This document shows positions 1 through 58,179 of a DNA stretch of 58,179 nucleotides, in pieces. Position 1 is the first letter of the stretch, and each line of letters opens with the position of its first letter. The notes under the pieces were generated by a model. That model ran no database searches and was not told where the DNA came from. It saw only the letters and a list, made by a program, of their open reading frames with translations. The stretch comes from a virus. Taxonomy: Duplodnaviria; Caudoviricetes. The translations under genes were made by a program, and so were the position numbers. The stretch lies in the IMG/VR virus record IMGVR_UViG_3300034170_000025, positions 1-58,179 of that record, one strand, 5' to 3'.

Positions 1-1
1 G

Positions 2-1684
2 GAATGGCTGGAAGAAAATGGTGTTACAGAAGAAAAGGAGTACGAAGTTTTGGGTGCTGAGTTTAACGAAGATATTCACAACAAGATGAAGGAAGTGACA
101 ACCCTTGACTCTAAAGGCTATCGCGGAATCAAGAAGGAGACGACTAGCTTCTTTGGTGTACGTCATGAAATCAACACATCAAGTGGTGATGTTGCTGTCC
201 AGTACTACCCTTGCACAATGGAAGACGAAAACGATGCGGGGTTTATGCTCACAGGCTACAAGCGTCGTCAGCACCCAAAAGACTTTAAAGGAGCACTTGG
301 TGAGACTGGGCGTGAGTGTCAATTGTTTGGGCAATTCAGATTCCTGCGTCAACGCGGTAAGTACTGCCTGATTGTTGGTGGCGAAGTTGATCAGCTCTCT
401 GCGTACCAGATGTTGGCCGATCAGAACGCACGAAGTAACGCACAGAAGGGTACAGCATACGACCCAACTCCAGTTGTATCCCCAACTATCGGTGAGACTG
501 GATGTGAAAAGCAGATCGTGATGCAGTACGAGTGGTTTAACCGCTTCGAACGAATCATCGTCTGTATGGACAACGACGAAGCCGGTCGTAAAGCCACTGA
601 GCTAGTTTGTAAAGCTCTGCCGAAGGGTAAGGCATACGTCATGGAAATGTCCATGAAAGACCCAAACAGCTACATCTGGGACAAAGACAAGGGAGTTCCT
701 GTAAACAAGGAGTTCAACTTCGTTCAAGAGTTCTACAAGGCAGTGCCATACACGCCGAGTGGTATTGTTGGTTCGGGTAGCTTGATGGGGCTGATGAAGG
801 CAGCAGCGGTTATCCCTAAGATTCCTTTGCCACGGTACATGCACCGAGTGCAAGACATGATGGGCGGTGGTATCCCTCTGAAGGTTATCGTCAACCTGGG
901 TTCTGCATCTGGTACTGGTAAGTCTACGCACGTGGATGAATGTGTCTACCACTGGATTTTCAACAGTCCCCATAAGCCGGGTGTCCTGTCTCTTGAAAGC
1001 GACTGTGCACAATACGGTAACAAGATGCTCTCTCGCCACATCGGCAAGAAGATCGACTTGATGACGGACCAACAGAAGATCGCATTCTTCAACTCTCAAG
1101 AGGCCGAGGACGCTGCACAAGATTTGTTCTTCAAAGAGGATGGCAGTCACCGCTGGCACTTGATTGAGGAGCGTGACGGCTCTCTGGATGACATCAAAGA
1201 GAAGATCATGAACCTGATCATTGCATGTGAGTGCAAAGTGATCATCATTGACCCTCTCCAAGACATCATGGACGGTATGAGCAACGAAGAGCAGGCTGTC
1301 TTCATGAAGTGGCTGAAAGGCATGGTGAAGAGCCACGACGTTAGCTTCATTCTGATCAACCACGTTCGTAAGAGCGCTGGTGGCAGCAAGGCAAACTCTG
1401 CTGGTGCTGACCTGTTCGAAGAAGACTTCCAAGGGTCGTCTGCAATCTTTAAATCGGCTGCATGTAACTTGTTGTTCACACGTAACAAAGAGTCTCCTAA
1501 CGAGGTGGAGCGTAACATCACCAAGATGAAGATGACCAAGTGTCGTTGGACTGGTAATACAAGCCCGAACGCAGGTATGTACTACTACGATAACGCTACT
1601 CACACGGTTCATGATCTTGATGACTTCCTTGACAGGAACCCAGCTATGAAGGCTGAGTATGAGGCGCGTGACCGAGAGGAGTAA
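2..1684 (+). CDS. DNA primase-helicase (T7 gp4-like), 5' end outside window
   Basis: Frame is open from base 2. TOPRIM motifs (IVGGEVD, CMDNDEAG); SF4 helicase Walker A GSASGTGKS, Walker B IIIDPLQ, and INHVRK motif. Confidence 0.93.
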   Translation, partial: EWLEENGVTEEKEYEVLGAEFNEDIHNKMKEVTTLDSKGYRGIKKETTSFFGVRHEINTSSGDVAVQYYPCTMEDENDAGFMLTGYKRRQHPKDFKGALGETGRECQLFGQFRFLRQRGKYCLIVGGEVDQLSAYQMLADQNARSNAQKGTAYDPTPVVSPTIGETGCEKQIVMQYEWFNRFERIIVCMDNDEAGRKATELVCKALPKGKAYVMEMSMKDPNSYIWDKDKGVPVNKEFNFVQEFYKAVPYTPSGIVGSGSLMGLMKAAAVIPKIPLPRYMHRVQDMMGGGIPLKVIVNLGSASGTGKSTHVDECVYHWIFNSPHKPGVLSLESDCAQYGNKMLSRHIGKKIDLMTDQQKIAFFNSQEAEDAAQDLFFKEDGSHRWHLIEERDGSLDDIKEKIMNLIIACECKVIIIDPLQDIMDGMSNEEQAVFMKWLKGMVKSHDVSFILINHVRKSAGGSKANSAGADLFEEDFQGSSAIFKSAACNLLFTRNKESPNEVERNITKMKMTKCRWTGNTSPNAGMYYYDNATHTVHDLDDFLDRNPAMKAEYEARDREE

Positions 1685-1701
1685 TGTTCTAGGTGATTGA
1701 C

Positions 1702-1731
1702 AAAGGGAGTGTGCTTCGGTACACTCCCTTT
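1702..1731 (+). terminator. Intrinsic terminator hairpin
   Basis: AAAGGGAGTGTGC-TTCG-GTACACTCCCTTT stem-loop just after the helicase stop. Confidence 0.7.
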
Positions 1732-1753
1732 CGTCATTTAAGGAGAGAAAGAA

Positions 1754-1960
1754 ATGAAAAACGAAGAACTGCTTCTCGCTGAACAGAGAGTCCGTTATCT
1801 TTCAGAAGCTCTGCATAAGATTTCCTCTGATCTTGTTCAGGCAGGTATGTGTGGCTATGAGCCTAAGAGTGTTGAGATGATCGAGATGGGTAGCTGGGGT
1901 CTTGGGCTTTTCCCTATACTTGGCATCGAAACTGTGGAATATACATCGGAGGAAGAATGA
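1754..1960 (+). CDS. Hypothetical protein
   Basis: AAGGAG SD; ATGA overlap with polymerase start. Confidence 0.7.
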   Translation: MKNEELLLAEQRVRYLSEALHKISSDLVQAGMCGYEPKSVEMIEMGSWGLGLFPILGIETVEYTSEEE

Positions 1961-4221
1961 AACAAATTATCAACTGGCGGCAAGCGTCCATCGCTGACTT
2001 TGAGGCCGATGGCCTTCTTGATACAGTTACTCAAATGCACGTGATGTCTTACCAAATCCGCGAGATGAATGGAGACCTTTCAAAGGTATTCACGATTCGC
2101 CGAGACGATAAAAATTACATCCAACGTGTAGCGAAATTCTTTCAATATCACATTGACAAAAAGATTCCAGTTGTAATGCACAACGGTATCGGCTATGACG
2201 TTAAAATGGTTGAGAAGATTCTAGGTCTTGACTTGTCTGAGCTTATGGTGGTGGACACACTGATACTTTCTTGGTATCTGAGCCCTGAGCGTAATATGCA
2301 CGGCCTGGATTCGTTTTTTGACGACTACGGAATTGCAAAGCCAGTTATTGATAGCTGGGAACAAGGAGAAGAGGAGACCCTTGAAGAGTTCCTTGACCGT
2401 ATGCAAAATCGTTGCCAAGAAGACGTGAAGATCAACGTTGCTTTGTGGGAAGACCACATGGCTCGCCTGACTGACATGTACACACTGGCTCAAGGTTTTA
2501 TTGACTTTGGTCAGGAAGTTAAAAACACCAAGACAGGTGAAGTTGAAAAGGTTTTGAACGTTGGCGGCACTCGTATCTCCAGTGACGAGTGGATTCCTAT
2601 TGATGACATGATTGGTCAGAAAGTAGACACAGCAATCGACAAGATTATTACATTCCTGATGTTCAAGATGGATTGTGCCGCTCTGCAAGAGTCCACTCGA
2701 TGGGAGGTTGATGTTGACCACTGCCGTGAAGCTCTTGAGAAGCTTGAGGCTATCGTGCTTATCGCTCGTAGTGGCTTATCAGAGGTAATGCCAAAGGTTC
2801 CAAAATATGTAAAGAAGGCTGAGCCAAAGGCTGATAAGTTTAAGAAGAATGGTGATCGCAACTCTCACTGGGTGAAGTGGGACGAGGTTATGGAGAAGCT
2901 CAACTCTGGAGAAGTTGACGAAGAGACTGGTGCTCCGTTGGTCTTCATAAACCCAGAAGATGCACCGATTGAAGGGAAGCAAGCCTACCGTGTATGGCAC
3001 CATAACGAAGAGCCTAATCCGGGTTCACCGGGTCAAGTAAAAGACTTCCTGTTCAGCAAGGGTTGGGTTCCTCAGACATTCAAGTATGAGAAGGACGAGG
3101 TAGCGTTCGACGCATGGATTGCTTCGAAGCCACAAGGAAAGGCTGACCACAGGCAGTGGGAACGTTGGAAAAATGCTCGACCTGCTGAGCGGGCTATCCC
3201 ACAAATCTCTGTTGGTGGTGATGACGGCAAAGAGTTGTGCCCGAGCCTGCTAGACTTGGCTGAAGAGGTTCCAGCGATTAAGGTGTACGCTGACTACAAG
3301 GTGGCAGAGAACCGCCGTAATGTGCTCCTGGGGTTCTTCCGTGACATGACAGACGGGAAGTATTTGAAGGCTCGTATCGGCGGGCTGACAAACACTCTCC
3401 GAGTTAAGCACCGTGAGTTGGTTAACCTTCCAGGCACTGACAAGCCTTACGGTTACGACATTCGTGGTAGTTTGATTGCAGGCGTTAGGCGTATTCTAGT
3501 TGGTTCTGATATGTCCTCTCTTGAAGATCGTGTAAAGCACCACTTTATGCTGCCTCATGACCCTGAGTATGTAGCAACAATGCAAGCCCCAGATTTTGAC
3601 CCACACATACTCATGGCGTTGACAGCTATGATGATCAGTGAGTCGGAGTTCAAGGCATTTAAAGCTGATCCGAAAGGCAAGCACCCTGCCCACGTGAAGA
3701 AAGGCCGTAAGGATGGCAAGACTACAAACTATGCTTCCGTGTATAACGCTGGCCCTGCTAAGATCGCCCAGGCTGCTGGTGTCGACCTTGAGACAGGTAA
3801 GATGTTGCACACAGCCTACTGGGAGCTGAACTGGTCCGTAAAGACTATTGCAGAGGAGCAAGTTGTCTTCAAAGATGCACGCGGCATGAAGTGGCTGATC
3901 AATCCGATCAACGGTTTCTGCTACAGCCTGCGCTCTGAAGCTGACCGATTCTCTACCCTGGCTCAGGGCACTGGTAGCTACTTTTTTGATATGTGGGTTG
4001 ATAACATCTTGACTGAGCTGGTGCGTGTATTTGGTCGTAAGACTCTTACAGGCAGCTTTCACGACGAATGTATCATCTGCATGGGGGATAGCCCAGCGAA
4101 CCGTGAAAAGGTCGCCAAGATCATCAAGGACTCTGTCTATAAGGTAAATGATGATTTTGGACTACGCCGTAAGCTGGACTGTGATACCCAGTTCGGCCAA
4201 AGGTACAGTGATATTCACTGA
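1957..4221 (+). CDS. polA: Family A DNA polymerase with 3'-5' exonuclease domain
   Basis: Exo motifs DFEAD, HNGIGYD, RCQEDV; motif A GSDMSSLEDR, motif B RKDGKTTNYASVY (Tyr at the 762-equivalent position), motif C FHDE. Confidence 0.95.
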   Translation: MKQIINWRQASIADFEADGLLDTVTQMHVMSYQIREMNGDLSKVFTIRRDDKNYIQRVAKFFQYHIDKKIPVVMHNGIGYDVKMVEKILGLDLSELMVVDTLILSWYLSPERNMHGLDSFFDDYGIAKPVIDSWEQGEEETLEEFLDRMQNRCQEDVKINVALWEDHMARLTDMYTLAQGFIDFGQEVKNTKTGEVEKVLNVGGTRISSDEWIPIDDMIGQKVDTAIDKIITFLMFKMDCAALQESTRWEVDVDHCREALEKLEAIVLIARSGLSEVMPKVPKYVKKAEPKADKFKKNGDRNSHWVKWDEVMEKLNSGEVDEETGAPLVFINPEDAPIEGKQAYRVWHHNEEPNPGSPGQVKDFLFSKGWVPQTFKYEKDEVAFDAWIASKPQGKADHRQWERWKNARPAERAIPQISVGGDDGKELCPSLLDLAEEVPAIKVYADYKVAENRRNVLLGFFRDMTDGKYLKARIGGLTNTLRVKHRELVNLPGTDKPYGYDIRGSLIAGVRRILVGSDMSSLEDRVKHHFMLPHDPEYVATMQAPDFDPHILMALTAMMISESEFKAFKADPKGKHPAHVKKGRKDGKTTNYASVYNAGPAKIAQAAGVDLETGKMLHTAYWELNWSVKTIAEEQVVFKDARGMKWLINPINGFCYSLRSEADRFSTLAQGTGSYFFDMWVDNILTELVRVFGRKTLTGSFHDECIICMGDSPANREKVAKIIKDSVYKVNDDFGLRRKLDCDTQFGQRYSDIH

Positions 4222-4239
4222 TTTATTCTAGAGTGGGGG

Positions 4240-4267
4240 TTGACAGCAGCCCCCATTCCTGTAGAAT
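4240..4267 (+). promoter_or_regulatory. sigma70 promoter
   Basis: TTGACA-16-TAGAAT; -35 lies inside a TGGGGG..CCCCCA inverted repeat. Confidence 0.75.
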
Positions 4268-4298
4268 ACGTCAACACAAACAAGCAAAGGAGGTACAC

Positions 4299-4475
4299 AT
4301 GAGCCGTATTATGAACTTCGTTGATCATCATGGTGACGTTGTTGAATTTGATTTGCTGGATGACGGCATGATGTTCGTCAGTACAAACGAACGTGATCAA
4401 GTTCTGGTGAGCGTCTCTGACGTTGCTGAGCTGTACCACGCTCTGTCTTACATCGTACCTAAAGACTTGAAATAA
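4299..4475 (+). CDS. Hypothetical protein
   Basis: AAGGAGG SD before ATG 4299. Confidence 0.7.
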   Translation: MSRIMNFVDHHGDVVEFDLLDDGMMFVSTNERDQVLVSVSDVAELYHALSYIVPKDLK

Positions 4476-4485
4476 GGAGAATAGT

Positions 4486-4773
4486 ATGGAACGCAATGAA
4501 CCAACGGTAGGCACCGCATCCTCTTCGGCATTTGATTTTACTGGAATCTTTTCCAGTAAGAAGGGTAAGACTCCAGAGCAACTGATGAACGAAGCTTTGG
4601 CTGGCTTCACTCAGGCTCAAGCTAACCTTGAAACCGCTCAAGCAGCTATTGCTGTTCAGGTGGCTGAGCACGAAGCTGAAATCGAGAAGCGTCAAAAGGC
4701 TCTTGTCACAGCCAACGAATCCCACTCTCGCCTTGGTCGAGTAGCTGAACGATTCAAAGAACTTCTGGCTTGA
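4486..4773 (+). CDS. Coiled-coil hypothetical protein
   Basis: AAGGAG SD; Ala/Glu/Gln heptad-rich sequence. Confidence 0.75.
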   Translation: MERNEPTVGTASSSAFDFTGIFSSKKGKTPEQLMNEALAGFTQAQANLETAQAAIAVQVAEHEAEIEKRQKALVTANESHSRLGRVAERFKELLA

Positions 4774-4826
4774 CAAGTTCTCAAACTGTAGTATCATGAA
4801 TATTCAAAATATGAAGGAGGATTCAC

Positions 4827-5222
4827 ATGAGTGAGGTAGTTAAAGCTGGTGTACAGGTTACAGTAAAAGGCAAGGTGCATGACCACGACTTTGACGAAGG
4901 TGTTGTAGTTACCTCGACTGGTCGTGATTTTGGTCCACACCCAGACGGTGTATGGACTCAGTTCATTGATACTGAGGGTCATACCCAGTATCTGCTTGCT
5001 AAGCACTACGACGTTGTTACAGATAAACCTGTAACTCAGAAGGCAAAAACAGTTGATCCCAGCTTGCCATCAAAAGCAACGTATGCAGTAGTTGACGCTG
5101 TTGGTTCGGTCGTCGCAACAGCGGAAGATCGTGACTATGCTCGTGAGCTGAAAGCAGCGCTCGGCGGTAAGCGTAAAGGTATTCGTATCTTTCAATACAC
5201 CGCAGAAAAAGAGATTCGTTGA
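4827..5222 (+). CDS. Hypothetical protein
   Basis: GGAGG SD; upstream TTGACA-16-TATCAT at 4770-4797. Confidence 0.75.
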   Translation: MSEVVKAGVQVTVKGKVHDHDFDEGVVVTSTGRDFGPHPDGVWTQFIDTEGHTQYLLAKHYDVVTDKPVTQKAKTVDPSLPSKATYAVVDAVGSVVATAEDRDYARELKAALGGKRKGIRIFQYTAEKEIR

Positions 5223-5306
5223 TTAGCTAACAACGTTCTCAAACTCAAAGGGGCCGAACTGGCCCTCATGACCACAAGATGGTCCACTATATAGGAGATT
5301 CAAATC

Positions 5307-6323
5307 ATGGCTTTTAAAGCAACTGGTAGCACACAGACCTCTGGCGGTGACCGCAAGCAGGTTGACTACAACGCAATGAACCTGGAGGTTGTAGAAGCCG
5401 CTGGCACTCAGAATAAGACTCGCTCTATTCCAGGCGTCATTTCTGGCATTTACGACCTTGGCGAGCAGGCGCTTGACGACGCAGCAATCCCGGTTACTGA
5501 TCCAGAGTGGCTGAAACGCAACCCATCGTTTGATGGTTCTGATGCTGCCAAGGAAGCAATCATCGCTGCTGCACGTCAGTCCAATGCACGCTTTGAAGAG
5601 TTTGACGGTGTAGAGTGCTTCCGCTACGAACAGAAACCTGTTCAACAAGTGGCTGTGACTGTTGACTTCGCTCAGATCATGGTTGACAAAGGTAAGCACT
5701 ACGGCGAATCGAAGCCGCTTCCTCTGCGACTGCTCTTGAACCGTGAGTTCAACAAGGTTGTTTCGCATCCTTACAACATCCGCGAAATGAATCACAACCA
5801 AGGCAAGCCTGGTAAAGCTGTATGGGCGTTCGCTAAGAACAATGGTCTGCATAAACTTGCAGAAGCTGTTGGCATTCTGGATGAACAAGGTCTGTTCAAG
5901 AAAGAACGCATCGACGAACTGTTGGGCAAAGTTGCACAGTTCCAAGTTCGTGTTTACATGAAAGAGAACAAAGGTAAGAGTTTCTACACTGAGGAAGTTC
6001 GTCTGGCTGGTATCGTTCCAGAAGGCGTTCCACATCCAGTTCTGCCTGATGATGTTGTTCTTGCTTCTGTCGGCATGTGGGACGAAGGCAATGACAAGGA
6101 CGCTGTTCTGCAAGCTCGTGCCTCGATCAAGAATACTCAGCGTAAAGCACTGAACTTCGTTGATCCAGAGACTGGTGCAGACTCGCCTGTTAAGGCTTTG
6201 ATCGGCGAGGGTTACAACCCTGACGCTCCGAAGGAAGATGAAGCTCCAAAGGCTAAGCCACAGGGTATCACCCCTAAAGCTCCTGAGCCAGACGCTGACT
6301 TCGAAGACGACATCCCTTTTTGA
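5307..6323 (+). CDS. Putative single-stranded DNA-binding/annealing protein
   Basis: Acidic C-terminus DADFEDDIPF matches the bacterial SSB tail; located between polymerase and exonuclease. Confidence 0.65.
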   Translation: MAFKATGSTQTSGGDRKQVDYNAMNLEVVEAAGTQNKTRSIPGVISGIYDLGEQALDDAAIPVTDPEWLKRNPSFDGSDAAKEAIIAAARQSNARFEEFDGVECFRYEQKPVQQVAVTVDFAQIMVDKGKHYGESKPLPLRLLLNREFNKVVSHPYNIREMNHNQGKPGKAVWAFAKNNGLHKLAEAVGILDEQGLFKKERIDELLGKVAQFQVRVYMKENKGKSFYTEEVRLAGIVPEGVPHPVLPDDVVLASVGMWDEGNDKDAVLQARASIKNTQRKALNFVDPETGADSPVKALIGEGYNPDAPKEDEAPKAKPQGITPKAPEPDADFEDDIPF

Positions 6324-6375
6324 TCTGTAGGGAATGCGGGCAGATAAGCCTTGAACCCATAAGGAGTACAACTTT

Positions 6376-6606
6376 ATGCCAGTAGAAACAACATACACAG
6401 GACAATCCAACAGAACTGGATTCCACAATGACGATGGCGTTGCTCAGGCTGTGATAGCTAGCCTGAATGACCTAAGCGAGAGTTTAGGTTTTGATGGTTA
6501 TGACCTTGAACAGTTGCGTGGTGCAGTAATCACCATTGCAGTGTGTACTGCAATGGGCAGGATGGGCAGCACAACTGCAACTGCTGAGGTTATAATCACA
6601 CGATAG
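6376..6606 (+). CDS. Hypothetical protein
   Basis: AAGGAG SD; co-oriented with neighbours. Confidence 0.65.
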   Translation: MPVETTYTGQSNRTGFHNDDGVAQAVIASLNDLSESLGFDGYDLEQLRGAVITIAVCTAMGRMGSTTATAEVIITR

Positions 6607-6619
6607 TGCAAAATAGGGG

Positions 6620-6648
6620 TTGACAAGTTCAACCCCTTTCACTAGAAT
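6620..6648 (+). promoter_or_regulatory. sigma70 promoter overlapping a terminator-like hairpin
   Basis: TTGACA-17-TAGAAT; AGGGGTTGA..TCAACCCCT-TTC inverted repeat. Confidence 0.75.
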
Positions 6649-6676
6649 ACGCCCAAGTTAATCAAAGGAGTAACAC

Positions 6677-7009
6677 ATGACTACTGCAATCCTCAAGAAG
6701 TTCGACGCTCTTATGTCCCACCTGAACTCGGAAGAGAATGAAATGGCGGAGGAGTTTCGTGAGCTGTTGAGCGACACAAAGAACCTTTACGTTCTGGTCT
6801 CCAACGGTGGAGACGGTAGCTGCTATCCCCACTACACTATGAATGAAGCGTTTATCAAGAGTTTGGAAGAAAAGGAAGAAAACGGGCAACTTGATTGTGA
6901 AGACTTAGGCTGTGATGGCGACGGTTTCCACTACGACACGCTTCGGGTTCCTGCTTTCCTGACTTTGGAAGATATGGGTGACAGTGACTGTGCCTCACAA
7001 GACGAATAA
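6677..7009 (+). CDS. Acidic hypothetical protein
   Basis: AAGGAG SD. Confidence 0.7.
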   Translation: MTTAILKKFDALMSHLNSEENEMAEEFRELLSDTKNLYVLVSNGGDGSCYPHYTMNEAFIKSLEEKEENGQLDCEDLGCDGDGFHYDTLRVPAFLTLEDMGDSDCASQDE

Positions 7010-7020
7010 GGAGTGACAAA

Positions 7021-7593
7021 ATGAGTAATCCAAACGCTGTACAGATTATCTTCGTTCTCGATGAATCGGGCTCGATGTACCACCTTACCTCTGACGTTAT
7101 CGGCGGGTTCAATTCGCTGATCGAAGAACAAAAGGAAGTAGAAGGTGCGGCCAACGTGAGCCTGTATACCTTCTCCAATGAAGTGAAACGTCGTCTAAAC
7201 AAGGTAGAGCTTGACGAAGTGGAGGCACTGACCACCACCAGCTACCGACCAAACGGCATGACTGCAATGAACGATGCCATTGGCACGGCTCTGCGTGAGG
7301 TTTTGAACGACGCACCAAACAAAGCCATTATCAACATCTTTACAGATGGTCAGGAGAACTCTTCGAAGGAGTTTAGCTCCGCCGCTGTTAAAGACTTGGT
7401 AGAACAGGCCGAAGCCAAGGGTTATCAGATTGTTTTCCTAGCCGCAAACATCGACGAACAGGCGGTAGGAAAGTCGTTTGGCTTGCAAGCTAGTGCAACA
7501 CGTAGTTTTGTTGCTGACTCTTTCGGGCTTGAGGGTGCCTACCTGATGGCATCTGCGTCCACTACCAACTACCGCACTGGAGGTGTCCAATGA
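7021..7593 (+). CDS. von Willebrand factor A domain protein
   Basis: MIDAS motif DESGSM, GMTAMNDA, FTDGQENSS. Confidence 0.9.
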   Translation: MSNPNAVQIIFVLDESGSMYHLTSDVIGGFNSLIEEQKEVEGAANVSLYTFSNEVKRRLNKVELDEVEALTTTSYRPNGMTAMNDAIGTALREVLNDAPNKAIINIFTDGQENSSKEFSSAAVKDLVEQAEAKGYQIVFLAANIDEQAVGKSFGLQASATRSFVADSFGLEGAYLMASASTTNYRTGGVQ

Positions 7594-7883
7594 CCGATTT
7601 CTACAAAGAAGAAAGCACTCACGTACAAATGAGTGAGCAGGAATTGTTTGAAGCCCTGGTTGATCTGATGACCATTCAACTCTCGACAGCAGACCAAATC
7701 TCTGCCTTGAAGAAGGCTCAAAAGTTCAACAAGAAAACCAACCCAGGTGGTATCCCCTCTGAGGACGTGGCACTTGTTGCAGGAGCAGCTAAACTTGAAG
7801 CTGCGGCCAACTACGAAGAGTACAGCGAAAAGACCTACGCTTTGAAGACGAAGTTTGAAGAGCTGACAGGCTACAACGTTTAA
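7590..7883 (+). CDS. Helical hypothetical protein, possibly DNA-binding
   Basis: GGAGG SD, ATGA overlap; all-helical composition. Confidence 0.65.
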   Translation: MTDFYKEESTHVQMSEQELFEALVDLMTIQLSTADQISALKKAQKFNKKTNPGGIPSEDVALVAGAAKLEAAANYEEYSEKTYALKTKFEELTGYNV

Positions 7884-7887
7884 ATGA

Positions 7888-7912
7888 GAGGGGAGCTAAA
7901 AGCTCCCCTTTT
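7888..7912 (+). terminator. Intrinsic terminator
   Basis: AGGGGAGCT-AAA-AGCTCCCCT followed by TTT. Confidence 0.7.
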
Positions 7913-7932
7913 CACATCTGGAGGAAATAAAT

Positions 7933-8970
7933 TTGAGAGAGGACATTCTAATTTTTGACGCCGACAGTATTGCCTACAAGGCTGCTGCTGCAAACGAAGA
8001 CAAGAGCATTACAAGTGAGCATATTGAGAAGGGTGTAGTGGAAAGCTGGCCCAACAGAACAGCCTTCAGAGCCTATATCGCCGAGACAACTCACACAGAG
8101 GATATGTACATCATCAAGGACGTACAGGAGCCACGCCACTCAAGTTATGGCAAAACCCTGATTCGTGACATGATCAAGGGATATCACACAAGGACAGGAG
8201 TTAAGAAGGGTGAGATTTACATTGGTGGCTCTGACAACTTCCGAGACTCTATTCCTCTTCCGATGACTTGGGTCGCAACTTGCGGTAAATGGGCTGGCAA
8301 GAGTAGACTTGGCGGGAAGTATAAAGAAAACCGAGAAGACAACATCCGACCTGTTCAACTTAAAGAGTTGCGTAACTTCATGGTAAAAGAGCTTGGTGCT
8401 ATCGTTGTCGATTACCAAGAGGTTGATGACATGTCGTCTATCCGTGCATTTGAAGGTTTCAAGTCTGACACCGGACGTGTGATCCAAGTGACTGAGGATA
8501 AGGATGCACTTCAATGTAGTGGGTGGCTGTTCAACCCTGCCAAGATGATCAAACCTGTGCTGGTTAAAGGCTTTGGGGAGCTGCACAAGGACGGTAAAGG
8601 AGTCAAGGGTACTGGTAGGCTGTGGTTGTACTACCAAGCGCTCTACGGTGATTCTGTGGACAACTACCACGGCTGTGACCTATGGAAGATCGCACAGGAT
8701 AAGGCTGGTAAGAGTGTAACGTTTGGTGAAGTGGCAGCATATAACCTGCTGAAAGATTCAACCAACGATAAAGAGGCTCTGACAGCACTTTATAATCAGT
8801 ATAGAAGCTGGTATCCTGAGCCGGTAACGTATATGGCCCATGATGGTATTCTCCACACCAAAGATGCTGTCGAAATCATGCAGATGTATTTTGACTGTGC
8901 ACATATGAGACGTTGGGAGGATGACCGTATCGATGTGGCTGCTATGCTGGCAAAGCTCGGTATTCTATGA
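7933..8970 (+). CDS. 5'-3' exonuclease (T7 gp6/RNase H-like, PIN fold)
   Basis: IFDADSIAY, NFR, YKENR, EVDD, EDKDALQ, GDSVDNY motifs; TTG start with GGAGG SD. Confidence 0.88.
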   Translation: MREDILIFDADSIAYKAAAANEDKSITSEHIEKGVVESWPNRTAFRAYIAETTHTEDMYIIKDVQEPRHSSYGKTLIRDMIKGYHTRTGVKKGEIYIGGSDNFRDSIPLPMTWVATCGKWAGKSRLGGKYKENREDNIRPVQLKELRNFMVKELGAIVVDYQEVDDMSSIRAFEGFKSDTGRVIQVTEDKDALQCSGWLFNPAKMIKPVLVKGFGELHKDGKGVKGTGRLWLYYQALYGDSVDNYHGCDLWKIAQDKAGKSVTFGEVAAYNLLKDSTNDKEALTALYNQYRSWYPEPVTYMAHDGILHTKDAVEIMQMYFDCAHMRRWEDDRIDVAAMLAKLGIL

Positions 8971-9524
8971 TGGAGTACAAGCCTTGGGAAGAGTACCCCA
9001 ACATCTGGAAAACTGAGGCGATGTATCTGAGCTGGATTCGTGGTGGAATCCGGCGATACCTCTGGTCTAAGAATCCAGTGAAGCTGGAGTTTGTCAAGTC
9101 TGCCCGCAAGATGATCACCAATCCTAATGTGAAACTCCGAAAGGGTAGACCAGAAGTTTGGGGAGGTATTTGCGAAATCTGTGGGAGAGAGCACCCTCTG
9201 AAGAATATGGAAGTTGACCATAAGTCTGGTGAGCACTCACTCAAGAAGGTGAGTGATATCCAGAAGTTTGTAGAGGGGATTGTGTTTATTCGCAAAGAGG
9301 ATTTAGCCTTTCTCTGCAAGCCTTGCCACAAGATCAAGACCAATGCGGAGAGGAAAGGCTTGAGCCACGAAGACAGTGCTATCGATAAAGAAGCTATTGC
9401 TTTGATGAAGTTAACACCAGCCGAGCAGAAAAACTGGCTAAAAGATCGTGGTGTTGATAAGCCTGGAGCGAATGCAAAGATTCGCCGTGAGCAGATAACT
9501 AATATTTTGAAGGAGGGTAGATGA
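8967..9524 (+). CDS. HNH-type endonuclease
   Basis: CEICG...EVDH...LCKPCHKIKT zinc/HNH signature. Confidence 0.8.
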   Translation: MMEYKPWEEYPNIWKTEAMYLSWIRGGIRRYLWSKNPVKLEFVKSARKMITNPNVKLRKGRPEVWGGICEICGREHPLKNMEVDHKSGEHSLKKVSDIQKFVEGIVFIRKEDLAFLCKPCHKIKTNAERKGLSHEDSAIDKEAIALMKLTPAEQKNWLKDRGVDKPGANAKIRREQITNILKEGR

Positions 9525-9868
9525 AGAAAATGTACATCGCTGTGCTGGACGAGGCACCAGATTACATGGTGCCAACTCTGGTAGCCCATACTATTTTAGG
9601 TGCTGATGACCACTTTTACGAACATCCTGACATGGAGACTGTCAGGCAGTACTGTGATTGGAGGGTTAACTCTTTCCGCAAGGTTGTCCTGCGTGTTAAC
9701 AGAAGAGAGTTCGACAAAATCAGAGAGACACTCACTCATTATGCAGGACATGAAAATACCATCTGTGGTGGTGAGCGTAGCTGCTTAATTGTCCTGCCTG
9801 TCGAGTCTGATGCAGTTCCAAACGTATTAAAATTCGCCAAAATGTGGAAGCCAGAGGATGTGTTATGA
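9521..9868 (+). CDS. Peptidyl-tRNA hydrolase 2-like protein
   Basis: KMYIAV...VAH...W...RKVVLRV pattern resembles Pth2. Confidence 0.6.
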   Translation: MKKMYIAVLDEAPDYMVPTLVAHTILGADDHFYEHPDMETVRQYCDWRVNSFRKVVLRVNRREFDKIRETLTHYAGHENTICGGERSCLIVLPVESDAVPNVLKFAKMWKPEDVL

Positions 9869-10080
9869 GCATAGAACTTAGAACAGCCATAGAGTCATAT
9901 GTAAGCTCTCTTGTACTGTTATCAGATAGAAAGCTTGCAGTAAACCCTCAGACACTTAGCTACCTTAGTACAAGGGTTTACAATGCGTTCAATTCTGAAC
10001 TCTACAGGTCAGAAGTTAATCTGCATCTTAGCACAAATGAGTACAACAGTGTGGTTGTTAAATTGATTGATAAGGAGTGA
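9865..10080 (+). CDS. Hypothetical protein
   Basis: ATGA overlap with the previous stop. Confidence 0.55.
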   Translation: MSIELRTAIESYVSSLVLLSDRKLAVNPQTLSYLSTRVYNAFNSELYRSEVNLHLSTNEYNSVVVKLIDKE

Positions 10081-10082
10081 GT

Positions 10083-10856
10083 ATGAGTAAGCGTCACCTA
10101 GTAATCGCAGATACCCAGAATAAGCCAGATGAAAGCCTTGAGTATATGGGCTACATCGGCAAGTTTATCGCTGACAAACGCCCGGACGTTATCGTCCATA
10201 TTGGTGATCACTGGGACTTCCCAAGTCTGTCGAGCTACGACAAAGGCAAGAAGGTTATGGAAGGCCGTAGAGTCATTGATGACGTCAAGGCTGGACATGA
10301 CGGCATGCTTGAGTTGATGAAGCCTATCATCGCACTACAGGAGCAACAGCGTGCAAGTAAGAAGAAGGTTTACAACCCTAAAATGGTATTTACTCCTGGC
10401 AATCACGAGGATCGGTTTGACCGCTACGCCAATGACAACCCAGAGCTTTACGGCCTTGTTGGTGTGGATTCCCTCAATATTGAACAGTACGGCTGGGAAG
10501 TTGCTGACTATCTGAAACCAGTTTGCATTGATGGTATCTATTACGTCCACTACTTGGTAAACCCAATGAATGGACGCCCCCGAGCTGGTAATGCCGCTGC
10601 ACAGTTGAAGGCTGTAGGTTCTTCATTCGTTGTTGGTCACAAGCAGGTTCTGGATATTGCCATCGCTGATAACCAACTTGATGGTAAATACCGCATTGGC
10701 ATTATCAACGGTGCGTGCTATCCTCATGACGAAGCGTACAAAGGGCACCAAGGCAACAACCACTTCCGTGGTATCATGGTCTTGAACGAAGTTGAGGATG
10801 GCTTCGGCTTGCCTTGCCCAGTGTCTCTAGACTTCTTGACTAAAAAATACGCTTGA
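10083..10856 (+). CDS. Calcineurin-like metallophosphoesterase
   Basis: IADTQ, HIGDHWD, GNHE, VGH motifs. Confidence 0.88.
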   Translation: MSKRHLVIADTQNKPDESLEYMGYIGKFIADKRPDVIVHIGDHWDFPSLSSYDKGKKVMEGRRVIDDVKAGHDGMLELMKPIIALQEQQRASKKKVYNPKMVFTPGNHEDRFDRYANDNPELYGLVGVDSLNIEQYGWEVADYLKPVCIDGIYYVHYLVNPMNGRPRAGNAAAQLKAVGSSFVVGHKQVLDIAIADNQLDGKYRIGIINGACYPHDEAYKGHQGNNHFRGIMVLNEVEDGFGLPCPVSLDFLTKKYA

Positions 10857-10881
10857 CATCACTCTGGGGCTATCGTAAGAT
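10853..10881 (+). promoter_or_regulatory. sigma70 promoter
   Basis: TTGACA-17-TAAGAT; -10 lies within the GGGCTATC-GTAA-GATAGCCC hairpin. Confidence 0.75.
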
Positions 10882-10907
10882 AGCCCTCCTTTCGTTAAGG
10901 AGGTTTT

Positions 10908-11084
10908 ATGAAGCACGTAATTCTTGATAACACATACACTGTAGAGCAAATTGAAGACCTTGAGTTTTATGTTCAAAGGGCTTTTGATGAGGCTGGTCCA
11001 GCCATGCTGAAAGAACACGGTGAGGATGCTTGTATGAAAGCTACCTTCAGAGTTCGAATCGAGGTGGAGTTCGATGCAGAGTAA
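10908..11084 (+). CDS. Hypothetical protein (58 aa, not in ORF track)
   Basis: AAGGAGG SD; MKHVILDNTY...EFDAE. Confidence 0.7.
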   Translation: MKHVILDNTYTVEQIEDLEFYVQRAFDEAGPAMLKEHGEDACMKATFRVRIEVEFDAE

Positions 11085-11310
11085 GAAGCAGTCTCTCAAA
11101 GAAACACTTACCAACACTGGCGTTGGCATGGTGGGTAGTTGGCTCATTACGATGGGCACATTCAGCGCCCTTGGGGTTTCGAGTGTAGCAGGCAATGCAC
11201 TAGCCTCCACTGTAGCCACAATCGGCTGTACAGTTTGGAGCATTGGGCGTGGCTATACGATCAGACGCTATTTTAATAAACAACATCAGAAGGAGAAGAC
11301 AAATGAGTGA
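11074..11310 (+). CDS. Small membrane protein
   Basis: Two hydrophobic segments; QSKKQSLKE..N..VG and RGYTIRRYFN pattern. Confidence 0.7.
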   Translation: MQSKKQSLKETLTNTGVGMVGSWLITMGTFSALGVSSVAGNALASTVATIGCTVWSIGRGYTIRRYFNKQHQKEKTNE

Positions 11311-11500
11311 GCTTGTGAGCTTGAAGGACGTTGTAAGCCTGCCAGAGGCAGTTGAGTTCCTAGAAGGACTGCTGACCCAGCATGGAGACACTGAAGACGC
11401 CATGATGATCTTGCTGTTGAAGGTCAGCCTTACAAAAGCAATCCTTGAGAAAGCACTAGGGGCTGACCCAATCATCGTTACATTGGAGGATGTGGAATGA
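11303..11500 (+). CDS. Hypothetical protein
   Basis: AAGGAG SD before ATG 11303. Confidence 0.65.
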   Translation: MSELVSLKDVVSLPEAVEFLEGLLTQHGDTEDAMMILLLKVSLTKAILEKALGADPIIVTLEDVE

Positions 11501-12150
11501 GTGTTAGAGTAATTACAATCCAAGAGATGCTAGATTTACCAAAAGGCGCTCACGCTGTTTTGGTAAAGAACGTCGATGATCTGGATGGCGGTGGCCTAGA
11601 GGCAGGGGCTGAACTGACCAAGAAGGGTGAAGTGTTTGATGACAAGCAAAGTGTAGGGTTTTGGCACTCAAGCGGGCAACGGTGGGACTTCTTTGAAGAG
11701 GGGGAAGTTGGAGTTGTTGAACAAACAGCTACAAATTTTGATCTGTCTGTCTTCTCACCAGAAACTGGTGAGCCTGTCCTGGGCGTATTTCGTCCTGATC
11801 TGGATACGCGAAAAGTTGGAAAGGTTCGTGTTGAGTTGGTCGACGAAGGCTTCCCACTCGCATTGCGTGAAGTTGCTAAGGTCATGACTTGGGCACAAAC
11901 TGCGAAAGGTTATAAAGACCACGACTGGCAAAACCTACCAAATGCTGAAGTTGCTTTAGCTGCTGCGGCCAGCCGCCATCGCACAGACCATATCGAACAA
12001 AGGGTTGTAAAAGGTCTTGACACTGAGGAGTGTGTGGATGTAGAATCCTCACTTCACCACAAGGCCCATGAAGCTTTTGGTGTACTCGCTCAACTTGAGT
12101 TGATGTTACGTGGCAAGTTTGTTGACAAGCATACTGCATACGCGGTATAA
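11497..12150 (+). CDS. dATP/dGTP diphosphohydrolase domain (DUF5664-like) fused to an N-terminal beta domain
   Basis: K..GK.RVELV...AL.EVAKVMT...KGY..HDW...AAASRH...H.AH pattern in the C-terminal half. Confidence 0.7.
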   Translation: MSVRVITIQEMLDLPKGAHAVLVKNVDDLDGGGLEAGAELTKKGEVFDDKQSVGFWHSSGQRWDFFEEGEVGVVEQTATNFDLSVFSPETGEPVLGVFRPDLDTRKVGKVRVELVDEGFPLALREVAKVMTWAQTAKGYKDHDWQNLPNAEVALAAAASRHRTDHIEQRVVKGLDTEECVDVESSLHHKAHEAFGVLAQLELMLRGKFVDKHTAYAV

Positions 12151-12151
12151 T
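12122..12151 (+). promoter_or_regulatory. sigma70 promoter
   Basis: TTGACA-18-TATAAT. Confidence 0.65.
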
Positions 12152-12219
12152 ATTACCCAAGCAAGACAATGAAAGGGAAACCCGTTAAAAGGTTTCCCTT
12201 TGTTATTTAAGGAGAATTA

Positions 12220-13128
12220 ATGACAATCACTGCCAAAATTATCGCTCACTCTATCTCACCATATGGTCATCATATCGTTACATGGGAGTTGGAGTACCCT
12301 CGTTTTATCCATGGGGAGTTTATGACTCACCGACTATTCTCTCGTAATGCAGCATCCAGTAGAGCTATTCCCGTAAAGAATATCATCGAACAAGTAAGAA
12401 ACAGCCCTGCAATGCCCATACATTGGGGAGTAAACGAGCCTGGAATGCAAGCGTCCAATGTGCTGTCTGATGCTCTAACCGCATCCGCGAAGTACATCTG
12501 GAAGAAGGCAGCAGAATATGCTGCTGATTTTGCTGAATGTCTTGTGAAGATCGGGTTACACAAGCAAGCAACAAACCGCATCCTCGAACCCTTCCAGACA
12601 ATGAAGACTGTAATGACAGCAACTTGTATGGACAACTTCTTCTGGTTGCGTAATCACCCAGACGCACAACCTGAAATCAAAGAGCTTGCTCGTTTGATGT
12701 GGGAAGCTTTGCAGGAGAGCAACCCTGTTATAATCGGCCCAGGTGATTGGCACGTTCCGTACTTTGGAACTGGGCAGTGGTATCACAACTACCCAGAGGA
12801 CAGCCTTAAAGATGCTCTGGCAATCTCGGCTAGCTGCTGCGCCCAAGTGAGTTACCGTAAGCTGGATGATACGCTGGAGAAGGCCCAGATGGTGTATAAA
12901 CGCCTTGTAGAGAGCGAGCCGGTACATGCCAGCCCATTCGAACACCAAGCCACGCCAATCGAGGTGCCTGATATGTTCTGTGAAGACTGTCAAGAGCAAT
13001 CTGTCTGGGAAGACGGCGTAACCCACGTAGACCGTAACAAGAAGTTCTGGTCTGGCAATTTTATCGGTTGGATTCAACATCGCCAACTTATTCCGAATAA
13101 CGTTTGCACTAAATACGAGGCTAAATAA
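12220..13128 (+). CDS. thyX: Flavin-dependent thymidylate synthase
   Basis: THRLFSRNAASSRAIP, HKQATNRILEPF, AQPEI, HASPFEH motifs. Confidence 0.92.
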   Translation: MTITAKIIAHSISPYGHHIVTWELEYPRFIHGEFMTHRLFSRNAASSRAIPVKNIIEQVRNSPAMPIHWGVNEPGMQASNVLSDALTASAKYIWKKAAEYAADFAECLVKIGLHKQATNRILEPFQTMKTVMTATCMDNFFWLRNHPDAQPEIKELARLMWEALQESNPVIIGPGDWHVPYFGTGQWYHNYPEDSLKDALAISASCCAQVSYRKLDDTLEKAQMVYKRLVESEPVHASPFEHQATPIEVPDMFCEDCQEQSVWEDGVTHVDRNKKFWSGNFIGWIQHRQLIPNNVCTKYEAK

Positions 13129-13466
13129 TGGCTGATTACGCACTGAGTTTCCACGACCTGATGATGGTTGATGGCTTTAAAGAAGCACACGATACACAGA
13201 ACAAGAAAGTATTCGAAGCGATTCTACAGACGAATGGCTTTGAGGTGAGTTTGGGTTACGAGCTTGTAGCCTGCAACCACCGAACAATCAACAACATTGA
13301 GTACTACGGAATTCGTGTTGAAGGTTTTGAACGTACAGATAAGGCATGGATTGACACAGGATGTGCGAGCATGGAAGCCCAGATCGAAGCAGCTAAAGAC
13401 AAGAGCCTGAGACATACGCTACGTCAAATGAGTTATCAGGGTACACTAACTCCTATCAGTGAATAA
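13128..13466 (+). CDS. Hypothetical protein
   Basis: TAATG coupling with thyX. Confidence 0.7.
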   Translation: MADYALSFHDLMMVDGFKEAHDTQNKKVFEAILQTNGFEVSLGYELVACNHRTINNIEYYGIRVEGFERTDKAWIDTGCASMEAQIEAAKDKSLRHTLRQMSYQGTLTPISE

Positions 13467-13474
13467 GGAAACAT

Positions 13475-14533
13475 ATGACCAATAAGACAAGATCGGAGGC
13501 GGGCGTAATGCCCGTCCCGTTTGACTGGAACGCCAAGACTCGAATTATGACTGAGACAGACAGTTACGCAATTGTCTATCCACAGTTCTTAGAGTTTGCT
13601 GACCAGCAGTTCGACAAGCAGTTCTGGACAAACACAGAAATGAAGGTTGAGCTTGACCGGATGCAGTTGCTGTTTGAGTTAACTCCAGCACAGTTACACG
13701 CTGTAAAATTTGTACTCCAACTGTTCCTCAAGTATGAGTTGATTGTTGGTGAAGAGTTTTGGAATGGACTATTTATTAGGGTCTTCCCAACTCCCGAAGC
13801 TAAGGCTATGGCTGCGGCTTTTGCTGCATTTGAACTTCAAGTTCATGCACGGTTCTACAACCAACTAAATGTGCAACTTGGCCTCGACACAGACGAACAT
13901 TATCGTGCGTATGCTGCTAACCCTGAGTTGGCTGCACGTGTTGAGTGGCTTGAAAAGGTACTTAGTGGGGAAGACAAACTGCTGTCTGTTATAGTTTTCT
14001 CGATGACTGAGACTGCGTTGCTCTTTGCTAGCTTCGCAATCCTGAAGAGCTTTCAAACTAATGGGTACAACAAAATCGCTGTAACTGTTCGTGGAACTAA
14101 CCAGTCTGCAATTGATGAAGACTTGCATGGCTTGGCCGCAGCCTGGGCAGTTAACCAACACTACAAAGAGTTGGGACGTCCGCTGCGTGAGGACACTGTA
14201 AGAGTTGAACAGATTTACAAGGCTATTCAATATGCCTACGAACATGAATGTTTGATCATTGATCTTGCGTTCCTTGAAGATACGCTCAATGGTATGACTA
14301 AAGAAGACTTCAAGAACTACATCAAAGTGAGGCTTAACGTCTTTGCAGAACGCCTCGGACTTGATCTTCCATTCCCTGGAGTTACCTCTCCAATCACTAA
14401 GTGGTTTGAGCTGGGCACAGACTCGTATAAAATGGTTGACTTCTTTACGCCTGGAATGGGCCTTGAATATGAGAGTGGCTGGGATGAAACTGGGTTCATT
14501 CGTGGATATATTGAAACAGGGGAAATTGAATGA
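13475..14533 (+). CDS. nrdB: Ribonucleotide reductase class I beta subunit
   Basis: Di-iron motifs ELQVHARFY and DEDLH; adjacent to nrdA. Confidence 0.9.
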   Translation: MTNKTRSEAGVMPVPFDWNAKTRIMTETDSYAIVYPQFLEFADQQFDKQFWTNTEMKVELDRMQLLFELTPAQLHAVKFVLQLFLKYELIVGEEFWNGLFIRVFPTPEAKAMAAAFAAFELQVHARFYNQLNVQLGLDTDEHYRAYAANPELAARVEWLEKVLSGEDKLLSVIVFSMTETALLFASFAILKSFQTNGYNKIAVTVRGTNQSAIDEDLHGLAAAWAVNQHYKELGRPLREDTVRVEQIYKAIQYAYEHECLIIDLAFLEDTLNGMTKEDFKNYIKVRLNVFAERLGLDLPFPGVTSPITKWFELGTDSYKMVDFFTPGMGLEYESGWDETGFIRGYIETGEIE

Positions 14534-16260
14534 ATTACTCAGCACTGAGAAAACAACAGATTGAGGATGGAGTGTGCCCACCGTGGTACACTACCGGGGG
14601 TATCCAGTTGTTCTACGACAAGTACTCGTATAACAATGAAACAGTTAAGAGCCGCTTCCGTGCAGTTGCACGGGCACTGGCACAGCACGCTCCTGAAAGT
14701 TACCCTGAGTGGTGGAACGCCAACCCATACTGGGCAGGGAAGACTTGGGAAGACGCATTCTACCAGACGATGTGGGACGGTTTTATCAGCCCCTCCACTC
14801 CGCTCCTTGCTAATGGTGGCCTGCGTCATCGTGGCACGACTGTAAGCTGTGCTGGTGGCAACGTTGGCAATAGTCTGGCAGATCGTTATGACTTCTTAAC
14901 AGAAGCTGCTATCCTGACAAAACACAGCCACGGTACAAGTTACTGTATTGATGACTGGCCTGCCGAAGGTGATAAGATTCGTGGTGGACGTTCCCAGGGT
15001 GTGATGCCTTTGATTCGTGACATCATCAACGTGATGGAGGAAGTGGCTCAAGGTCCACGACGCGGGAGTTGTGCATACAGCTTAAGACCACAACACGGTG
15101 ACTTTGATAAGGTGGCTGATTACCTGTATGAGCGTACCGAGAGTAACAATGTTGGTTGGCTAATCGATGATGAATTTATCGACCTGATGAAGGAAGAAGA
15201 CCCAGAGGCTCTACGCAAGTTTGCTAAGATGCTTGGGATTAAGATGCCACGTGGTAAGGGCTACTTTTCGTTCATTGACAAGATGAACCGCAGGCTGGCT
15301 AAAGCCTTTAAGCGAGCTGGAAGACGTGCTCGTGCATCAAACCTGTGCCAAGAGACAAACTTGATTGCAGATGATGACTACACATTTAGTTGTGTTATCC
15401 TCAACTATAACCTTGAGCTGTACCGTAGCTGGCCTGAACACCTTGTGTTTGTTGGTCAAGTTATGAGTGATTGCAACGTAAGTGAATATATTGAGACGAT
15501 GGAGACCACGCTGTCTAAGAAAGACTTGAGAGCAATGGAGAAAATCCTACGCTTTACCAAGGAATTCCGTGCACTGGGTTCTGGCGTTCTGGGGCTACAC
15601 ACCCTGTTCCAGGCTGAGATGTTGTCTGTCTCTAGCATGGAAGCCATGATGTTGAACACAAAGATTTTCCGTGGCATCGAGAAGGATGCAATCTCGGCGA
15701 ACTCTTGGTTGGCAGTTACTATGGGAGAGCCTGTAGGCTGTGCAGGGCTTGGACAACGCAATGCTACAATGCTGATGATGCCTCCTACCAAATCAACCGC
15801 TGAGTTGATGGCAGGAGCTTCTGAGGGTATTGGCCTGGACGTTGCCATGTGCTTCACCAAACAATCCGCTGGTGGTGAATTCTTCCGCATCAACAAAGTG
15901 CTGTTAGAGTTGATCAAGAGGAAGGGGTTGGATATCAGCCAGTGTGTTAAAGACATGAACTCCCAAAAAGGTTCTGTGCAACACGTAAGCTGGTTGAGCG
16001 ACGAAGAGAAGGCTGTATTCAGAACAGCATTTGAGATTCCAATGGAAGATCACTTGCGTCTGTGTTCCCAACGTCAGAACTACATCGACCAAGGTCAGAG
16101 TATTAACCTCTACTTTACGTCGAATGACACACCAGAGTATATTGGCAAGATTCACCGTATCGCTTTTGACGATCCAAATATCCTGTCTCTGTACTACATC
16201 TATTCCATGAGGGGCGCCGGGGAAATTACCCGTGTAGAATCTTGTGAGATGTGCCAATAA
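14530..16260 (+). CDS. nrdA: Ribonucleotide reductase class I alpha subunit, no ATP cone
   Basis: SPSTP, VSC, SNLCQE, PPTKST, DQGQSINL, SLYY, C-terminal CEMCQ. Confidence 0.93.
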   Translation: MNYSALRKQQIEDGVCPPWYTTGGIQLFYDKYSYNNETVKSRFRAVARALAQHAPESYPEWWNANPYWAGKTWEDAFYQTMWDGFISPSTPLLANGGLRHRGTTVSCAGGNVGNSLADRYDFLTEAAILTKHSHGTSYCIDDWPAEGDKIRGGRSQGVMPLIRDIINVMEEVAQGPRRGSCAYSLRPQHGDFDKVADYLYERTESNNVGWLIDDEFIDLMKEEDPEALRKFAKMLGIKMPRGKGYFSFIDKMNRRLAKAFKRAGRRARASNLCQETNLIADDDYTFSCVILNYNLELYRSWPEHLVFVGQVMSDCNVSEYIETMETTLSKKDLRAMEKILRFTKEFRALGSGVLGLHTLFQAEMLSVSSMEAMMLNTKIFRGIEKDAISANSWLAVTMGEPVGCAGLGQRNATMLMMPPTKSTAELMAGASEGIGLDVAMCFTKQSAGGEFFRINKVLLELIKRKGLDISQCVKDMNSQKGSVQHVSWLSDEEKAVFRTAFEIPMEDHLRLCSQRQNYIDQGQSINLYFTSNDTPEYIGKIHRIAFDDPNILSLYYIYSMRGAGEITRVESCEMCQ

Positions 16261-16267
16261 TGGCTCA

Positions 16268-16290
16268 GGGGCGCCTAGCGCCCCATTTTA
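16268..16290 (+). terminator. Intrinsic terminator
   Basis: GGGGCGC-CTA-GCGCCCC followed by ATTTT. Confidence 0.65.
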
Positions 16291-16303
16291 ATGGAGAAAT
16301 AAA

Positions 16304-16663
16304 ATGACACCAGTAATAAATGTCACTAACCTAAACGATGGCAGATGGGTGACAACAACTGTAGACAACACTGGCTGCACAATAGAGGTGTTCTCTGGCG
16401 GCGGACCTGCTGACTCAACGGTTCACATGACCCCAACCCAGAGTAAGCCTTGGGTGGCTTTCCTAGCCAATAGTGAAGAGGTGAGGGCTTTAGAGCTACT
16501 TCTAGAGGTTCAGATAGCCTTTGAGACTGAGATGGGAGCTGATCTTATCGCCTTCAATAGCCAAGCTCTGACGAAAGACCCTGTAACAAAGGTGTATACT
16601 CAAGCTGTAACTCGCCTGGCTTTCGATGCCTACAAAAAAGGTCTTGACGGCCCTCCAGCCTAA
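16304..16663 (+). CDS. Hypothetical protein
   Basis: GGAG SD. Confidence 0.7.
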   Translation: MTPVINVTNLNDGRWVTTTVDNTGCTIEVFSGGGPADSTVHMTPTQSKPWVAFLANSEEVRALELLLEVQIAFETEMGADLIAFNSQALTKDPVTKVYTQAVTRLAFDAYKKGLDGPPA

Positions 16664-16672
16664 GCGTAGAAT
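16644..16672 (+). promoter_or_regulatory. sigma70 promoter
   Basis: TTGACG-17-TAGAAT. Confidence 0.65.
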
Positions 16673-16707
16673 CGCCCCCATCGACAGACGTCCTTGGGGG
16701 CATTTTT

Positions 16708-16926
16708 ATGAGCTACAACCTTAGAACAGACAAGGGAACACTCTTTGGCCGGGTGGATAATAATCTTGCTGGCAAGATGCTGAAAGACTGCAAAGGTCAT
16801 TGGGCAGAGAAGAAGTTTGTGAGCGGTGTTGTTAAGAATGTTTTCGTTTTTACTGAGGACATGACCTACGGTACGGACGTTATGAAAGTATTCTTGTTTG
16901 AAGGCTTCTATATGGAGGAAATGTAA
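16708..16926 (+). CDS. Hypothetical protein
   Basis: First of a TAATG-coupled gene string. Confidence 0.65.
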   Translation: MSYNLRTDKGTLFGRVDNNLAGKMLKDCKGHWAEKKFVSGVVKNVFVFTEDMTYGTDVMKVFLFEGFYMEEM

Positions 16927-17120
16927 TGACACCACGCGAAGAAGCAATCGCTGACATGAAGTATGCAAAGAGTTTGGGCATGACTGCATTAAAGCAGCAC
17001 TACATGATCTGGCGTGGAGCTACAGTTCCGTATCCATCGGACGTTGCAGAATACGCTAGCGTTGTGATGGAAATCTATGGTAAACTTGACACTGAAGACT
17101 GTATGCTAAAGGGGGCATAA
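16926..17120 (+). CDS. Hypothetical protein
   Basis: TAATG coupling; GGAGG SD. Confidence 0.65.
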   Translation: MTPREEAIADMKYAKSLGMTALKQHYMIWRGATVPYPSDVAEYASVVMEIYGKLDTEDCMLKGA

Positions 17121-17458
17121 TGCGACACACCGAGAAACGCTTTCTAACAGAAGACGCCGGGGAAACTGGCTCGATGGTTTGCACTGTAGAAACAATGCGT
17201 GTAAAAGATATGGACGAGTGGACTTTAGGTCGTGATCCGCACATCAGTGGTGACATTCAAATTCGAGACTGCGGCGGTCGTCCAATTAATCTGGACTTTG
17301 ACGCATACGGTGAGAAACAGTTTAAGAAACGCCTTGACAAGCTGGATGGGATGATTGCACAATTGCAGCGAATGAGGACTCAGTACCACGAAATGTGGTG
17401 GAGTCACCTACGCGACATCGAGTATAAAAAGGCTGAACTGGCGAAGGGAGGGAAGTGA
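17120..17458 (+). CDS. Hypothetical protein
   Basis: TAATG coupling. Confidence 0.7.
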   Translation: MRHTEKRFLTEDAGETGSMVCTVETMRVKDMDEWTLGRDPHISGDIQIRDCGGRPINLDFDAYGEKQFKKRLDKLDGMIAQLQRMRTQYHEMWWSHLRDIEYKKAELAKGGK

Positions 17459-17673
17459 TGGCTGAGTACAATATTCGAGTTACAAAATGGTGCAAACCCA
17501 AGGAAATTTTGTTTGAGTACAGCTCTCCAATCCCACCTTCTAAGGGTGACGTTATTTGGTATCGAGATAAAGCTTTCAGCGTTGGTTTGGTTAGCTATAT
17601 CCTCACGTCCTCCCAACAACAGGTTGGAGAGTACAACTATCTTGACTACATTGAAGTGCAGGTGATTCGATGA
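17458..17673 (+). CDS. Hypothetical protein
   Basis: TGATG coupling; GGAGG SD. Confidence 0.6.
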   Translation: MAEYNIRVTKWCKPKEILFEYSSPIPPSKGDVIWYRDKAFSVGLVSYILTSSQQQVGEYNYLDYIEVQVIR

Positions 17674-18290
17674 ACAAGCTCGTTATTATTGGCGGTGGAA
17701 CATTCAACCACATCTCTTGCCACCTTGCCCTGGCGGCTCCAGCGTTCGGTCAGACAGCCATAAATATGGCCCTCTGGGCAGAACAAATGGACACTGGCAT
17801 GGAGGTTGTTCTCAAGCTCACAAAGATGGCTGACCGTTCTAGTGAAATTTTTACAAATGACGACCTGCACAACTACGTCAGCACTTTGTTGGATGACCCG
17901 CTGGTGAAGATCATTGTAATGAACGCCGCTGTCTGTGATTTTAAGGCTGAGAACCCCTCTAATGAGACTCGGCTGTCTAGCAGTAGGGACTACACAGTCA
18001 CGCTAGAAGGAATCCGCACAAAGATCATGGGCATGATTCAATATCGCCGACCTGATATTGTTGTTTGTGGCTTTAAGACAACACATGGTGCCTCAGAGGC
18101 TGAACAAATACGAAAAGCTGTTGACAGCATGAACGCAAATAGCTTGCCATTGGTTCTGGCAAACGACCTAGAAACCCGAAGGAATATTTTGGTGTGTGAC
18201 TCAGGCCGTAACTTCTTCGATAATCGTGAATCCTTGCTTCGAAGGATGCTTGGACACGCTCTGTATAAAGCGAGACAGAAATGTGGTTGA
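17670..18290 (+). CDS. CoaB/DFP-like protein (phosphopantothenoylcysteine synthetase fold)
   Basis: IIGGGT, MNAAVCDF, VCGFKTT, VLANDL match CoaB motifs (TAGPT, AAVADF, VGFAAE/FK, IVAND). Confidence 0.75.
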   Translation: MNKLVIIGGGTFNHISCHLALAAPAFGQTAINMALWAEQMDTGMEVVLKLTKMADRSSEIFTNDDLHNYVSTLLDDPLVKIIVMNAAVCDFKAENPSNETRLSSSRDYTVTLEGIRTKIMGMIQYRRPDIVVCGFKTTHGASEAEQIRKAVDSMNANSLPLVLANDLETRRNILVCDSGRNFFDNRESLLRRMLGHALYKARQKCG

Positions 18291-18496
18291 TTAAAACCCA
18301 GTTTGGGTATAAACTACAGAGCTGGGATGGCACCCTGTTAAAGTACTTTGCTATGGCGTGTGACTCTAAGGCTTGGATAATGGCTGAAGGTTTGGCTCCT
18401 ATCTATTTGACAAAGAAAACCCCAAAGGCAACTAAAGATTTATACACAGAAGCCACAGGACAAACCCTGTGGTTCGATCAGGAGGAACAATGGTAG
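18281..18496 (+). CDS. Hypothetical protein
   Basis: Overlaps co-oriented neighbours. Confidence 0.55.
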   Translation: MWLIKTQFGYKLQSWDGTLLKYFAMACDSKAWIMAEGLAPIYLTKKTPKATKDLYTEATGQTLWFDQEEQW

Positions 18497-18735
18497 CTGA
18501 CGCAGTAACAATCTACGGTAAATCTCAATGCAGCTCTTGCGAGCAGTCAAAATCTGTGCTAAAGTCTCGCAACATTGACTTTGAGTACAAGCAGCTTGAT
18601 CGTGATTTCACGATGGCTGAGTTGATGGACCTTCTTGATCACCTGGGCATGATGGGTTTCCGAACCTTCCCGCTTATTGTTCAGAAAGGCAAAGGTTACA
18701 CTTTCGCAAACATCAAAGACGTTGAAGGAGAATAA
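18490..18735 (+). CDS. Glutaredoxin
   Basis: IYGKSQCSSC, RTFPLI; GGAGG SD. Confidence 0.88.
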   Translation: MVADAVTIYGKSQCSSCEQSKSVLKSRNIDFEYKQLDRDFTMAELMDLLDHLGMMGFRTFPLIVQKGKGYTFANIKDVEGE

Positions 18736-18737
18736 CT

Positions 18738-18923
18738 ATGTCGCAATATGCTACTGATCGAATCGCTTCTATTCTGGATCGAATCCAAGAGCTTCACGCC
18801 GAGGCACGAGCTTTGTCGGACGAATACAATATCCCGTTTGACTTGGAGCTTGAAGGCGGACGTAACTACAATGTTACTGCCGAGTACGAACCTGGCTATA
18901 ACTGGCTGTCGTCTAACTGCTAA
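18738..18923 (+). CDS. Small protein, WxSSxC-tail family copy 1
   Basis: AAGGAG SD; ends NWLSSNC. Confidence 0.75.
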   Translation: MSQYATDRIASILDRIQELHAEARALSDEYNIPFDLELEGGRNYNVTAEYEPGYNWLSSNC

Positions 18924-18937
18924 TAAAGGAGAACACA

Positions 18938-19351
18938 TTGAGCATCAATAACCTAGAAGTATTTGAAGTGGCACGTATTCACGCTGGACTTGGTCACTTG
19001 CAAGACACCATCTATCGTGGTAACGTGGAAGCTGGCTGGTGGGAGAACATCTCCACAGGCGTTGCTCACCCTAAAGGTGACATCACTCTAATCTTGTCCA
19101 AACTGGCCCTGGTACACTCTGAGGTATCTGAGGCCGTTGAAGGCGTCCGTAAAGGCTTGATGGATGACCACTTGAAAGAGCGTCCAATGGCTGAGGTAGA
19201 ACTGGCTGACGCCATCATCCGCGCTATGGACCTTGCTGGTCATGAGGGTTGGGACTTGGCTGGGGCCATAGTTGAGAAGCTTTATTACAATGCTCAACGT
19301 GCTGACCACAAAATCGAGAATCGTTTAGCTGAAGGAGGTAAGAAAGCGTGA
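18938..19351 (+). CDS. MazG-like nucleotide pyrophosphohydrolase
   Basis: KLALVHSEVSEAVE..RK and EVELADAIIR (ExxE/ExxD) motifs. Confidence 0.85.
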   Translation: MSINNLEVFEVARIHAGLGHLQDTIYRGNVEAGWWENISTGVAHPKGDITLILSKLALVHSEVSEAVEGVRKGLMDDHLKERPMAEVELADAIIRAMDLAGHEGWDLAGAIVEKLYYNAQRADHKIENRLAEGGKKA

Positions 19352-19788
19352 AAACACTTCTATATATTGCAATCCAAGTTGCAAACGGAAGTCTTGATCT
19401 TGAAGGTGGCACCACTGTAGAAACTGAAAGCCAGTGCATCTACGTCAAGAATGGGCGTGAGTATAAGGATGAACACTATCTGGACAGCGAACGCCTTGGA
19501 CCAGACAAGTATGACTTTGAACTCGAATCGCAAGAGTTTACTGTAGAAGAAGTACAAGCCTATATCGATGGCCCATTTGCTGAAGAGCACGTAGCCTACG
19601 AAAAGGGACGCCGTGAAGCTGTCGCACGAGTAGCTGAACTGATCGAGCAAGTATCACCAGCTATGAGTGAGTTATTGACTCTGGCTAATGAGTTCAACAT
19701 TCCGGCTAATATCAAGGTGGGTAAGTACACCAATGACTTCCGCCTGATCGATGCTGTGGACTGGGATTCCAGTTCGATGTACTGCTAA
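19348..19788 (+). CDS. WxSSxC-tail family copy 2, with N-terminal extension
   Basis: GGAGG SD, GTGA overlap; ends DWDSSSMYC. Confidence 0.75.
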   Translation: MKTLLYIAIQVANGSLDLEGGTTVETESQCIYVKNGREYKDEHYLDSERLGPDKYDFELESQEFTVEEVQAYIDGPFAEEHVAYEKGRREAVARVAELIEQVSPAMSELLTLANEFNIPANIKVGKYTNDFRLIDAVDWDSSSMYC

Positions 19789-19813
19789 AATCCATAAACA
19801 AAGGAGAAACAAA

Positions 19814-20221
19814 ATGACTCGCACTGTTACTAATCAAGCACAATTTGAACTGGCCGCTGGTGTTACTCTGGTGTCCCAATTGATCGAGGGCACCAGCTAT
19901 GACGGCAAGCCTTTTAGCTACACAAGCCATGACCTGGAAGGTCTATCTGACAACGGGCTGGACGACCTTGCAAAATTGGCTATTGTCCTGCAAAACCTCC
20001 CAGAAGAGGGTGCCCTTGATATGAGTGCTGATGACCTTGAAGACTTCCTTAAGGACTGGGCACGTGACTTGGCTGAAGACGCAGAAGTACCCTTCACCTT
20101 CACCAGTGTAGGCGGCAAAACCAACACCTACACTCCCGCTTCGATGTGGGAAGCTTCTGGTAGCTGCTCTGAATGGGAACAGTCCGCACAAGAAGGTTAT
20201 GACTATGGGTGGAATATCTAA
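19814..20221 (+). CDS. WxSSxC-tail family copy 3
   Basis: AAGGAG SD before ATG 19814; contains MWEASGSC near the C-terminus. Confidence 0.7.
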   Translation: MTRTVTNQAQFELAAGVTLVSQLIEGTSYDGKPFSYTSHDLEGLSDNGLDDLAKLAIVLQNLPEEGALDMSADDLEDFLKDWARDLAEDAEVPFTFTSVGGKTNTYTPASMWEASGSCSEWEQSAQEGYDYGWNI

Positions 20222-20457
20222 TGTATACTGAAGACGCTGTAAAGCGCGACGCGCTCACCAAGATTGCTTTGCTGTTGTCGGAGGCTCAGTCCAAGGTATT
20301 AGAAGCTGAGATGCTTGCTGACGAACACGGCCTTGAGTTTGATCTTGACATTGGTGGATATGGCATGGGCGGCACCTACTACTCTGAGAAGTATGTAGAG
20401 GATTACGGCTCCCGCTACACCACTGCTGGTTGGAATGCTTCTTCGCAGAGCTGCTAA
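20221..20457 (+). CDS. WxSSxC-tail family copy 4
   Basis: TAATG coupling; ends GWNASSQSC. Confidence 0.75.
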   Translation: MYTEDAVKRDALTKIALLLSEAQSKVLEAEMLADEHGLEFDLDIGGYGMGGTYYSEKYVEDYGSRYTTAGWNASSQSC

Positions 20458-20465
20458 AAATAATT

Positions 20466-20505
20466 GGCCGTTGCCCTTGACAGGGTAGCGGCCTTTTTGT
20501 ATTAT
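20466..20505 (+). promoter_or_regulatory. Fused terminator and sigma70 promoter
   Basis: GGCCGTTGCCCT-TGAC-AGGGTAGCGGCC-TTTTT hairpin carries TTGACA (20477), 17 bp from TATTAT (20500). Confidence 0.75.
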
Positions 20506-20535
20506 GAGCCCACACAAACGAACGAGGATTTACAG

Positions 20536-21153
20536 ATGAACGACTTTAAATTTGGCGACCGTGTAGAGTTTATCTCTAAAAGTGGTGAGGGCGATCCCCG
20601 ATCTATTAAGGGTGAACACGGCGAGGTTAGACATGTATCTAATGACATGATCACTGTAGCAATGGACAGCGGCACCCTTATCACTGTTTTTGAGCACAGA
20701 CTCCGCAAACTCTCTTTTGAAGTTACCCCTATCGTAACTGGCATGCCAGGACGTTTGATCCAATTCAGTATTCCAATCCCAGGTGAATTTAAAGTAGGGG
20801 ATCGTGTCATGCTTGCCACAGCGGACCCAGAATATGGACGTGGCGAGGTTGATATGTTTGAGGTGGGCACTATTACTGACGTGGGTACAGGGGAGCGTGG
20901 CAGTGCTGATGTTGGGGATATCATCGTAGAGTTCCCAAGTGACGAAGATTGGGTAGGTGTGCCAGGAGACCTCAAACATGCTCCACAAAAAGTGCGTGAA
21001 GAGTTTCCTTTGCCAGAGGTGGCCTTACCAGATATTACCCTTGACGAAGCTGTAAAAGGCTGTCAGGATATTCGTCAACAGATGGCAGAGCTTGCTGGCA
21101 AAGCCAGAGTGTTTGAAGAAGTCATGCGTAAAGCTGGCGTAAAATTTATCTAA
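20536..21153 (+). CDS. Tandem SH3/KOW-like repeat protein with C-terminal coiled coil
   Basis: Two FKxGDRV repeats; tail paralogous to the next gene; GAGG SD before ATG 20536. Confidence 0.7.
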   Translation: MNDFKFGDRVEFISKSGEGDPRSIKGEHGEVRHVSNDMITVAMDSGTLITVFEHRLRKLSFEVTPIVTGMPGRLIQFSIPIPGEFKVGDRVMLATADPEYGRGEVDMFEVGTITDVGTGERGSADVGDIIVEFPSDEDWVGVPGDLKHAPQKVREEFPLPEVALPDITLDEAVKGCQDIRQQMAELAGKARVFEEVMRKAGVKFI

Positions 21154-21166
21154 AGGGGGATTTTAA

Positions 21167-21688
21167 ATGACTATCTATAAAGTTGGTGATACTGTTATCC
21201 GTGATAACGGTGAGTGGCGTGGCGTTAAGCCGGGTGATCTTCATGAGGTGGCTAGTGTGCATGGTGGTAATATCTGCTTAGTGGGTTTGGAGCAGTTCAC
21301 ATTTGACGGAGACAATTTTAGCCTTCATCATCGGAAAGCTGAACCCATCGAAGTGGCAGTTGGTGATACTGTCCGTATGATCAGTAAAACTCCAAAATAC
21401 GGCGCAGGTTGTATCAACGTAGGTGACGAAGGCATCGTGACCTCTCTGGACGGCGACGGCGGATACCATGTGAAATTTCCACGGCACAGCCACTGGCACT
21501 CGGGCAAGGATGACTGTGAGCTTGTAAACAAGATCATTGTTCCTGAAGTTTCCCTTGACGAGGCCGTTAGTCTGTGCAAAGATGCACGCACTGAGATTAA
21601 AGACCTTGAAGATAAGGTCAAAGCTTTGAAAGATTCAATCAAAGCTTACGAGCGAGTAGTTCGTAATGCTGGTCTCACATTCATTTAA
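21167..21688 (+). CDS. Tandem SH3/KOW-like repeat protein with C-terminal coiled coil
   Basis: Two VGDTV repeats; PEVSLDEAV...RNAGLTFI tail. Confidence 0.7.
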   Translation: MTIYKVGDTVIRDNGEWRGVKPGDLHEVASVHGGNICLVGLEQFTFDGDNFSLHHRKAEPIEVAVGDTVRMISKTPKYGAGCINVGDEGIVTSLDGDGGYHVKFPRHSHWHSGKDDCELVNKIIVPEVSLDEAVSLCKDARTEIKDLEDKVKALKDSIKAYERVVRNAGLTFI

Positions 21689-21699
21689 GGAGGTTCACC

Positions 21700-22077
21700 A
21701 TGTTCGACGTTAAAAATGACAAGTGGTTTGTACGTGTAGCCAACAAACAAGAGGCTAGTGCTGCCCAAGATTGGGCCTTCTCCGAGGGCTTGAGTTGGAA
21801 TGGCAGGACAACGCTGCGACACGACTACCACCTGTGGGATATGGATGGAGGCACTGCTATAGGCAGTGGTCACTGCGAAGGTAGTGTGTTAGGTCAAGCT
21901 GGTGTTATGTACTGGGCTCGGAACGGACATAAAGAAATCAAACTAACTTACAAGCTTACGGTTGACACCGTTCTACTGCCAGAAGTAGAATCACCACAAC
22001 AGAAGCAGATCAAAGCTTTGGAAGCCACTATCGCCCAGGCTGCCGCTCAAATCCAGAAGCTAAAAGAGGAAGTGTAA
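21700..22077 (+). CDS. Hypothetical protein with C-terminal coiled coil
   Basis: AAGGAGG SD. Confidence 0.7.
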   Translation: MFDVKNDKWFVRVANKQEASAAQDWAFSEGLSWNGRTTLRHDYHLWDMDGGTAIGSGHCEGSVLGQAGVMYWARNGHKEIKLTYKLTVDTVLLPEVESPQQKQIKALEATIAQAAAQIQKLKEEV

Positions 22078-22078
22078 A

Positions 22079-23119
22079 ATGTTGCTTATCGGCTCACGTG
22101 CTTTGGTAGCAAACAACCCTGAATTGGAAGGCACTCGTAAGTGTGTCGACTGGGACTATATCTGCACCTTGGATCAGTTTAAAGCTTGGCATAAGGCTAA
22201 CAAAGACAATCTGCAATTCGCTGTGCCAACTCAAGGTGGCAAGTACTACCATGCACGTGACAAAGACGGTATGAACTACGAGTTTGAGTTGGCTTGGCCG
22301 GGTACGTCTGCTGAGGATTTACTCAAGCACTACGGCCTACTTGACCATGTGTACAAGCCTGAGATTGGACCTGTGCCAGCAATCAATCCCGACCTGTTGA
22401 TCATCAAGCTGAGCCACCGCTACAAACGTAACTCGCCACACTTCCTCAAAACTATGAGTGATATCAAGTATCTTCGTGAAAAGGTTGGTGCTGAATTCTT
22501 TGAGAAGTTCATGCAGAATGGCATCAATGGCCCTATCATGGCAAAGCGTGAAGCTGAGTCCTACGACTACGCACACCCAAAGCTGAACGTTAGCTCGAAA
22601 GAGTTCTTCAATGGTGATGGCGTACAGTATGTGTACAACCATGACAGTATTCACTTGGCTGTAGCGATCACTCAGGAGTGGGACCAACCTGAAATCCAAG
22701 ATAACTACGACCATCACCCTGTGCCTGCATACACTTTCTATATGAAAGATGGCTCTGAGGTGATGACCTCGAAAGAGAAGTTCATGTCAGTGCATGAGTC
22801 TATACGTCTATACGGCGTCTATGAAGAATCCTGTGTGCTCGCTCTAGAGCGTTCCCAGATTCCCCACAACATGATGCCAACTATGGATGGCTCTGTGTGG
22901 TTCGATCGGTGCCGGAGTGGGCCATCACCACGATGGAGCTTTGAGATGGCTCTCATGAAGGTGTGTACATCTATTACGTCTGGTTGGTTTCGTGAGTACG
23001 CTTGGGAAAATTACCAGAAAGTGCTTGACCTGTACAACGAACTGGGTGAGAATGACTACATCGAACGGTTCACCAAGAACCAACATTTACTGACACCATA
23101 CAATGGAGAGAAATACTGA
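22079..23119 (+). CDS. Putative Pol-beta superfamily nucleotidyltransferase
   Basis: N-terminal hG[S] and DxD signature: LLIGSRAL...VDWDYI. Confidence 0.6.
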   Translation: MLLIGSRALVANNPELEGTRKCVDWDYICTLDQFKAWHKANKDNLQFAVPTQGGKYYHARDKDGMNYEFELAWPGTSAEDLLKHYGLLDHVYKPEIGPVPAINPDLLIIKLSHRYKRNSPHFLKTMSDIKYLREKVGAEFFEKFMQNGINGPIMAKREAESYDYAHPKLNVSSKEFFNGDGVQYVYNHDSIHLAVAITQEWDQPEIQDNYDHHPVPAYTFYMKDGSEVMTSKEKFMSVHESIRLYGVYEESCVLALERSQIPHNMMPTMDGSVWFDRCRSGPSPRWSFEMALMKVCTSITSGWFREYAWENYQKVLDLYNELGENDYIERFTKNQHLLTPYNGEKY

Positions 23120-23481
23120 TGCAAAAGTTCAAGAAAGGTGACACCGTGCAACGTACAAAAGGTCAATGGGAAACCGTAAAGGCTGGTGATATTTGTACAG
23201 TAGTGTCTGCTGATTGGAATGGTCTTACACTCTTGGGACACTCAGGCACCTACGATGACGAGTACTTCGTTAAGGTGGTTCTAGCTCCAAAGGAGCAGAA
23301 GAAGGTGACGATTGACGTTTGCCATCGTCTGGTGGCTTACGACTGTGAAATTGCTAATTTACAGGCTCGGCAGGATAATCTGAGAGAAGATTTCTCTCGA
23401 CAGCTTGCACAACTAGAGGGTACAATTGACACACTCACCACAGAAATGAACACCCTTAAATCTGAATACAACGTCGAGTAA
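23119..23481 (+). CDS. SH3-like plus coiled-coil protein
   Basis: FKKGDTVQRTKGQW..VKAGD is similar to the N-terminus of 21167. Confidence 0.7.
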   Translation: MQKFKKGDTVQRTKGQWETVKAGDICTVVSADWNGLTLLGHSGTYDDEYFVKVVLAPKEQKKVTIDVCHRLVAYDCEIANLQARQDNLREDFSRQLAQLEGTIDTLTTEMNTLKSEYNVE

Positions 23482-23491
23482 GGAGATAACA

Positions 23492-23635
23492 ATGTTTAAA
23501 GAGTACCGATACGAAGTTGCAGTGATTTCAGCCTTGTTTTGTGTATACAATTTGTATATGCTGAACCCAATTCTGTCATTGGTATGCGGAGTTGCCGCAG
23601 TGGGCAACTACTACCTCGCTAAAGAAGGTAAGTAG
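23492..23635 (+). CDS. Small membrane protein (47 aa)
   Basis: AAGGAG SD; hydrophobic. Confidence 0.6.
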   Translation: MFKEYRYEVAVISALFCVYNLYMLNPILSLVCGVAAVGNYYLAKEGK

Positions 23636-23665
23636 GATACTCTCAAGGGTTGTGTAAAATAACCC

Positions 23666-23693
23666 TTGACACTAAACCAAAACACTGTAAGAT
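23666..23693 (+). promoter_or_regulatory. sigma70 promoter
   Basis: TTGACA-16-TAAGAT; -35 at the end of a TCAAGGGTT..AACCCTTGA inverted repeat. Confidence 0.7.
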
Positions 23694-23723
23694 AGCCGAA
23701 CAAACCAACTAGGAGATACAAAA

Positions 23724-24302
23724 ATGCAAAAGACCACTAAACTCGTTCAAATGTACAAAGAAGCCGAAGAACGTTCGATTCCATGTGCAGGTGGGCGTAC
23801 TGGTACAGGTGGCCGAGCTTTTCTTAAAGCAGACCGTGCTGCACTTGTTAGTGAGATTTGGAATCAAAACCTGACAGTTAGTCAAGCTGGCTACGCTATT
23901 TACAAGGAGTTGGGTGGTAGTTCAGACAACCTCCATACACAACGCCTGCGTCTATTCGAAATCCAAGTAAATAAAGGTGTACTTCGTCTGGGCAAAGCCA
24001 TCACTGGTGAGCATGTTGGTGTTGTGAAAGTGAAGAATCCGCAGGATATTGCGTTTGATGGTCGCATTAAGTCTCAGGCTGATATTCAGCCAGCGTTTAA
24101 CCGAGCTGCACGACAACTGATCAAGGTGGGTGTTACTACTCCAGATCAGGCTGTTAAGTACATCAACTCTGCTTTCGCAACTGCACGTCTTGAGCAGAAG
24201 ATTGATATCAAAGCAGAGCGTATCGTGAACGAACTCCGCATTGGTGACATGACTAAAGCTGAAGTGTTGATGACCCTGGATCGTGTTAAGAGCCAGTTCT
24301 AA
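23724..24302 (+). CDS. Basic hypothetical protein
   Basis: AGGAG SD; own promoter. Confidence 0.75.
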   Translation: MQKTTKLVQMYKEAEERSIPCAGGRTGTGGRAFLKADRAALVSEIWNQNLTVSQAGYAIYKELGGSSDNLHTQRLRLFEIQVNKGVLRLGKAITGEHVGVVKVKNPQDIAFDGRIKSQADIQPAFNRAARQLIKVGVTTPDQAVKYINSAFATARLEQKIDIKAERIVNELRIGDMTKAEVLMTLDRVKSQF

Positions 24303-24330
24303 ACACCACACCGAATAACGGAGAAACAAA

Positions 24331-24468
24331 ATGGTTTCGATTTGCCTTTGTATCCTTTGGGCCTTACTCGTAACAGGGTTGCTACCTAAACAACCAACTG
24401 GTGTGATTGTATCCGCCATTGGCGCTGTACTTATCACTGTCATCTGCATCCAACTAGGGATTAAATAA
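24331..24468 (+). CDS. Small membrane protein (45 aa)
   Basis: GGAG SD; two hydrophobic stretches. Confidence 0.6.
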   Translation: MVSICLCILWALLVTGLLPKQPTGVIVSAIGAVLITVICIQLGIK

Positions 24469-24469
24469 T

Positions 24470-24862
24470 ATGGCTGTTAAACGCCCATTCAACATGACCG
24501 AGAACGAATTCGACCTGTATGCTGCAAAGCATCTAGTGTGGAAAGCAGAGAACGCTAAGAAGCGTGGTATCGAGTTCACCTTGACCCACACTTCGATGAA
24601 AAATCTGCTGTCTTCCAAGAAGTGTTTCTACACTGGTATTGGGCTCACCAAGAGTACTGGCAAGGAAGAGGAGCTGAAGCTCAGCGACTTTACCATTGAT
24701 CGAATTGACGGCTCCAAGGGTTATGTGAAGGGCAATGTGGTAGCTTGCTGCCACGCTGCAAACCAGATGAAGAACCAATTTGAGTCTCTGGGCTTGACAG
24801 GTCTCAAAGCTGGGCGTAACATCTTCGACAAAGCAATCAAACGAATTGAGGGTAAAAAGTAA
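24470..24862 (+). CDS. HNH-like endonuclease
   Basis: AKKRGIEFTL...CFYTG...IDRIDGSKGYVKGNVVACC..AN.MK. Confidence 0.8.
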   Translation: MAVKRPFNMTENEFDLYAAKHLVWKAENAKKRGIEFTLTHTSMKNLLSSKKCFYTGIGLTKSTGKEEELKLSDFTIDRIDGSKGYVKGNVVACCHAANQMKNQFESLGLTGLKAGRNIFDKAIKRIEGKK

Positions 24863-25077
24863 TGGCTAGTTGCCCAGGATGTAATCTCCCAATGATCAAT
24901 GGTCAAGTGTTCAACGGACTCCTCCAATGTCACTGGGACTGCCAAGATGTTGTTCGTGCAAACATGGGAGAGCGGAATGCAGATGACTTAATTCAGTTTC
25001 GTATTAATAAACGTTTGGCAGTGGATGGTATCACTCCAGGCCACCACTTGTTTGAAAAGCTTGGAGGAAAGGTGTGA
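24862..25077 (+). CDS. Hypothetical protein, possible Zn-binding
   Basis: CPGC...CHWDC; TAATG coupling. Confidence 0.6.
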   Translation: MASCPGCNLPMINGQVFNGLLQCHWDCQDVVRANMGERNADDLIQFRINKRLAVDGITPGHHLFEKLGGKV

Positions 25078-25403
25078 AGAAGTTACTAACCGCTGCACTG
25101 ATCATGGCTACAATCTCGCTTGCTGGTTGTGAAGAAGCCAAGCTGTTGAGTGAGAAACGAACCACCATGGTTGTTGAGAGTGTCTACCTAAGCTCTAAGA
25201 GCAACAGCAAGGTGACTCTTCGTGAAGTGGAGAGCGGCTACGTCTGGGAGGATCAACGTCTGGGTTGTTCTCGCTCTTATGCACGTAATGTGCAAGTTGG
25301 CAGCAAATGGGACGTGACTGAACAATCCTATGTCTACCCTGAATCCCAACGATACTTCAGTCGCCTTGTAGGCACCGACGCTATCTGCACAAAGAGTAAT
25401 TGA
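25074..25403 (+). CDS. Putative lipoprotein
   Basis: MKK, hydrophobic stretch and lipobox LAGC. Confidence 0.75.
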   Translation: MKKLLTAALIMATISLAGCEEAKLLSEKRTTMVVESVYLSSKSNSKVTLREVESGYVWEDQRLGCSRSYARNVQVGSKWDVTEQSYVYPESQRYFSRLVGTDAICTKSN

Positions 25404-25404
25404 T

Positions 25405-25632
25405 ATGGCAGAAATGCTTCGCTACGCCTCGCTTGAGGAGATTAAAACCTTCGGAGATGATCAGTGCATTGATATGTGCCTCTACTTTGAAGATGGTTGT
25501 CTCTGCATCCATAGTGGTGACTTGCCTGTCTTGTTTGACAAGACTCCCCAAGAGCAGTACCATCACTACTTACAAGGCTGCAAATGTAGCCGACACCCAG
25601 ATGGAGAGTTGAAGAGTGACCACACAAGATAA
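25405..25632 (+). CDS. Hypothetical protein
   Basis: Starts 2 bp after the previous stop. Confidence 0.55.
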   Translation: MAEMLRYASLEEIKTFGDDQCIDMCLYFEDGCLCIHSGDLPVLFDKTPQEQYHHYLQGCKCSRHPDGELKSDHTR

Positions 25633-25849
25633 GATTGAGTACATACGATCATTCATGATACTGATCACTAAGGCCGAGTCATACCACAGTGCAATCTCAC
25701 ATGCAAGTTTTGTTCGTGGTATGTTAGCTATGTGCTTCCGTGAACAGACAATCCCGCTAGAGGACTACAGGGTGTTGTCTCAAGATGTAGAGACGATGAT
25801 GGAAGTGAAACGAAATATGCCTAGTGCAATTGATAGGGAGCTGTTTTAA
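25616..25849 (+). CDS. Hypothetical protein
   Basis: Co-oriented; TAATG coupling to the next gene. Confidence 0.6.
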   Translation: MTTQDKIEYIRSFMILITKAESYHSAISHASFVRGMLAMCFREQTIPLEDYRVLSQDVETMMEVKRNMPSAIDRELF

Positions 25850-25992
25850 TGCGTAAAATGAGTGCTGAAGAGTTTGGCAAAGACTACGAATACGAGAAAG
25901 CCAAGCGAAAGCAACGCAAGGAAGATCGAAACACACGTGATAATCGGCGATCTGGTAGAGACCGTTGGGAAGCAAAACCAGCAGACGAATAA
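25849..25992 (+). CDS. Small basic protein (47 aa)
   Basis: TAATG coupling; Arg/Lys-rich. Confidence 0.6.
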   Translation: MRKMSAEEFGKDYEYEKAKRKQRKEDRNTRDNRRSGRDRWEAKPADE

Positions 25993-26066
25993 GCTGGACT
26001 GATTCAACTTATGGGTGTATAATAACGGTGAGGCAAGGATGTCTTACAACCTATAAGGAGCCTAGT

Positions 26067-26249
26067 ATGGTTAATGCAGCACTAGCCGCATACTACGCGA
26101 AGGTGGCAGTCAGAACACTCAAGGTTCATCTTGAGAACTTCCGTGAATGTCTGAGAACATGCACAATCCCTGATCGTAGGGCTTGGCTTGAAATCAGGAT
26201 CAGTGAGTTAAGAACTGCTCTGTTTGATCGCACAGGTATGTGGTATTAA
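26067..26249 (+). CDS. Hypothetical protein
   Basis: AAGGAG SD; upstream TGGACT-17-TATAAT; followed by a terminator. Confidence 0.65.
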   Translation: MVNAALAAYYAKVAVRTLKVHLENFRECLRTCTIPDRRAWLEIRISELRTALFDRTGMWY

Positions 26250-26250
26250 T

Positions 26251-26275
26251 GGCCCTCTTCGGAGGGCTTTTCTTT
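26251..26275 (+). terminator. Intrinsic terminator
   Basis: GGCCCTC-TTCG-GAGGGCT followed by TTTCTTT. Confidence 0.85.
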
Positions 26276-26359
26276 GCCTAAAATAAAGTAGAAAAGGATT
26301 GACCCGGTAGGGTATTCCTGTAAAATGAGTCACATCAACCAACAGAGGAGGGTTAGTAA

Positions 26360-26554
26360 TTGAAGATTCCGATCATTACCAAACATAGCCACAATTCCCC
26401 ACTAGTAGTGGAAATTGATACTGACGATACAGGCTCACAATTGAAACTTTCTGACATAGAAACTGGTGCGGAGATTCTAATATTCGGAGATGAACTACAA
26501 AACTTGATTATCAGCCTGATCCAACTTGGAGTGGAATTGGAGAGAATGTCTTGA
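26360..26554 (+). CDS. Hypothetical protein
   Basis: GAGGAGG SD; promoter TTGACC-16-TAAAAT at 26299-26326. Confidence 0.6.
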   Translation: MKIPIITKHSHNSPLVVEIDTDDTGSQLKLSDIETGAEILIFGDELQNLIISLIQLGVELERMS

Positions 26555-26733
26555 TAAACTATGAGCAGAAGGAAGACTTCATCCGAGTGAAGTGGAAGAA
26601 GAAAGAGCTTGGCCGGATTTATAATGAAGATGGCTCTTGGCATTATCGCCCACGAGGTTGTGAAGGTAAGATTCGTAGTGAAGAGTTCGTATCACTAACC
26701 GCATTGAAACGTTATTTGGAGGGTAAGGAATGA
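26551..26733 (+). CDS. Hypothetical protein
   Basis: 4-bp overlaps at both ends. Confidence 0.6.
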   Translation: MINYEQKEDFIRVKWKKKELGRIYNEDGSWHYRPRGCEGKIRSEEFVSLTALKRYLEGKE

Positions 26734-26954
26734 TCACGTTAATATTTTTCAAAGTTGCTGTAACTGCCTCAATTGTATTCGCTCTCATGTGTCTGATCGA
26801 AGACTTTTGTAATCATGAAAATAAATCTAGAGGAGTTACTAAGCACAAGGTTCCAGATTTTGTGGCTTATGTGGGTGGGGCTTCGTTGATCATCGCAGTG
26901 GTATGCTATGTGGTAGCATTAATCATAGCATTAATCATGGCAGTGTGGCTGTAA
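26730..26954 (+). CDS. Small two-TM membrane protein
   Basis: Two hydrophobic helices. Confidence 0.65.
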   Translation: MITLIFFKVAVTASIVFALMCLIEDFCNHENKSRGVTKHKVPDFVAYVGGASLIIAVVCYVVALIIALIMAVWL

Positions 26955-27068
26955 CCTCTTACTTTCAGCCGGGGATTACTTCCCGGCTTACTTTTACGTT
27001 GGCAAAACTTTCGCCAAAAGGTTTCAATATGGGAATTTATCCAAATTGTTTTCCTTTGGTAGGAGAAA

Positions 27069-27420
27069 CGGCCAGCTTTTTATAGAGATGTACATACATT
27101 AACTGATACAGGAGATACTAGACATGGCTTACAAACTTCGTTGTGACTACTGCAAGTGTGCCTTCACTGCCTCCACACGTAGTGCTCAGTGCCCTAAAAA
27201 TCATGGTCGATACCAGTCCACAACCTTCATTGAGGACGTGCTTGACACTGCCATAGACGTAGCAACCGCTGTAGCCGTGGCCCACGTCACGGGTGACATC
27301 TTTAGTGGCGCTGCTGACGTTGTGGGCAGCCTCTTCGACTGGTGATACGAGAAACGGCCAGCTTTTTACAGAAGTACCCGGACAGATTTTTATGCAAATC
27401 CCCGGCCAGTTTTTTACAGA
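27069..27420 (+). repeat. Four copies of CGG(C/A)CAGNTTTTTA
   Basis: Copies at 27069, 27355, 27379 and 27403; the last three are spaced exactly 24 bp apart. Confidence 0.85.
27124..27345 (+). CDS. Small Zn-ribbon-like protein
   Basis: AGGAG SD; CDYC...CPKNH. Confidence 0.65.
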   Translation: MAYKLRCDYCKCAFTASTRSAQCPKNHGRYQSTTFIEDVLDTAIDVATAVAVAHVTGDIFSGAADVVGSLFDW

Positions 27421-27511
27421 GATGTGTCTAAATCTGTAGAGAATTTGGGTGGGGCTTAGGCGCCCTTCCAGAGAAAGTTTTGAAGCACGCCACTGCCCCG
27501 TGGACGGACAT

Positions 27512-27578
27512 AGAGAATCATTCTCAACTGGCTTTGATAGCAATTCTCATTTGATACTGAGTTTGAGATGTATTCTCA
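27512..27578. promoter_or_regulatory. Three Fur-box-like 7-1-7 palindromes
   Basis: AGAGAAT-C-ATTCTCA (27512), TGATAGC-A-ATTCTCA (27535), TGAGATG-T-ATTCTCA (27564). Confidence 0.55.
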
Positions 27579-27707
27579 TTACCAGAACGTCGCCCACACT
27601 TCCCACCTTGTACTCCAGTGTCTGGCCTTTCGGCTTTCGTTCCTGCTATGGCCTATTATACAGAATCCACCACAAGAGGCAACGGGTAACAGTTTTTTTT
27701 TAATCAC

Positions 27708-27889
27708 AAAATTTACTATCACAAAATTTTTCATTTGTCAAAATTATATAAGGCAAAATTTACAGTGGCTAAAACCACATAAGGGAAAAATTCCAATTCC
27801 GAAAATTACGAAAGCACTTTTTTATTGTGGCGAAAATTACATAAGATGAAAAAATATTTCTGAAAATTACTACAAGCGAAAAAATTTTT
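27708..27889. repeat. Phased AAAATT tract array
   Basis: A-tracts at 27708, 27723, 27740, 27755, 27771, 27787, 27802, 27833, 27849, 27863 and 27881, a period of about 15-16 bp. Confidence 0.8.
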
Positions 27890-28017
27890 ACAGACACGAC
27901 TAGTGCCTATATGTACAAGCGACCTATAAGCGCTTGACAGGAAAATATTCTTGTGCTATTCGCACGCGCTCCCGTCTCCTTATGTACTGGCTCTCTAAAA
28001 TAATTTGAAATTAAGTG

Positions 28018-28045
28018 TTGACGTGGTGTGTGATTTTGATAAGAT
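28018..28045 (+). promoter_or_regulatory. Early sigma70 promoter
   Basis: TTGACG-16-TAAGAT with an AT-rich UP-like element. Confidence 0.8.
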
Positions 28046-28091
28046 GGCGGCACACCAAACGAAAGCCACTTACGGCTAAGGAAGAAAGGCA

Positions 28092-29132
28092 ATGACAACT
28101 CCAGCACAGCAGCCAAAATTTCCCATTGACTCATTCGTTGAGGTCGTGGCTGGGGGTTGGGGCTTATCACCTGACCGCATCGGCGAGGTCATGGTAATTA
28201 AGGGTTTCACTTTGCGAGGCTCGGACGAGACCGTCTATCATGTAGCGGACCTCAACGGTGAGGATGTATCCCACTCCGCCTGGGAGCCATCTTTTAAAGC
28301 GGCTGTAAAGCCAGCGACTCTGCCACAACCTGTTGTGCCACCTATGCCGGTTAGCTTTACAGCACCACCAAGCCCATACACTGATTTACAGCAAACTGCC
28401 ATCAATACTTTTCAAGCTATGTATGATGCAGCGGCGGCCTATCGCCGAGGCGAGCCATCGCCAAACGCTACTAGCTTGAATCCCGATTATGGCATTTGCG
28501 ATAACATCGACCGTTTTGCCCGTGCTAATGGTTCCACTGAAACGCCAATGAGCGAGGTTAAGGAAAACTTTATCCGCCAAACTGAGGTTTACAGCGGTAA
28601 CTACACTTACCCTGTGCCATGCCCAGAGGGTGGGGATGCGTCGAGCGCTTTTAGCCGGAACTCTAACAAGTGGAATGGCCCTTACGGCTTGAATCGCTTA
28701 GTGCAACTGGGTCAGCTTATCGAGTTGATCAAGAGTGACAAGTGGGAGGATTCAATGGTTAAACGTAAGACGCCAGCATTCCGCAACGGCTTGACAGTGG
28801 GTGATATTGTTGTGTATACTCGTCGAAGCGAGCATACTTACTGGGTATTTCGTCGTGATGATGAAAGCATGTCTCCAAGTTTTCATAAGATCGGAGAGCC
28901 TGACGACTATACCGACCTTGATTTGAACTATGTTCGCAAGGTTGATAAGGTCGATGTTCGTGACCGGACGGTTAGCGAGTTCTTGGCTGAATTGAAAGTC
29001 AAGCAAGAAGAGCAAGAAACTATCAATAAGCAGATGGCAGAGTTAGCAGCGTTGCTGGCGTCGAATAAAGCGGCTATTGCCTTGCTTGATTTTGGTTTGG
29101 CCGCTCAACACAAAGTTAAGCGCCTCGCTTAA
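28092..29132 (+). CDS. Early multidomain hypothetical protein
   Basis: 346-aa ORF behind a strong promoter; Pro-rich linker; C-terminal coiled coil. Confidence 0.8.
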   Translation: MTTPAQQPKFPIDSFVEVVAGGWGLSPDRIGEVMVIKGFTLRGSDETVYHVADLNGEDVSHSAWEPSFKAAVKPATLPQPVVPPMPVSFTAPPSPYTDLQQTAINTFQAMYDAAAAYRRGEPSPNATSLNPDYGICDNIDRFARANGSTETPMSEVKENFIRQTEVYSGNYTYPVPCPEGGDASSAFSRNSNKWNGPYGLNRLVQLGQLIELIKSDKWEDSMVKRKTPAFRNGLTVGDIVVYTRRSEHTYWVFRRDDESMSPSFHKIGEPDDYTDLDLNYVRKVDKVDVRDRTVSEFLAELKVKQEEQETINKQMAELAALLASNKAAIALLDFGLAAQHKVKRLA

Positions 29133-29137
29133 AACAG

Positions 29138-29165
29138 TTGACGGGTTGTGTGGCTTCTGTAAAAT
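29138..29165 (+). promoter_or_regulatory. Early sigma70 promoter
   Basis: TTGACG-16-TAAAAT; TTGTGTGGC..GCCACACAA inverted repeat around -10. Confidence 0.75.
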
Positions 29166-29191
29166 GGGCCACACAAACAAGGGGATTCAAA

Positions 29192-29338
29192 ATGTTCTGG
29201 AAAATTTATAACAAACGAACTGGTATAATGGTTGAAAAGGTGTGGTACACTTTGGCTACTACAGCCGAGGAGGTTTACGCCCAACTGGAATATGAATTTG
29301 ACTTTGATATTCTGGTAGTTCCAGACTCTGAAGACTAA
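29192..29338 (+). CDS. Small early protein
   Basis: AGGGG SD before ATG 29192. Confidence 0.6.
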   Translation: MFWKIYNKRTGIMVEKVWYTLATTAEEVYAQLEYEFDFDILVVPDSED

Positions 29339-29347
29339 AATCAGTCG

Positions 29348-29376
29348 TTGACAGCTAGAGCTAAAGCCGTCACAAT
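29348..29376 (+). promoter_or_regulatory. Early sigma70 promoter
   Basis: TTGACA-17-CACAAT within GCCGTCA..TGACGGC inverted repeat. Confidence 0.65.
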
Positions 29377-29408
29377 GACGGCACACCAAATGTATAGAGG
29401 GTTACAAA

Positions 29409-29714
29409 ATGGCTACTGTATCTATCAGCAAAAAGCGTGAAATTCTTGATTCCGCGAAAGGCCAAATGTTCCAAGTGACTTTCGTCAAGGCAGACGGCAC
29501 AGTCCGTACCATGCAAGCCAAGAAGTGGATTGAGAAAGCCTTGGCAAGCGGTGACAAAAATGTACGTGGTGTATCCACTGTACCACCTGAGAACTATTCT
29601 CTTGTGGACATTGAAGCCTATAAGGCTGACCCTAAACGTTCGTACCGCTCGCTTAAGCTGGAAAGCCTCAAGAGCGCCACAGTGGCCGGTATCACCTACA
29701 CTTTCAACGAATAA
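29409..29714 (+). CDS. WYL_2/Sm-like SH3 beta-barrel protein
   Basis: FQVTFVKADGTVRTM...D.E....YRS.KLE pattern. Confidence 0.6.
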   Translation: MATVSISKKREILDSAKGQMFQVTFVKADGTVRTMQAKKWIEKALASGDKNVRGVSTVPPENYSLVDIEAYKADPKRSYRSLKLESLKSATVAGITYTFNE

Positions 29715-29725
29715 GGGACACGACA

Positions 29726-29863
29726 ATGCGTCTGATCAAAGTAAGCGAGTATCAAAAATCTTACCAATACGAACAAGCTAAGAAGCACGCCCGCCGTGCT
29801 GATATTGGCCGACGTTCGGGCCGTCGAGGCACTGGTGCCTGGGGTGTGTGGCGGGATTCATAA
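29726..29863 (+). CDS. Small basic protein (45 aa)
   Basis: AAGGGA SD; Arg-rich; resembles 25849-25992. Confidence 0.55.
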   Translation: MRLIKVSEYQKSYQYEQAKKHARRADIGRRSGRRGTGAWGVWRDS

Positions 29864-29891
29864 TAACTTCAAGGGCAGGCAATCTAAAAGG

Positions 29892-29920
29892 TTGACCTGC
29901 CCTTTTCATGTCTGTACAAT
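29892..29920 (+). promoter_or_regulatory. Early sigma70 promoter
   Basis: TTGACC-17-TACAAT. Confidence 0.7.
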
Positions 29921-29955
29921 TCTCCTTATCGAAACGCAATTAAAGAGGCTGCATC

Positions 29956-30072
29956 ATGACACAAGAATACTCAACAGTAGAAGCTGCTTTCAACTGTGCA
30001 GAACTGGCCCATTGGTTCCAAATCCCTTGCAAGCTGTTTAAAGAGGCCGGCAAGTGGTGTGTGAGGTTCTGA
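29956..30072 (+). CDS. Small early protein (38 aa)
   Basis: GAGG SD directly after the promoter. Confidence 0.5.
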   Translation: MTQEYSTVEAAFNCAELAHWFQIPCKLFKEAGKWCVRF

Positions 30073-30073
30073 T

Positions 30074-30448
30074 ATGGCAGCTATTAGACGCCCGCCACGG
30101 GCGCCAGTAAAGCCTAGAGCTAAGCCAGTGGTGCCCTTGCACCAACGTATCCTGGGGAAGCATCAAGTCGAGCTTGATACAGTCGAGGATTTGAGGCACA
30201 AACTTGAGTTAGCATATGACGCTGACTCAATTGAGTATGATTCTTATCTAGACTGTCATGAGGTGCTAGACAATAGGGAGGCTAAAGCCCTAGAGGGCTT
30301 GGCAAAGTCAAGGGGAAAGCCCCCTGATAAGGTGGTCCCGATTAGGGTTAAAGTGGTTGAAACCAAACCATGGAAGCCCTGGCAAGTCAAGTTGTTTATG
30401 GTAGTTACATTTTTCGTATTCTTCAAATTCTTTTCTTTTAAGCCTTGA
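30074..30448 (+). CDS. Tail-anchored membrane protein
   Basis: GAGG SD; C-terminal hydrophobic helix. Confidence 0.65.
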   Translation: MAAIRRPPRAPVKPRAKPVVPLHQRILGKHQVELDTVEDLRHKLELAYDADSIEYDSYLDCHEVLDNREAKALEGLAKSRGKPPDKVVPIRVKVVETKPWKPWQVKLFMVVTFFVFFKFFSFKP

Positions 30449-30499
30449 TCTACAGCAAAAACGCTGTACAATGGCCCAACACAACCAATAGGTGATAGC

Positions 30500-31195
30500 A
30501 TGTTTTACGTCCTTAACCCAGTATCCAGCAACTCTAAAGTGGGCCCAATGCCTGTTAGCACGTCGAATAGCTCGACATGTCCGGATGCTTGCCCTCTCAA
30601 GTTGAAAGGCTGTTATGCAAAGTACGGCCCAAGCGGTATGCACTGGCGCCGACTGGATGAAGGGCAAAGCAAGAACGCCAAAGAGTGGGGCGAGTTTCTT
30701 AAAGACGTAAAACGTTTGGGCCGTGATGTTTTGTGGCGTCATAACGTGGCCGGTGATTTGAACGGCGTAGATGACTGCCTCGACACTACTGGCCTTAATC
30801 AGTTAGTTAACGCCAACAAAGGCAAACGCGGTTTTACATACACACATTATCCGGTACTTGAGCAACAATCCCCACACGCTCCCCATAATAGCGAATGGAT
30901 TAGAGTTGCCAACCTTCAAGGCTTTACAATCAACCTTAGCGGCAATGACGTTAATCATGCCGACAAGCTCAAAGCACTTGACATTGCCCCGGTTGTCGTG
31001 CTTATGCCCCGTGGTGCTGAAAAGGTTAGCTACACACCCAAGGGCAATAAGGTGGTGATTTGTCCCGCCGAAGGTAGCGACAAAGTTACATGCCTAACGT
31101 GTGGTTTGTGCCAGCTTCCTAAACGAGACTACATTATCGGGTTTCGGGCTCATGGTACAGCGGCGAAGACAGTTGAACTAATCGCAAGGGGTTGA
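30500..31195 (+). CDS. Cys-rich conserved phage protein (GP88-like or radical-SAM-like Cys motif)
   Basis: TCPDACPLKLKGCYA, RHNVAGD, FTYTH, CPA, CLTCGLC, FRAHG; promoter TTGATC-16-TACAAT at 30445. Confidence 0.65.
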   Translation: MFYVLNPVSSNSKVGPMPVSTSNSSTCPDACPLKLKGCYAKYGPSGMHWRRLDEGQSKNAKEWGEFLKDVKRLGRDVLWRHNVAGDLNGVDDCLDTTGLNQLVNANKGKRGFTYTHYPVLEQQSPHAPHNSEWIRVANLQGFTINLSGNDVNHADKLKALDIAPVVVLMPRGAEKVSYTPKGNKVVICPAEGSDKVTCLTCGLCQLPKRDYIIGFRAHGTAAKTVELIARG

Positions 31196-31251
31196 TAGAA
31201 TGAAAGGCGCCAGCATAATAGCTAGGCGCCTTTTCTTTTGAGGTTTACAAA

Positions 31252-31590
31252 GTGAATTCAAGTGTATACGCTGCGCTCAATAGTTGTTCAACCACGGGCC
31301 TAGAAGAGCAAATAGCCTACATGGAATGCCCCACAGGCCAGATTGTAAGACTATTCCGTGACCACAAAGGATGGCATAGGATTGTGCTTTTTGAATCGAT
31401 TGCGCCCAATAGTGGAGTTTCCGCTGTACTTGTGCAAGCCGACGGCGAGGTACACTATAAAGAAACTGCGCCACAAGCAAGGGGAAATAAGTATACAAGA
31501 ATGCTACAGGTTGTGTTGACATTGTGGGGCATTAAGTGGTATCGCTCAACTCTGCTAACAGTTGCTGGCGCCGCTTGCTACAAAGACTAA
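31252..31590 (+). CDS. Hypothetical protein
   Basis: GAGG SD, GTG start. Confidence 0.6.
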   Translation: MNSSVYAALNSCSTTGLEEQIAYMECPTGQIVRLFRDHKGWHRIVLFESIAPNSGVSAVLVQADGEVHYKETAPQARGNKYTRMLQVVLTLWGIKWYRSTLLTVAGAACYKD

Positions 31591-31609
31591 AATAATTTGA
31601 AAAAGAGTG

Positions 31610-31637
31610 TTGACAGCCATAACCAACGCTGTAGAAT
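31610..31637 (+). promoter_or_regulatory. Early sigma70 promoter
   Basis: TTGACA-16-TAGAAT; upstream CTAAAATAATTTGAAA is shared with the 28018 promoter region. Confidence 0.8.
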
Positions 31638-31706
31638 TGACCACACAAGAGGCGAACAAGCCTCACAAGGCCGAAAGGCTAAACCTGCATACTAGGAATC
31701 GCACCC

Positions 31707-31997
31707 ATGAAAGCTGTTAAATTCGATCTTCGCACCATGTCCGCTGACGCTGTAGTTGAACTGTCCAAAGTGTTGGCAAATAGTGGTGCTTTTCGAATTG
31801 AGCGGGGTGTGCGTTTCTCGGTTGTAGGCGAATCTTACAAGGTGTGGCAGTCTCAGAATGGCCTGTTTGTTTGGGTTGATAATTCCGGCGAACTGCATCA
31901 GGGTTACAGCGAAAATAAATTTAAAAAGAGTTTGCTTAAAGAATTCATTGCGGTAGAATACAAACAACAAAATGTAGTTTCTTTTGTTCCAGCCTAA
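31707..31997 (+). CDS. Hypothetical protein
   Basis: AGGA SD, follows the promoter. Confidence 0.7.
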   Translation: MKAVKFDLRTMSADAVVELSKVLANSGAFRIERGVRFSVVGESYKVWQSQNGLFVWVDNSGELHQGYSENKFKKSLLKEFIAVEYKQQNVVSFVPA

Positions 31998-32024
31998 TTA
32001 AACCAATTTAAAAGGTAACGCATC

Positions 32025-32384
32025 ATGTCTTACAAAGTCGAAGCTGTTAAAGAACTGGCCCAAGAAATTAAAGCTGCTGGCTTTCGTGTGTTTATCGCTA
32101 AAAGTGGGACACACGGTTTCTACACCGACGCGGCTGGCACTAAGGTTGTGAGTTTCCAATTTGACCTGGGCGGTTTCAAATTCACCGGAAACTATAAAAC
32201 CAGCCAACCAAGCCGAACTGGTACGGGTTGGCAGTTGCAAGATGGCAGCTTTGAAGACATGTTCAAACAAATGCCACCAAATTGGGCTGTTGGTAGTGGT
32301 ATCGATTGGAAATATACCACGCTTGAGCAACACTTGAAGACTTATCAAGCAAGCTCGCAATACGTTGAAGTGGGTGTAGAATGA
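32025..32384 (+). CDS. Hypothetical protein
   Basis: AAGG SD. Confidence 0.7.
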   Translation: MSYKVEAVKELAQEIKAAGFRVFIAKSGTHGFYTDAAGTKVVSFQFDLGGFKFTGNYKTSQPSRTGTGWQLQDGSFEDMFKQMPPNWAVGSGIDWKYTTLEQHLKTYQASSQYVEVGVE

Positions 32385-32569
32385 AAACTATTCACTACGG
32401 TATGACCGAAGCTCAAGCCCGCCGCAAAGCTGGCAGTAATGGAAGTTTTCAAGGGCCATTGCCTTTGTGTGGCAATGGTAGTTTTCACGTTGACGTCACT
32501 AGCGCCCATTGGGCTGTGACTTGCGAGGCTTGCAAGGCTACCCTCAAAACTCGCCCTGCTTACCTGTAA
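32381..32569 (+). CDS. Small Zn-binding-like protein
   Basis: IH...PLCG...VTCEAC; ATGA overlap. Confidence 0.6.
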   Translation: MKTIHYGMTEAQARRKAGSNGSFQGPLPLCGNGSFHVDVTSAHWAVTCEACKATLKTRPAYL

Positions 32570-32577
32570 AACAACCC

Positions 32578-32605
32578 TTGCATTGCCCGTTCAAACTGAT
32601 AGAAT
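32578..32605 (+). promoter_or_regulatory. Early sigma70 promoter
   Basis: TTGCAT-16-TAGAAT; TGCCCGTTC..GAATGGGCA inverted repeat. Confidence 0.7.
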
Positions 32606-32636
32606 GGGCACACACAAACGATAGAGGCAACGCAAT

Positions 32637-33236
32637 ATGGAACGCTATTTCATTCGCAACTGCTTAGGCCAGATTGTAGGCAATCCCAAGGGTTACACCA
32701 CCTACAAGGGCGCCAGTATGATCTTTAATCGTCAGAAAATGCAGGTTGAGTTGATTGACCTTGCCCACGAGCTTGGCGTTAAAGGCAGTTCGCAAAATAG
32801 TGTTTTGATTGGCTCTATCAAGTTGGAAAAGGTGGGCGAAGAGCCTGTCAAATCTCTGACTATTGTTCGAGTAGAGGGCCAGACTGGTCGTGGAATGTAT
32901 GACCATCTGTGGTTTGACTGCGGTCTACCTAACGACTCCGCACACCCAACCGTACTATCTGACTCACTGTATCAGAAAAGTTTAGCTAAAAATGGCTTTG
33001 GTCATACCTGGGAACCAAGGGGGCACCGGTTCGGCTTTCTTAACCTGGACATGCTACGCCGTTGGATTTACTCTGACGACTGGGTCACTGCATTAAGTGA
33101 TAGAGGTGCCGTCTTGTGTACCTACAGTGTTCCTGTAGATTCTGTTATCGTGGGACGAACTCAAGTGACGTTTGACTACGAAAAAGCTGTTTGCCTTTAT
33201 CGAAAACCGCTTGCAAGCGTCTTGGAACAAGACTAG
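32637..33236 (+). CDS. Two-domain early hypothetical protein
   Basis: GAGG SD; C-terminal domain IVRVE..G.G.Y...HP...FGF. Confidence 0.7.
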   Translation: MERYFIRNCLGQIVGNPKGYTTYKGASMIFNRQKMQVELIDLAHELGVKGSSQNSVLIGSIKLEKVGEEPVKSLTIVRVEGQTGRGMYDHLWFDCGLPNDSAHPTVLSDSLYQKSLAKNGFGHTWEPRGHRFGFLNLDMLRRWIYSDDWVTALSDRGAVLCTYSVPVDSVIVGRTQVTFDYEKAVCLYRKPLASVLEQD

Positions 33237-33269
33237 AATACTCACACACCAACAAAGGAACCAAGCAAA

Positions 33270-33437
33270 ATGAATATTAAACAAGCCCACTCTGTACTGA
33301 TCGCTAGAGGCTGGTGCAAGTTGCCCGTAGAGGTTAAAGAGCCAAACGCCCAGGGCGAGTATGGCGTCCAGTATATCAACCAACAAGGGCAAATTTTCTG
33401 GCTCAACCCTGTTACCCTGAAAACTGGCCCACAATAA
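33270..33437 (+). CDS. Small early protein (55 aa)
   Basis: AAGGA SD; promoter TTGCAA-17-TAGAAT at 33211-33239. Confidence 0.6.
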   Translation: MNIKQAHSVLIARGWCKLPVEVKEPNAQGEYGVQYINQQGQIFWLNPVTLKTGPQ

Positions 33438-33454
33438 ACAAAGGTATTGCCGCT

Positions 33455-33895
33455 ATGACCATCACCGTAACCAGCTTGACCCACCCAACCATGATTGCTA
33501 AAATCCGTCAAGCCCTCTACTACGCCCATAAAGGCGAGGGCCACAAGATGGGAGGGCATGATAAGCGGTGCTATATCAAGAACGCCAAAGGCCATAACAT
33601 CATGCGTCTTAACTGGGTTGGTGGTGAACAGGGTTTCATTGTATATGGCGATCAAGCTCGCAATATTACCCATATTGTCAAGAAAGCGTTACAACGAGCT
33701 AAGGAAAAGTCTCGACAAAAGGCTAAGAGAGCTTCTTATGCACTGGCCTACAGTGGTTACAACCCAGACAAAGCTGGTAGCGAACAGCTTAGCAAAATGG
33801 CCCTGGTGTGTGGCCTGACTCTTGCCCTCACAGGCTGTCAAGCCCCTGGAGCAATGACAGCTCTCTATAGTGTGTTGGGGAGTTTGTTTACATGA
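33455..33895 (+). CDS. Basic protein with C-terminal hydrophobic segment
   Basis: AAGG SD; C-terminal LVCGLTLALTGC. Confidence 0.65.
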   Translation: MTITVTSLTHPTMIAKIRQALYYAHKGEGHKMGGHDKRCYIKNAKGHNIMRLNWVGGEQGFIVYGDQARNITHIVKKALQRAKEKSRQKAKRASYALAYSGYNPDKAGSEQLSKMALVCGLTLALTGCQAPGAMTALYSVLGSLFT

Positions 33896-34068
33896 ACATC
33901 AAAATCATTCTCATTAGGGCTAAGAAGCTGGCCGAAGTGTCTCGTAATGGGAAGGTTTTCACAAGTGGCACAGTCTACAATATGAGCCACTTTCGTCAGG
34001 TTGAAAAGCGTTTCAAAGCGTGGGACGCCCAAGGTTGGCCCTACATTCCAGAGGATGAAAGAGAATGA
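33892..34068 (+). CDS. Small early protein (58 aa)
   Basis: ATGA overlap; GGAG SD. Confidence 0.55.
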   Translation: MNIKIILIRAKKLAEVSRNGKVFTSGTVYNMSHFRQVEKRFKAWDAQGWPYIPEDERE

Positions 34069-34208
34069 ATCGCACAAAAGAAACCTATTACATGCAGTCC
34101 GCTGCAATAGCACGGGCCAGCTTCTATATGGCCGAAGGTCATAGTGTGAGCTTCTATCGTGATATGCAAGACGGCCACCGTGTGTGGATTGTCGAGTGGA
34201 CGCCTTAA
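34065..34208 (+). CDS. Small early protein (47 aa)
   Basis: ATGA overlap; GAGG SD. Confidence 0.5.
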   Translation: MNRTKETYYMQSAAIARASFYMAEGHSVSFYRDMQDGHRVWIVEWTP

Positions 34209-34316
34209 AATAATTGCCCGTCCACTGAAATAATGTGTTGACGGGCTTTTTCGTTCCTGTAGAATAACCACTATGGAAAGGCAAAACGCCTAACCCAAAT
34301 CCTCTAAGGTGACAGC

Positions 34317-34673
34317 ATGAACGTTATGGCCCAAGCTCACAAAATGACCCGCGAAGCAATGTCGAAAGTTGATAAATCGGTTTGTGTTATCACCTACAAG
34401 CAAGCCTTTTCCGTCTACTTGCGTGCCGCTCATATCGCTTACAAGGAAGAGTGCAAAAACTCCCCTATCGACTGGTACAGCGTCGAGGGTCACGTGGTTT
34501 GCGAGGAAACCGGCACCTACATCCCTTTCTATGAAGGCACTAGCAAAGCATCCGTGGCGGCTGCAAACGTCCTTTGGTACGTCGAAAACTTTGATAAACA
34601 TTTTGTTAAAGTTGTAGCCAGTCGTGAGAATGGTAGCGTTGTTGTAGAGAAGGCAAAAACAAACTACAAATAA
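34317..34673 (+). CDS. Hypothetical protein
   Basis: Promoter TTGACG-16-TAGAAT at 34238-34265; AAGG SD; VMAQAHKMTR...FSVYLRAAH. Confidence 0.7.
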   Translation: MNVMAQAHKMTREAMSKVDKSVCVITYKQAFSVYLRAAHIAYKEECKNSPIDWYSVEGHVVCEETGTYIPFYEGTSKASVAAANVLWYVENFDKHFVKVVASRENGSVVVEKAKTNYK

Positions 34674-34678
34674 ACCGC

Positions 34679-34707
34679 TTGCAAGGGGCATTATCAAGCT
34701 ATACAAT
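34679..34707 (+). promoter_or_regulatory. Early sigma70 promoter
   Basis: TTGCAA-17-TACAAT; AGGGGCATT..AATGCCCCT inverted repeat. Confidence 0.7.
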
Positions 34708-34741
34708 GCCCCTACACCAACACAGACAAGAGTGATACAAA

Positions 34742-34960
34742 ATGGCAAAGCGTTTGATCCACACCGAAACCCACACCACCGGACTTGGGATTGTTCACAC
34801 TGCTAAGGTGTATCGTGATAGTGAGTGGAACGAGTGGCAAGTGGTTTTTGCTCGTGACCGTAACACGAACTACAAGGCGAGCTATCACGCCGGTGATAAG
34901 GCAGACGCCATTGATACAGCCAAGTATCACATTCATCGTATGTCCAAACAGTTCGCATAA
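34742..34960 (+). CDS. Hypothetical protein
   Basis: AKVYRDSEWNEWQV...YH..DK.DAIDTA. Confidence 0.7.
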   Translation: MAKRLIHTETHTTGLGIVHTAKVYRDSEWNEWQVVFARDRNTNYKASYHAGDKADAIDTAKYHIHRMSKQFA

Positions 34961-35049
34961 TCAGGGGTCACACATGATCATCACCATTATCGAACTGGCC
35001 CTGGCCGCTTTCATCATCGTCGGCCTCTATAAGCTGTGGAGCGTGTAAC

Positions 35050-35313
35050 ATGATCTTCGCAACTGTCCTTAGCCTGTGCATGTCCGCATCATACAGCGAC
35101 TGTAACGACTACATTGTCGACGTCGCCCCAACAAGCAAAGACTGTAAAGTCAACCTTATCAACCACTCCAAGCGTATGGCTAATGTGTGGGCTCTCGATT
35201 CACTGCCTGCCCTGGCTAGCTTCTTGAAAGAGTTTCACATTGTAGAACAAGTCGAGGATATCGCAAGCTACGACTACACTTGTCAACCCATCGCTGATAA
35301 GGATGTTCCTTAG
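35050..35313 (+). CDS. YebW/DUF1482-like small Cys-containing exported protein
   Basis: IFATVLSLC...C.DYIVD...DC...YTCQ. Confidence 0.55.
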   Translation: MIFATVLSLCMSASYSDCNDYIVDVAPTSKDCKVNLINHSKRMANVWALDSLPALASFLKEFHIVEQVEDIASYDYTCQPIADKDVP

Positions 35314-35334
35314 AGCTTGTAGTCGTTGAACATG

Positions 35335-35358
35335 AGCCCGCCATGAGCGGGCCTTTTC
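35335..35358 (+). terminator. Intrinsic terminator closing the early block
   Basis: GCCCGC-CATGA-GCGGGC followed by CTTTT. Confidence 0.7.
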
Positions 35359-35416
35359 ATTCCTATCAACATGAGCCAAATTCAAGTTGCTTGCTGTGAA
35401 CATGAATCTAATTCGT

Positions 35417-35445
35417 TTGACAGGTTTTCATTCGCACGGTACAAT
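35417..35445 (+). promoter_or_regulatory. Consensus sigma70 promoter facing an ORF-less region
   Basis: TTGACA-17-TACAAT. Confidence 0.75.
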
Positions 35446-35463
35446 ACCTTAAGAGCTTTACCT

Positions 35464-36202
35464 TTAAGCGACAGCTTAAGGAAGTAATCCGATAGCTATA
35501 AAACATAATAACAAAACTCCTAAAGAATATCAACCCATAGCTTCGCTATAAGGGATTAAACCTTATGACCTTCGGTCATGTAGTTTGCACGGATCAAAAA
35601 GCGATAGCTTTTGTGGTTATCAATTGTAAAATATCTATAACATAAACCCCTAAAAACTATCTCAAAACCTAAGCCAAGGCTTAGAAGGTTAAACCCTCAG
35701 ACCGAAGGTCTAAGAAGGTCAAGAGCGGGCTGTAAGCCCCGTATTACAAGCGTTAGAGGCTATCCTACCCAATGCTACGCATTGAAGAGAAAACCCCTCA
35801 AATCAACGCTAAACCCCTTTCTAGCTCTCTGCCTCGCGTGGGTGAGCCCCGTTAGGGGCGAGACACTAAGCGAAGCGCTCTCACTTTCAGTGAATTGTCA
35901 AGAACTTCCTTAGATCATTACGCTATGTCCTACGGACAAACAGTTCTAACACCATGAGGGCAAATCCTCCCCAGTTGGCACACTTCTAGCAAGGCATATT
36001 GCATGCCAGGAATATCACCCCCTAGAGGGACAACCCCCATGGGCATGCTCGCCCTATGCACACACCCCTAACATGAATAACTCTCATGAGAGAATGAATC
36101 ACACATGACAATACATCCTATGTGCGAGCAATCCTACATGTTAATCATTCTCATGTGTGCATACGCACAAGTACAGAGCCACACGCTCTAATGCGAAGCA
36201 TT
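35464..36202. repeat. Array of short palindromes with GNA/GNNA-type loops
   Basis: At least 12 stems of 5-7 bp, nearly all with 3-4 nt loops (listed in findings). Confidence 0.8.
35976..36008. promoter_or_regulatory. Two opposed sigma54 (-24/-12)-like sites
   Basis: TGGCACACTTCTAGCA (+) and TGGCATGCAATATGCC (-), both GG-N10-GC. Confidence 0.45.
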
Positions 36203-36385
36203 GAAAGGCTAGCCCCTGGAGGGTGATACACACTCATGAGGATAAACCCTTGCCGGTGTGACCCTTTGAGGGAGATGTTCCACGTGGAGCAAATCTCTTT
36301 TATGGTGGAACGTTTGATGGGGCGAGCCCTCCCTAATAGGATTGATTCCCCTATGGGAGTGACTTTCCAATGAGAAGTGTTCTCG
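36139..36385. promoter_or_regulatory. Fur-box-like palindromes
   Basis: TGTTAAT-C-ATTCTCA (36139), TGAGAAG-T-GTTCTCG (36371); weaker copies at 36072 and 36089. Confidence 0.5.
36276..36291. promoter_or_regulatory. parS: parS-like site
   Basis: TGTTCCACGTGGAGCA, one mismatch to TGTTCCACGTGGAACA. Confidence 0.6.
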
Positions 36386-36443
36386 TTATTTTAGAATTAC
36401 GAGCGGCCAGCTAGTGGGCCTTGTGTTGTCGTTAAGCACCTCT

Positions 36444-36492
36444 CGCTCAAAACCGGTCCTGCCAGACCCACGCTCAAAACTGGCTCCGCCAC
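36444..36492. repeat. Direct repeat CGCTCAAAACYGGYYCYGCCA, two copies
   Basis: Copies at 36444 and 36471, 27-bp period. Confidence 0.75.
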
Positions 36493-36645
36493 ATCCCTTT
36501 ATATTTTCCTATGTCAAGGTGGAACACTCCGTCAAGTGGTGTTTATTTTTGGCGGCGGGATTTATTTTTGTGGACAAAATGTTGGTAGTATTGTAGAATT
36601 AGTAAAGGAGATACATACACTAAACCCCTATAGGGAGATTAAACA

Positions 36646-37059
36646 ATGGCAACAATTGATGAACAGTACACACTAGTTTCGCAGCTTGGCATTTACGGTG
36701 CCATCAACCAGGGTGCGTTTCAAAACACCCTTGATGGTAAAGATGCTCCGCCAGCTTTCCATATCGTACACAGAGGAAGCATGGCTACCTTCACCCCTTC
36801 TGAAAGTGATAATGGTGCATACACTGTGTTTGACTACGCAGGTGATATGGTGATTACACTTCCAGCTTCGCTGTCTGCACCAGAGCTAAACCCATTTACA
36901 ATGTTTGTAGTTAACACTCTTGGAAGGATTGACTTCGTGTGCGAGACTCCCTTCATTGGGTATGCTCCTCACGTTGAGCAGAACGTTACATGTGGGTTGC
37001 TGAGAGGTATGACCAACTGGTATGCTTCAGGGACAAACAACAAAGCAGAGCTTAGCTAA
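36646..37059 (+). CDS. Hypothetical beta-rich protein, possibly virion-associated
   Basis: GGGAG SD; promoter TGGACA-17-TAGAAT at 36571-36599; VITLP...WYASG. Confidence 0.7.
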   Translation: MATIDEQYTLVSQLGIYGAINQGAFQNTLDGKDAPPAFHIVHRGSMATFTPSESDNGAYTVFDYAGDMVITLPASLSAPELNPFTMFVVNTLGRIDFVCETPFIGYAPHVEQNVTCGLLRGMTNWYASGTNNKAELS

Positions 37060-37850
37060 TGACTCCGGTTATTTCACAACTGTTCAGCAGTTGCAGGGAG
37101 AGGAATCTTCGCACTCTGGACGATAATGTCCCTGATGAAAACTACCTGTTCTTGGTGACAAATTATGTTCCAGATATTGGGTCTTCTATATGGAAGTCAT
37201 TTGATAACTCTGTGCAGATGAATCCACTAACAGGGTGGACAGGCTTCTACTACACTTGGATGCCTGATCGTTCTATCTTTGCTGGATTCAGAACTCAGAA
37301 GTTTGGGTATGGCTTTGTGCACCCTAGTGCAACGTCCAGTGGAGAGCTTTATCTGAGAGTGCAGATTGGTATTCCAAAAGCCCCAGCGGCGTCTGGTCAG
37401 TGGTGGGCGTACTCTGAGAATCCTATTGTGGTGATCAAGGATAACGTCGATCAGAGCCTTAAGCTGTCTCTTTCTTGGCTGTATAATGGTGACACTAACG
37501 CTGCTACGAGAGACTTGAGTAGAACGTTGGTTCTTAAGTTTGTTGATAGGGATGGTGTAGACAGGACGTTATCTGCTGAGTATGTTTTCCCAGTTGGTGA
37601 GGAGTATATGAACATTGATATCAAAGTGTTCCTTCCTAAAGATGGTCCTGCCCAACTTGTGGCGGCTCCACTGGAAACAACAAACCCTCCAATCGTAAAC
37701 ACTTCTCTTACAGTTGGTAGAGGGTACTACGATATACAGCCTGATCAAACTCTTGCAGTAAACTCCTACGATGGTGTAACACCTACAAACTGTCTGACAC
37801 GTTACATGAGAGTTGGTATTGGTAACAAGATTACAACAGCTAGACCATGA
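37059..37850 (+). CDS. Hypothetical beta-rich protein
   Basis: TAATG coupling; ends at a bidirectional terminator. Confidence 0.7.
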   Translation: MTPVISQLFSSCRERNLRTLDDNVPDENYLFLVTNYVPDIGSSIWKSFDNSVQMNPLTGWTGFYYTWMPDRSIFAGFRTQKFGYGFVHPSATSSGELYLRVQIGIPKAPAASGQWWAYSENPIVVIKDNVDQSLKLSLSWLYNGDTNAATRDLSRTLVLKFVDRDGVDRTLSAEYVFPVGEEYMNIDIKVFLPKDGPAQLVAAPLETTNPPIVNTSLTVGRGYYDIQPDQTLAVNSYDGVTPTNCLTRYMRVGIGNKITTARP

Positions 37851-37880
37851 AAAAGCCCCGCTTATGCGGGGCTTCTCTTT
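37850..37880. terminator. Bidirectional terminator at the strand switch
   Basis: AAAAAGCCCCGC-TTAT-GCGGGGCTTCTCTTT between convergent genes. Confidence 0.85.
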
Positions 37881-37888
37881 GCCTATGT

Positions 37889-38131
37889 TTAAGCAGGGCA
37901 GTACAACACTGTCCGATTGCAATTACCACCACGGGCCTCTCGCACTCTAAGGAGTAACCCATCTTCAACGAGCTTTCTCAAGATTGGTGTCCTAGCAAGG
38001 CTAGGCATATATCTACAGTTGACAGCCATTCCGAGTGGATACTTCCTAACCAGATCGATCCAAAACTGACGCTGTTCTCTTGGAGATAGAAGTAGAAGTC
38101 TCCTATCCCATACACTAGTTGGTGCCCTCAT
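37889..38131 (-). CDS. Hypothetical protein
   Basis: ATGA overlap; GGAGG SD. Confidence 0.6.
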   Translation of the reverse strand: MRAPTSVWDRRLLLLSPREQRQFWIDLVRKYPLGMAVNCRYMPSLARTPILRKLVEDGLLLRVREARGGNCNRTVLYCPA

Positions 38132-38415
38132 TTAACCTCCCAAGGAGCGAGCAAAGTGTCTACAGAACGTACCAGTCCATTGCAGTAAGCACAGTGCTTT
38201 GTGGTCCATGTAACCTTACCACCATAGGGGTAGGTATACTCATGGTGCTCGGTCTGTTGCATGTCAACTGGGTGGGAGCAAGCCAGTTTAAGTGACTCAG
38301 CACGCTTACGCAGTGATACTATCTGGCTCTCTATTGCAAACGCCTCACCAGCCTGATAGGCGATTTCAAACATCTTGTCTCCAAGACCTTCACACTTTGT
38401 GATTCTATGTGTCAT
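38128..38415 (-). CDS. Hypothetical Zn-binding-like protein
   Basis: CSH...CAYC; AGGAGG SD. Confidence 0.65.
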   Translation of the reverse strand: MTHRITKCEGLGDKMFEIAYQAGEAFAIESQIVSLRKRAESLKLACSHPVDMQQTEHHEYTYPYGGKVTWTTKHCAYCNGLVRSVDTLLAPWEVK

Positions 38416-38585
38416 GATTCCTCCTTTGACACTACTTCATGCAAGTGTTTGATACAATCTTTGCAGAGGATGATTGGTGCGCTCTTACCTGAGTAGTGGA
38501 ACGGAATCACCACCATGTCATCAGCAGATGTGTACTCACACAGACGACAGCATGCCCTTGTCTTTCTCACTTCAAACTCTTTCAT
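38412..38585 (-). CDS. Small Zn-finger protein (57 aa)
   Basis: CRLC...CKDC; ATGA overlap. Confidence 0.55.
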   Translation of the reverse strand: MKEFEVRKTRACCRLCEYTSADDMVVIPFHYSGKSAPIILCKDCIKHLHEVVSKEES

Positions 38586-38588
38586 TAA

Positions 38589-38765
38589 TTATTTCCACCC
38601 CATTAGGCCGTCTACGTCACCATTTTCACGGATACAGAATACAGGATAGCACACCTCTCCAGTCTCTACGATGTAGACACAGAAGTTTGAGCCACAGTGG
38701 TAATACGCCTCGTCAGCGTCGAAGCTATCAAGAGCATCTTTATTCTCTACGTCGAACTCAATCAT
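38589..38765 (-). CDS. Small acidic protein
   Basis: GGAGG SD before ATG 38765. Confidence 0.6.
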   Translation of the reverse strand: MIEFDVENKDALDSFDADEAYYHCGSNFCVYIVETGEVCYPVFCIRENGDVDGLMGWK

Positions 38766-38980
38766 TGTTGATCCTCCCATTTGACCCAAGCTGTACACTC
38801 ACGGTCTTTGTTCTTCTTGTCTTTATAATGTGCTGTACACACTATAGCTCTGTTACCAGCTCTGTCAGTGAACCCTTCAATGAGCATCTGCACAGAGTGC
38901 GTGCCCTCAGCTTTCCAGGGTGGAATATAGGGTATGATCTTTCGCGTCTTTCCAGCGAGCAGCCCTGTAGGTTCATCCAT
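38762..38980 (-). CDS. Hypothetical protein
   Basis: Tightly packed co-oriented ORF. Confidence 0.55.
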   Translation of the reverse strand: MDEPTGLLAGKTRKIIPYIPPWKAEGTHSVQMLIEGFTDRAGNRAIVCTAHYKDKKNKDRECTAWVKWEDQQ

Positions 38981-38982
38981 TC

Positions 38983-39141
38983 TCAGTAGTCTCCATACCG
39001 CTTGTTCAAGCTCTTCATCATGGAGTCAGCACACTCGTCTCCCTCCCAGTGACGGACATTTTCGATGTGCTCGCGTTCTTCCATATACTCCCAATCTGTC
39101 ATCCGATCCTCTTGGTGATCTGAATCCTCGTAAGCACTCAT
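38983..39141 (-). CDS. Small acidic protein (52 aa)
   Basis: ATGA overlap with the upstream stop. Confidence 0.5.
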   Translation of the reverse strand: MSAYEDSDHQEDRMTDWEYMEEREHIENVRHWEGDECADSMMKSLNKRYGDY

Positions 39142-39341
39142 TGCGGCTTACTCAGGTCAAGGCCAATTGGTTGTGGAATCTGGATATCCATGCGGTCAAC
39201 TATTAGGCACAGCGCGTGTCGGATTGCATTTTCCACGACTAGCTTTGTGGCAGCACGGTTTCCATCACACATGTAAATAGCTTGCTCAGCACGTTCAGCA
39301 ATGTTTAAAACTTCCTGGCTTGTTGGCATTGGTAGTTTCAT
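39138..39341 (-). CDS. Hypothetical protein
   Basis: AAGGAG SD. Confidence 0.6.
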   Translation of the reverse strand: MKLPMPTSQEVLNIAERAEQAIYMCDGNRAATKLVVENAIRHALCLIVDRMDIQIPQPIGLDLSKPQ

Positions 39342-39641
39342 TCTGGAGTTTCTCCTTTGATGTATTTTTGCATCAGTGTTTTGTAGTCAAGCGTCTCTCC
39401 AGGGTGAGCCTCCTTATAAGAGGCCACCCACCAAGACCAACCACCAACAGTGTCTTTAGCTGTCTTCACCAGTTACACCCGCAGTGTGATGGATGACCTT
39501 GAGGCATACAGCAAACTTTCTGTTGTGGTGCTCCCCAGCCAGATTGGTAACTGGCCTGAACTGCCCACTCTAGATTGTAGAGTTCACGTTCTGCCTCTTC
39601 GATAATACGTTTGAGTTCTTGCCTCCGCATTTCAATGGTCT

Positions 39642-39896
39642 TCACCGAATGATCCTCCCGTTAAAGTTTGCATACCCTTCTTTATCGTCGTCATCGTAGA
39701 TGGTCCATGTAGACCTACACTCGCAGCACGCCACACTGATCCAGTAGCAGTCTGAAGTGGGGTCATAGTTACCAGTACTCCCGCCATACTTACCTGTCTT
39801 GTCAGTGTGAGGGCAGGTAGCTTGCAGTTCAGCCAGCTCTTGGGACAGTCGACTACGCATTGTGATGATGCGTGCTACACGTTCTTTGATAGTCAT
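39642..39896 (-). CDS. Hypothetical Zn-binding-like protein
   Basis: LQATCPH...CCEC; ATGA overlap. Confidence 0.65.
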   Translation of the reverse strand: MTIKERVARIITMRSRLSQELAELQATCPHTDKTGKYGGSTGNYDPTSDCYWISVACCECRSTWTIYDDDDKEGYANFNGRIIR

Positions 39897-40369
39897 TTCT
39901 GCCAATTGTAGCACCCCCCACGGTCTCCCCAGCAGCAACACTCCTTACCTTTGTCACAATACCCTGTAGAGCCAGTCAGGTGCAATAGGGCACCTTCGAT
40001 GGTTCCCATTTTGTCTACTGCTTCCTTCGCCTCTTTAAGGCCGCACCCTGCACGTTCCCGTACAGTCTTGATCATCATCACCTTACTAGCTACGAGTGGT
40101 GTTGGTGTGAAGTCGGATGCCCACTGCACTGCTGTTTCAGCAATAACTTTCTCATTTTCAAGGGCCAGGAGAAGGGATTCAAGAAGTTGGACGGCCTTCT
40201 CCTTGTTTGCATGCTGACTACGCTCACTGTCACAGGAGATACCAAGACCTGACGGAATATGGTGTGCAATGATCCCACCTGTGGTGAGGCCAACAGTCAT
40301 ACCGCCAGCCCCATGTCCAGTCTGTGGCAGGTAGGATGTGATTCGGATATCAAACAGACTAATCGCCAT
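39893..40369 (-). CDS. Class I release factor-like domain (GGM in place of GGQ) fused to an L7/L12 CTD-like motif
   Basis: GAGGMTVGLT..GIIAHHIPSGLGISCDSERSQHANKEKA and KVMMIKTVRERAGCGLKEAKEAVD. Confidence 0.75.
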   Translation of the reverse strand: MAISLFDIRITSYLPQTGHGAGGMTVGLTTGGIIAHHIPSGLGISCDSERSQHANKEKAVQLLESLLLALENEKVIAETAVQWASDFTPTPLVASKVMMIKTVRERAGCGLKEAKEAVDKMGTIEGALLHLTGSTGYCDKGKECCCWGDRGGCYNWQK

Positions 40370-40793
40370 AGTGGAGTATTTCCTCAAAAGTGTTTTCAAA
40401 GTTTTCTAGAACAGCCTCGTTGAACCAACGGCTTGCTCCTGTGGGGCAGAGTGTACCACATTTAGCTAATGCGTCAATGAATTTCTTATATTCTCTCTGC
40501 TCTTTGAGGTTCTTTTCGTGCTCGGTTTGCACGCCATACCAACCATACCCGGAGGTTTCAATCTGATGACCCGCATCGTTCACCAGTACAAGCACTTGCT
40601 CGGTGAATCCAGGGTTCCGTTCAGAGCGGTAGACATAACTGCTCTTGAAGTACCAGTTTTGGTTTCCAGCAATACGTTGGAGTTCATAAACCAAGTGCTG
40701 AGATACCTCAAGTGTTTCCTCTAGCTTCTTGTAGAACGTGAAGTCGCTAGAACCGTATCCGTTCTCCATACGATAGCATTTGCGTTTGTCCAT
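40359..40793 (-). CDS. Hypothetical protein
   Basis: GGAGG SD; TAATG coupling. Confidence 0.65.
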   Translation of the reverse strand: MDKRKCYRMENGYGSSDFTFYKKLEETLEVSQHLVYELQRIAGNQNWYFKSSYVYRSERNPGFTEQVLVLVNDAGHQIETSGYGWYGVQTEHEKNLKEQREYKKFIDALAKCGTLCPTGASRWFNEAVLENFENTFEEILHYGD

Positions 40794-40974
40794 TAATCCC
40801 TCCCTCTGAATAAGAACATCAAACTTTTGAAGCTCAAGTCTTTGTACTCTCGTACTGACATGTGCGAGCCGTCCGTGAGGACATAGAGCATCCCTTTGTG
40901 AGGGTGCTGGAAGAGGTATGCACCTCTCAAGCGTTCCCTCACCTTCGTAGCTTCAGACCCCTTCATAAAACTCC

Positions 40975-41337
40975 TTATAAGTAGCACTCTGAATAGAGTA
41001 CACCTTCTTGAAATACTTCCTTAATCTGACCAGCTTCTTTCGCTACGGTCCAAGCTTCCTGTCTTGTCATATAGACTCCGTATTGGTCCACAAAGCCTTG
41101 TTCGGTGCGGACATCATGGTTGTGGGTCTGCTCTTCTGTAAGGTGTAGAGCATCAAGCATCAATGACATCACCGGGCAGAAGTGTCTGTTACCCACAACG
41201 AGATTGCCGTCTACAATGCAAGCTGCCATAGAGACAACCCTTTGAACAGTGTCGAACCTTTCCCAAACTGGGACGCCACCTTCGTAGACCCAATCCAAGT
41301 GTTCTTGGAAGCGTTTAGTTTTCTTATGTGGCATCAT
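40975..41337 (-). CDS. Conserved phage hypothetical protein
   Basis: G.RH...QGFVDQYG.YMTRQEAW.VA..AGQ...LYSE pattern. Confidence 0.7.
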   Translation of the reverse strand: MMPHKKTKRFQEHLDWVYEGGVPVWERFDTVQRVVSMAACIVDGNLVVGNRHFCPVMSLMLDALHLTEEQTHNHDVRTEQGFVDQYGVYMTRQEAWTVAKEAGQIKEVFQEGVLYSECYL

Positions 41338-41493
41338 TCCTCCGGCTCAATGGTGATTCCCCAGGCATCTAGTGCAGCCGTTAGGGAGGGGTAAAACTTC
41401 TTAGGGTGTCCTATGTAAGACCGTGCGTAAGCACGAATCTCTTCATTCATAGGTAGTTCAAACCACGGGAGCGGTTCTTCCGCCCCGCAGATG

Positions 41494-41880
41494 TCACAGA
41501 CTTTGGGAGTGTGTGGTTGTTCCATTTTCAATTACCACCGCTTCATGAGAGTAGTAGCCATTATGCTCGTTATAAGCCACAAATTGCAAGACACCTTTTG
41601 AAGTTTTGATGTTCACGAACATGCAATCACTCTCATAGACGCTACCCAGGGAAGTGGTTGCTAGTTTACTGTCAACAACCTCTGCACTCAGGTACTCCGC
41701 ACCTACGAACTCTTCTAGGGAGTCCTCAGAGGTTAGGTAGCCCCAGTTCTCACAGCAGCTCTGACCATTGCTGATACCCATCTTGATCTGCGTGTCGTCT
41801 TCAAGTGTGATAACGTAGCCGTCATAACCGCTCCAAGAGCCACGGCCCCAAGTAGTTTCTTCGATAGACTTAATCTTCAT
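41494..41880 (-). CDS. Conserved phage hypothetical protein
   Basis: QSCCE.WG...TSKG.LQ..AYNEHNGYYSH; AAGGAG SD. Confidence 0.7.
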   Translation of the reverse strand: MKIKSIEETTWGRGSWSGYDGYVITLEDDTQIKMGISNGQSCCENWGYLTSEDSLEEFVGAEYLSAEVVDSKLATTSLGSVYESDCMFVNIKTSKGVLQFVAYNEHNGYYSHEAVVIENGTTTHSQSL

Positions 41881-41925
41881 TTTACTCTCCTTATATTTTG
41901 ATTTTATGTACACACTTCCCACAGG

Positions 41926-42183
41926 TCAGTCTCCCCAGTATGAAAGCTCTTCATCAACAGCTTCCTCTGGTGTGAGCCAATCCTCAAAGGACAGTCCTGC
42001 ATTGTCAGAGTTTTCCCACAGAGTCTCAGCAAGCTCATATGCCTGGCTAATCTCCTGTGGGTCCACACCATCGTACATCTTAAGTGTGAACATGTACCCA
42101 ACGGCCTCTTGAAGCCACTCAGTTGTCAGGCGTTCAAGCTTATCAGCTTTTGTCTCTACTACGAAAGCGCGTACTGCTGTCAT
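41926..42183 (-). CDS. Acidic hypothetical protein
   Basis: TPEEAVDEELSYW C-terminus; GGAG SD. Confidence 0.65.
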   Translation of the reverse strand: MTAVRAFVVETKADKLERLTTEWLQEAVGYMFTLKMYDGVDPQEISQAYELAETLWENSDNAGLSFEDWLTPEEAVDEELSYWGD

Positions 42184-42317
42184 TTTATTTTAGCTCCCAA
42201 GATAATACTCCCACAACCGGCGAACCACGCAATGGCGAGCCATAGAAGAATGTACTGATGTGCATGTGAATCATAACACCTCCAGAGTGGCCGTACTAGG
42301 CCAAAATTTCAATCGCG

Positions 42318-42656
42318 TTACGCTACAAGGTCTTCCCAAGGAACGTCCGCCATGACGAAGTTTTCGTAGGGGAACATCACCTCGACTGCCTCGCCGAGTT
42401 CATTGTACACACTGTACGAAACAAACTCTCCCAAGAATGCCACGTCTTTGAAGAAGTCTTTCCAGACCCTCGTGCGTACTCCGTGAGGCAGCCCTACAGG
42501 AAGCGAGAGCAGGAGCTTGTTCAGCTTAACAGCTTCATCCAGTGCAAGCGGAACGTCTTTGACGTAGAAGTTGATACTCTTTGCCTTCATCACTGGGCAG
42601 TAACTGTAGTCAGAAATCTGACCTACTGGGCGGTAAGGGTTTGGCATGTAGAACAT
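42318..42656 (-). CDS. Hypothetical protein
   Basis: AGGAG SD. Confidence 0.65.
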   Translation of the reverse strand: MFYMPNPYRPVGQISDYSYCPVMKAKSINFYVKDVPLALDEAVKLNKLLLSLPVGLPHGVRTRVWKDFFKDVAFLGEFVSYSVYNELGEAVEVMFPYENFVMADVPWEDLVA

Positions 42657-42712
42657 TTGAATCTCCTATAGAAAAGCCCACACCTTTGTGGGGTATGGGC
42701 TATTGTAGCACG

Positions 42713-43294
42713 TTATGCGAAGGCTTTCAATACTTCGTTAGGGTTGGCCTGGGCCGACTCACCAACTGGTTGGAAACCCCAACCATTGCCAGTACGTTGC
42801 AGAGTACCCACGTGCAGTGCAGTACCATTTACGAACTGTTGCAGCTTGTATTGTGCCAACAGGTTATTGTCTTGGTCGTACAGATCGAAACTACCACCAG
42901 CAATCATACTGAAGTCTTGTTGACGTGCAATCGCGTCGTGCAAGAAGACAAAATGCTCAATCTTGTCGATGTTTGCTGGAACTTTACCAATCTCAACGAA
43001 AATTTCTTCGTCATCCTGACCATCAACGTCTGCACCGTTGCGGTTATCACGAGGCAGAACTACAGCACCATTGTAGCAATCTTTGTTGTTGAAGAAGCAA
43101 ACATTCTTCATATCACCTTGGATACTGCCATTGCTGGTCAGGAACATGAAGATGTCAAGGTCAAACTCATGGCCTTTGCTTGCCATTGGGTGCAGGTTCC
43201 AGTTCAGAGCACCACGCAGACGGGTCAGCGAAGGTGCAATTTTGGTCAGGTCCAACATCAGGGTATCTTTGCTCAAGTTAAGCTCCATTATCAA
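42713..43294 (-). CDS. terD: TerD-family stress protein
   Basis: FDLD, FFNN, DNRNG...GQDDE, GWGFQPVG motifs. Confidence 0.9.
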   Translation of the reverse strand: MIMELNLSKDTLMLDLTKIAPSLTRLRGALNWNLHPMASKGHEFDLDIFMFLTSNGSIQGDMKNVCFFNNKDCYNGAVVLPRDNRNGADVDGQDDEEIFVEIGKVPANIDKIEHFVFLHDAIARQQDFSMIAGGSFDLYDQDNNLLAQYKLQQFVNGTALHVGTLQRTGNGWGFQPVGESAQANPNEVLKAFA

Positions 43295-43354
43295 GTTCCT
43301 CTTTAGTAGTAAGTTGAGGCGCCATTTTGACGCCTCTTTCAGTTTCAGTTTGTG

Positions 43355-44035
43355 TCAAGCTTCTTTGCTGAGTTTCTTAGCAGTAAATGCAGCCGCTACA
43401 ACGATACCAGCACCAACAGCTTTAGCGATCCAGTGGTTCACTTCGCCGATGTATTCAATGAAGTGTGCGTCAGATACGATCATTTCAGCACCAACAACAC
43501 CCAACATACCAGCACCAATCCAGATAATCACTGGGAATTTATCCATCAGACCAGACAAGTACTTAGCACCGTAGACAATGATTGGGATGCTCAATACGAT
43601 ACCAGCGATTGCGTACAGTGTAGAGTGAGCACCAGTGCTAGAAGCAGCACCTGCCACAGCCATTACGTTATCCAGCGAGAGCATGAAGTCAGCTACAATG
43701 ATGGTCCATACAGCGCCCCAAATTGTAGATTTCTGTTCAACTTCTGGGTCTTCTTCATGACCTGTCAACAGCGAGTAACCAATCCAGACCAAGTAAATAC
43801 CAGCGAAAATCTTCAGGAATGGGATACCCAGCAAGAAGGTTGCGAATACCAGCAGGACAGCTCGGAGTGCGATGGCGCCAGCAGTACCAAGCAGGATTGC
43901 TTTACCACGAACACTTACAGCCAGAGAAGCACATGCCAGAGCGATCACGATTGCGTTGTCTAGACCCAGAAGCAGGTCAATCATCGTGATCTTAAAGATC
44001 GCAGCCCAGTCGAGCATTGCGAAGAATTCCATCAT
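43355..44035 (-). CDS. terC: TerC-family integral membrane protein
   Basis: DLLLGLDNAIVIALA, IIVADFMLSLDNVMAVAG. Confidence 0.92.
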   Translation of the reverse strand: MMEFFAMLDWAAIFKITMIDLLLGLDNAIVIALACASLAVSVRGKAILLGTAGAIALRAVLLVFATFLLGIPFLKIFAGIYLVWIGYSLLTGHEEDPEVEQKSTIWGAVWTIIVADFMLSLDNVMAVAGAASSTGAHSTLYAIAGIVLSIPIIVYGAKYLSGLMDKFPVIIWIGAGMLGVVGAEMIVSDAHFIEYIGEVNHWIAKAVGAGIVVAAAFTAKKLSKEA

Positions 44036-44070
44036 TTTTGTTTCCCCTTTCAGTTTGTTTGTGTGGGGCC

Positions 44071-44099
44071 ATCTTATCTAATGGCCCCCATATTGTCAA
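44071..44099 (-). promoter_or_regulatory. sigma70 promoter
   Basis: TTGACA-17-TAAGAT; GGGGCCAT..ATGGCCCC inverted repeat around -10. Confidence 0.75.
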
Positions 44100-44103
44100 C
44101 TAT

Positions 44104-44754
44104 TTATTTGGTTGCGAACGCTTTAAATTCTTCGTTCAGCAACAGCTCATAGAACTTGTTCTGATCGATAGCCTTCGGGTCCGTGATGTACAGCACTTCA
44201 ACAGTGTCATACTTCGCAGCGATAGCGTCCAAATAACGTTTATCGCAACCATTACCGATAGCAACGATCTGTACAAAGGTGTTCTCCAGCGAGTCTAGCT
44301 GAGCTTCAAACTCACGCTTATCGTTGTTGGCACCATCGGTGATCAGTGCCAGATAGGTTGGGGTTACAGGCTTAGCTGCACCGAAACCGAACAGACCGCG
44401 TTTTGTTGCCTGACCTTTCAGACCTGCAATAGCGTCTGCGAAGTTTGTCCCGCCGCCTGCACGAATACCATGCTTACGGATGTAAGTGTGTGCATCATCT
44501 ACAGTCATATCTGGTGTACGGTCAAACGAAGTGTTGAAGAAACCAATCTCCATCTTGCCGTCATCATCAAATTTCATAGCTGCTGCCAGGAACAGGTCAA
44601 GAGTGTCTTGTACCCAACCACATGCGAACTCGTCGTCCATCGAGCCAGATTTATCTACCGCCAGCTTTACTGCCATGATGATTGGTGTGAAAATCTGAGC
44701 CTTTTCAAGATTCAGTTCCAGAGCTTTGGTCAAGTCTAACATTGGCATACCCAT
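44104..44754 (-). CDS. vWA domain protein (TerF C-terminal-like)
   Basis: DKSGSM, FDDDG, GGGTNFA, ITDG. Confidence 0.85.
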   Translation of the reverse strand: MGMPMLDLTKALELNLEKAQIFTPIIMAVKLAVDKSGSMDDEFACGWVQDTLDLFLAAAMKFDDDGKMEIGFFNTSFDRTPDMTVDDAHTYIRKHGIRAGGGTNFADAIAGLKGQATKRGLFGFGAAKPVTPTYLALITDGANNDKREFEAQLDSLENTFVQIVAIGNGCDKRYLDAIAAKYDTVEVLYITDPKAIDQNKFYELLLNEEFKAFATK

Positions 44755-44777
44755 ATATCCTCCTTTGGTTTGATGTG

Positions 44778-45905
44778 TTAAATACTACCGGATTGTTTTA
44801 ATGCTGTCAACAGACTTTTTTGTCCATTTGCCAGCTCTTTTGCATCTGTAGTGCAACGTGCAACGTCATCTCGCTCGATCTGACGTACCTCAGTTACAGT
44901 CTCCAGTACACGCTGACGCAATGTGCTCAGAGTCTCAGTAGAGATGGTCGCAGTACCCAATGCCTTAGCACTGTTGATGGCAGCGATCTTAGCACCTTCA
45001 CTACCTTTGAGCAAGCTCTTTTCAGTGAGGTCACGCACGTTACTCACGAGCTGGATGCTGCTGTTCACGTCCAGGGTCTGTTTGAACAAAGCAAACTCCA
45101 TCATGATTACTGGAATATTCATCATGATGCCTTTCAGCGTAGACACTGCTGTACGGCTCGACTCCTGCTGCTGGCGAATCCGTGGACTGTTGATTTCAGT
45201 CATAGTTTTCAGACGCAGCAGGGTGTCCAGCTTCAACTTCAGACGGTGAATCTTAGACTCAGCATCACGCACCATCTGAGCTTCCATTGCAGCGTTAGGA
45301 CCACTCAGGTCAATCTCAGGCCACGACGCAACTTGGGATTCACACATGTCGATCAGGCTCTGTACTTCACGCATCTCAGAGGTGATCTTACCATAGTGGT
45401 TGTAGTTCTCGCCATACAAACCTTCCATGTCAGTGATCCACTGTTGTTGAGTGGTGATGTTCACGGAGATTTTATTCTCCAGGTCACCAAACACTTGCTG
45501 TGCAGAAGATAGACGCATGGTTAGCGTATTCTTCAGGTCACTGAATTTGTTCTGGAACCAGCCTACCACACCACCCTTCTGAAGGGAAGCAGGATCAAGC
45601 TTATCAGCTTCAGAGGCAATAACAGTTAGGATTGCACCTAGCTCTTCAAACTTGCCAACAGACATTTTGGTGATAATCTTCTGAGTGGTGTTACCCAACT
45701 CACGAGAGACGTTTTCACCAATACGGTCAATGTCTTCGTCAGACACGACCAGATTACGTGATGGCAGGCCAGCTTCACGAATTGTGGCAGGGAACGCCGA
45801 ACTCCTGCCAACAGGGGTTTCGGCGATCACAACTGAAACCTCACCAGCCTTCAAGCCACCAGTTGGCGCTGGCTGAAGTCCCGCTCTAGCAAATACTTTA
45901 CTCAT
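44778..45905 (-). CDS. telA: TelA/XpaC-type toxic anion resistance protein
   Basis: Long coiled-coil protein, LDP..L.K.G..GWF motif, ter-cluster context; AAGGAG SD before ATG 45905. Confidence 0.7.
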   Translation of the reverse strand: MSKVFARAGLQPAPTGGLKAGEVSVVIAETPVGRSSAFPATIREAGLPSRNLVVSDEDIDRIGENVSRELGNTTQKIITKMSVGKFEELGAILTVIASEADKLDPASLQKGGVVGWFQNKFSDLKNTLTMRLSSAQQVFGDLENKISVNITTQQQWITDMEGLYGENYNHYGKITSEMREVQSLIDMCESQVASWPEIDLSGPNAAMEAQMVRDAESKIHRLKLKLDTLLRLKTMTEINSPRIRQQQESSRTAVSTLKGIMMNIPVIMMEFALFKQTLDVNSSIQLVSNVRDLTEKSLLKGSEGAKIAAINSAKALGTATISTETLSTLRQRVLETVTEVRQIERDDVARCTTDAKELANGQKSLLTALKQSGSI

Positions 45906-45912
45906 AGTGGGT

Positions 45913-46299
45913 TTACTCTCCTTTCTCAATTCGGCCAATTTCTGTAGGGGTGTCACTGTGTTTACCACTCCATTTTAGTGTGCGGCCATTCAGCCCGTGG
46001 AAGAGAATATACCCGTCTTTCGAGAACAGGTCAACACCTTTCGAGACATCTTCCCCGTAACGTGTTGGAACTTCAAACCCCTCCAAGTCGTAAAAAGACC
46101 AGCGCTCGCCGCAGCACTCACACCAATAACGAGCATCATCTTTGTCGATCATATCTTGCATAATAGCAAACGCTTGATCAACGTTCATAGCTTGTACGAA
46201 TACAACATCTGCAACAAAATCACCACGCTCGTAGTAACCACCAGAGTTATTCTGGTCAAACTCGTACCACAAAGCACCTTCAATTTTTACTGGAAGCAT
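45913..46299 (-). CDS. Conserved phage protein (QNNSGG/CECCGERW family)
   Basis: WYEFDQNNSGG...CECCGERW; GGAG SD; promoter TTGACA-17-TAGAAT at 46373-46345. Confidence 0.7.
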   Translation of the reverse strand: MLPVKIEGALWYEFDQNNSGGYYERGDFVADVVFVQAMNVDQAFAIMQDMIDKDDARYWCECCGERWSFYDLEGFEVPTRYGEDVSKGVDLFSKDGYILFHGLNGRTLKWSGKHSDTPTEIGRIEKGE

Positions 46300-46387
46300 T
46301 CTCTTCTCTCCGTTTGTTTGCACCCTTAAGTGCTGATGTGAGTGATTCTACGCATCATGGTTATCGGTGTCAACACTTTCTTTTAGG

Positions 46388-46416
46388 CAAAGAAAAGCCC
46401 GCACAAGGCGGGCTAT
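46388..46416 (-). terminator. Intrinsic terminator
   Basis: AGCCCGC-ACAAG-GCGGGCT with a T-run on the minus strand. Confidence 0.75.
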
Positions 46417-46420
46417 TCGA

Positions 46421-46735
46421 TTAAGCAGTTAGCAACTCTGGAGTTGGTACTAGCAATGACGGATCAGCAGTTGGTACTGCTGGACCGGACAACTTCTCTT
46501 GAGCGATAAACTCACGATCAGTTTTATAGCGTGCATGACCGCCATCTGCAAAGTACACGTGGTACTGAGACAGAACACCTTTGTGTGGTGCCACAATTGT
46601 GGCTTTCCAGGCAGCCACTCCAGCACTGCCTGTAGTAGTCACGTCAATCCAAAAGCTATCCAGAAGTGGACCAGCCCCGGCGTTGTCCATGATACCAACC
46701 CAAGCGATTGTGTAAATAATTACTCTTTGTGCCAT
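46421..46735 (-). CDS. Hypothetical protein
   Basis: Co-oriented; ends at the terminator. Confidence 0.6.
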   Translation of the reverse strand: MAQRVIIYTIAWVGIMDNAGAGPLLDSFWIDVTTTGSAGVAAWKATIVAPHKGVLSQYHVYFADGGHARYKTDREFIAQEKLSGPAVPTADPSLLVPTPELLTA

Positions 46736-46738
46736 CTT

Positions 46739-46984
46739 TCATTTCCTTCTATTAGGGGAAGCAGAACCTACCTCCACAGCGTATTGTAACACATCCATTA
46801 AGATGTGTATACCTCTATTGTAGGTTGGACCTACGAGCCAGCGAGAATCTTCAATCTTGTCAAGCAGGTACATTCGGTCGTCTTCATCAAGCAAAACCGC
46901 TGCTGATGCAACTCCCTTTGTAAGGTTGTCAAGGTATTCAAGATACTCGACACCAGCCTCTCTAGTCATCCCACCATGAGCCAT
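46739..46984 (-). CDS. Hypothetical protein
   Basis: GGAGG SD. Confidence 0.6.
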   Translation of the reverse strand: MAHGGMTREAGVEYLEYLDNLTKGVASAAVLLDEDDRMYLLDKIEDSRWLVGPTYNRGIHILMDVLQYAVEVGSASPNRRK

Positions 46985-46985
46985 A

Positions 46986-47561
46986 CTACATACCTCCGAT
47001 CCACTTGCTTATTCGTTCAAAGTCTTCAGCCTTGTTCAAGTTGAAGGTGTCTATGCCGTTTTCTTTAGCAAGGTTGATTGCCGTAGCAGTCCCGCCTTTA
47101 GGATTACCAGCTTTATCGAGACGTGTCCATGCTATCAGCATTTTTGAAGGTGCGTCAAGCATTTTCCCTAAGACTTGGAACACATTACGTGTGTGCATCT
47201 TCCTTGCACCAGTTTTACAGGCTGACCAAGCTGGGTGTATAGCCTCAGCCATACCCTCAGCAATGCGCTCGTCTGTGAGCTTTATATCGCTTGGGAGTAT
47301 ATTTAGCCCTCCATGAGAATACTTATAATGGTCCTCGTAGCCAGCCCATGGAAGATAAATCTCTGCTGGAGTCCAACTCCAAGGACCATCTAAACCAGCA
47401 AACCTGAACATTCCATTTTCAAAGGCTTGGTCAGCCCCCAAAGCACCTCCAGATCGTAAGGTCCACCCTTGAGAGGCCAGCTTGTGGCCGACCTCTTCCA
47501 TCAGGTTTAGAATGTTAGCAGGCGTCTCGCGTGAGCCCACGCCTGTGTAGTACTTCATCAC
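46986..47561 (-). CDS. SLOG-superfamily (DprA/Smf-like) protein
   Basis: YTGVGSRETP, LRSGGALGADQAFE, RN..QVLG, GGTATA. Confidence 0.8.
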   Translation of the reverse strand: MMKYYTGVGSRETPANILNLMEEVGHKLASQGWTLRSGGALGADQAFENGMFRFAGLDGPWSWTPAEIYLPWAGYEDHYKYSHGGLNILPSDIKLTDERIAEGMAEAIHPAWSACKTGARKMHTRNVFQVLGKMLDAPSKMLIAWTRLDKAGNPKGGTATAINLAKENGIDTFNLNKAEDFERISKWIGGM

Positions 47562-47863
47562 TTAACTTTCCAAGGCTCTGACTCAGACTTTGGAGTCTCT
47601 GGAGGCAGACCTACGTTAACCATAGCCAGGATGCTCACCTTAACGGCAGACAACGCATCGCCGATCATTCGGCATGGCAGGATGAAGAACCCAAACACAG
47701 CTTCGCCGCAGGCTTCCTTGAAGTCTCGGGTAGACACCCGACGAACCTCTTTAAAGCGGATGCTGTAAAGAAAGTAGAAAACGTAAGTCACATAGAGGAT
47801 TCCGTATGCGATTGCAAACTTAATCCAGTGTTCAAACAGAAAATCCATTGCAGACGAAAACAT
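47558..47863 (-). CDS. Membrane protein
   Basis: N-terminal hydrophobic helix; GGAG SD. Confidence 0.6.
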   Translation of the reverse strand: MFSSAMDFLFEHWIKFAIAYGILYVTYVFYFLYSIRFKEVRRVSTRDFKEACGEAVFGFFILPCRMIGDALSAVKVSILAMVNVGLPPETPKSESEPWKVK

Positions 47864-48081
47864 ATTAATTTCTCCCCGTTTCTTTACGCCATTTGGCGTC
47901 TAGTGTTTTGATAAGAGCATCAAGCTCCTTGAATTTTTTGGCTTTGTAAAGCTCAAGGCATTGACTGCCCGGAGCCAGCCAAGTGTCTTTGTACTTAACT
48001 GCGTCTCTGTACACTATTTATCCCGCTTTTCACAGAACCAGTAGGTAGCATAGCAAGCACAACCAATCACCAACAACTCGA

Positions 48082-48606
48082 TCAGCATAAATCTTCCTCC
48101 CTCAGTACATACACCGTTACTGTAAAACGTTCGTCGAAGACACTATCAACAATCTCAGCAATTGTATCCCAGTCACCACCGCCAAGGCCAGCCCCAATCT
48201 TAGGGAAACCTACTTTAAAGTAGTTAGGCTGATACTGTGTAGCAGTTAGGATGTCATTCCGCATGTGGGTCAAAGCCTCTTCAAGCTTACCATAATCAGT
48301 GTACCCCTTTGCGTCATAGCCGTAGTTGTATTGACCATAGAGGTTGTAGATCAACCCACAACTTCCGTCATCGCGGTCGTGAACACCAACAGAGCAGTCA
48401 CCAAACTTACCAACGTCGCCTTTTTCAGTCTCCTGATCAGCGTACCAAGCATCAGGAAACTCCATCTTGATGGCTTTAGCCACACCAGAGTTCATGGTAC
48501 AGAAGCAGTTTGCCTGATGCCCAATAACACTCACCTCGCCAGATTTGAGGGCTTCAGTTAAGTCACCAACTTTGTACTTAATCTTATTGTCATTGTACTT
48601 AGTCAT
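48082..48606 (-). CDS. Macrodomain (ADP-ribose-binding/hydrolase) protein
   Basis: GDL, HQANCFCTMNSGVAKAI, NLYGQ, PKIGAGLGGGDW. Confidence 0.9.
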   Translation of the reverse strand: MTKYNDNKIKYKVGDLTEALKSGEVSVIGHQANCFCTMNSGVAKAIKMEFPDAWYADQETEKGDVGKFGDCSVGVHDRDDGSCGLIYNLYGQYNYGYDAKGYTDYGKLEEALTHMRNDILTATQYQPNYFKVGFPKIGAGLGGGDWDTIAEIVDSVFDERFTVTVYVLREEDLC

Positions 48607-48712
48607 ATTTAGCCATCTCCCGCTCGTGCCACTTTTCATGCACTTCATCTGCAAATGCAACGATGACACAGAAAATGAATAAACCAAAAAGCAGTTCCAT
48701 AAAACCTCCTTA

Positions 48713-48739
48713 GAAAAGAAGCCCCTCCGAAGAGGGGCG
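48713..48739 (-). terminator. Intrinsic terminator
   Basis: GCCCCTC-TTCG-GAGGGGC-TTCTTTT on the minus strand. Confidence 0.8.
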
Positions 48740-48744
48740 ATACA

Positions 48745-50496
48745 TCATGCCGAACGGGTACGAATTTCATCCAGTGTTACACGGCTCAGGAAGACACCAT
48801 CACGGTAGAACACTTTTAGGGCGTTACCCTCTTCTTCTTCCCACTCTTTGGTCACATTATCGTCAAGCTCAAAACCAGCCTCAGAGTGCATAACGTACAG
48901 ACGACCTTTAGCACTTTTCTTCTTGCTGTCAGTCTTCGGGTCTTTGAAGATTGCGACTTCTTCGCCGTTGATCACGGAGTTAGTAGCCTTCACAGCAAAG
49001 CCGAAGGTGTCACGGGTGTTGCACTGGTAGGTGTAACTACCAACCCCGAAGACAACGTTTGCAGCAGCAAAGCCCTTCTTGGACAGACGATCCAGAATCT
49101 CCAGAGCACGTTTGGTGGTAATACTGTCACCATAAATCAGGCCAATGTGCGAGTCAAGCAGTTTGTGACCAGTTTCGGTGAGAGTCCCACCAAAAGTGTC
49201 ATACAGAACCTCGATTGCGCCTTTTACTTCTGCTTCAGTGATTTCAACCTGAACATAGTCGTAAAAATCACAACCACGCCAGTCATCGTAACCCTCATAG
49301 CTGATTTCGTAGTACTTACCGTCAACACGAACGTAGTCATAGCCAAGGTCATGATATTCACCACGATCACTGTTATTCTCAAGTGCTTCCTGAGTGGTAT
49401 CAACCACACTGAAACCACAGATCACTTTAACAGGATCACCAGAGTCTGGACGCACCACCAGTTTACCCGGTTGTGGGCCAAATCCTTCACGTGCCATGAT
49501 CACGTCTTTCAGGTATGGATACCCACGAGTCAGCATACCCCAGAAGTCGTATGTATCCGATACGTTAGAGACGATGCCGTTAGGTACAATCTGAGTGATC
49601 AGGACATACACAAACATCACTTCTGCGATCAGACGCATGTCTTCTTGCTTGCCCAACATCTTGAAGCAGATCAACTCTTGCTCGGTGCTCACGAATTGGT
49701 ACTTGCTGGCTTCCAACTCATTTTGGATGCTGATAATGTTGTTCGAAGTTACGGCGTGCTCGGTAGCAGGAACGCTGATACCAATCAAACCTGTCGCATC
49801 GTAGTAACGCTTGGCGTAGGTGATAGCTGGCAGAGTGTCAGTGCCAATGAACTGAGTCAAGTGGCCGATACCGCTACGTGCAGCGTCTTCGATACCGCTC
49901 ATACCACGCATCGAGAAGTCGTGGCACATTACCGACACAGTGAAGGCATCGTAGCAGCCAGTAAGTTTGGTGTAGTGCTCACAAATCTTACGATACTCAC
50001 GTGCGATTGTAGCGTTGGTAGCTGTCTTCCAAGTAGACGCAGACAGTGGAGTCTCTTGGTAGTTCACCAGCCAGAAAAACTCAGGCAGGGTGTTGGTGAT
50101 GGTCATGACAGGGATACCCATCGGAACCAAACTACCTTCAGGCAGCGAACGGAACTCCAGCGGCAGGTAGCCAAGTTCATGCAAATCACACATCTGTTGA
50201 ACAGTTGGCAACTCTCGCCCGAGATAACCTTGCAGGAATTCTGCATACTCAGCAATAACTTCAATCTGTGATTTCGAGAAGAAAGTGCGAACCCAGTTTT
50301 CGTTCAGCTCTTGTACAGCAGCCTGACCACCAACCCAAACCAACTTGCCATCGTAGAACGCTGTGCAGTTGCGGCGATGAATTTTGTCAGTACGTGGTGT
50401 CAGGTTGCTGCCCACCTGAGTGGTGCCTTTACGGTACATCTGACCGTGGCCCAGCTTGTAACCATCAGTAGCCAAGTGCATCAGGAAATTACTCAT
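48745..50496 (-). CDS. Nicotinamide phosphoribosyltransferase-like enzyme (Namat/Nampt)
   Basis: TDGYKLGH, HDFSMRG, PATEH, VSDTYD, RPDSGDP, IYGDSIT, RDTFGFAVKAT, KSAKG. Confidence 0.92.
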   Translation of the reverse strand: MSNFLMHLATDGYKLGHGQMYRKGTTQVGSNLTPRTDKIHRRNCTAFYDGKLVWVGGQAAVQELNENWVRTFFSKSQIEVIAEYAEFLQGYLGRELPTVQQMCDLHELGYLPLEFRSLPEGSLVPMGIPVMTITNTLPEFFWLVNYQETPLSASTWKTATNATIAREYRKICEHYTKLTGCYDAFTVSVMCHDFSMRGMSGIEDAARSGIGHLTQFIGTDTLPAITYAKRYYDATGLIGISVPATEHAVTSNNIISIQNELEASKYQFVSTEQELICFKMLGKQEDMRLIAEVMFVYVLITQIVPNGIVSNVSDTYDFWGMLTRGYPYLKDVIMAREGFGPQPGKLVVRPDSGDPVKVICGFSVVDTTQEALENNSDRGEYHDLGYDYVRVDGKYYEISYEGYDDWRGCDFYDYVQVEITEAEVKGAIEVLYDTFGGTLTETGHKLLDSHIGLIYGDSITTKRALEILDRLSKKGFAAANVVFGVGSYTYQCNTRDTFGFAVKATNSVINGEEVAIFKDPKTDSKKKSAKGRLYVMHSEAGFELDDNVTKEWEEEEGNALKVFYRDGVFLSRVTLDEIRTRSA

Positions 50497-50532
50497 TGTG
50501 TCTCTCCTTTGTGTCTCTGTTTGTGTGGTGCC

Positions 50533-50560
50533 ATCTTACCAGATTGGCCCTCCATGTCAA
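50533..50560 (-). promoter_or_regulatory. sigma70 promoter
   Basis: TTGACA-16-TAAGAT followed by GGCACCACACAAAC. Confidence 0.75.
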
Positions 50561-50707
50561 CGTTTATTTTGCATCGCAGTAGACCACATCATCTGATCAA
50601 TGCGATCATTGTAATTGCGGTTAGAGATGTAAAATGCAATCCAAGCCACTACCCAAGGAAAGAACAGGATGGATAGGATCAAGTGACCAATGTGATTTGT
50701 TCTTCGT

Positions 50708-51523
50708 TTAGTTAACATTGTTGCCTCCGCAGTAAAATTGTGGGTTCATCATTAGCGGTGCATCTGGTGGCAAGAAGCACTGTGGCTGTTGCATCACTAC
50801 AGGTGTTGCTACCGCTGGTTGACGTTGTTGCATCAAGAGCTGGTTTTGCATGTCGAGCTTATCCTCGATACGCTGGTCAGTCTTAGCTTGTTCAATCTGT
50901 GCAGCAGTAGCCCCCGAGCTTGCACCGTAGTGGTGTGGAGTACTCAAGGCATTGTACAGCATCATACCGCCGACCGCACCCGCAGCACCATATAAGAAAC
51001 TACTTCCACCAGAGTTATACCCACCATAACCGTAACCACCGCCATAACCCCGATTGTATCCATTATAGCCTCCGTAAGAATTGCCGTAGTAGTTGCGTTG
51101 AATCACTGTGGTGCGTGGGCTGCTGTATACCGAACGATTGGAGCTGTACCCAACAGGGCTGATAACCTTACGAACTGGAGCCTTGTAGGCTGGTGCGCTG
51201 CTCACACTCTTCTTACCAAACCAACCCGTATTAACTGTCGATGTAGGACGGCTAGACGGTACGCTTGCACTTGGACGGCTTACCGTCTGGGTTGGTGCAG
51301 GCTTGGAGAAACCAAGCGCCTTTAGGCCAGGGTTGCTGCTTGTTGAACGGCTCGGAGCGGACACCGCTGGAGCCGAGTACTGCTTTGGGGCAGAATAGCT
51401 GCTCCGAGACGAAGAGCTGTAGCTCGACCGAGAGGACGAAGAAACTCGACTTGCTGCCCCAGCCTCTACAACAATCATACCCATCATCAGGAAGCCCATA
51501 ACACCAGCGATAATCTTTTTCAT
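50708..51523 (-). CDS. Exported low-complexity Ser/Gly/Tyr-rich protein
   Basis: Signal peptide, Ser/Pro-rich region, GY repeats, a hydrophobic segment, Cys pair at the end. Confidence 0.75.
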   Translation of the reverse strand: MKKIIAGVMGFLMMGMIVVEAGAASRVSSSSRSSYSSSSRSSYSAPKQYSAPAVSAPSRSTSSNPGLKALGFSKPAPTQTVSRPSASVPSSRPTSTVNTGWFGKKSVSSAPAYKAPVRKVISPVGYSSNRSVYSSPRTTVIQRNYYGNSYGGYNGYNRGYGGGYGYGGYNSGGSSFLYGAAGAVGGMMLYNALSTPHHYGASSGATAAQIEQAKTDQRIEDKLDMQNQLLMQQRQPAVATPVVMQQPQCFLPPDAPLMMNPQFYCGGNNVN

Positions 51524-51532
51524 GTGTAATCC

Positions 51533-52381
51533 TCAGTATTTCAGAACAGTAAGTTTTGGGTTAAGCCCTTGCGGTAACGAGTCAGTAGTGTACACGTGAT
51601 CAAACACATCTGTCAACACCTCGACACCCTTAGAGAAGATACCGTGTGTGACGGCCAACTCAAGGTACTCAACATAGCTGATGCACTTCACCAATTCTAC
51701 GAATGTACGCCCGCCATCACAAATATCATCGAGTACCAGATACTTACCGTCTGGGTCGACATCACCAATTGGCGCCATCCCTGTAATCTTACCTGTCGAA
51801 AGCTCACGATGCTTCTGGAAGTACACAACCGCCTTGGCCCCAACAGCTTTTGCGAACTCTTCGGTCTTCTTAGCAGCACCAGCATCAGGGGCAATGATAG
51901 TCCACTCGCTCCAGTCGTCTTTGATGCCTTTGAACGCAGTGATCTGGTCAACTACGAAGCATCGGTCCAATGCAGCTACGAGAACGGGGCTGTGAGGGTC
52001 TACAACAGTCACTGTGGCGTAGTTCTGCGAGTTAATGAGTGTAGCCATTAACTTGGCACTCAAAGCCTCCCCAGGGTTGCATACGCGGTCCTGGCGTGCA
52101 TACGGAAAGTATGGAATGTTCAGGTCAAGGCGTGCATTTGGGTAGACACGACGCAAAGCGTCTGTCGCAAGAAACATTGCCATCAACTGGTCGCTGTTTT
52201 GAATCTTAGCAACAAGATCAATGGTATCAACGTAGTTGGATTCAGTGTCCAGCCAAGAAAGAGAGCCAGTGTTGATATTCACGCCAACCTCGCCACCAGG
52301 GAAGGTCATTGTGCTGATAGAAATCCGTTGGGTGCGGAAGCCATTTACTGTGTAGTAAAGATTTTCGTTAAAATCGGTCAT
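51533..52381 (-). CDS. Ribose-phosphate pyrophosphokinase-like enzyme (Adps/Prs)
   Basis: FPGGE, PYFPYARQDR, DPHS, APDAGA, DDICDGGRTF, THGIFSKG. Confidence 0.92.
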   Translation of the reverse strand: MTDFNENLYYTVNGFRTQRISISTMTFPGGEVGVNINTGSLSWLDTESNYVDTIDLVAKIQNSDQLMAMFLATDALRRVYPNARLDLNIPYFPYARQDRVCNPGEALSAKLMATLINSQNYATVTVVDPHSPVLVAALDRCFVVDQITAFKGIKDDWSEWTIIAPDAGAAKKTEEFAKAVGAKAVVYFQKHRELSTGKITGMAPIGDVDPDGKYLVLDDICDGGRTFVELVKCISYVEYLELAVTHGIFSKGVEVLTDVFDHVYTTDSLPQGLNPKLTVLKY

Positions 52382-52410
52382 TGTCGACCCTCCTTTGTTT
52401 GTGTGGGGCC

Positions 52411-52439
52411 ATTCTGTCAGGAGTGGCCCACGGTGTCAA
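52411..52439 (-). promoter_or_regulatory. sigma70 promoter
   Basis: TTGACA-17-CAGAAT; GGGCCA..TGGCCC inverted repeat; CACACAAAC leader. Confidence 0.7.
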
Positions 52440-52446
52440 CTGATTT

Positions 52447-52854
52447 TCACCAGTCAATGTCAATTGTGTATTTACCCTCTTCCAGCAGACCACGCTTAAC
52501 GAGGTCGTGTGCAATGGATTCAGCAGTTGGGTAAAAGTTACGATCCCACCACAAGCCTAAGCCATGATCACGATCCCAACTATCACTGGTGTCCAACGGT
52601 TGTTTCGGATCACGGGCAAGCCATGCTGCAAAGCTTACGCCCATCTCGTCACCATTTACAACCTCTGGAACGGTTTCACTGTCGTAGTCATAGACGTGCT
52701 CGGGGTTGGAAGTTGCTTGAATGTGTTCTCGGCCACGTTCTTTGCACCCGGCTTGTTGTTGGAAACTGTATGGGCGACCGTAGGTGTCAATCACCAGTTG
52801 ATCCCAATCCGAAACATCAATAACACGCTCAGTACGAATATACGAAATGCTCAT
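52447..52854 (-). CDS. Hypothetical protein
   Basis: AAGGAG SD. Confidence 0.7.
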   Translation of the reverse strand: MSISYIRTERVIDVSDWDQLVIDTYGRPYSFQQQAGCKERGREHIQATSNPEHVYDYDSETVPEVVNGDEMGVSFAAWLARDPKQPLDTSDSWDRDHGLGLWWDRNFYPTAESIAHDLVKRGLLEEGKYTIDIDW

Positions 52855-52863
52855 AAAAACTCC

Positions 52864-53259
52864 TTAAAGTTTAACAGAGAAACGGTTTTTCATTTTAGCC
52901 ATTGTGTCTTCTGGTACACCATGAATCGAAGAATTCCCATGACGGTTTTCTACCACCAAGGTGGTTACTTTATAGCCGTGCTTAGCTGCCAGCTCAAGAT
53001 AAGGCTTCAACTCCTTCTCAGTGGTGAAGGTGTTGGACACCACGATATCCATGAATAAATCCTCCATGTTTTGACGTACTTTATCCTGACACCAGTTATG
53101 AGCCTTGGCTACTCGTTCAGGCTTCCAGTCATAGACACCCTCTTCATTATAGTGGAACATGTCAGCCTCGTAGTGCCTACCAAGTAAGTTGGCAGCAAGC
53201 ATTTCAGCGAAAGTGGACTTGCCAGAACCAGGCAAGCCACGAATAAGATAAAGGTTCAC
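52864..53259 (-). CDS. P-loop kinase (polynucleotide kinase-like, AAA_33)
   Basis: LIRGLPGSGKST, EAD, AHNWC, VSNTF, HGVP. Confidence 0.85.
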   Translation of the reverse strand: MNLYLIRGLPGSGKSTFAEMLAANLLGRHYEADMFHYNEEGVYDWKPERVAKAHNWCQDKVRQNMEDLFMDIVVSNTFTTEKELKPYLELAAKHGYKVTTLVVENRHGNSSIHGVPEDTMAKMKNRFSVKL

Positions 53260-53675
53260 TTGTTCAGAGCCATGATCAGCAACTCACGTGCCATCTCTGG
53301 AGTGATCACTCCTTGCAGGACACCTTTCAACTCGCTACGCAGTCGCGACTGCTCTGTTTGTACAGCCTGAAACACAAGTGATTGCACTTTCTCTGCCAGT
53401 GCCTTATCCATAGAAGCTTCGATAGTGGTTTTGACCACGTTATCAATCGCCTTCAGCATGTTCGGGTCTTTGACAGTGTAACGTGGGTTTGCCCAGTATC
53501 CATTGTCCTTCAGCATTTCATTGACAGCACGCTTCACAGCGTCGTCAACGTTAGACTGTACAACATCAGAGCGGATGTTCTTCAACACCTCGTTCCCAAT
53601 TTCCACTTGTAATTCGGCGTTATCAGCGATCAATGCTCGCAAGCCAGCAGTGTCCAAACGCATTTTGATAGTCAT
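53256..53675 (-). CDS. Helical hypothetical protein
   Basis: GGAGG SD before ATG 53675. Confidence 0.7.
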   Translation of the reverse strand: MTIKMRLDTAGLRALIADNAELQVEIGNEVLKNIRSDVVQSNVDDAVKRAVNEMLKDNGYWANPRYTVKDPNMLKAIDNVVKTTIEASMDKALAEKVQSLVFQAVQTEQSRLRSELKGVLQGVITPEMARELLIMALNK

Positions 53676-53676
53676 A

Positions 53677-54576
53677 TTATTGAGCCTCCATTTCAAAGTA
53701 TTTTTCGATTACAGCACGGCGATCACCTTCTGATGTAGCTTTCCACTTTTCTTCATCCCACCAGCGAGTGATATAATTAACGATGTCGTAGAACTCTTCA
53801 TCAAGAGTTTTCAAGAACTCTTCTTTGTTGGTAAACATCTGAGTCACTTTCTTGTGGCCCATCCGCATCAAGAACTTCTTGCTCAGGTAGTGTGGAGATT
53901 TGATCTTCATGACAGTTTCACGTGTCTGAGCATCAATCACCATCCAGCCTTCGTGTTTGCATGTCTTCACTTGCTCCCACAGTTCACCGAAGGTTCCACG
54001 GAATGTCTCTGGGCGTTTAGCACCAAGGCGTTCGGCCATTGAGTCGAGGAGAGCTTCTGTTGCCATCTTACCAGTTTCCATAAGGCGAGCACCGATAAGA
54101 TATGCACCAAATTCTTCTTCCACAATATGAGGGTCCGACTCATCACAAATTTCGAACAGTAGTGTGAACCCAAGTGCCAGCCCAGTGAGAAGGTTTTGTC
54201 CTTCCAGGGCTTCAATGTGCTTACGTGCCAACACAGCAAAATCAGAATCCAGGGAGCCAGTCGTAGAAACAATAAGCTCATCATTCCAGTAACGACAAGC
54301 AGCCATGAAGCCGTTGACCTTACGCGGAGCAACAATCTTTGTGTCTGGAGTCAACTCAAGGCCAGCCCCATTCTCTTTGTAGTTGAACACCTTCGTGAAG
54401 GGCCAGATCACCTTGTTACCAGCATCGTCTAGCACAAGGCCACGTGCTTCCAACAGAAGAGGGTCAGTGTTCCAAAGTGCGTCATAGAACACTTTGCGGG
54501 AGTACTTGAACACGGATAGACCGTTGTCGTAACGCTTCTGCTTTACCAGACCATCTTTGATCAATTGCTCAAACAT
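53677..54576 (-). CDS. RNA ligase (T4 Rnl1-like)
   Basis: FKY, EARGLV, KVFN, motif I KVNG, LFEI, EGW, KIKS..Y. Confidence 0.85.
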   Translation of the reverse strand: MFEQLIKDGLVKQKRYDNGLSVFKYSRKVFYDALWNTDPLLLEARGLVLDDAGNKVIWPFTKVFNYKENGAGLELTPDTKIVAPRKVNGFMAACRYWNDELIVSTTGSLDSDFAVLARKHIEALEGQNLLTGLALGFTLLFEICDESDPHIVEEEFGAYLIGARLMETGKMATEALLDSMAERLGAKRPETFRGTFGELWEQVKTCKHEGWMVIDAQTRETVMKIKSPHYLSKKFLMRMGHKKVTQMFTNKEEFLKTLDEEFYDIVNYITRWWDEEKWKATSEGDRRAVIEKYFEMEAQ

Positions 54577-54751
54577 TACTCAAACTCCTCAAAATCATTG
54601 TGAACTGTATGTGGACCCCAGTGTACTATATAACCAGCCATCTTGGGAAATCTTTCTTCAATTTCTTGCTTAGTCAAACTGGCAGGGTCGAAAATACCAA
54701 CGATGCAATCCCAACCAAGCTCGACATTTGTCACAACCCAAACTTTCATGG

Positions 54752-54973
54752 TCATTGCTCCAGAGTAATCTTGCCGTCAAAGACACTGAATTCAGTTACA
54801 ATCCATTGCTCACCATAAGCACCATCCTCAAGGGAGACACCAGGAAATTCATCACCCATTACGATACCAGTTGCCATTACTACGAATGGCGGAATGTCTT
54901 GGTGAATCATCAGTGTACCAGGCTTTACCTCTGGTAGCACCTTCATTTCTGTGTCAATTGTGATCCTAGCCAT
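54752..54973 (-). CDS. Hypothetical protein
   Basis: TAATG coupling. Confidence 0.6.
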   Translation of the reverse strand: MARITIDTEMKVLPEVKPGTLMIHQDIPPFVVMATGIVMGDEFPGVSLEDGAYGEQWIVTEFSVFDGKITLEQ

Positions 54974-55542
54974 TACTCACGCTCCCCTGTGTGGTGGTCA
55001 TTTACGACAAATTCTTGCTTAGCCATATGAATCTTTACTTCTGCAAGCGAGAATACCTGTCGATCAGGGTGGTTGTCAATGCCTACGTCAAGACGTTTGC
55101 CACGTGGAGGCAGCGAGCCATGACAGTGACCATGCAGATGCCATGCACCGTGGTGCGCCTTGTTCCAAGTCTCGAATGGGTAGTGACACATCACGACCTT
55201 GGTACGGTCGATTGTAATCTCCTTGTAGTGACACACTTCGATGACGTGGGCAAGATTAGCCTTCTCAATCTCCTCCCAGAGCCCATCTTGGCAATGGTTT
55301 CCTTTTATGAAGGTGATCTGCCCGTTCAGGCTTTTAATCAGCTCAATCATTGCACCAGACTTCTTGCGGCCAGCGAAGGTGAAGTCTCCAAGGTGGAATA
55401 CTTGATCCATTAGACCAACGCGGGAGTTCCAACGCTTTACAATCTCAGCGTCTTGCTCCTCATAGGTCCAAGGTCGGTTGCAATATTCGATGATGTTCTT
55501 ATGCCCGAAATGCAGGTCACTTGTAAACCAAATTTCACTCAT
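54973..55542 (-). CDS. Calcineurin-like phosphoesterase
   Basis: SDLHFGH, HLGDF, GNH, HYP, HGHCH, DVGID. Confidence 0.9.
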   Translation of the reverse strand: MSEIWFTSDLHFGHKNIIEYCNRPWTYEEQDAEIVKRWNSRVGLMDQVFHLGDFTFAGRKKSGAMIELIKSLNGQITFIKGNHCQDGLWEEIEKANLAHVIEVCHYKEITIDRTKVVMCHYPFETWNKAHHGAWHLHGHCHGSLPPRGKRLDVGIDNHPDRQVFSLAEVKIHMAKQEFVVNDHHTGERE

Positions 55543-56048
55543 TACTCTTCTCCTTTGTTAAATAGCAGCTTACCAGCCCAAATTCCAGCAGTCAGGATAG
55601 CCAACTGTTTCGGATACTTCAGCATACCCTTCTCGCCTTTTGCACGTTCTGCTGGATTTGCAGAACCAGAACTTTGGAAGCTCTGAGCCAAGTTAGCCAT
55701 CGTATCACAGATTTTTACCTCGCGTGCAATAGCTGATACAATACAGCCAGCAAGGTAGTGCTCGTACTCCATACCCTTCGTCTTTGTTAGACGCTTCACA
55801 GCATCAGCGATAGCTAGGCCAAATTCATCCTGAATCTTCTTGAAGGTAATACCACAGTCTTCCATAGTGTCATGCAACCAAGCTACAGCAATATAGGTTG
55901 GCAATAGTGGATCACCAAACTTGCGGATCATGACGTTATCGACAACCTTAGACAGGTGATAGCTATAAGGATGTTCACCGTACATCTGATCACCATGAGC
56001 TTCAATTGCAAACTTCATGGCACGGGTTTCTAGATTGTTTAGGCACAT
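55542..56048 (-). CDS. HD-domain hydrolase ((p)ppGpp hydrolase/Mesh1-like)
   Basis: AH.DQ.YG..PY..HL, AWLHDTMED, LTK, VKICD..ANL. Confidence 0.8.
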   Translation of the reverse strand: MCLNNLETRAMKFAIEAHGDQMYGEHPYSYHLSKVVDNVMIRKFGDPLLPTYIAVAWLHDTMEDCGITFKKIQDEFGLAIADAVKRLTKTKGMEYEHYLAGCIVSAIAREVKICDTMANLAQSFQSSGSANPAERAKGEKGMLKYPKQLAILTAGIWAGKLLFNKGEE

Positions 56049-56077
56049 GCGTACAGCTCCTTAAAATTTACAGATGA

Positions 56078-56102
56078 AGAAGCCCTCCTTGTGAGAGGGC
56101 TT
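56078..56102 (-). terminator. Hairpin terminator
   Basis: AAGCCCTC..GAGGGCTT. Confidence 0.55.
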
Positions 56103-56107
56103 AAGGG

Positions 56108-56512
56108 TTACATTCCTAGTAGTTCTTCTACAACCTTGTTGAGAGGGACTACCATCACATCAAGCGTGTTAACCATACCATGCTTGTTAATTGATAGTTT
56201 TACCTGTTTCACTAGCTTAGAAGCTCTGGCGAGTTGAACACCAATACTGCTAAAACCCCTTGCAAGGTTTACACATGTAGGCTTAACCTCATTTGAATCT
56301 TTAGGAATGTACCATTCATAAACATCGAGGTTGTGCAGCTTAGCTGCGGTATTGAAGCTCAAGTATTTGTTACCCTTGAGAGCCCTGTTCTTGGTTACAA
56401 ATCGGCCAGAGCTAGCTTCATCGTCAAGCGTATAACCGAGGGCATACATAAAGTTCAGTACAGATCGTGCCTGCACCATTGTTGTATCAAGCACTACGAA
56501 TTGTTCAGTCAT
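56108..56512 (-). CDS. Hypothetical protein
   Basis: AAGGAG SD before ATG 56512. Confidence 0.65.
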   Translation of the reverse strand: MTEQFVVLDTTMVQARSVLNFMYALGYTLDDEASSGRFVTKNRALKGNKYLSFNTAAKLHNLDVYEWYIPKDSNEVKPTCVNLARGFSSIGVQLARASKLVKQVKLSINKHGMVNTLDVMVVPLNKVVEELLGM

Positions 56513-56522
56513 GTCTTTCTCC

Positions 56523-57695
56523 TTATTCATAATCACGAATTACTACACCAGTTGGGAACTGTGGCAGTTTAGTCTTCTTGAAGCGAGACTGGTATCTTAC
56601 AGTAATCATCTTACTGATGTAAAGCTCTTTGTTAGCCAGATACTCAGCCCGTTTAGCCATAGAACCCAGTGTAACAGTGAAGGTCCGGTCATTCAAGTTG
56701 TTTCTCACAACAAAGCATGAACCATCGTCCTTGGCTTCGATAACGTCTAGAATCTCAAACTCAGCATCAACAAACTCTTTATACTTCTGAAGATCAGCAG
56801 AACGCTTGCCGCTCTCGTACAAACCCTTGAAGTTTCGGAGCATCAAACCTTCATAGCCACGGTCAACAGCATCATCGTGCTTAACCTTCATGTCAGCTTC
56901 ATCAGCAACCCAAACGTACTGGGTGATCTGAATGCAAGGAGACACAACTGGGATGCCAGTTAGCTCGTCAAGGTCTTTTACACGCTCTGAGAACTCTTTA
57001 TCAGAGTAGATATCAAAGATGTGGAACTCCAGCTTAGGGCGAATCTCATGGATCAGGTAAGCCTCTTCTACTTCATCACAAGAAAGCTTATGCTTCTCAG
57101 CATTGTAAGGGACAGCATACCGGGCCTTCTCAGCCTTCTTTACAGCAGCATCAATCTTAGCTTGAGTATCAGTACGACCTACAGCAGAGGTAATATCTTG
57201 TAGGCATTCTCCATGCAGATAGATTTCACCATCCCAGATATCTCCATCACGCATATGGATGGATAGGGCAGCATGGATATGTGGAAGGTTATAAGTCTGC
57301 GATGTGCGAGACTCAATGGTAACAACACCATTACGTTTCTTCGCCAGGGCACGCACGCCGTCATATTTATCAGAACCGAAGCATGGATATACAACACTCT
57401 TACCACGCTTGCGGTAATCAGCAGCAAGCATAGCCAAGATGTCAAGGTTTTCAAGATCAACCTTGTTCTCACGGTAGTTTTTATCTTCTTGCTTCTTTAT
57501 GCGAGCACGTGCCTCAAGATCAGCTTGCTCTCCAAGTGTACGGCCTTGTTTGCCTTCACTAATATGCTCGTTCTTGATGGTCATCTTACCACCAAGTTTT
57601 CCGTGACTGATAGTGATTTCACCAGCTTCAGATGTGGTAATAGTCCAAACCTTGAAGCCACCTTTCTTGTCAAGCCCATAAAGTGTCTTAATCAT
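56523..57695 (-). CDS. ATP-dependent DNA ligase
   Basis: MLA, KYDGVR, DGEIY, IFD, EGLMLR, KYK, C-terminal OB fold with FP. Confidence 0.92.
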   Translation of the reverse strand: MIKTLYGLDKKGGFKVWTITTSEAGEITISHGKLGGKMTIKNEHISEGKQGRTLGEQADLEARARIKKQEDKNYRENKVDLENLDILAMLAADYRKRGKSVVYPCFGSDKYDGVRALAKKRNGVVTIESRTSQTYNLPHIHAALSIHMRDGDIWDGEIYLHGECLQDITSAVGRTDTQAKIDAAVKKAEKARYAVPYNAEKHKLSCDEVEEAYLIHEIRPKLEFHIFDIYSDKEFSERVKDLDELTGIPVVSPCIQITQYVWVADEADMKVKHDDAVDRGYEGLMLRNFKGLYESGKRSADLQKYKEFVDAEFEILDVIEAKDDGSCFVVRNNLNDRTFTVTLGSMAKRAEYLANKELYISKMITVRYQSRFKKTKLPQFPTGVVIRDYE

Positions 57696-57928
57696 TCGTC
57701 GTCTCCCATCTCATTGATTCGTTTCCAGAGTTCACGTTCCCACTCCCCAACGTCTTCACTACTGTAGAGAACATTTACAGTGGCGCTGCTAACCCACGCA
57801 AGTTCCTCTCCCAAGTCTTTTTCAACAAGGTCAACAAAATCCTCCACACCATCTACCTGATCATAGGTAAATAGGTAGTCATCTCCAGACTCAGTTTTAA
57901 GATGTACAGAAACGATTGTCACGCTCAT
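57692..57928 (-). CDS. Acidic hypothetical protein
   Basis: ATGA overlaps at both ends. Confidence 0.65.
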   Translation of the reverse strand: MSVTIVSVHLKTESGDDYLFTYDQVDGVEDFVDLVEKDLGEELAWVSSATVNVLYSSEDVGEWERELWKRINEMGDDE

Positions 57929-58179
57929 AGCTTTTCCACCTCCACGTTATACTTTCTTAGGTAATCAATGCCAGTTGTCAAGCGATATTCATCCCTATAA
58001 ACGACGCGCCTGATCCCTGCCCTAACCAGCAACTTGGAGCACTCCAAGCAAGGTGAGAGAGTAACATACATTGTCGCCCCTTTGGTTGATAGTCCCTGCT
58101 CCAGGCATTTCCCCAACGAATTAAGTTCGGCATGTACAACCTCGGGATTCCCGTCAGGTGAGAATTCCCATTCATTAGG
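57925..58179 (-). CDS. dCMP deaminase, 5' end outside window
   Basis: Frame is open to the window edge: VVHAELN...TLSPCLECSK. Confidence 0.9.
   Translation of the reverse strand, partial: PNEWEFSPDGNPEVVHAELNSLGKCLEQGLSTKGATMYVTLSPCLECSKLLVRAGIRRVVYRDEYRLTTGIDYLRKYNVEVEKL

Follow-up and report, generated by a model that had tools for sequence, protein, structure and literature searches.

Nucleotidyltransferases (NTases) that act together with a small or partner protein provide the closest described parallels to the locus considered here. In antitoxin-toxin pairs the gene for the small protein typically precedes that for the enzyme. Among the MenT/AbiEii (DUF1814) NTases, which are paired with MenA/AbiEi, there are enzymes described as phosphorylating the hydroxyl of serine or threonine, and residues 1–32 of MenA1 (helix α1) are described as sufficient for the control of MenT1 (PMC11375011). 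The C-terminal motifs III and IV of the MenT enzymes are defined in PMC7450476. The MNT-type NTases are described as AMPylating a partner protein (PMC11586414, PMC13000451). Here we consider an array of small open reading frames (ORFs) from a virus of the Caudoviricetes, whose products, together with an NTase encoded downstream of them, point to an undescribed two-part phage system.

The array of small acidic proteins

The first-pass annotation of the window (the whole 58,179-nucleotide stretch of DNA analysed here) had proposed four small paralogous proteins whose tails share a tryptophan, a pair of serines and a cysteine. All four ORFs, here termed P1 to P4, are indeed present on the plus strand at the proposed positions, and the tail lies at the very C-terminus in P1, P2 and P4 and is internal in P3. 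P1 (18738-18923; 61 aa) ends in NWLSSNC, a short W-x-S-S-x-C form of the tail. In P2 (19348-19788; 146 aa), an extension of about 85 residues at the N-terminus precedes the family core, and the protein closes with the tail DWDSSSMYC. P3 (19814-20221; 135 aa, taking as its start the ATG used by the VCM ortholog) is a divergent paralog, in which the family core spans residues 48–110 and the internal motif MWEASGSC, with its cysteine at W+6, is followed by SEWEQSAQEGYDYGWNI and the stop codon. This 17-residue extension, with a conserved EW..SA..GYDYGWNI segment, is also present in the P3 orthologs, which keep the form W-x-x-S-G-G-C-E-W. P4 (20221-20457; 78 aa counted from the ATG), the archetypal member of the family, ends in GWNASSQSC, and directly 3' of it a consensus scan detects a terminator-like hairpin on the plus strand (20466-20493; 12-bp stem and T tract). 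A promoter-like site at 20477-20505, likewise from a consensus scan only, overlaps this putative hairpin.

The small proteins are uniformly acidic, with pI values of 4.05–4.35 and net charges of -7 to -19 (P1: pI 4.25, net charge -7), and in P1 and P4 the tryptophan and cysteine of the tail are the sole Trp and Cys of the protein. In a metatranscriptome-labelled run, 13 identical short contigs with a depth of 2–5 cover parts of P1/MazG, P3/P4 and the NTase, contigs from an RNA library being in themselves no proof of transcription.

A common core and a conserved tail

Judged from their sequences, P1–P4 are true paralogs with one common helix-strand core, and profile comparisons uphold for all four this earlier claim. 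An HMM built from 66 orthologs of P4 matches P1 (E = 5.8e-5) and P2 (E = 0.011) among 1001 ORFs of the window, and the HMM of the whole family detects P1 (E = 2.5e-12), P2 (E = 1.2e-13) and P4 (E <= 2.5e-12). When the last 9 residues are cut off, single-linkage clustering by BLASTP places 161 of the 196 family members in one group, to which P1, P2 and P4 belong. In profile-profile comparisons with hhalign, the P2 orthologs match the family alignment with a probability of 98.3% (E = 1.9e-14). P3 is a BLASTP singleton and misses E = 0.01 with the family HMM, with which four P3 orthologs reach about 0.008; with hhalign the P3 orthologs match the family alignment at a probability of 94.1% (E = 1.3e-7), and as this match spans the core alone it is independent of the tail. 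All four proteins display the core pattern, namely a long helix with A-[DE]-E-x-[GN]-h-x-F at its end and then a β-hairpin. Conservation is concentrated in the core and the tail, with GWNxSSxxC kept in 66 of 66 P4 orthologs, which accords with the suggestion that selection acts on these two parts.

Read from stop to stop, the window contains 1001 ORFs of 30 aa or more, and 16 of those with 50 aa or more have cysteine as their last residue; a W-x(1-2)-SS-x(1-3)-C ending is confined, among all 1001, to P1, P2 and P4. When the family is clustered at 50% identity, which gives 1545 clusters, an exact G-W-x-[SAP]-S-S-x-x-C end is present in 145 of the best 150 cluster representatives. Serine occupies W+3 in all 192 tails selected by a regular expression, a count partly forced by that expression, and also in 21 of 21 variant tails found by an HMM without it. 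The spacing between serine and cysteine is variable, and some members contain one to four residues beyond the cysteine or, as in P3, carry the motif internally, making a strict need for a free carboxylate doubtful. The first-pass emphasis on Ser-Ser-Cys therefore calls for correction, giving way to an invariant unit of W-x-x-S plus a cysteine at W+5 to W+7.

The family seems to occur almost only on phage DNA. In PHROGs, P1 and P4 are assigned to phrog_899 (E = 6.2e-6 and 4.4e-18, respectively), P2 to phrog_23943 (E = 7e-71) and P3 to phrog_17937 (E = 7.2e-59), all labelled 'unknown function', and searches of Pfam and NCBIfam return no match for the small proteins, so that the absence of an assigned function is borne out. 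Sequence searches of the PDB recover only compositional helix matches to designed proteins, and no fused versions of the tail domain with lengths of 171–2000 aa turned up in a search that carries little weight. A literature search, supplements aside, returned no description of the family or of its pairing with an enzyme, and the main text of PMC13716836 contains no mention of a nucleotidyltransferase or of small acidic paralogs.

The AF2 model of P4 (pLDDT 89.4) comprises a long helix, a β-hairpin bearing YGMGG, an acidic linker and the terminal GWNASSQSC-COOH. In the predicted fold, a long N-terminal helix packs against a small sheet of three strands, the tail tryptophan is placed in the last strand and the chain probably ends in a short turn, S-S-x-x-Cys-COOH. 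The N-terminal helix, 33 residues in length, is unpartnered in the model. The tail is partly packed (strand 70-72, helix 74-77; pLDDT about 71), suggesting that its role may be a structural one and not that of a free arm offered as substrate. Searches with this model against PDB folds show no match at E <= 0.001 (best VIA Z 3.9, helix only), those against BFVD retrieve uncharacterized phage proteins only, and the ESM Atlas yields only unnamed clusters with scores of 0.75–0.76.

The MenT-like nucleotidyltransferase

The NTase is encoded on the plus strand at 22079-23119 and comprises 346 aa, with the Pfam domains DUF7277 (residues 1-84; E = 1.8e-22) and DUF7275 (residues 106-329; E = 3e-64); it belongs to phrog_2141 (E = 8.8e-113). 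These two domains are its only Pfam matches at E <= 0.1, AbiEii/DUF1814 not being among them, and it has no sequence match in the PDB. Structural comparison of its AF2 model (pLDDT 84.3) recovers MenT1 with Z 10.8 (152 residues, rmsd 4.0; Foldseek E = 8.6e-4), MenT3 with Z 9.7, ANT(2'')-Ia with Z 9.5, LnuA with Z 8.0 and MenT4 with Z 7.8. The model predicts a Pol-β-type fold with motifs I and II (hG[GS], DxD and a third acidic residue) and intact catalytic residues. Across 100 diverse homologs, G5, S6, D24, D26 and E68, along with many lysines, arginines and histidines, are kept in at least 93. The DUF7275 domain additionally displays invariant H188, D189, H192, K294 and C296; of possible bearing on the C-terminal motifs III and IV, K110, R114, K124 and D128 are conserved, and the structural alignment to MenT1/MenT3 reaches residue 312 of the model. 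Taken as a whole, the enzyme lacks a basic character (its pI is 5.8, and the median of its family 6.15), which speaks against a simple charge complementarity with the acidic tail proteins.

Of 50,697 phage records, 699 contain a member of this NTase family; many T4-like, rV5/phAPEC8-like, Otagovirus and jumbo phages are among them, and the hosts of these phages include Escherichia, Acinetobacter, Aeromonas, Pseudomonas, Klebsiella and Vibrio. An NTase of the Bacillus phage Bcp1, as presented in bioRxiv 10.1101/2025.06.06.658234, was considered as a further member and set aside, on inspection, for its differing motif and GS-to-DxD spacing. A relationship to HEPN proteins was considered but not retained: the segment R258-x4-H263 resembles Rx4H and its arginine is invariant, but conservation of H263 does not reach the 93% threshold, and no HEPN chain occurs among the 50 structural matches listed for the model.

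Conserved gene neighborhoods

The tail genes and the NTase show near-obligate gene linkage. Using the family HMM, tail genes are found to adjoin the NTase in 78 of 80 unrelated NTase loci, in one to six copies per locus (a single copy in 16 of the 80). ORFs with the strict tail, 216 among 15579, are present in 77 of these 80 NTase-fetched loci with no spurious matches, and they lie upstream on the strand of the NTase except in 4 loci. In the 74 loci with a same-strand upstream tail gene, the gap between tail gene and NTase has a median of 258 nt and a maximum of 1241 nt. Conversely, when loci are fetched via the YGMGG motif of the small proteins, the NTase is located downstream on the same strand in 55 of 58; two of the three misses are contig ends, and in the third genome the NTase is found at a distance of 30 kb, adjoined by a different tail gene. 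Both genes are likewise present in all three loci, each on a MAG contig, that were found in a bacterial genome collection.

When the NTases are grouped into 25 lineages (60% identity), no gene other than the tail family is co-conserved with them, and the tail family reaches 18 of the 25 if the count is restricted to members with 70 aa or more. The one NTase copy found to have no tail gene also lacks the N-terminal GS/DxD head, and its genome encodes an intact second copy with a tail gene directly upstream. In the window itself, the NTase gene follows P4 on the same strand at a distance of 1.6 kb, with three inserted genes and the terminator-like hairpin in between, a gap exceeding that in any of the 74 upstream-linked loci. 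The profile search and neighborhood analysis suggested by the first-pass annotation thus show that the cores align significantly, that homologs keep the tail and that the NTase, which the first-pass annotation had not picked up, is the linked neighbor. As this linkage is almost universal, it lends indirect support to the idea that the tail proteins are modified substrates or carriers.

Proposed mechanism and alternative explanations

Our main reading, to which we give a probability of roughly 0.35, is that the NTase has in the tail proteins its dedicated partners and probably its substrates, with the serine at W+3 as the acceptor. The tail proteins would act together with the MenT-like enzyme of 22079-23119, and we infer that they bind it physically, the acidic body docking at the site that in MenT-type enzymes is meant for the 3' end of RNA. 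The tail would then enter the active site, anchored by the tryptophan and the terminal cysteine (the latter with its carboxylate and thiol close to the catalytic metals), and a nucleotidyl or phosphoryl group would pass from an NTP to the invariant serine at W+3 and possibly to the next serine too. The one to six diverged paralogs per phage might represent differently shaped carriers of one modification, each suited to different host targets, with a presumed role in takeover or counter-defense during early or middle infection. Relatives of MenT use tRNA and not proteins as their substrate, which counts against a protein acceptor. It is tentatively conceivable, though rather unlikely, that the pair constitutes a protein-nucleotidylylation system in which the NTase uses the serine of the carrier tail as an acceptor, or even as a primer for a short oligonucleotide, and the resulting conjugates serve as decoys for, or inhibitors of, host defenses that sense nucleotides, target tRNA or bind nucleic acids.

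The main rival to the substrate reading is an antitoxin-like role, which we regard as possible. Here the NTase would be the effector, acting for example, like MenT, on the tRNA 3' ends of host or phage, and the tail proteins would keep it in check or adjust its activity, whether by blocking the active site in mimicry of a 3' end or through their N-terminal helix in the manner of MenA1 on MenT1. The nearest folds of the NTase are the MenT1, MenT3 and MenT4 toxins, the 33-residue helix with which the tail proteins start is comparable to helix α1 of MenA1, the small-protein gene lies upstream of that for the enzyme, and the NTase copy that has lost its catalytic head is also devoid of a tail gene, all of which are consistent with such regulation. 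However, as many as six diverged paralogs for a single NTase would be odd for an antitoxin, and the absolute conservation of the serine, tryptophan and terminal cysteine suggests chemistry over mere binding; moreover, the small proteins show no sequence similarity to MenA/AbiEi, and fold searches with the model of P4 return no match. A further proposal is that the small proteins are independent acidic decoys or nucleic-acid mimics that bind host proteins alone, the NTase being a co-regulated neighbor in an accessory block. As the linkage extends over 25 NTase lineages in unrelated phage types, with genomes ranging from 90 kb to 400 kb and no other conserved neighbor, mere co-regulation is an insufficient explanation. 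We therefore consider this proposal improbable, notwithstanding the low pI and strong negative charge of the small proteins, the location of the tail genes within segments that are diverged between this phage and a 90–95% identical relative, and the abundance of accessory genes in the region (e.g. Macro and NAPRTase+Prs-like).

Two further proposals center on the terminal cysteine. In a RiPP-like maturation, the NTase would activate the serine through nucleotidylylation or phosphorylation, elimination would generate dehydroalanine, and the cysteine would add to it to form a small thioether ring, or a host nucleophile would be trapped by the dehydroalanine. The serine lies 2–4 residues ahead of the C-terminal cysteine, and tails that form lanthionine or AviCys (e.g. 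epidermin) likewise have a serine a few residues before such a cysteine; furthermore, H188, D189, H192, K294 and C296 of DUF7275 could serve a second reaction. Nevertheless, we deem this maturation quite improbable: no LanB/LanM/LanKC/LanC-like protein or HFCD decarboxylase is found in a Pfam scan that covered 50 of the window's 105 candidate ORFs, or among co-conserved neighbors, the Ser-to-Cys spacing is variable, and the small proteins differ from lanthipeptide and AviCys precursors in being folded proteins of 60–150 aa with no leader-core architecture and no linked Lan enzymes or Cys decarboxylase. A CoaB-like gene at 17670-18290, considered as a Cys-directed partner, was dismissed, since it encodes the ligase domain and not the decarboxylase and is not co-conserved. 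Alternatively, the terminal cysteines of several paralogs could be joined by a metal or by disulfides into a hetero-oligomeric scaffold, a notion invited by the single cysteine at the very end of P1 and P4, by the long unpartnered N-terminal helix, which suggests oligomerization, and by the multiple paralogs per phage. Such bridging would leave the invariant serine and the NTase linkage unexplained, sits poorly with a reducing cytoplasm and with the loci that have one copy only, and strikes us as highly improbable.

Significance and comparison with known systems

The module is widespread among phages, and for neither partner did our searches find a function, a solved relative at the sequence level or a paper. 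Its invariant, chemical-looking tail (tryptophan, serine and terminal cysteine) and intact NTase provide a directly testable hypothesis. If true, this would amount to a new phage protein modification or to a new control of a tRNA-modifying enzyme during infection, and would provide an annotation for thousands of 'hypothetical' genes in the genomes of therapeutic phages. Should the nucleotidylylation reading prove true, it would define a new class of post-translationally armed effectors in hundreds of large virulent phages.

By score, the proteins of the window belong to phrog_899, phrog_23943, phrog_17937 and phrog_2141/DUF7277+DUF7275; these PHROG bins carry no function, split one homologous family into several, and record neither the tail nor the pairing. 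The enzymes ANT(2'')-Ia and LnuA have fold scores similar to those of the MenT enzymes and adenylylate the hydroxyl of a substrate that is not a nucleic acid, but they are small-molecule resistance enzymes of about 160–180 aa, with no DUF7275 and no linked small proteins. The likeness to MenT/AbiEii and MenA/AbiEi is closer: the NTase model is nearest to MenT1, MenT3 and MenT4, combines a Pol-β-type GS...DxD head with a helical C-terminal part, and comes with a small-protein gene upstream, MenA1 being described as working via its N-terminal helix (PMC11375011). In contrast to MenT/AbiEii, which comes from bacterial chromosomes, the phage NTase comes from virulent phages, has no Pfam AbiEii match (E <= 0.1) and is about 130 residues larger; its partners are one to six acidic Cys-tailed paralogs with a predicted fold unlike anything solved. 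In HepT-MntA (type VII, HEPN-MNT), a minimal NTase is described as covalently NMPylating a side-chain hydroxyl of its dedicated partner (PMC11586414, PMC13000451). By analogy, this system would be the nearest precedent for the proposed tail chemistry, the acceptor there being a HEPN RNase toxin and here, as proposed, the small acidic proteins.

Identification and conservation of the tail-bearing proteins

The first-pass annotation described four neighboring small proteins on the plus strand, all of which are present as described: P1 (18738-18923, 61 aa, C-terminus NWLSSNC), P2 (19348-19788, 146 aa, DWDSSSMYC), P3 (19814-20221, 135 aa, MWEASGSC followed by a 17-residue extension) and P4 (20221-20457, 78 aa, GWNASSQSC). 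The core that it proposed them to share reflects homology rather than chance in profile, BLASTP and hhalign comparisons. A profile built from 66 P4 orthologues recovered P1 (E 5.8e-5) and P2 (E 0.011), BLASTP with the tails removed joined 161 of 196 family members, P1, P2 and P4 among them, and the hhalign probability was 98.3% for P2 and, over the core only, 94.1% for P3. All four are strongly acidic (pI 4.05-4.35). Among the 1001 ORFs of the window a W-x(1-2)-S-S-x(1-3)-C ending is confined to P1, P2 and P4, and in both P1 and P4 the sole Trp and the sole Cys sit in this tail; P3 is a degenerate paralogue with an internal tail.

Beyond the window, a profile of 36 diverse members recovered 1545 clusters at 50% identity with E <= 1e-3 (489 with E <= 1e-10). 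The best 150 representatives have a median net charge of -8, and 145 of them end exactly in G-W-x-[SAP]-S-S-x-x-C, the remaining 5 being extended by 1-4 residues. Relatives of P4 were detected by tblastn in 60 phage records, including jumbo phages of Ralstonia, Erwinia and Xanthomonas, Myxococcus phage Mx1, and T4-like phages of Cronobacter, Enterobacter and Acinetobacter. The Trp/Ser-Ser/Cys tail originally proposed is found in P1, P2, P4 and the family at large, but its shared definition had to be refined to W-x-x-S...C: the 192 distinct tails show two registers, with W at -8 (141) or at -6 (43), and have in common W-x-x-S and a Cys at W+5 to W+7. The Ser at W+3 is also kept in 21/21 members recovered by HMM without a regular expression. 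Some members contain internal repeats of the motif, such as the protein at 5926-6222 of locus L114, from a 306-kb jumbo phage, with three consecutive W-x-S-x-x-C units (..WVSSDC..WSDSGC..WSASSQSC); the same genome encodes the partner enzyme discussed below about 30 kb away.

The P4 model (pLDDT 89.4) comprises a 33-residue helix (residues 4-36), a β-hairpin bearing a YGMGG motif (39-43 and 50-54), a short helix (56-62), a third strand formed by G-W-N of the tail (70-72) and, at lower confidence, a terminal S-S-Q-S turn (74-77). Fold searches found no solved structure resembling it, and those against BFVD retrieved only uncharacterized phage proteins, including RB69ORF139c.

Linkage to a nucleotidyltransferase-like protein

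Five distant annotated phage loci each contain tandem tail proteins and, just downstream, a conserved gene for a protein of ~305-336 aa. Its counterpart in the window, absent from the first-pass annotation, lies at 22079-23119 on the plus strand and combines the Pfam domains DUF7277 (residues 1-84) and DUF7275 (106-329) (phrog_2141; henceforth NTase). Homologues number 2461 at E <= 1e-5, and the gene is present in 699 phage records, where it is labeled 'hypothetical' or 'putative nucleotidyltransferase'.

The linkage was examined both ways, using loci gathered via the enzyme and via the YGMGG motif of the small protein. Strict-tail ORFs were present in 77 of 80 enzyme-side IMG/VR loci (216 among 15579 ORFs, with no stray hits). 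In all but 4 loci they lie upstream of the NTase and share its strand. An HMM identified 1-6 family members in each of 78 loci. In the 74 loci with a same-strand upstream tail gene the gap to the NTase has a median of 258 nt and a maximum of 1241 nt. The two misses are a locus cut at the contig start (L071) and one whose NTase lacks the N-terminal catalytic head (L064). The latter (L064 5201-6202), without the GS/DxD head and without a tail gene, is one of two NTase copies in a 157-kb viral record; the other (L145 1438-2590) is intact, with a tail gene ending in ..DDSWEASDC directly upstream. Conversely, the NTase lay downstream in 55 of 58 YGMGG-side loci; two misses are contig ends, and in the third genome the NTase is 30 kb off and adjoined by another tail gene. 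As many contigs are common to both sets, these are not fully independent. No gene besides the tail family was co-conserved in more than 5 of 25 enzyme lineages. A pattern scan of 185,579 prokaryote genomes hit just three MAG contigs, all of them carrying the two genes together; because the patterns were narrow, this is a lower bound. The linkage is near-obligate and involves no third component.

Genomic context in the window

The window is the whole contig of an Otagovirus-like Pseudomonas myophage, whose closest named kin are VCM, PPSC2 and the phiPsa374 group. The array and the NTase lie in its early/middle region, among genes for replication, nucleotide metabolism and accessory functions (primase-helicase, PolA, ThyX, RNR, CoaB-like, glutaredoxin, MazG). 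A MazG-like pyrophosphatase gene (18938-19351) is situated between P1 and P2. The stand-alone CoaB-like protein (17670-18290, plus strand; PF04127 DFP C-terminal domain, E 1.5e-11; phrog_35624, unknown function) lacks the CoaC flavoprotein domain, weakly matches phosphopantothenate-cysteine ligase models and shows no co-conservation with the tail family. Upstream of the ThyX and RNR genes is a dATP/dGTP diphosphohydrolase N-terminal domain (PF18909, E 2.2e-19; 11497-12147, plus strand).

In this genome the array and the NTase are separated by three genes and a terminator-like hairpin. Two of these genes (20464-21153 and 21167-21688, plus strand) are phrog_4317 paralogues inserted between P4 and the NTase, with SH3/Tudor-like N-terminal repeats and a common C-terminal helix ending in ..AG[VL][KT]FI; in a third paralogue on the other side of the NTase (23119-23481, plus strand), the match to phrog_4317 is limited to the N-terminal part. 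In a 90-95% identical relative (a DNA contig from sequencing run X2), sequence of similar length that cannot be aligned takes the place of P2 (19287-19806), and P3 and P4 have diverged in part, with length unchanged (20013-20145, 20246-20351). Divergence also affects other compared segments, among them a portion of the NTase gene (22647-22811), so the segments that differ between close relatives include tail genes.

Further along, the region also holds a ligase. The minus strand there encodes a 168-aa protein (39896-40399) that has an RF-1 domain (peptidyl-tRNA hydrolase/ArfB-like) and matches the L7/L12 C-terminal domain over a short stretch. It also encodes consecutive TerC membrane, vWA-TerF-like and TelA-like proteins (43358-45968), a tellurite-resistance-type cluster in a phage. 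The Macro-domain (48085-48687), 583-aa NAPRTase-family (48748-50496) and ribose-phosphate-pyrophosphokinase (Prs)-like (51536-52381) proteins, also on the minus strand, form a set that we take to resemble phage NAD+-reconstitution gene pairs.

Functional implications and relationship to known nucleotidyltransferases

The Pol-β catalytic set of the NTase (G5, S6, D24, D26, E68) is kept in at least 93% of 100 diverse homologues, as are many Lys, Arg, His and Glu residues and C296; hence, judging from this conservation, the enzyme looks active. The module pairs one enzyme, its nucleotidyltransferase residues intact, with between one and six acidic partners, diverged in sequence, whose Trp, Ser and terminal Cys are invariant. 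These features, the near-obligate linkage and the absence of a third component suggest contact between the tail and the NTase active site. The hydroxyl of the Ser at W+3 might then take an NMP or phosphate, making the tail proteins substrates, a reading that we slightly favor over a regulatory one because the paralogues are multiple and divergent around a chemically suggestive, invariant tail. Precedents are the AMPylation of HepT by MntA (PMC11586414, PMC13000451) and the auto-phosphorylation of an active-site Ser/Thr in MenT (PMC11375011). The same facts fit tail proteins that act as regulators restraining a tRNA-modifying enzyme, by analogy with MenA1, which acts via its first helix (PMC11375011). 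Less likely alternatives are a thioether or dehydroalanine route and a decoy role independent of the NTase. Several points complicate the picture: the P4 model shows a partly packed tail, the NTase lacks a basic character, in some members the tail lies internally or carries extra residues, and in the window three genes and a terminator-like hairpin split the array from the enzyme.

The first-pass observation stands, and its interpretation of diversified carrier or substrate proteins with a modified or reactive tail is supported in part. Full-text literature searches, supplements aside, found no paper on either family, the tail or the pairing, and in PHROGs and Pfam the sequences fall into bins of unknown function. 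The tail proteins and the NTase together constitute an undescribed, widespread two-gene phage module with putative chemistry. To its description the window contributes an Otagovirus case in a split layout, the degenerate paralogue P3 with its internal tail, and the refinement of the motif to W-x-x-S...C.

The AF2 model of the NTase (pLDDT 84.3, pTM 0.78) matches nucleotidyltransferases. Foldseek matched it to MenT1 (E 8.6e-4), and VIA-align placed MenT1 first (Z 10.8; 152 residues, rmsd 4.0, model residues 1-312), followed by MenT3/TglT (Z 9.7), ANT(2'') (9.5), LnuA (8.0), MenT4 (7.8) and JHP933 (7.5); Z values below about 8 are common, and the top four, all nucleotidyltransferases, stand above the remaining matches. 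Sequence searches gave no match to Pfam AbiEii or to PDB chains, so that membership of the MenT-type family is not demonstrable, whereas in fold the modeled enzyme is MenT-like.

Follow-up and report, generated by a model that had tools for sequence, protein, structure and literature searches.

A co-varying array of short DNA-type hairpins at the putative genome-end junction of an Otagovirus-like Pseudomonas myophage

A dense array of short hairpins was found at positions 35464-36202 of the window, i.e. the whole stretch of 58,179 nucleotides analysed here, which is a fragment (59% complete) of an Otagovirus-like Pseudomonas myophage. The array is real and far from chance. Judging from homology to phage phiPsa374, the region is probably the junction between the unique DNA of the right genome end and the direct terminal repeat (DTR). 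Our preferred interpretation, to which we assign a probability of roughly 45%, is that the array acts through its DNA structure at the concatemer junction, where it would serve the cutting and the duplication of the genome end.

All 12 hairpins listed in the initial annotation are present, one of which (GC-GAA-GC at 35870) has a stem of only 2 bp, and two perfect hairpins had been overlooked there (hairpin E in Table 1, and TGTGC-ATAC-GCACA at 36156). With a perfect hairpin defined as a stem of at least 5 bp and a loop of 3-4 nt, the 739 bases of the region hold 13, compared to a mean of 1.34 (sd 1.17, maximum 7) in 2000 dinucleotide-preserving shuffles. For triloop hairpins the count is eight, compared to 0.67 (sd 0.80, maximum 4) in the shuffles. 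Sliding windows of 739 bases over the 58 kb contain 2.4 hairpins on average, with 8 as the highest number outside the region, and the high density proposed initially is thus confirmed against both shuffled sequence and the rest of the window. Both strands also fold better as DNA than shuffles do, with z-scores of -4.0 and -4.8 by nearest-neighbour folding. Hairpin N is a paralogue of hairpin H plus 15 flanking bases (75% over 28 nt), and is carried by phage PPSC2 too. Direct repeats in the gene-free gap are short and weak, and no iterons were found there.

Table 1. Positions of the hairpins and neighbouring features in the window; a slash marks a DTR boundary.
Feature	Position	Strand	Remarks
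Intrinsic terminator (GC stem, 5-nt loop, T-run)	35336-35358	+	after last right-end gene (35050-35313)
Sigma-70-type promoter, TTGACA-17-TACAAT, 11/12 matches	35417-35445	+	reads into hairpin array
Hairpin A, TTAAGC-GACA-GCTTAA	35464-35479		cGNNAg on + strand
Hairpin B, ATAGC-TTC-GCTAT	35537-35549		cGNAg on - strand
Hairpin C, ATGACC-TTC-GGTCAT	35565-35579		cGNAg on - strand
Hairpin D, AAAAGC-GATA-GCTTTT	35597-35612		cGNNAg on + strand
Hairpin E, CTAAGC-CAAG-GCTTAG	35669-35684		cCNNGg
Hairpin F, AGACC-GAA-GGTCT	35699-35711		cGNAg on + strand
Hairpin G, GGGCT-GTA-AGCCC	35727-35739		within nearly invariant block, GGCCTGTAGGCC in most relatives
Hairpin H, CAATGC-TAC-GCATTG	35770-35784		cGNAg on - strand
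Conserved block with AAACCCCTTTC	35806-35823	+	~50 nt before DTR boundary; near-invariant alignment columns
Hairpin I, GCCCC-GTTA-GGGGC	35846-35859		cGNNAg on + strand; 9 nt before boundary
Putative DTR left boundary, TA/AGCGAAGC	35867-35876	+	by homology only for window phage
Putative DTR, 565 bp	35869-36433		boundaries from alignment to phiPsa374
Hairpin TCACT-TTC-AGTGA	35881
Hairpin L, TGTCC-TAC-GGACA	35926-35938		inside DTR; cGNAg on - strand
Hairpin N, AATGC-GAA-GCATT	36190-36202		inside DTR; cGNAg on + strand
Putative DTR right boundary, CGTT/AAGC	36430-36437	+	by homology only for window phage

The loops of these hairpins are of a restricted kind. All eight triloops in the region read GAA, TTC, GTA or TAC, in agreement with the initial description of GAA or GTA on either strand, whereas in the rest of the window only 2 of 84 do. 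Membership in the exceptionally stable DNA loop families was scored on either strand for cGNAg, cGNNAg, cGNABg and cCNNGg (C:G closing pair) as well as gCNNGc; under a uniform model, 3% of triloops and 8.5% of tetraloops would be expected to belong. The title of Nakano et al. 2002, as cited in PMC3201870, gives the families d(cGNAg), d(cGNNAg), d(cGNABg) and d(cCNNGg). Stable-family loops were present in 9 of 11 array hairpins, compared to 6 of 174 hairpins outside the gap in the window (Fisher, 4.5e-10), and in 11 relatives they made up 77 of 113, compared to 2 of 72 in the coding flanks (5e-21, the relatives not being independent of each other). Some hairpins carry the stable form on the + strand, others on the - strand.

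PMC3201870 describes the GNA loop closed by a C:G pair, and the loops and closing pairs of the array also fit the stable mini-hairpins d(GCGNAGC)/d(GCGNNAGC) of Hirao and colleagues, to which the boundary motif GCGAAGC itself belongs. Compared to these physico-chemical motifs, the array adds stems of 5-8 bp, positional conservation and a tie to the genome end; its stability is predicted from the loop sequences. The 7-mer GCGNAGC alone is not diagnostic, as it is scattered over the genomes: when counted against a reversed control, it occurred 30 vs 22 times in phiPsa374, 36 vs 18 in PPSC2, 44 vs 24 in EM, 18 vs 19 in KIL4 and 37 vs 34 in phiK7A1.

Conservation was assessed in an alignment of 13 phages (the window phage and 12 relatives). 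M5.1, psageK4 and phiPsa267 were excluded because they nearly duplicate REC and phiPsa374, and so were Bitten, Kremar, vB_PseuGesM_254 and UAVern since no boundary motif was present in the stretches examined, several of these records ending earlier. Likewise, phiK7A1 was omitted due to its sole match to the boundary motif lying inside a gene, and Ventosus, which has the motif, due to its mostly non-family loops. Eight positions (B, C, D, E, F, G, H and L) bear a hairpin in 12-13 of the 13 phages, with up to eight different stems. Positions B and F are occupied in all 13, with eight different stems each, and the B loop is of the G..A type on the + strand in 12 of them; at position C, a hairpin is found in 12 phages, ten of which have a G..A loop on the - strand. 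Hairpin D is of the GNNA type on the + strand in all 13, seven of which share the core GC-GTTA-GC, and hairpin G is present in the same number, with a homologous block in Pakpunavirus too. Hairpin E also occurs in 13 of 13, where PPSC2 combines an identical stem with an inverted loop (CTTG). A second inversion was found at hairpin H (13 of 13, 100% paired in the alignment and with compensatory change in four of six pairs), where Psxphi15 and KIL4 have a common stem and inverted loops (GGAC/GTCC). Hairpin L is found at +59 to +63 in every phage, with a stem of only 4 bp in KIL4. Other positions are less widely kept: hairpin A is confined to six of the 13 aligned phages, which are the promoter carriers, and a hairpin near the place of I exists in eight, with none found in the other five. 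The hairpin at 35881 may be due to chance, since no counterpart with a stem of 5 bp was found in the 12 relatives and only one of them has a 4-bp stem nearby.

Compensatory changes in relatives, a check suggested in the initial annotation, were clearly present. Both sides had changed in 27 of 44 alignment pairs, compared to 16.1 +/- 2.3 in shuffles, none of which (0 of 500) reached as high, and the covariation score of 0.356 exceeded those of both shuffles (0.142) and slid partners (at most 0.14). In each phage's own register, the hairpins are perfectly Watson-Crick paired and contain no G-U pairs; G-U cells in the alignment stem from loop-length misregister and are not informative either way. 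At the strain level, contigs from three runs have no substitution listed between 35378 and 36130, and many in the neighbouring gene; one contig lacks a single base at 35652. In all, four sequencing runs containing the phage were identified, none of them recorded as RNA. The central proposal of the initial annotation, a DNA-level signal with GNA and GNNA loops on both strands, is supported, since the loops and closing pairs fit DNA families, the stems co-vary and two loop inversions occur with identical stems.

The region matches the annotated DTRs of phiPsa374-type phages. DTR ends of phiPsa374, phiPsa267 and phiPsa300 were mapped with PhageTerm, according to the accessible text of PMC9796965, and A/GCGAAGC is the DTR start in all three of these annotated Otagovirus records. 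The motif aligns at window position 35867, and the mini-hairpin GC-GAA-GC would comprise bases 2-8 of the mature genome. At the other boundary, GTT/AAG of the window aligns to phiPsa374 and Pakpunavirus EM, in both of which the repeat ends at GGTT/AA. The DTR region is present as a single copy in the contig. A nanopore-derived DTR in the record of UNO-G1W1 (551 bp) lies 10-11 nt inside the boundaries given here at both ends. The array would thereby lie within 1 kb of the right end, most of it 0.57-0.97 kb inside. Genes flanking the region are transcribed towards the ends, and the terminator after the last right-end gene has homologues at the equivalent place in relatives and in Pakpunavirus EM. 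Searching with that gene among IMG/VR relatives gave one weak locus, which lacks the array. The window contains no tRNAs.

The mapped end coincides with a mini-hairpin in a second genus as well. In Pakpunavirus records from three laboratories, the DTR start falls inside the hairpin TAAGC-GACA-GCTTA, at TTA/AGCG in EM and Ab02 and one base earlier in K8; PaP1-type ends were mapped via run-off sequencing, as stated in the available part of PMC3652863. The register of the array to the DTR cut site is fixed over the two genera, and the CCCCTTTCC block also precedes the Pakpunavirus DTR boundary. A third boundary form, GC-GAAA-GC, occurs at the equivalent site in one IMG/VR locus. In the whole genomes of phiPsa374, PPSC2 and KIL4, three or more family hairpins cluster within 600 bp nowhere but at the terminal region; EM has its clusters there too, with a single further small one, of three hairpins, at another place. 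The IMG/VR loci that match the junction motif, 49 in number, provide a built-in control: family hairpins number 5-8 at 12 of them and 0-1 at the remaining 37. The array is not mentioned in the accessible portions of the literature found on these phages, and the genome of PaP1 is stated in the available part of PMC3652863 to be free of complicated secondary structures. In the transcriptome literature, no data on the array region were found.

In its anatomy, the element consists of about ten short hairpins at fixed distances from the left DTR boundary, with more inside the DTR. We infer that these fold in vivo and have a job in end formation. Upon unwinding or negative supercoiling of the junction, the hairpins would fold and withstand being smoothed out by single-strand-binding protein, and could serve as fixed landmarks for the packaging and replication machinery. 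The concatemer would be nicked at TA/AGCG, at the foot of a mini-hairpin. Copying of the repeat, by local strand displacement or by synthesis that a primase starts, would supply it to both daughter ends. In the published model for T7 (PMC4281155, citing Chung and Hinkle 1990), the repeat is likewise duplicated through strand displacement or through synthesis started by a primase, and a hairpin intermediate is involved; a hairpin form of DNA in end formation is also reported there.

The T7 junction resembles that of the window phage in several respects: both have a short DTR and T7-like replisome genes (here primase/helicase, family-A polymerase, exonuclease and ligase), phiOR of T7 lies just before the repeat, at 39229, as a promoter does in the window clade, and the T7 repeat holds a 7-bp cGNAg hairpin. 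T7 differs in having only four family hairpins genome-wide, two of which are copies in its repeat, and no array; its promoter serves its own RNA polymerase, whereas that in the window is of the sigma-70 type. The absence of a comparable array from T7, the best-studied short-DTR phage, speaks against a role in end formation. So does the location of most of the array upstream of the top-strand cut, where it would stay duplex in the simplest nick-and-displace model, and so do the stems, which at only 5-8 bp need supercoiling or unwinding to fold from duplex DNA. A further point against it is that the window has no terminase gene to which the array could be linked. The boundary mini-hairpin is not universal either, being lost in KIL4 (GCAAAAC), 16Q (GCGAAAC) and 2 of 12 IMG/VR relatives, whereas the neighbouring TAAGC is invariant in the alignment; the cut may therefore be read by sequence and not by shape.

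A farther-reaching version of the genome-end interpretation, which we regard as somewhat doubtful, is that a large clade of Pseudomonas myophages (Otagovirus, Flaumdravirus and Pakpunavirus) marks its genome end via DNA shape, in place of a pac or cos site defined by sequence only. The end-forming enzymes would then be positioned by a fixed two-strand array of extruded or unwound mini-hairpins, and upon nicking at the foot of a mini-hairpin the new 5' end would fold back and the 3' end be handed to the polymerase that duplicates the repeat.

The main competing interpretation, though unlikely in our assessment, is a replication origin or single-strand initiation cluster, in which hairpins resistant to single-strand-binding protein would be landmarks on each strand for a primase (gp4-like or host DnaG). 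T7 origins consist of a promoter plus a downstream element, and in the window's clade the consensus sigma-70 promoter upstream, which reads into the array, would open the DNA. This promoter is conserved in REC, Psxphi15, PHB09 and KIL4 by sequence and in 16Q by alignment, but phiPsa374, PPSC2 and Bobbio lack it, and no promoter was detected ahead of the EM array. The phage encodes a primase/helicase, and the presence of stable loops on both strands would suit the needs of bidirectional priming. Moreover, the natural uses of mini-hairpins covered in the accessible sections of a 2026 review, namely G4 GCGAAAGC, St-1/alpha3 GCGTTAGC, ssiA and the N4 promoters, are all start sites of RNA synthesis on single strands (PMC13037366). 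The origins of G4, St-1 and alpha3 and the ssiA/ssiB signals of RSF1010 share mini-hairpin cores with the array (GCGAAAGC, GCGTTAGC and CCGAAGG, as given in those sections of PMC13037366); ssi-type cores in array phages are GC-GTTA-GC, as in hairpin D of the seven phages mentioned above, GC-GAA-GC and GC-GATA-GC, and the RSF1010 signals lie on both strands, as in the array. These systems have one to three hairpins in a single-stranded or plasmid replicon, whereas the array has about ten in a linear double-stranded phage, locked to the DTR boundary, and an origin would have no obvious need for a register that stays constant relative to the cut site in both genera. Neither an AT-rich unwinding element nor iterons were found. 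A peak in cumulative GC skew just left of the array (~32-34 kb), where gene orientation flips too, would be in line with an origin, but the convergent gene blocks account for this turn.

A role in ejection or end protection, either as a pause or stop of DNA entry or as an exonuclease barrier at the incoming end, appears improbable. The position within 1 kb of the right end would suit such a role, as would the mature 5' end starting with the motif GCGAAGC, the nuclease resistance of which is stated in the accessible part of PMC13037366. Hairpins are, however, not formed in duplex virion DNA, and a barrier to exonucleases fits poorly with most of the array lying 0.57-0.97 kb inside the right end, where it would protect nothing outside itself. 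The T5 injection stop region is gene-free, rich in repeats and palindromes and linked to the terminal repeat, which is a likeness to the array; T5 differs in that its repeat is ~10 kb and its signal stops first-step transfer. In the window phage, the flanking genes run towards the ends, and if entry stopped after the first kilobase, no operon would be exposed in full. The accessible text of PMC9796965 and PMC3652863 reports no two-step transfer in such phages.

A structured non-coding RNA transcribed from the promoter in Table 1, with the hairpins acting in the RNA, is very improbable. Such a reading would draw on the 11/12 match of the promoter, its location 10-20 nt before hairpin A and its conservation in six compared phages, and on hairpin spacing as constant as in a folded RNA. 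Four relatives without the promoter nevertheless keep the array. The stable loop type alternates between the + and - strands by position, so that half of the loops would be ordinary UNC loops in any one RNA; furthermore, loop families specific to DNA selection (cGNABg, cCNNGg) are in use and the hairpins of the individual phages lack G-U pairs. With an E limit of 1, the only Rfam match over 34800-37200 was to a snoRNA, at chance level (E = 0.5). A terminator scan of the + strand over 35300-36000 identified no candidate other than 35336-35352; on the - strand, one weak terminator call overlaps hairpin B, and the other array hairpins have no T-runs.

Still less credible is an accumulation of selfish or neutral REP-like palindromes in the gene-free terminal region. 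The paralogy of the hairpins at 35770 and 36190, which extends to their flanks, and the two loop inversions between relatives, a trait known from such repeats, would be expected under this explanation, but the hairpins have no common core, form one cluster per genome without being dispersed, and keep their positions across genera, and among the three strain-level contigs no substitution is listed in the array while the flanking coding DNA varies.

The idea of N4-type hairpin promoters for a virion RNA polymerase is close to refuted. The loop classifier picks two hairpins at the left end of N4, at 90 and 557, which we take to be the early promoters P1 and P2. According to the available part of PMC13037366, the N4 early promoters have a stem of 5-7 bp and a GNA triloop, are extruded from duplex and lie near the genome end, and the geometry is thus alike; yet the window lineage has no virion RNA polymerase gene, the longest frame of the complete phiPsa374 being 833 aa and that of the window, which encodes a DNA polymerase, 754 aa, and most hairpins have no genes downstream. 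Palindromic operators for a protein were likewise rejected, because the stems differ among hairpins and phages while the loops are constrained.

For the question of how short-DTR ends are recognised, cut and duplicated, a conserved and co-varying array locked to a mapped end offers a concrete and easily mutated target. The group comprising Pakpunavirus and Otagovirus includes phages used against Pseudomonas aeruginosa and kiwifruit canker, and Pakpunavirus is used in therapy. The junction motif together with the array allows the physical ends to be placed when genomes of this clade are fragmentary or were assembled as circles. Natural roles of the extraordinarily stable mini-hairpins have so far been few, comprising single-stranded phage origins, ssiA and the N4 promoters, and the array lengthens this list. 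If the genome end is indeed marked via DNA shape, the array would represent a structure-coded packaging and terminus signal of a new type.

The flagged stretch lies in a gene-free gap of 1.33 kb (35314-36645), flanked on the left by a + strand gene block and on the right by two + strand ORFs followed by a - strand gene block. All twelve hairpins listed between 35464 and 36202 in the initial annotation were found, together with two further perfect hairpins at 35669 and 36156. When perfect hairpins (stem of at least 5 bp, loop of 3-4 nt) were counted in 35464-36202, 13 were obtained compared to 1.34 ± 1.17 (maximum 7) in 2000 dinucleotide-preserving shuffles, while triloop hairpins numbered 8 compared to 0.67 ± 0.80. 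The triloop was GAA, TTC, GTA or TAC in all eight cases, loops that just 2 of the 84 triloop hairpins in the remainder of the window share. The dense array of GNA-triloop hairpins noticed at the outset was thus confirmed against both shuffled sequence and the rest of the window.

Coordinates of annotated features in the window
Feature	Position	Strand	Remark
Primase/helicase	50-1684		
Family-A DNA polymerase	1957-4221		
Exonuclease	7933-8970		
Intrinsic terminator	35336-35352		Closes last gene
Near-consensus sigma-70 promoter	35417-35445		Reads into array
Auxiliary metabolism cluster	44778-52381	-	
'Tellurite resistance' family protein	44778-45968	-	
DprA-like protein	46986-47561	-	
Nicotinamide phosphoribosyltransferase	48745-50496	-	
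Ribose-phosphate pyrophosphokinase	51533-52381	-	
Ligase	56523-57695		

The window, a 59%-complete fragment of 58 kb, encodes a T7-like replisome and derives from a relative of the ~98-kb Pseudomonas myophages of the genus Otagovirus, e.g. phiPsa374, PPSC2 and REC. The gap matched the direct terminal repeats (DTRs) annotated in phiPsa374-type records, the ends of which were determined with PhageTerm (PMC9796965). In phiPsa374, phiPsa267 and phiPsa300 the DTR starts at A/GCGAAGCGATCTCAC and ends at ...GGTT/ (slash, boundary), and the independent, nanopore-derived DTR of UNO-G1W1 (PMC11256812) lies 10-11 nt inside both end points. Since the boundary and end motifs aligned to 35867-35876 and 36430-36437, respectively, we infer a DTR of 565 bp at 35869-36433, present as a single copy in the contig; with this start, the mature genome would carry GC-GAA-GC (35870) as its bases 2-8. 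Right-end unique DNA directly before the repeat would accordingly contain the hairpins at 35464-35859, and the repeat itself those at 35926 and 36190. The hairpins at 35770 and 36190, each with the 15 following bases (35771-35798 and 36190-36217), are paralogous (75% over 28 nt) but differ in their loops (TAC versus GAA); one copy is outside the inferred DTR and the other within. About 30 nt into the repeat, a TGTCAA block (35897-35902, alignment columns 694-699) was invariant in 13/13 phages; a promoter -35 box, a primase site and a protein site are candidate roles.

Conservation was assessed over 590 nt around the boundary motif in these 13 phages (the window plus eleven phages of the Otagovirus type and Flaumdravirus KIL4). 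Hairpins recurred at constant distances from the boundary (approximately -330, -300, -270, -198, -168, -140, -97 and +59), and these eight positions were occupied in 12-13 of the 13 phages, with up to eight different stems per position. Compensatory changes in relatives, suggested earlier as a check, were evident in a MAFFT alignment in which the window's own eight hairpins were taken as the structure: 27 of 44 pairs had changed on both sides, compared to 16.1 ± 2.3 in shuffles (as high in 0 of 500). Paired cells amounted to 80.9% (67.1% in shuffles), and the covariation score was 0.356, compared to 0.142 in shuffles and 0.047-0.140 with slid partners. Most unpaired cells stemmed from the register shift between 3- and 4-nt loops, the hairpins being perfect in their own register. 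The results demonstrate that the hairpins are real and selected as pairings. The hairpin at 35881 had no counterpart with a 5-bp stem among 12 relatives, one of which had a 4-bp stem nearby. Among strain-level contigs from three peat-metagenome runs, no substitutions were listed between 35378 and 36130 and one contig lacked a single base at 35652, while the gene adjoining the array showed many differences. This gene (35050-35313) was far more variable than the array, and in one contig 78 nt at 34960-35039 were replaced by 85 other letters.

The loops with their closing pairs fit the exceptionally stable DNA families cGNAg, cGNNAg, cGNABg, cCNNGg and gCNNGc; these family names come from the title of a 2002 paper by Nakano et al. 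that PMC3201870 cites. PMC3201870 itself describes the GNA loop and the influence of closure by a C:G pair, and mini-hairpins are reviewed in PMC13037366. Such family hairpins, counted on either strand, made up 9/11 of the array compared to 6/174 outside the gap (Fisher 4.5e-10), and 77/113 in eleven relatives compared to 2/72 in their upstream coding flanks (5e-21, the relatives not being independent). The array loops are therefore of the DNA-stable kind. The stable form was on the + strand at 35597 in 13/13 phages and at 35537 in 12/13, and on the - strand at 35565 in 10/12, which agrees with the initial annotation in pointing to a DNA-level signal on both strands. Exact loop inversions between phages with identical stems were found at 35669 (CAAG/CTTG) and 35770 (GGAC/GTCC), and folding of single-stranded DNA surpassed shuffles on both strands (z = -4.0 and -4.8). 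A structured non-coding RNA transcribed from the promoter before the array is very unlikely despite that promoter, because, in any one RNA, roughly half of the hairpins would lack a favourable loop; an Rfam search of the region gave no match. The promoter is kept in REC, Psxphi15, PHB09, 16Q and KIL4, and the hairpin at 35464 co-occurs with it in 6/13 phages; judging from its absence in phiPsa374, PPSC2, Bobbio and EM, the array can do without it.

Each genome has a single cluster of array hairpins: when phiPsa374, PPSC2 and KIL4 were examined as complete genomes, at least three family hairpins within 600 bp were found at the terminal region alone. The pattern was stronger in the Pseudomonas aeruginosa phage EM (Pakpunavirus), where the 410 nt preceding the DTR boundary contain eight family hairpins, with further ones within its 1192-bp DTR and one small cluster of three elsewhere. 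The element is old, since blocks such as the GCCTGTAAGGC hairpin and CCCCTTTCC are common to EM and Otagovirus. Pakpunavirus ends were mapped in PaP1 by run-off sequencing (PMC3652863), and the annotated DTR of EM and Ab02 starts at TTA/AGCGACAGCTTA, within the hairpin TAAGC-GACA-GCTTA (one base earlier in K8). The right boundaries read GGTT/AAG in EM and GGTT/AAA in phiPsa374. When IMG/VR was scanned with the junction motif as a pattern, 49 loci were obtained: 12 had 5-8 family hairpins around the motif, and the other 37, serving as control, had 0-1. The boundary forms of the twelve were GCGAAGC, GCGACAGC and GCGAAAGC, two loci being without a mini-hairpin; KIL4 and 16Q likewise had no perfect one at the boundary. 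The boundary is usually at a mini-hairpin, and these comparisons show that the cluster is fixed in position relative to the mapped left end of the terminal repeat in two genera. EM also contains overlapping alternative hairpins at 13416-13434 (GAAGC-GATA-GCTTC and ATAGC-TTC-GCTAT), sharing a segment with one stable per strand, as do K8 and Ab02.

Several other features surround the array. Directly right of the inferred DTR end is a tandem pair of 26-27-nt units (36444-36496), both starting CGCTCAAAAC; 27 nt of this stretch are missing from one strain-level contig. The two + strand ORFs at 36646-37850, preceded by a promoter-like site of their own (36571-36599), encode 137 aa (no PHROG match) and 263 aa (phrog_29136, unknown function); the pair is probably an inserted module, since the left end of phiPsa374 begins directly with - strand genes. 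The window contains 12 copies of AACCCCT (5.9 ± 2.2 in shuffles), with four of them in the gap (35645, 35792, 35812 and 36623), all on the + strand.

The best-supported reading, with a probability of roughly 0.45, is that the array acts at the concatemer junction as a structure-based cis-element. No description of it was found in the accessible literature on hairpins or terminal repeats of Otagovirus, Flaumdravirus and Pakpunavirus; the PaP1 genome is stated to be without complicated secondary structures (PMC3652863), and the accessible text of the 2026 mini-hairpin review holds no terminal-repeat case (PMC13037366). The main rival, a replication origin or a group of signals for single-strand initiation, is rather unlikely, even though the natural uses listed in that review are all start sites for RNA synthesis on single strands (PMC13037366). 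A pause signal during ejection, or protection of the ends, is improbable, and selfish repeats are more improbable still. The same classifier applied to N4 picked out the left-end hairpins at 90 and 557, which we take to be early promoters; hairpin promoters of this type are extremely improbable here, there being no giant polymerase (longest frame in phiPsa374, 833 aa).

T7 differs in having only four family hairpins in its whole genome and no array, although two of the four are copies of one hairpin in the terminal repeat (66-82 and 39843-39859; 7-bp stem, cGAAg loop on the - strand). A hairpin DNA form has been reported for T7, and strand-displacement and primase-started synthesis are the two published models for duplication of its repeat (PMC4281155, citing Chung and Hinkle 1990). 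As a concatemer-junction element, the array would fold upon unwinding or supercoiling of the junction, and the folded hairpins would resist SSB and mark the site of the top-strand nick. They may also mark the point at which local strand-displacement or primase-started synthesis has to duplicate the repeat, and if priming serves this duplication, the junction and initiation readings would overlap.

Follow-up and report, generated by a model that had tools for sequence, protein, structure and literature searches.

The window analysed here, a contig of 58,179 bases, derives from an Otagovirus-like Pseudomonas phage. Between 35488 and 36645 every ORF is at most 60 aa, which bears out the first-pass annotation in describing 35976-36385 as ORF-less DNA; it had read the stretch as a cluster of host parS, Fur-like and sigma-54-like sites. 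The whole of this flagged stretch sits within a putative direct terminal repeat (DTR; Table 1). The 526-548-bp DTRs of the phages phiPsa374, REC and M5.1 are homologues of the ORF-less stretch at ~35868-36433; in phiPsa374, whose record holds the two copies at 1-526 and 97762-98287, the DTR was determined with PhageTerm (PMC9796965). The left DTR boundaries of these three phages map to window position 35868/35869, within the conserved 12-mer ACTAAGCGAAGC, and the record ends of five phages (phiPsa374, phiPsa267/300/315 and M5.1) align at ~36433. The segment 35868-36433 thus combines homology to experimentally inferred DTRs with both boundary motifs. The stretch was found in three peat metagenome runs, with a small share in one more run, and assembled contigs from these runs, aligned to 34800-37400, span the region and display neither ends nor a step in depth; the DTR is assigned by homology only.

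Boundary motifs, a position between convergent gene arms and, at ~566 bp, a comparable length are shared with the Otagovirus DTRs of phiPsa374 (526 bp) and UNO-G1W1 (544 bp) (PMC9796965, PMC11256812), whereas the centre of the window's repeat is almost unrelated to theirs (identity 0.28) and two additional + strand ORFs follow the DTR in the window phage. The ORFs flanking the DTR belong to PHROG families of unknown function, apart from one weak "tail protein" match (E = 3.3e-4), and a Pfam search of these ORFs gave zero matches. No Rfam family was found in 35000-37000 at E values up to 1. About 75% of the phiPsa374 genes are hypothetical, and the family of this phage is described as virulent (PMC9796965). 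Read as a DTR, the segment supplies, as non-coding DNA, both physical ends of the genome and every concatemer junction. This homology, absent from the first-pass annotation, changes the roles that are plausible for the sites within it.

Table 1. Features in and around the putative DTR, in window coordinates.
Feature	Position	Strand	Remarks
Intrinsic-terminator-like hairpin GCCCGC-CATGA-GCGGGC with T-rich tail	35336..35362	+	closes + strand gene arm
sigma-70-type promoter-like TTGACA-N17-TACAAT (11/12)	35417..35445	+	reads into ORF-less region
Stem-loop CAATGC-TAC-GCATTG	35770..35784		from alignment of 13 phages
Invariant 13-mer CTAAACCCCTTTC	35809..35821		~47 nt outside left DTR boundary; identity 1.00 in 11 representatives
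Conserved ACTAAGCGAAGC	35865..35876		contains left DTR boundary
Inferred DTR, ~566 bp	35868..36433		assigned by homology alone; single copy in contig
sigma-54-like element TGGCAC-N5-TAGCA, TGGCACACTTCTAGCA	35976..35991	+	GG-N10-GC; 1 mismatch to 15-mer
Opposed sigma-54-like element TGGCATG-N4-ATGCC, TGGCATGCAATATGCC	35993..36008	-	GG-N10-GC; 2 mismatches to 15-mer
Variable DTR centre with three CTCATG-type repeats (~36080, 36148, 36230)	36076..36245		
12-bp palindrome CTCTCATGAGAG	36081..36092		within variable DTR centre
Single Fur-like 7-1-7 box TGTTAATCATTCTCA	36139..36153		within variable DTR centre
Palindrome AATGCGAAGCATTG, second copy of 35770 hairpin type	36190..36203		also in PPSC2
parS-like palindrome TGTTCCACGTGGAGCA, 15/16 to Pseudomonas parS consensus	36276..36291		pattern scan
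Half-parS heptamer GTGGAAC	36305..36311	+	not kept in PPSC2
Conserved right-end motif TTATTTT..TTACGAGCGGCC..GGGCCTTGTGTTGTCGTT	36376..36433		phiPsa374, phiPsa267/300/315 and M5.1 records end here
Two tandem 27-nt units	36444..36496	+	immediately outside DTR
sigma-70-type promoter-like TGGACA-N17-TAGAAT	36571..36599	+	upstream of ORFs 36646-37059 and 37059-37850

The 15/16 match to Pseudomonas-type parS noted earlier is real. TGTTCCACGTGGAGCA is the sole match to TGTTCCACGTGGAACA at up to three mismatches in the window; at this threshold, 28 of 100 shuffled windows contain at least one match, and at no more than one mismatch base composition predicts 0.00065 matches per window. The 16-mer belongs to the tGTTNCACGTGAAACa class, keeps the CACGTG core intact and thus has the form of a chromosomal-type parS. 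The 16-bp palindrome TGTTCCACGTGGAACA, from which the window departs by one mismatch, is the parS of P. aeruginosa (parS1-4) and P. putida; one-mismatch sites (parS1/4) are of high affinity and enough for segregation, and a single parS with parAB stabilises an otherwise unstable plasmid (PMC4368675, PMC7022226). The window's variant is A14G, and no P. aeruginosa site listed in PMC4368675 has its mismatch at position 14. The host sites lie near oriC, whereas the phage site lies inside the terminal repeat of a phage of virulent type; literature searches turned up no description of a host-type parS at such a location.

Half-parS heptamers (GTGGAAC) are mildly clustered around the palindrome, with 3 of the window's 13 falling within 36277-36525 (~250 bp); the two extra heptamers are not conserved in PPSC2, and the clustering was rejected as evidence. 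Perfect parS-type 16-mers occur in at least 119 IMG/VR contigs, none of them, among the matches listed, homologous to the window. On a rough estimate, this count does not clearly exceed what chance would give in a collection this large, and thus no conclusion is drawn from it on the generality of phage parS sites.

Across related phages, a short-query BLAST of the palindrome recovered only PPSC2; this method is too insensitive for 16-mers, and whole-record pattern scans were therefore used instead. A parS-like site (at most two mismatches) was found in 11 of 15 Otagovirus-type records (2/5, 5/5 and 4/5 in the scans), each time with exactly one mismatch, and the reversed-pattern control gave 0 matches across every record. 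Two more IMG/VR relatives also carry the site. It was found in none of four outgroups; the Pakpunavirus and Nankokuvirus relatives PAK_P1, JG004 and PAK_P3 lack any parS-like site. Four distinct single-mismatch variants exist among the relatives, usually at an equal position in the DTR, 122-146 bp from its right boundary in most of them. In PHB09, the site is relocated within the DTR, and REC, REC1 and M5.1 possess an extra copy, which lies in a spacer between genes at a distance of 5.2 kb. The remaining four relatives (16Q, Psxphi15, Kremar and VCM) have no parS at up to two mismatches and retain the other DTR signals; with 4 of 15 relatives lacking it, the site is dispensable.

Where it occurs, the site is more conserved than its surroundings. 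In the parS-bearing representatives, identity is 0.89 over the 16-mer as opposed to 0.24 in the left and 0.47 in the right 40 nt, a contrast that is partly circular because these representatives were picked for carrying parS, but that remains in the unselected set of all 11 representatives (0.67 versus flanks of 0.23 and 0.43). The stem-loop at 35770 evolves differently: compensatory changes preserve its stem in all 13 aligned phages, among which seven different stem sequences occur, whereas the parS-like site retains its sequence. This pattern suggests that the 16-mer is kept under selection as a copy of the host-type centromere.

With regard to the protein that might bind the site, searches for a ParB_N domain (PF02195) gave 0 matches, both in five complete relatives and in the window itself, while a control matched in 11 of 14 genomes; the phage site is thus not part of a self-contained partition cassette, which would have a ParB_N gene on the same replicon. 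Phylogenetic profiling, which rules out lineage-specific binders only, identified no genuine phage ORF present in all five parS-positive and missing from all four parS-negative genomes. One 52-aa candidate from this profiling proved spurious, as it lies out of frame within the annotated gene PPSC2_56 and is detectable in parS-negative phages (E 1e-5 to 1e-6). A core phage protein common to all relatives could be the palindrome's binder. Given that neither a phage ParB gene nor a phage ORF tracking the site was found, host ParB appears to be the likeliest candidate ligand. The earlier view of host proteins as the natural candidates accords with these searches and with the outcome for sigma-54 activator genes described below.

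Near the other DTR boundary, the opposed TGGCA-N-GC pair reported earlier is also real, with exact GG-N10-GC spacing. In 13 aligned DTRs, the + arm stands at offset 111 from the left DTR anchor in 11 and the - arm at offset 128 in nine; both arms occur together in nine DTRs and the + arm alone in two more. TGGCATG and TGC are invariant in the aligned pairs and the spacer is variable, which matches the sigma-54 information profile of invariant GG/GC blocks separated by a free spacer. The - arm of the relatives is near the perfect sigma-54 consensus (TGGCATGTTATTTGCT, TGGCATGCTGTTTGCC and similar), with exact matches among them, while that of the window reads ATGC instead of TTGC. The pair thus takes the form TGGCAY-N5-(T/A)TGC(T/C) and holds the -24 GG and -12 GC elements of TGGCAC-N5-TTGCW at the exact distance. 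What did not stand out is the loose consensus, which lies at background frequency: at up to two mismatches, the window contains 78 matches against 66.0 +/- 8.6, and 11 of 100 shuffles reach 78. Background frequency was one of the grounds for refutation named in the first-pass annotation; for these sites it applies, whereas the other ground, lack of conservation in relatives, does not. The stricter TGGCAY-N5-TTGCW occurs 15 times in five related genomes, whose counts are not independent, compared with a mean of ~2.7 for nine other spacings. In phiPsa374, exact consensus matches are mostly intragenic, two of them antisense.

Neither arm has an ORF above 60 aa downstream of it, consistent with the earlier remark that no gene is obviously regulated by the sites, and the AAA+ activator domain PF00158 has 0 matches in five relatives; the activator could be host-encoded. 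Unlike sigma-54 promoters, the pair stands face-to-face inside a terminal repeat, with neither a downstream gene nor a recognisable activator gene, and since the arms overlap, simultaneous occupancy of both is impossible. Comparable sequences are bound by sigma-54 in E. coli ChIP experiments, many of them without a transcript, with the holoenzyme held in an inactive state (PMC4591121).

The Fur component of the proposed three-factor cluster fell away, which reduces the cluster to the parS-like and sigma-54-like sites. Instead of two to four boxes, there is a single one, TGTTAATCATTCTCA, which agrees with the 7-1-7 consensus at 12 of 14 positions; no other site in the window reaches 12/14. Compared with the Fur 19-mer GATAATGATAATCATTATC, it scores 13/19, a level at or above which the window has 26 strand-hits, including four at 14/19 elsewhere; the remaining claimed boxes reach at most 12/19. 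The box is conserved in none of 12 aligned relatives, so that the check in related phages upheld the parS-like site and the TGGCA pair but not this element. The Fur reading was rejected, as the box is single, scores near background, lacks conservation and lies inside a lineage-specific triple repeat. At the corresponding variable DTR centre, the relatives contain two to three copies of differing, lineage-specific repeats.

Taken together, these observations lead us to propose, with a probability of about 0.58, that the DTR of this virulent Otagovirus-like phage carries a selected, host-type parS bound by host ParB, together with a sigma-54-like pair. Host ParB would bind the palindrome and load onto phage DNA, and the phage genome would thereby be served by the host's ParABS machinery and perhaps by SMC as well. 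One candidate role is to position phage DNA or secure its inheritance, for instance when carrier-state host cells grow slowly; alternatively, ParB may serve to organise the concatemer junction. At the other DTR boundary, the face-to-face sigma-54-like pair might keep the holoenzyme in a closed complex that is inactive. The lineage-specific repeats in two to three copies, including the "Fur-like" box, most likely bind a phage protein of packaging or replication.

The palindrome and the TGGCA dyad may instead be sites for phage proteins, for instance the small subunit of terminase or an end-binding or replication protein, with their host likeness coincidental or convergent. Both lie inside the terminal repeat, the DNA that terminase has to recognise and cleave, each 110-150 bp from a DTR boundary; other invariant islands of the DTR resemble no known host site, and the large share of hypothetical genes in phiPsa374 (~75%) leaves room for an unrecognised DNA binder (PMC9796965). 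However, a parS match with at most one mismatch is expected by chance only ~0.00065 times per window, none of the four variants departs from the host consensus at more than one position, and no phage ORF shares the distribution of the site. Moreover, an element that has been moved (PHB09), duplicated (REC, REC1 and M5.1) and lost (four relatives) is unlike a fixed packaging signal, and we consider the phage-protein explanation unlikely, if deserving of attention. A different use of the site is suggested by phage lambda, in which cosB consists of R sites and the IHF site I1; IHF or IHF/HU sites are embedded in the packaging regions of both lambda cosB and P1 pac. Host ParB might similarly act at the concatemer junction as an architectural packaging cofactor and not at a centromere or loading site. 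As in lambda cosB, two to three repeats, here lineage-specific, accompany a conserved host-type site in terminase-processed DNA, and most relatives have the site at a comparable distance from the right DTR boundary (122-146 bp). Yet the relocation in PHB09, the extra copies and the four losses do not fit a position-critical element. The candidate protein also differs, ParB being a CTP-dependent sliding clamp, as does the terminus, a long direct repeat, and the relatives show the site to be both mobile and dispensable. A cofactor role of this kind thus seems distinctly improbable.

It is very improbable that the palindrome is a nucleic-acid structure (a terminator hairpin or cruciform) or that the cluster as a whole resembles host sites by chance and was passed on by descent. 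Although 36276-36291 and AATCTCTTTT scored as terminator-like in a simple scan, the gene arms of phiPsa374 converge on the DTR from both sides and a G-U pair on one strand is still possible in each single-transition variant, the T-rich tail is missing from PPSC2, phiPsa374 and REC1; the terminator reading was rejected because this tail is not conserved. True hairpins nearby vary freely through compensation while the parS-like site does not, Rfam has no match, and flank identities of 0.24-0.47 beside 0.89 in the site count against neutral inheritance. The full earlier model, a landing pad for ParB, Fur and sigma-54 that titrates regulators or shields or ratchets the DNA end, deserves equally little credence. 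In its favour, conservation holds for two of the three types of site and the window's best 7-1-7 Fur-like box is located here, but that box is single, scores 13/19 like 26 strand-hits in the window and is conserved in no aligned relative. ParB sliding clamps run off free DNA ends, and simple end shielding is therefore disfavoured.

For the preferred reading, a host-type parS bound by host ParB, the nearest counterparts are plasmid-prophages. P1 parABS, N15 sop and mycobacteriophage parABS place centromere-like sites on a phage genome, presumably for positioning or inheritance. To our knowledge, phage centromere sites are known only from such temperate plasmid-prophages, which bring their own ParB. 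These cassettes have their own ParA/ParB and their own, non-chromosomal parS, whereas the window phage combines a host-type site with no ParB_N gene, in a family described as virulent (PMC9796965). In the form of centromere mimicry, the genomes of ParB-less virulent phages would be inherited like a mini-chromosome, while a sigma-54 closed complex would mark the other DTR end; this extension is tentative and, at present, rather doubtful. If true, infecting or dormant (carrier-state) phage genomes would be positioned and passed to daughter cells, which would offer a genetic handle on pseudolysogeny.

Should parS indeed be kept under selection, lytic phages would be able to plug into the host segregation system. 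The site would then offer a mutable cis-element for studying the positioning, condensation and inheritance of phage DNA in both normal and carrier or pseudolysogenic infection, and ParB would join the short list of host DNA-binding proteins exploited at phage genome ends. The conserved sigma-54-like dyad may likewise serve as a second cis-element for such work, independent of the first. Several such phages are under development for the biocontrol of Pseudomonas syringae, and the proposal, if correct, bears on the real "virulence" of biocontrol phages.

Apart from the host-type sites, the islands CTAAACCCCTTTC, ACTAAGCGAAGC, TGTCAAG and the right-end motif match no known host site and are presumably phage signals. 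The promoter-like element at 36571 has a form similar to the early-promoter consensus of PAK_P1-like phages (PMC4309531). One of the two 27-nt units at 36444-36496 is missing from a related metagenome contig. The promoter-like element at 35417 is also present in REC1, as TTGACG...TACAAT.

The stretch at 35976-36385, in which the first-pass annotation had reported a cluster of parS, Fur-like and sigma-54-like sites, belongs, on comparison with related genomes, to a putative phage terminal repeat in which two putative protein sites are conserved, a host-type parS and a sigma-54-like dyad. The window, a single contig of 58,179 bases rated 59% complete, is closest among public records to Pseudomonas phage PPSC2, with phiPsa374-like phages (genus Otagovirus) as further relatives. 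Its + strand genes extend to ~35.3 kb, most genes beyond ~38 kb are on the - strand, and the stretch occupies the middle of a gap free, as claimed, of ORFs > 60 aa. Converging gene arms also meet at the direct terminal repeat (DTR) in phiPsa374. A distant BLAST with window 35400-36650 as query gave matches in 48 phage records, and those in the phiPsa phages coincide in part with features annotated as "DTR" at both record ends. The repeat of phiPsa374, which is described as virulent, was determined with PhageTerm (PMC9796965), and a 544-bp DTR is given for another otagovirus, UNO-G1W1 (PMC11256812). When four sequences are aligned, the start of the phiPsa374 DTR falls at window 35869, within a 12-mer that is conserved in all relatives examined. 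REC and M5.1 also have a repeat copy at either end of their records; their duplicated parS coordinates give repeat lengths of 548 and 547 bp, respectively, with a start at this motif. The record ends of phiPsa374, phiPsa267, phiPsa300, phiPsa315 and M5.1 all align opposite window ~36433. Therefore, from the BLAST matches to annotated DTRs, the shared start motif and the shared record ends, a collapsed DTR can be placed in the window by homology. The public runs with the window phage are three peat metagenomes, kept as contigs that bridge the DTR region. Among the listed differences between these contigs, to which 38 unlisted ones are to be added, few fall inside the DTR (36018, 36131 and 36245), and none of these hits the parS-like site or either TGGCA arm.

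Features in and around the DTR (window positions unless a record is named)
Feature	Position	Remarks
Sigma-70-type promoter-like site, conserved	35417-35445
Gap without ORFs > 60 aa	35488-36645
Hairpin	35770-35784	500 bp upstream of parS-like site
Boundary 12-mer ACTAAGCGAAGC (anchor)	35865-35876	DTR start; identity 0.95-0.98
Putative DTR	~35868-36433	~566 bp
TGGCA dyad, + arm	35976-35991 (+)	conserved island
TGGCA dyad, - arm	35993-36008 (-)	conserved island
CTCATG-type units, three	~36080, 36148, 36230	within 36076-36245
Fur-like box TGTTAATCATTCTCA	36139-36153
parS-like palindrome TGTTCCACGTGGAGCA	36276-36291	conserved island
TGTCAAG		conserved island
Right-end motif		identity 0.56-0.65
CTAAACCCCTTTC	just outside repeat	identity 1.00
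Two tandem 27-nt units	36444-36496	just outside DTR
Sigma-70-type promoter-like site	36571
Two ORFs	36646-37850 (+)	137 and 263 aa
Strict sigma-54 consensus	53278-53293 (-)	only exact copy in window
DTR, phiPsa374	1-526 and 97762-98287	526 bp
TATATAGTGCAACGG x three, phiPsa374	DTR offsets 189, 264, 362 from anchor	lineage-specific repeat
GTGCGACCGA x three, phiPsa315	DTR centre	lineage-specific repeat
TCTATATATAATGCG x two, PPSC2	DTR centre	lineage-specific repeat
TGGCATTACCGTTGCA, phiPsa374	DTR 366-381 (-)	exact sigma-54 consensus
Second parS-like site CGTTCCACGTGGAACA, REC1	22139-22154	locus L150
Second parS-like site, REC	93123-93138
Second parS-like site, M5.1	93205-93220

The parS-like site proved to be real. 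Against the Pseudomonas consensus TGTTCCACGTGGAACA, it is the sole match with <=3 mismatches in the window; 0.00065 matches with <=1 mismatch are expected by chance per window. In P. aeruginosa, parS2/3 are perfect and parS1/4 carry one mismatch, yet suffice for segregation; P. putida shares the consensus, a single parS with parAB stabilises an unstable plasmid, and GTTCCAC and GTTTCAC are half-sites to which ParB binds as well (PMC4368675, PMC7022226). Whole-record scans (<=2 mismatches) found the site in 11/15 Otagovirus-type records and in 0/4 outgroups (KIL2, PAK_P1, PAK_P3 and JG004). Three sites each were present in REC and M5.1, two in REC1, two each in phiPsa374, phiPsa267, phiPsa300 and phiPsa315 (one per DTR copy), one each in PPSC2, psageK4, PE09 and PHB09, and none in 16Q, Psxphi15, Kremar and VCM. 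Every match has exactly one mismatch, and the reversed pattern, used as a control, gave 0 matches in all scanned records. The site is likewise present in two further IMG/VR contigs that were located via the DTR anchor. The variant position is 14 in the window and PPSC2, 5 in the phiPsa group, 12 in REC, REC1 and one IMG/VR contig, and 16 in M5.1, PHB09 and one IMG/VR contig. Among bearers, identity is 0.89 for the 16-mer and 0.24 and 0.47 for the 40-nt flanks; among all 11 representatives, it is 0.67 for the 16-mer and 0.23 and 0.43 for the flanks. The upstream hairpin retains its stem in 13/13 phages with seven stem sequences and compensatory changes. Because the palindrome keeps its sequence while this hairpin changes by compensation, the comparison points to recognition by sequence rather than structure. 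These data clearly indicate that, across most of the phage genus, selection maintains a centromere sequence of the host type within the terminal repeat.

Among the 13 DTR regions aligned, the conserved islands contrast with a centre that is nearly unrelated among lineages (mean identity 0.28). A repeat peculiar to each lineage occurs 2-3 times in this variable centre, with copies ~70-100 bp apart that could be terminase or replication-protein sites. In the window, CATG density peaks at the DTR centre (10 in 300 bp vs a window mean of ~1.3). The "two to four" Fur-like boxes of the first-pass annotation reduce to one reasonable box, the best in the window at 12/14, which lies within the middle CTCATG-type copy. 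As a 19-mer it scores 13/19, as do 26 other strand-hits in the window, and it is conserved in no aligned relative. Given the weak score and lack of conservation, the Fur reading was set aside, and the sequence is best read as the lineage's own DTR repeats.

The opposed TGGCA elements occupy the positions reported, with exact GG-N10-GC spacing. The loose sigma-54 consensus is at background in the window (78 found vs 66 +/- 8.6 expected). Counted from the boundary 12-mer, the + arm has an offset of 111 in 11/13 aligned DTRs, and the - arm has one of 128 in 9/13. The - arm keeps TGGCATG and TGC unchanged and varies at the five spacer positions; it has the strict consensus TGGCAY-N5-TTGCW in REC1 and M5.1 (TGGCATGTTATTTGCT), one IMG/VR contig and Psxphi15, whereas the window reads ATGC in place of TTGC. 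Across five related genomes (phiPsa374, REC1, PPSC2, Psxphi15 and the window), the strict consensus occurs 15 times, compared with a mean of ~2.7 when the half-sites are set at one of nine other spacings; most copies in phiPsa374 are intragenic. A sigma-54 promoter at the dyad is nevertheless doubtful, as the arms are opposed and overlapping, no coding sequence lies downstream in the window, and a Sigma54_activat protein is absent from five relatives. In E. coli, sigma-54 ChIP-binds sequences of comparable quality, its holoenzyme being inactive when it binds (PMC4591121). Binding of sigma-54 at the dyad is plausible, at slightly less than even odds. The literature searched, which covers few subscription journals, gave nothing comparable on sigma-54 phage promoters. 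ORF 52864-53259 (-) starts 19 nt downstream of the end of the window's exact strict copy. In phiPsa374, TGGCATTACCGTTGCA directly adjoins the parS-like site and arises where the third lineage-specific repeat copy meets GCCA.

No ParB_N domain was found in five complete relatives or the window, which indicates a phage genus without a ParB of its own. Phylogenetic profiling of ORFs >=50 aa, in five parS-positive vs four parS-negative genomes, returned a sole candidate binder, an out-of-frame ORF judged spurious. The simplest candidate ligand is therefore host ParB; conceivably, a core phage protein could bind the site instead. In PHB09, the parS-like site lies elsewhere in the repeat, ~180 nt after the anchor (locus L024). 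REC, REC1 and M5.1 carry a second site ~5.2 kb upstream of the DTR copy, which has no counterpart in the window; in REC1, the one record checked, it lies in an intergenic spacer of 256 bp, directly behind the stop codon that ends a 1.46-kb gene. Such mobility, duplication and occasional loss are more in keeping with a loading site that works independently of position than with a fixed terminase architectural element. PHB09 lacks the TGGCA dyad, and its parS-like site is just downstream of the dyad position of other phages. In both PHB09 and Psxphi15, a TGTCAAC-type sequence takes the place that parS usually has.

With host ParB as ligand, the protein would nucleate at the parS-like site, then load and spread once the phage DNA is circular or concatemeric. 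More speculatively, the phage might hitch-hike on ParABS to have its DNA positioned or inherited, above all in carrier-state cells that grow slowly, condensin might be recruited to the concatemer junction, or ParB might damp the nearby putative sigma-70-type promoters. The first-pass observation is thus partly confirmed, and its interpretation partly supported and sharpened. The literature retrieved on parS/ParB in phages concerns plasmid-prophage partition systems and a staphylococcal phage with its own ParB (PMC10286716). Host parS is mentioned only in passing in the available text of PMC4309531 and a PAK_P3 Hi-C preprint, and that of the phiPsa374 paper mentions neither parS nor promoters (PMC9796965). 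The literature searched, with few subscription journals covered, gave no report of a host-type parS in a virulent phage terminal repeat.

A perfect parS-type 16-mer occurs in at least 119 IMG/VR viral contigs, and none of those listed (loci L025-L143) is related to the window; some hold clusters of 3-5 sites, and in several (e.g., L049, L055, L066, L075, L076, L077 and L090) the site is <=~250 bp from a contig end. The upstream hairpin belongs to a hairpin chain between the conserved sigma-70-type promoter and the DTR, which could be an untranslated RNA or terminator cluster. Metagenome run X1 has a 90-kb contig that lacks one of the tandem 27-nt units. The two + strand ORFs after the DTR have their own promoter-like site, and the 263-aa ORF matches phrog_29136, of unknown function. 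At their place, phiPsa374 and PPSC2 have - strand genes, and Psxphi15 has a + strand 267-aa CDS.
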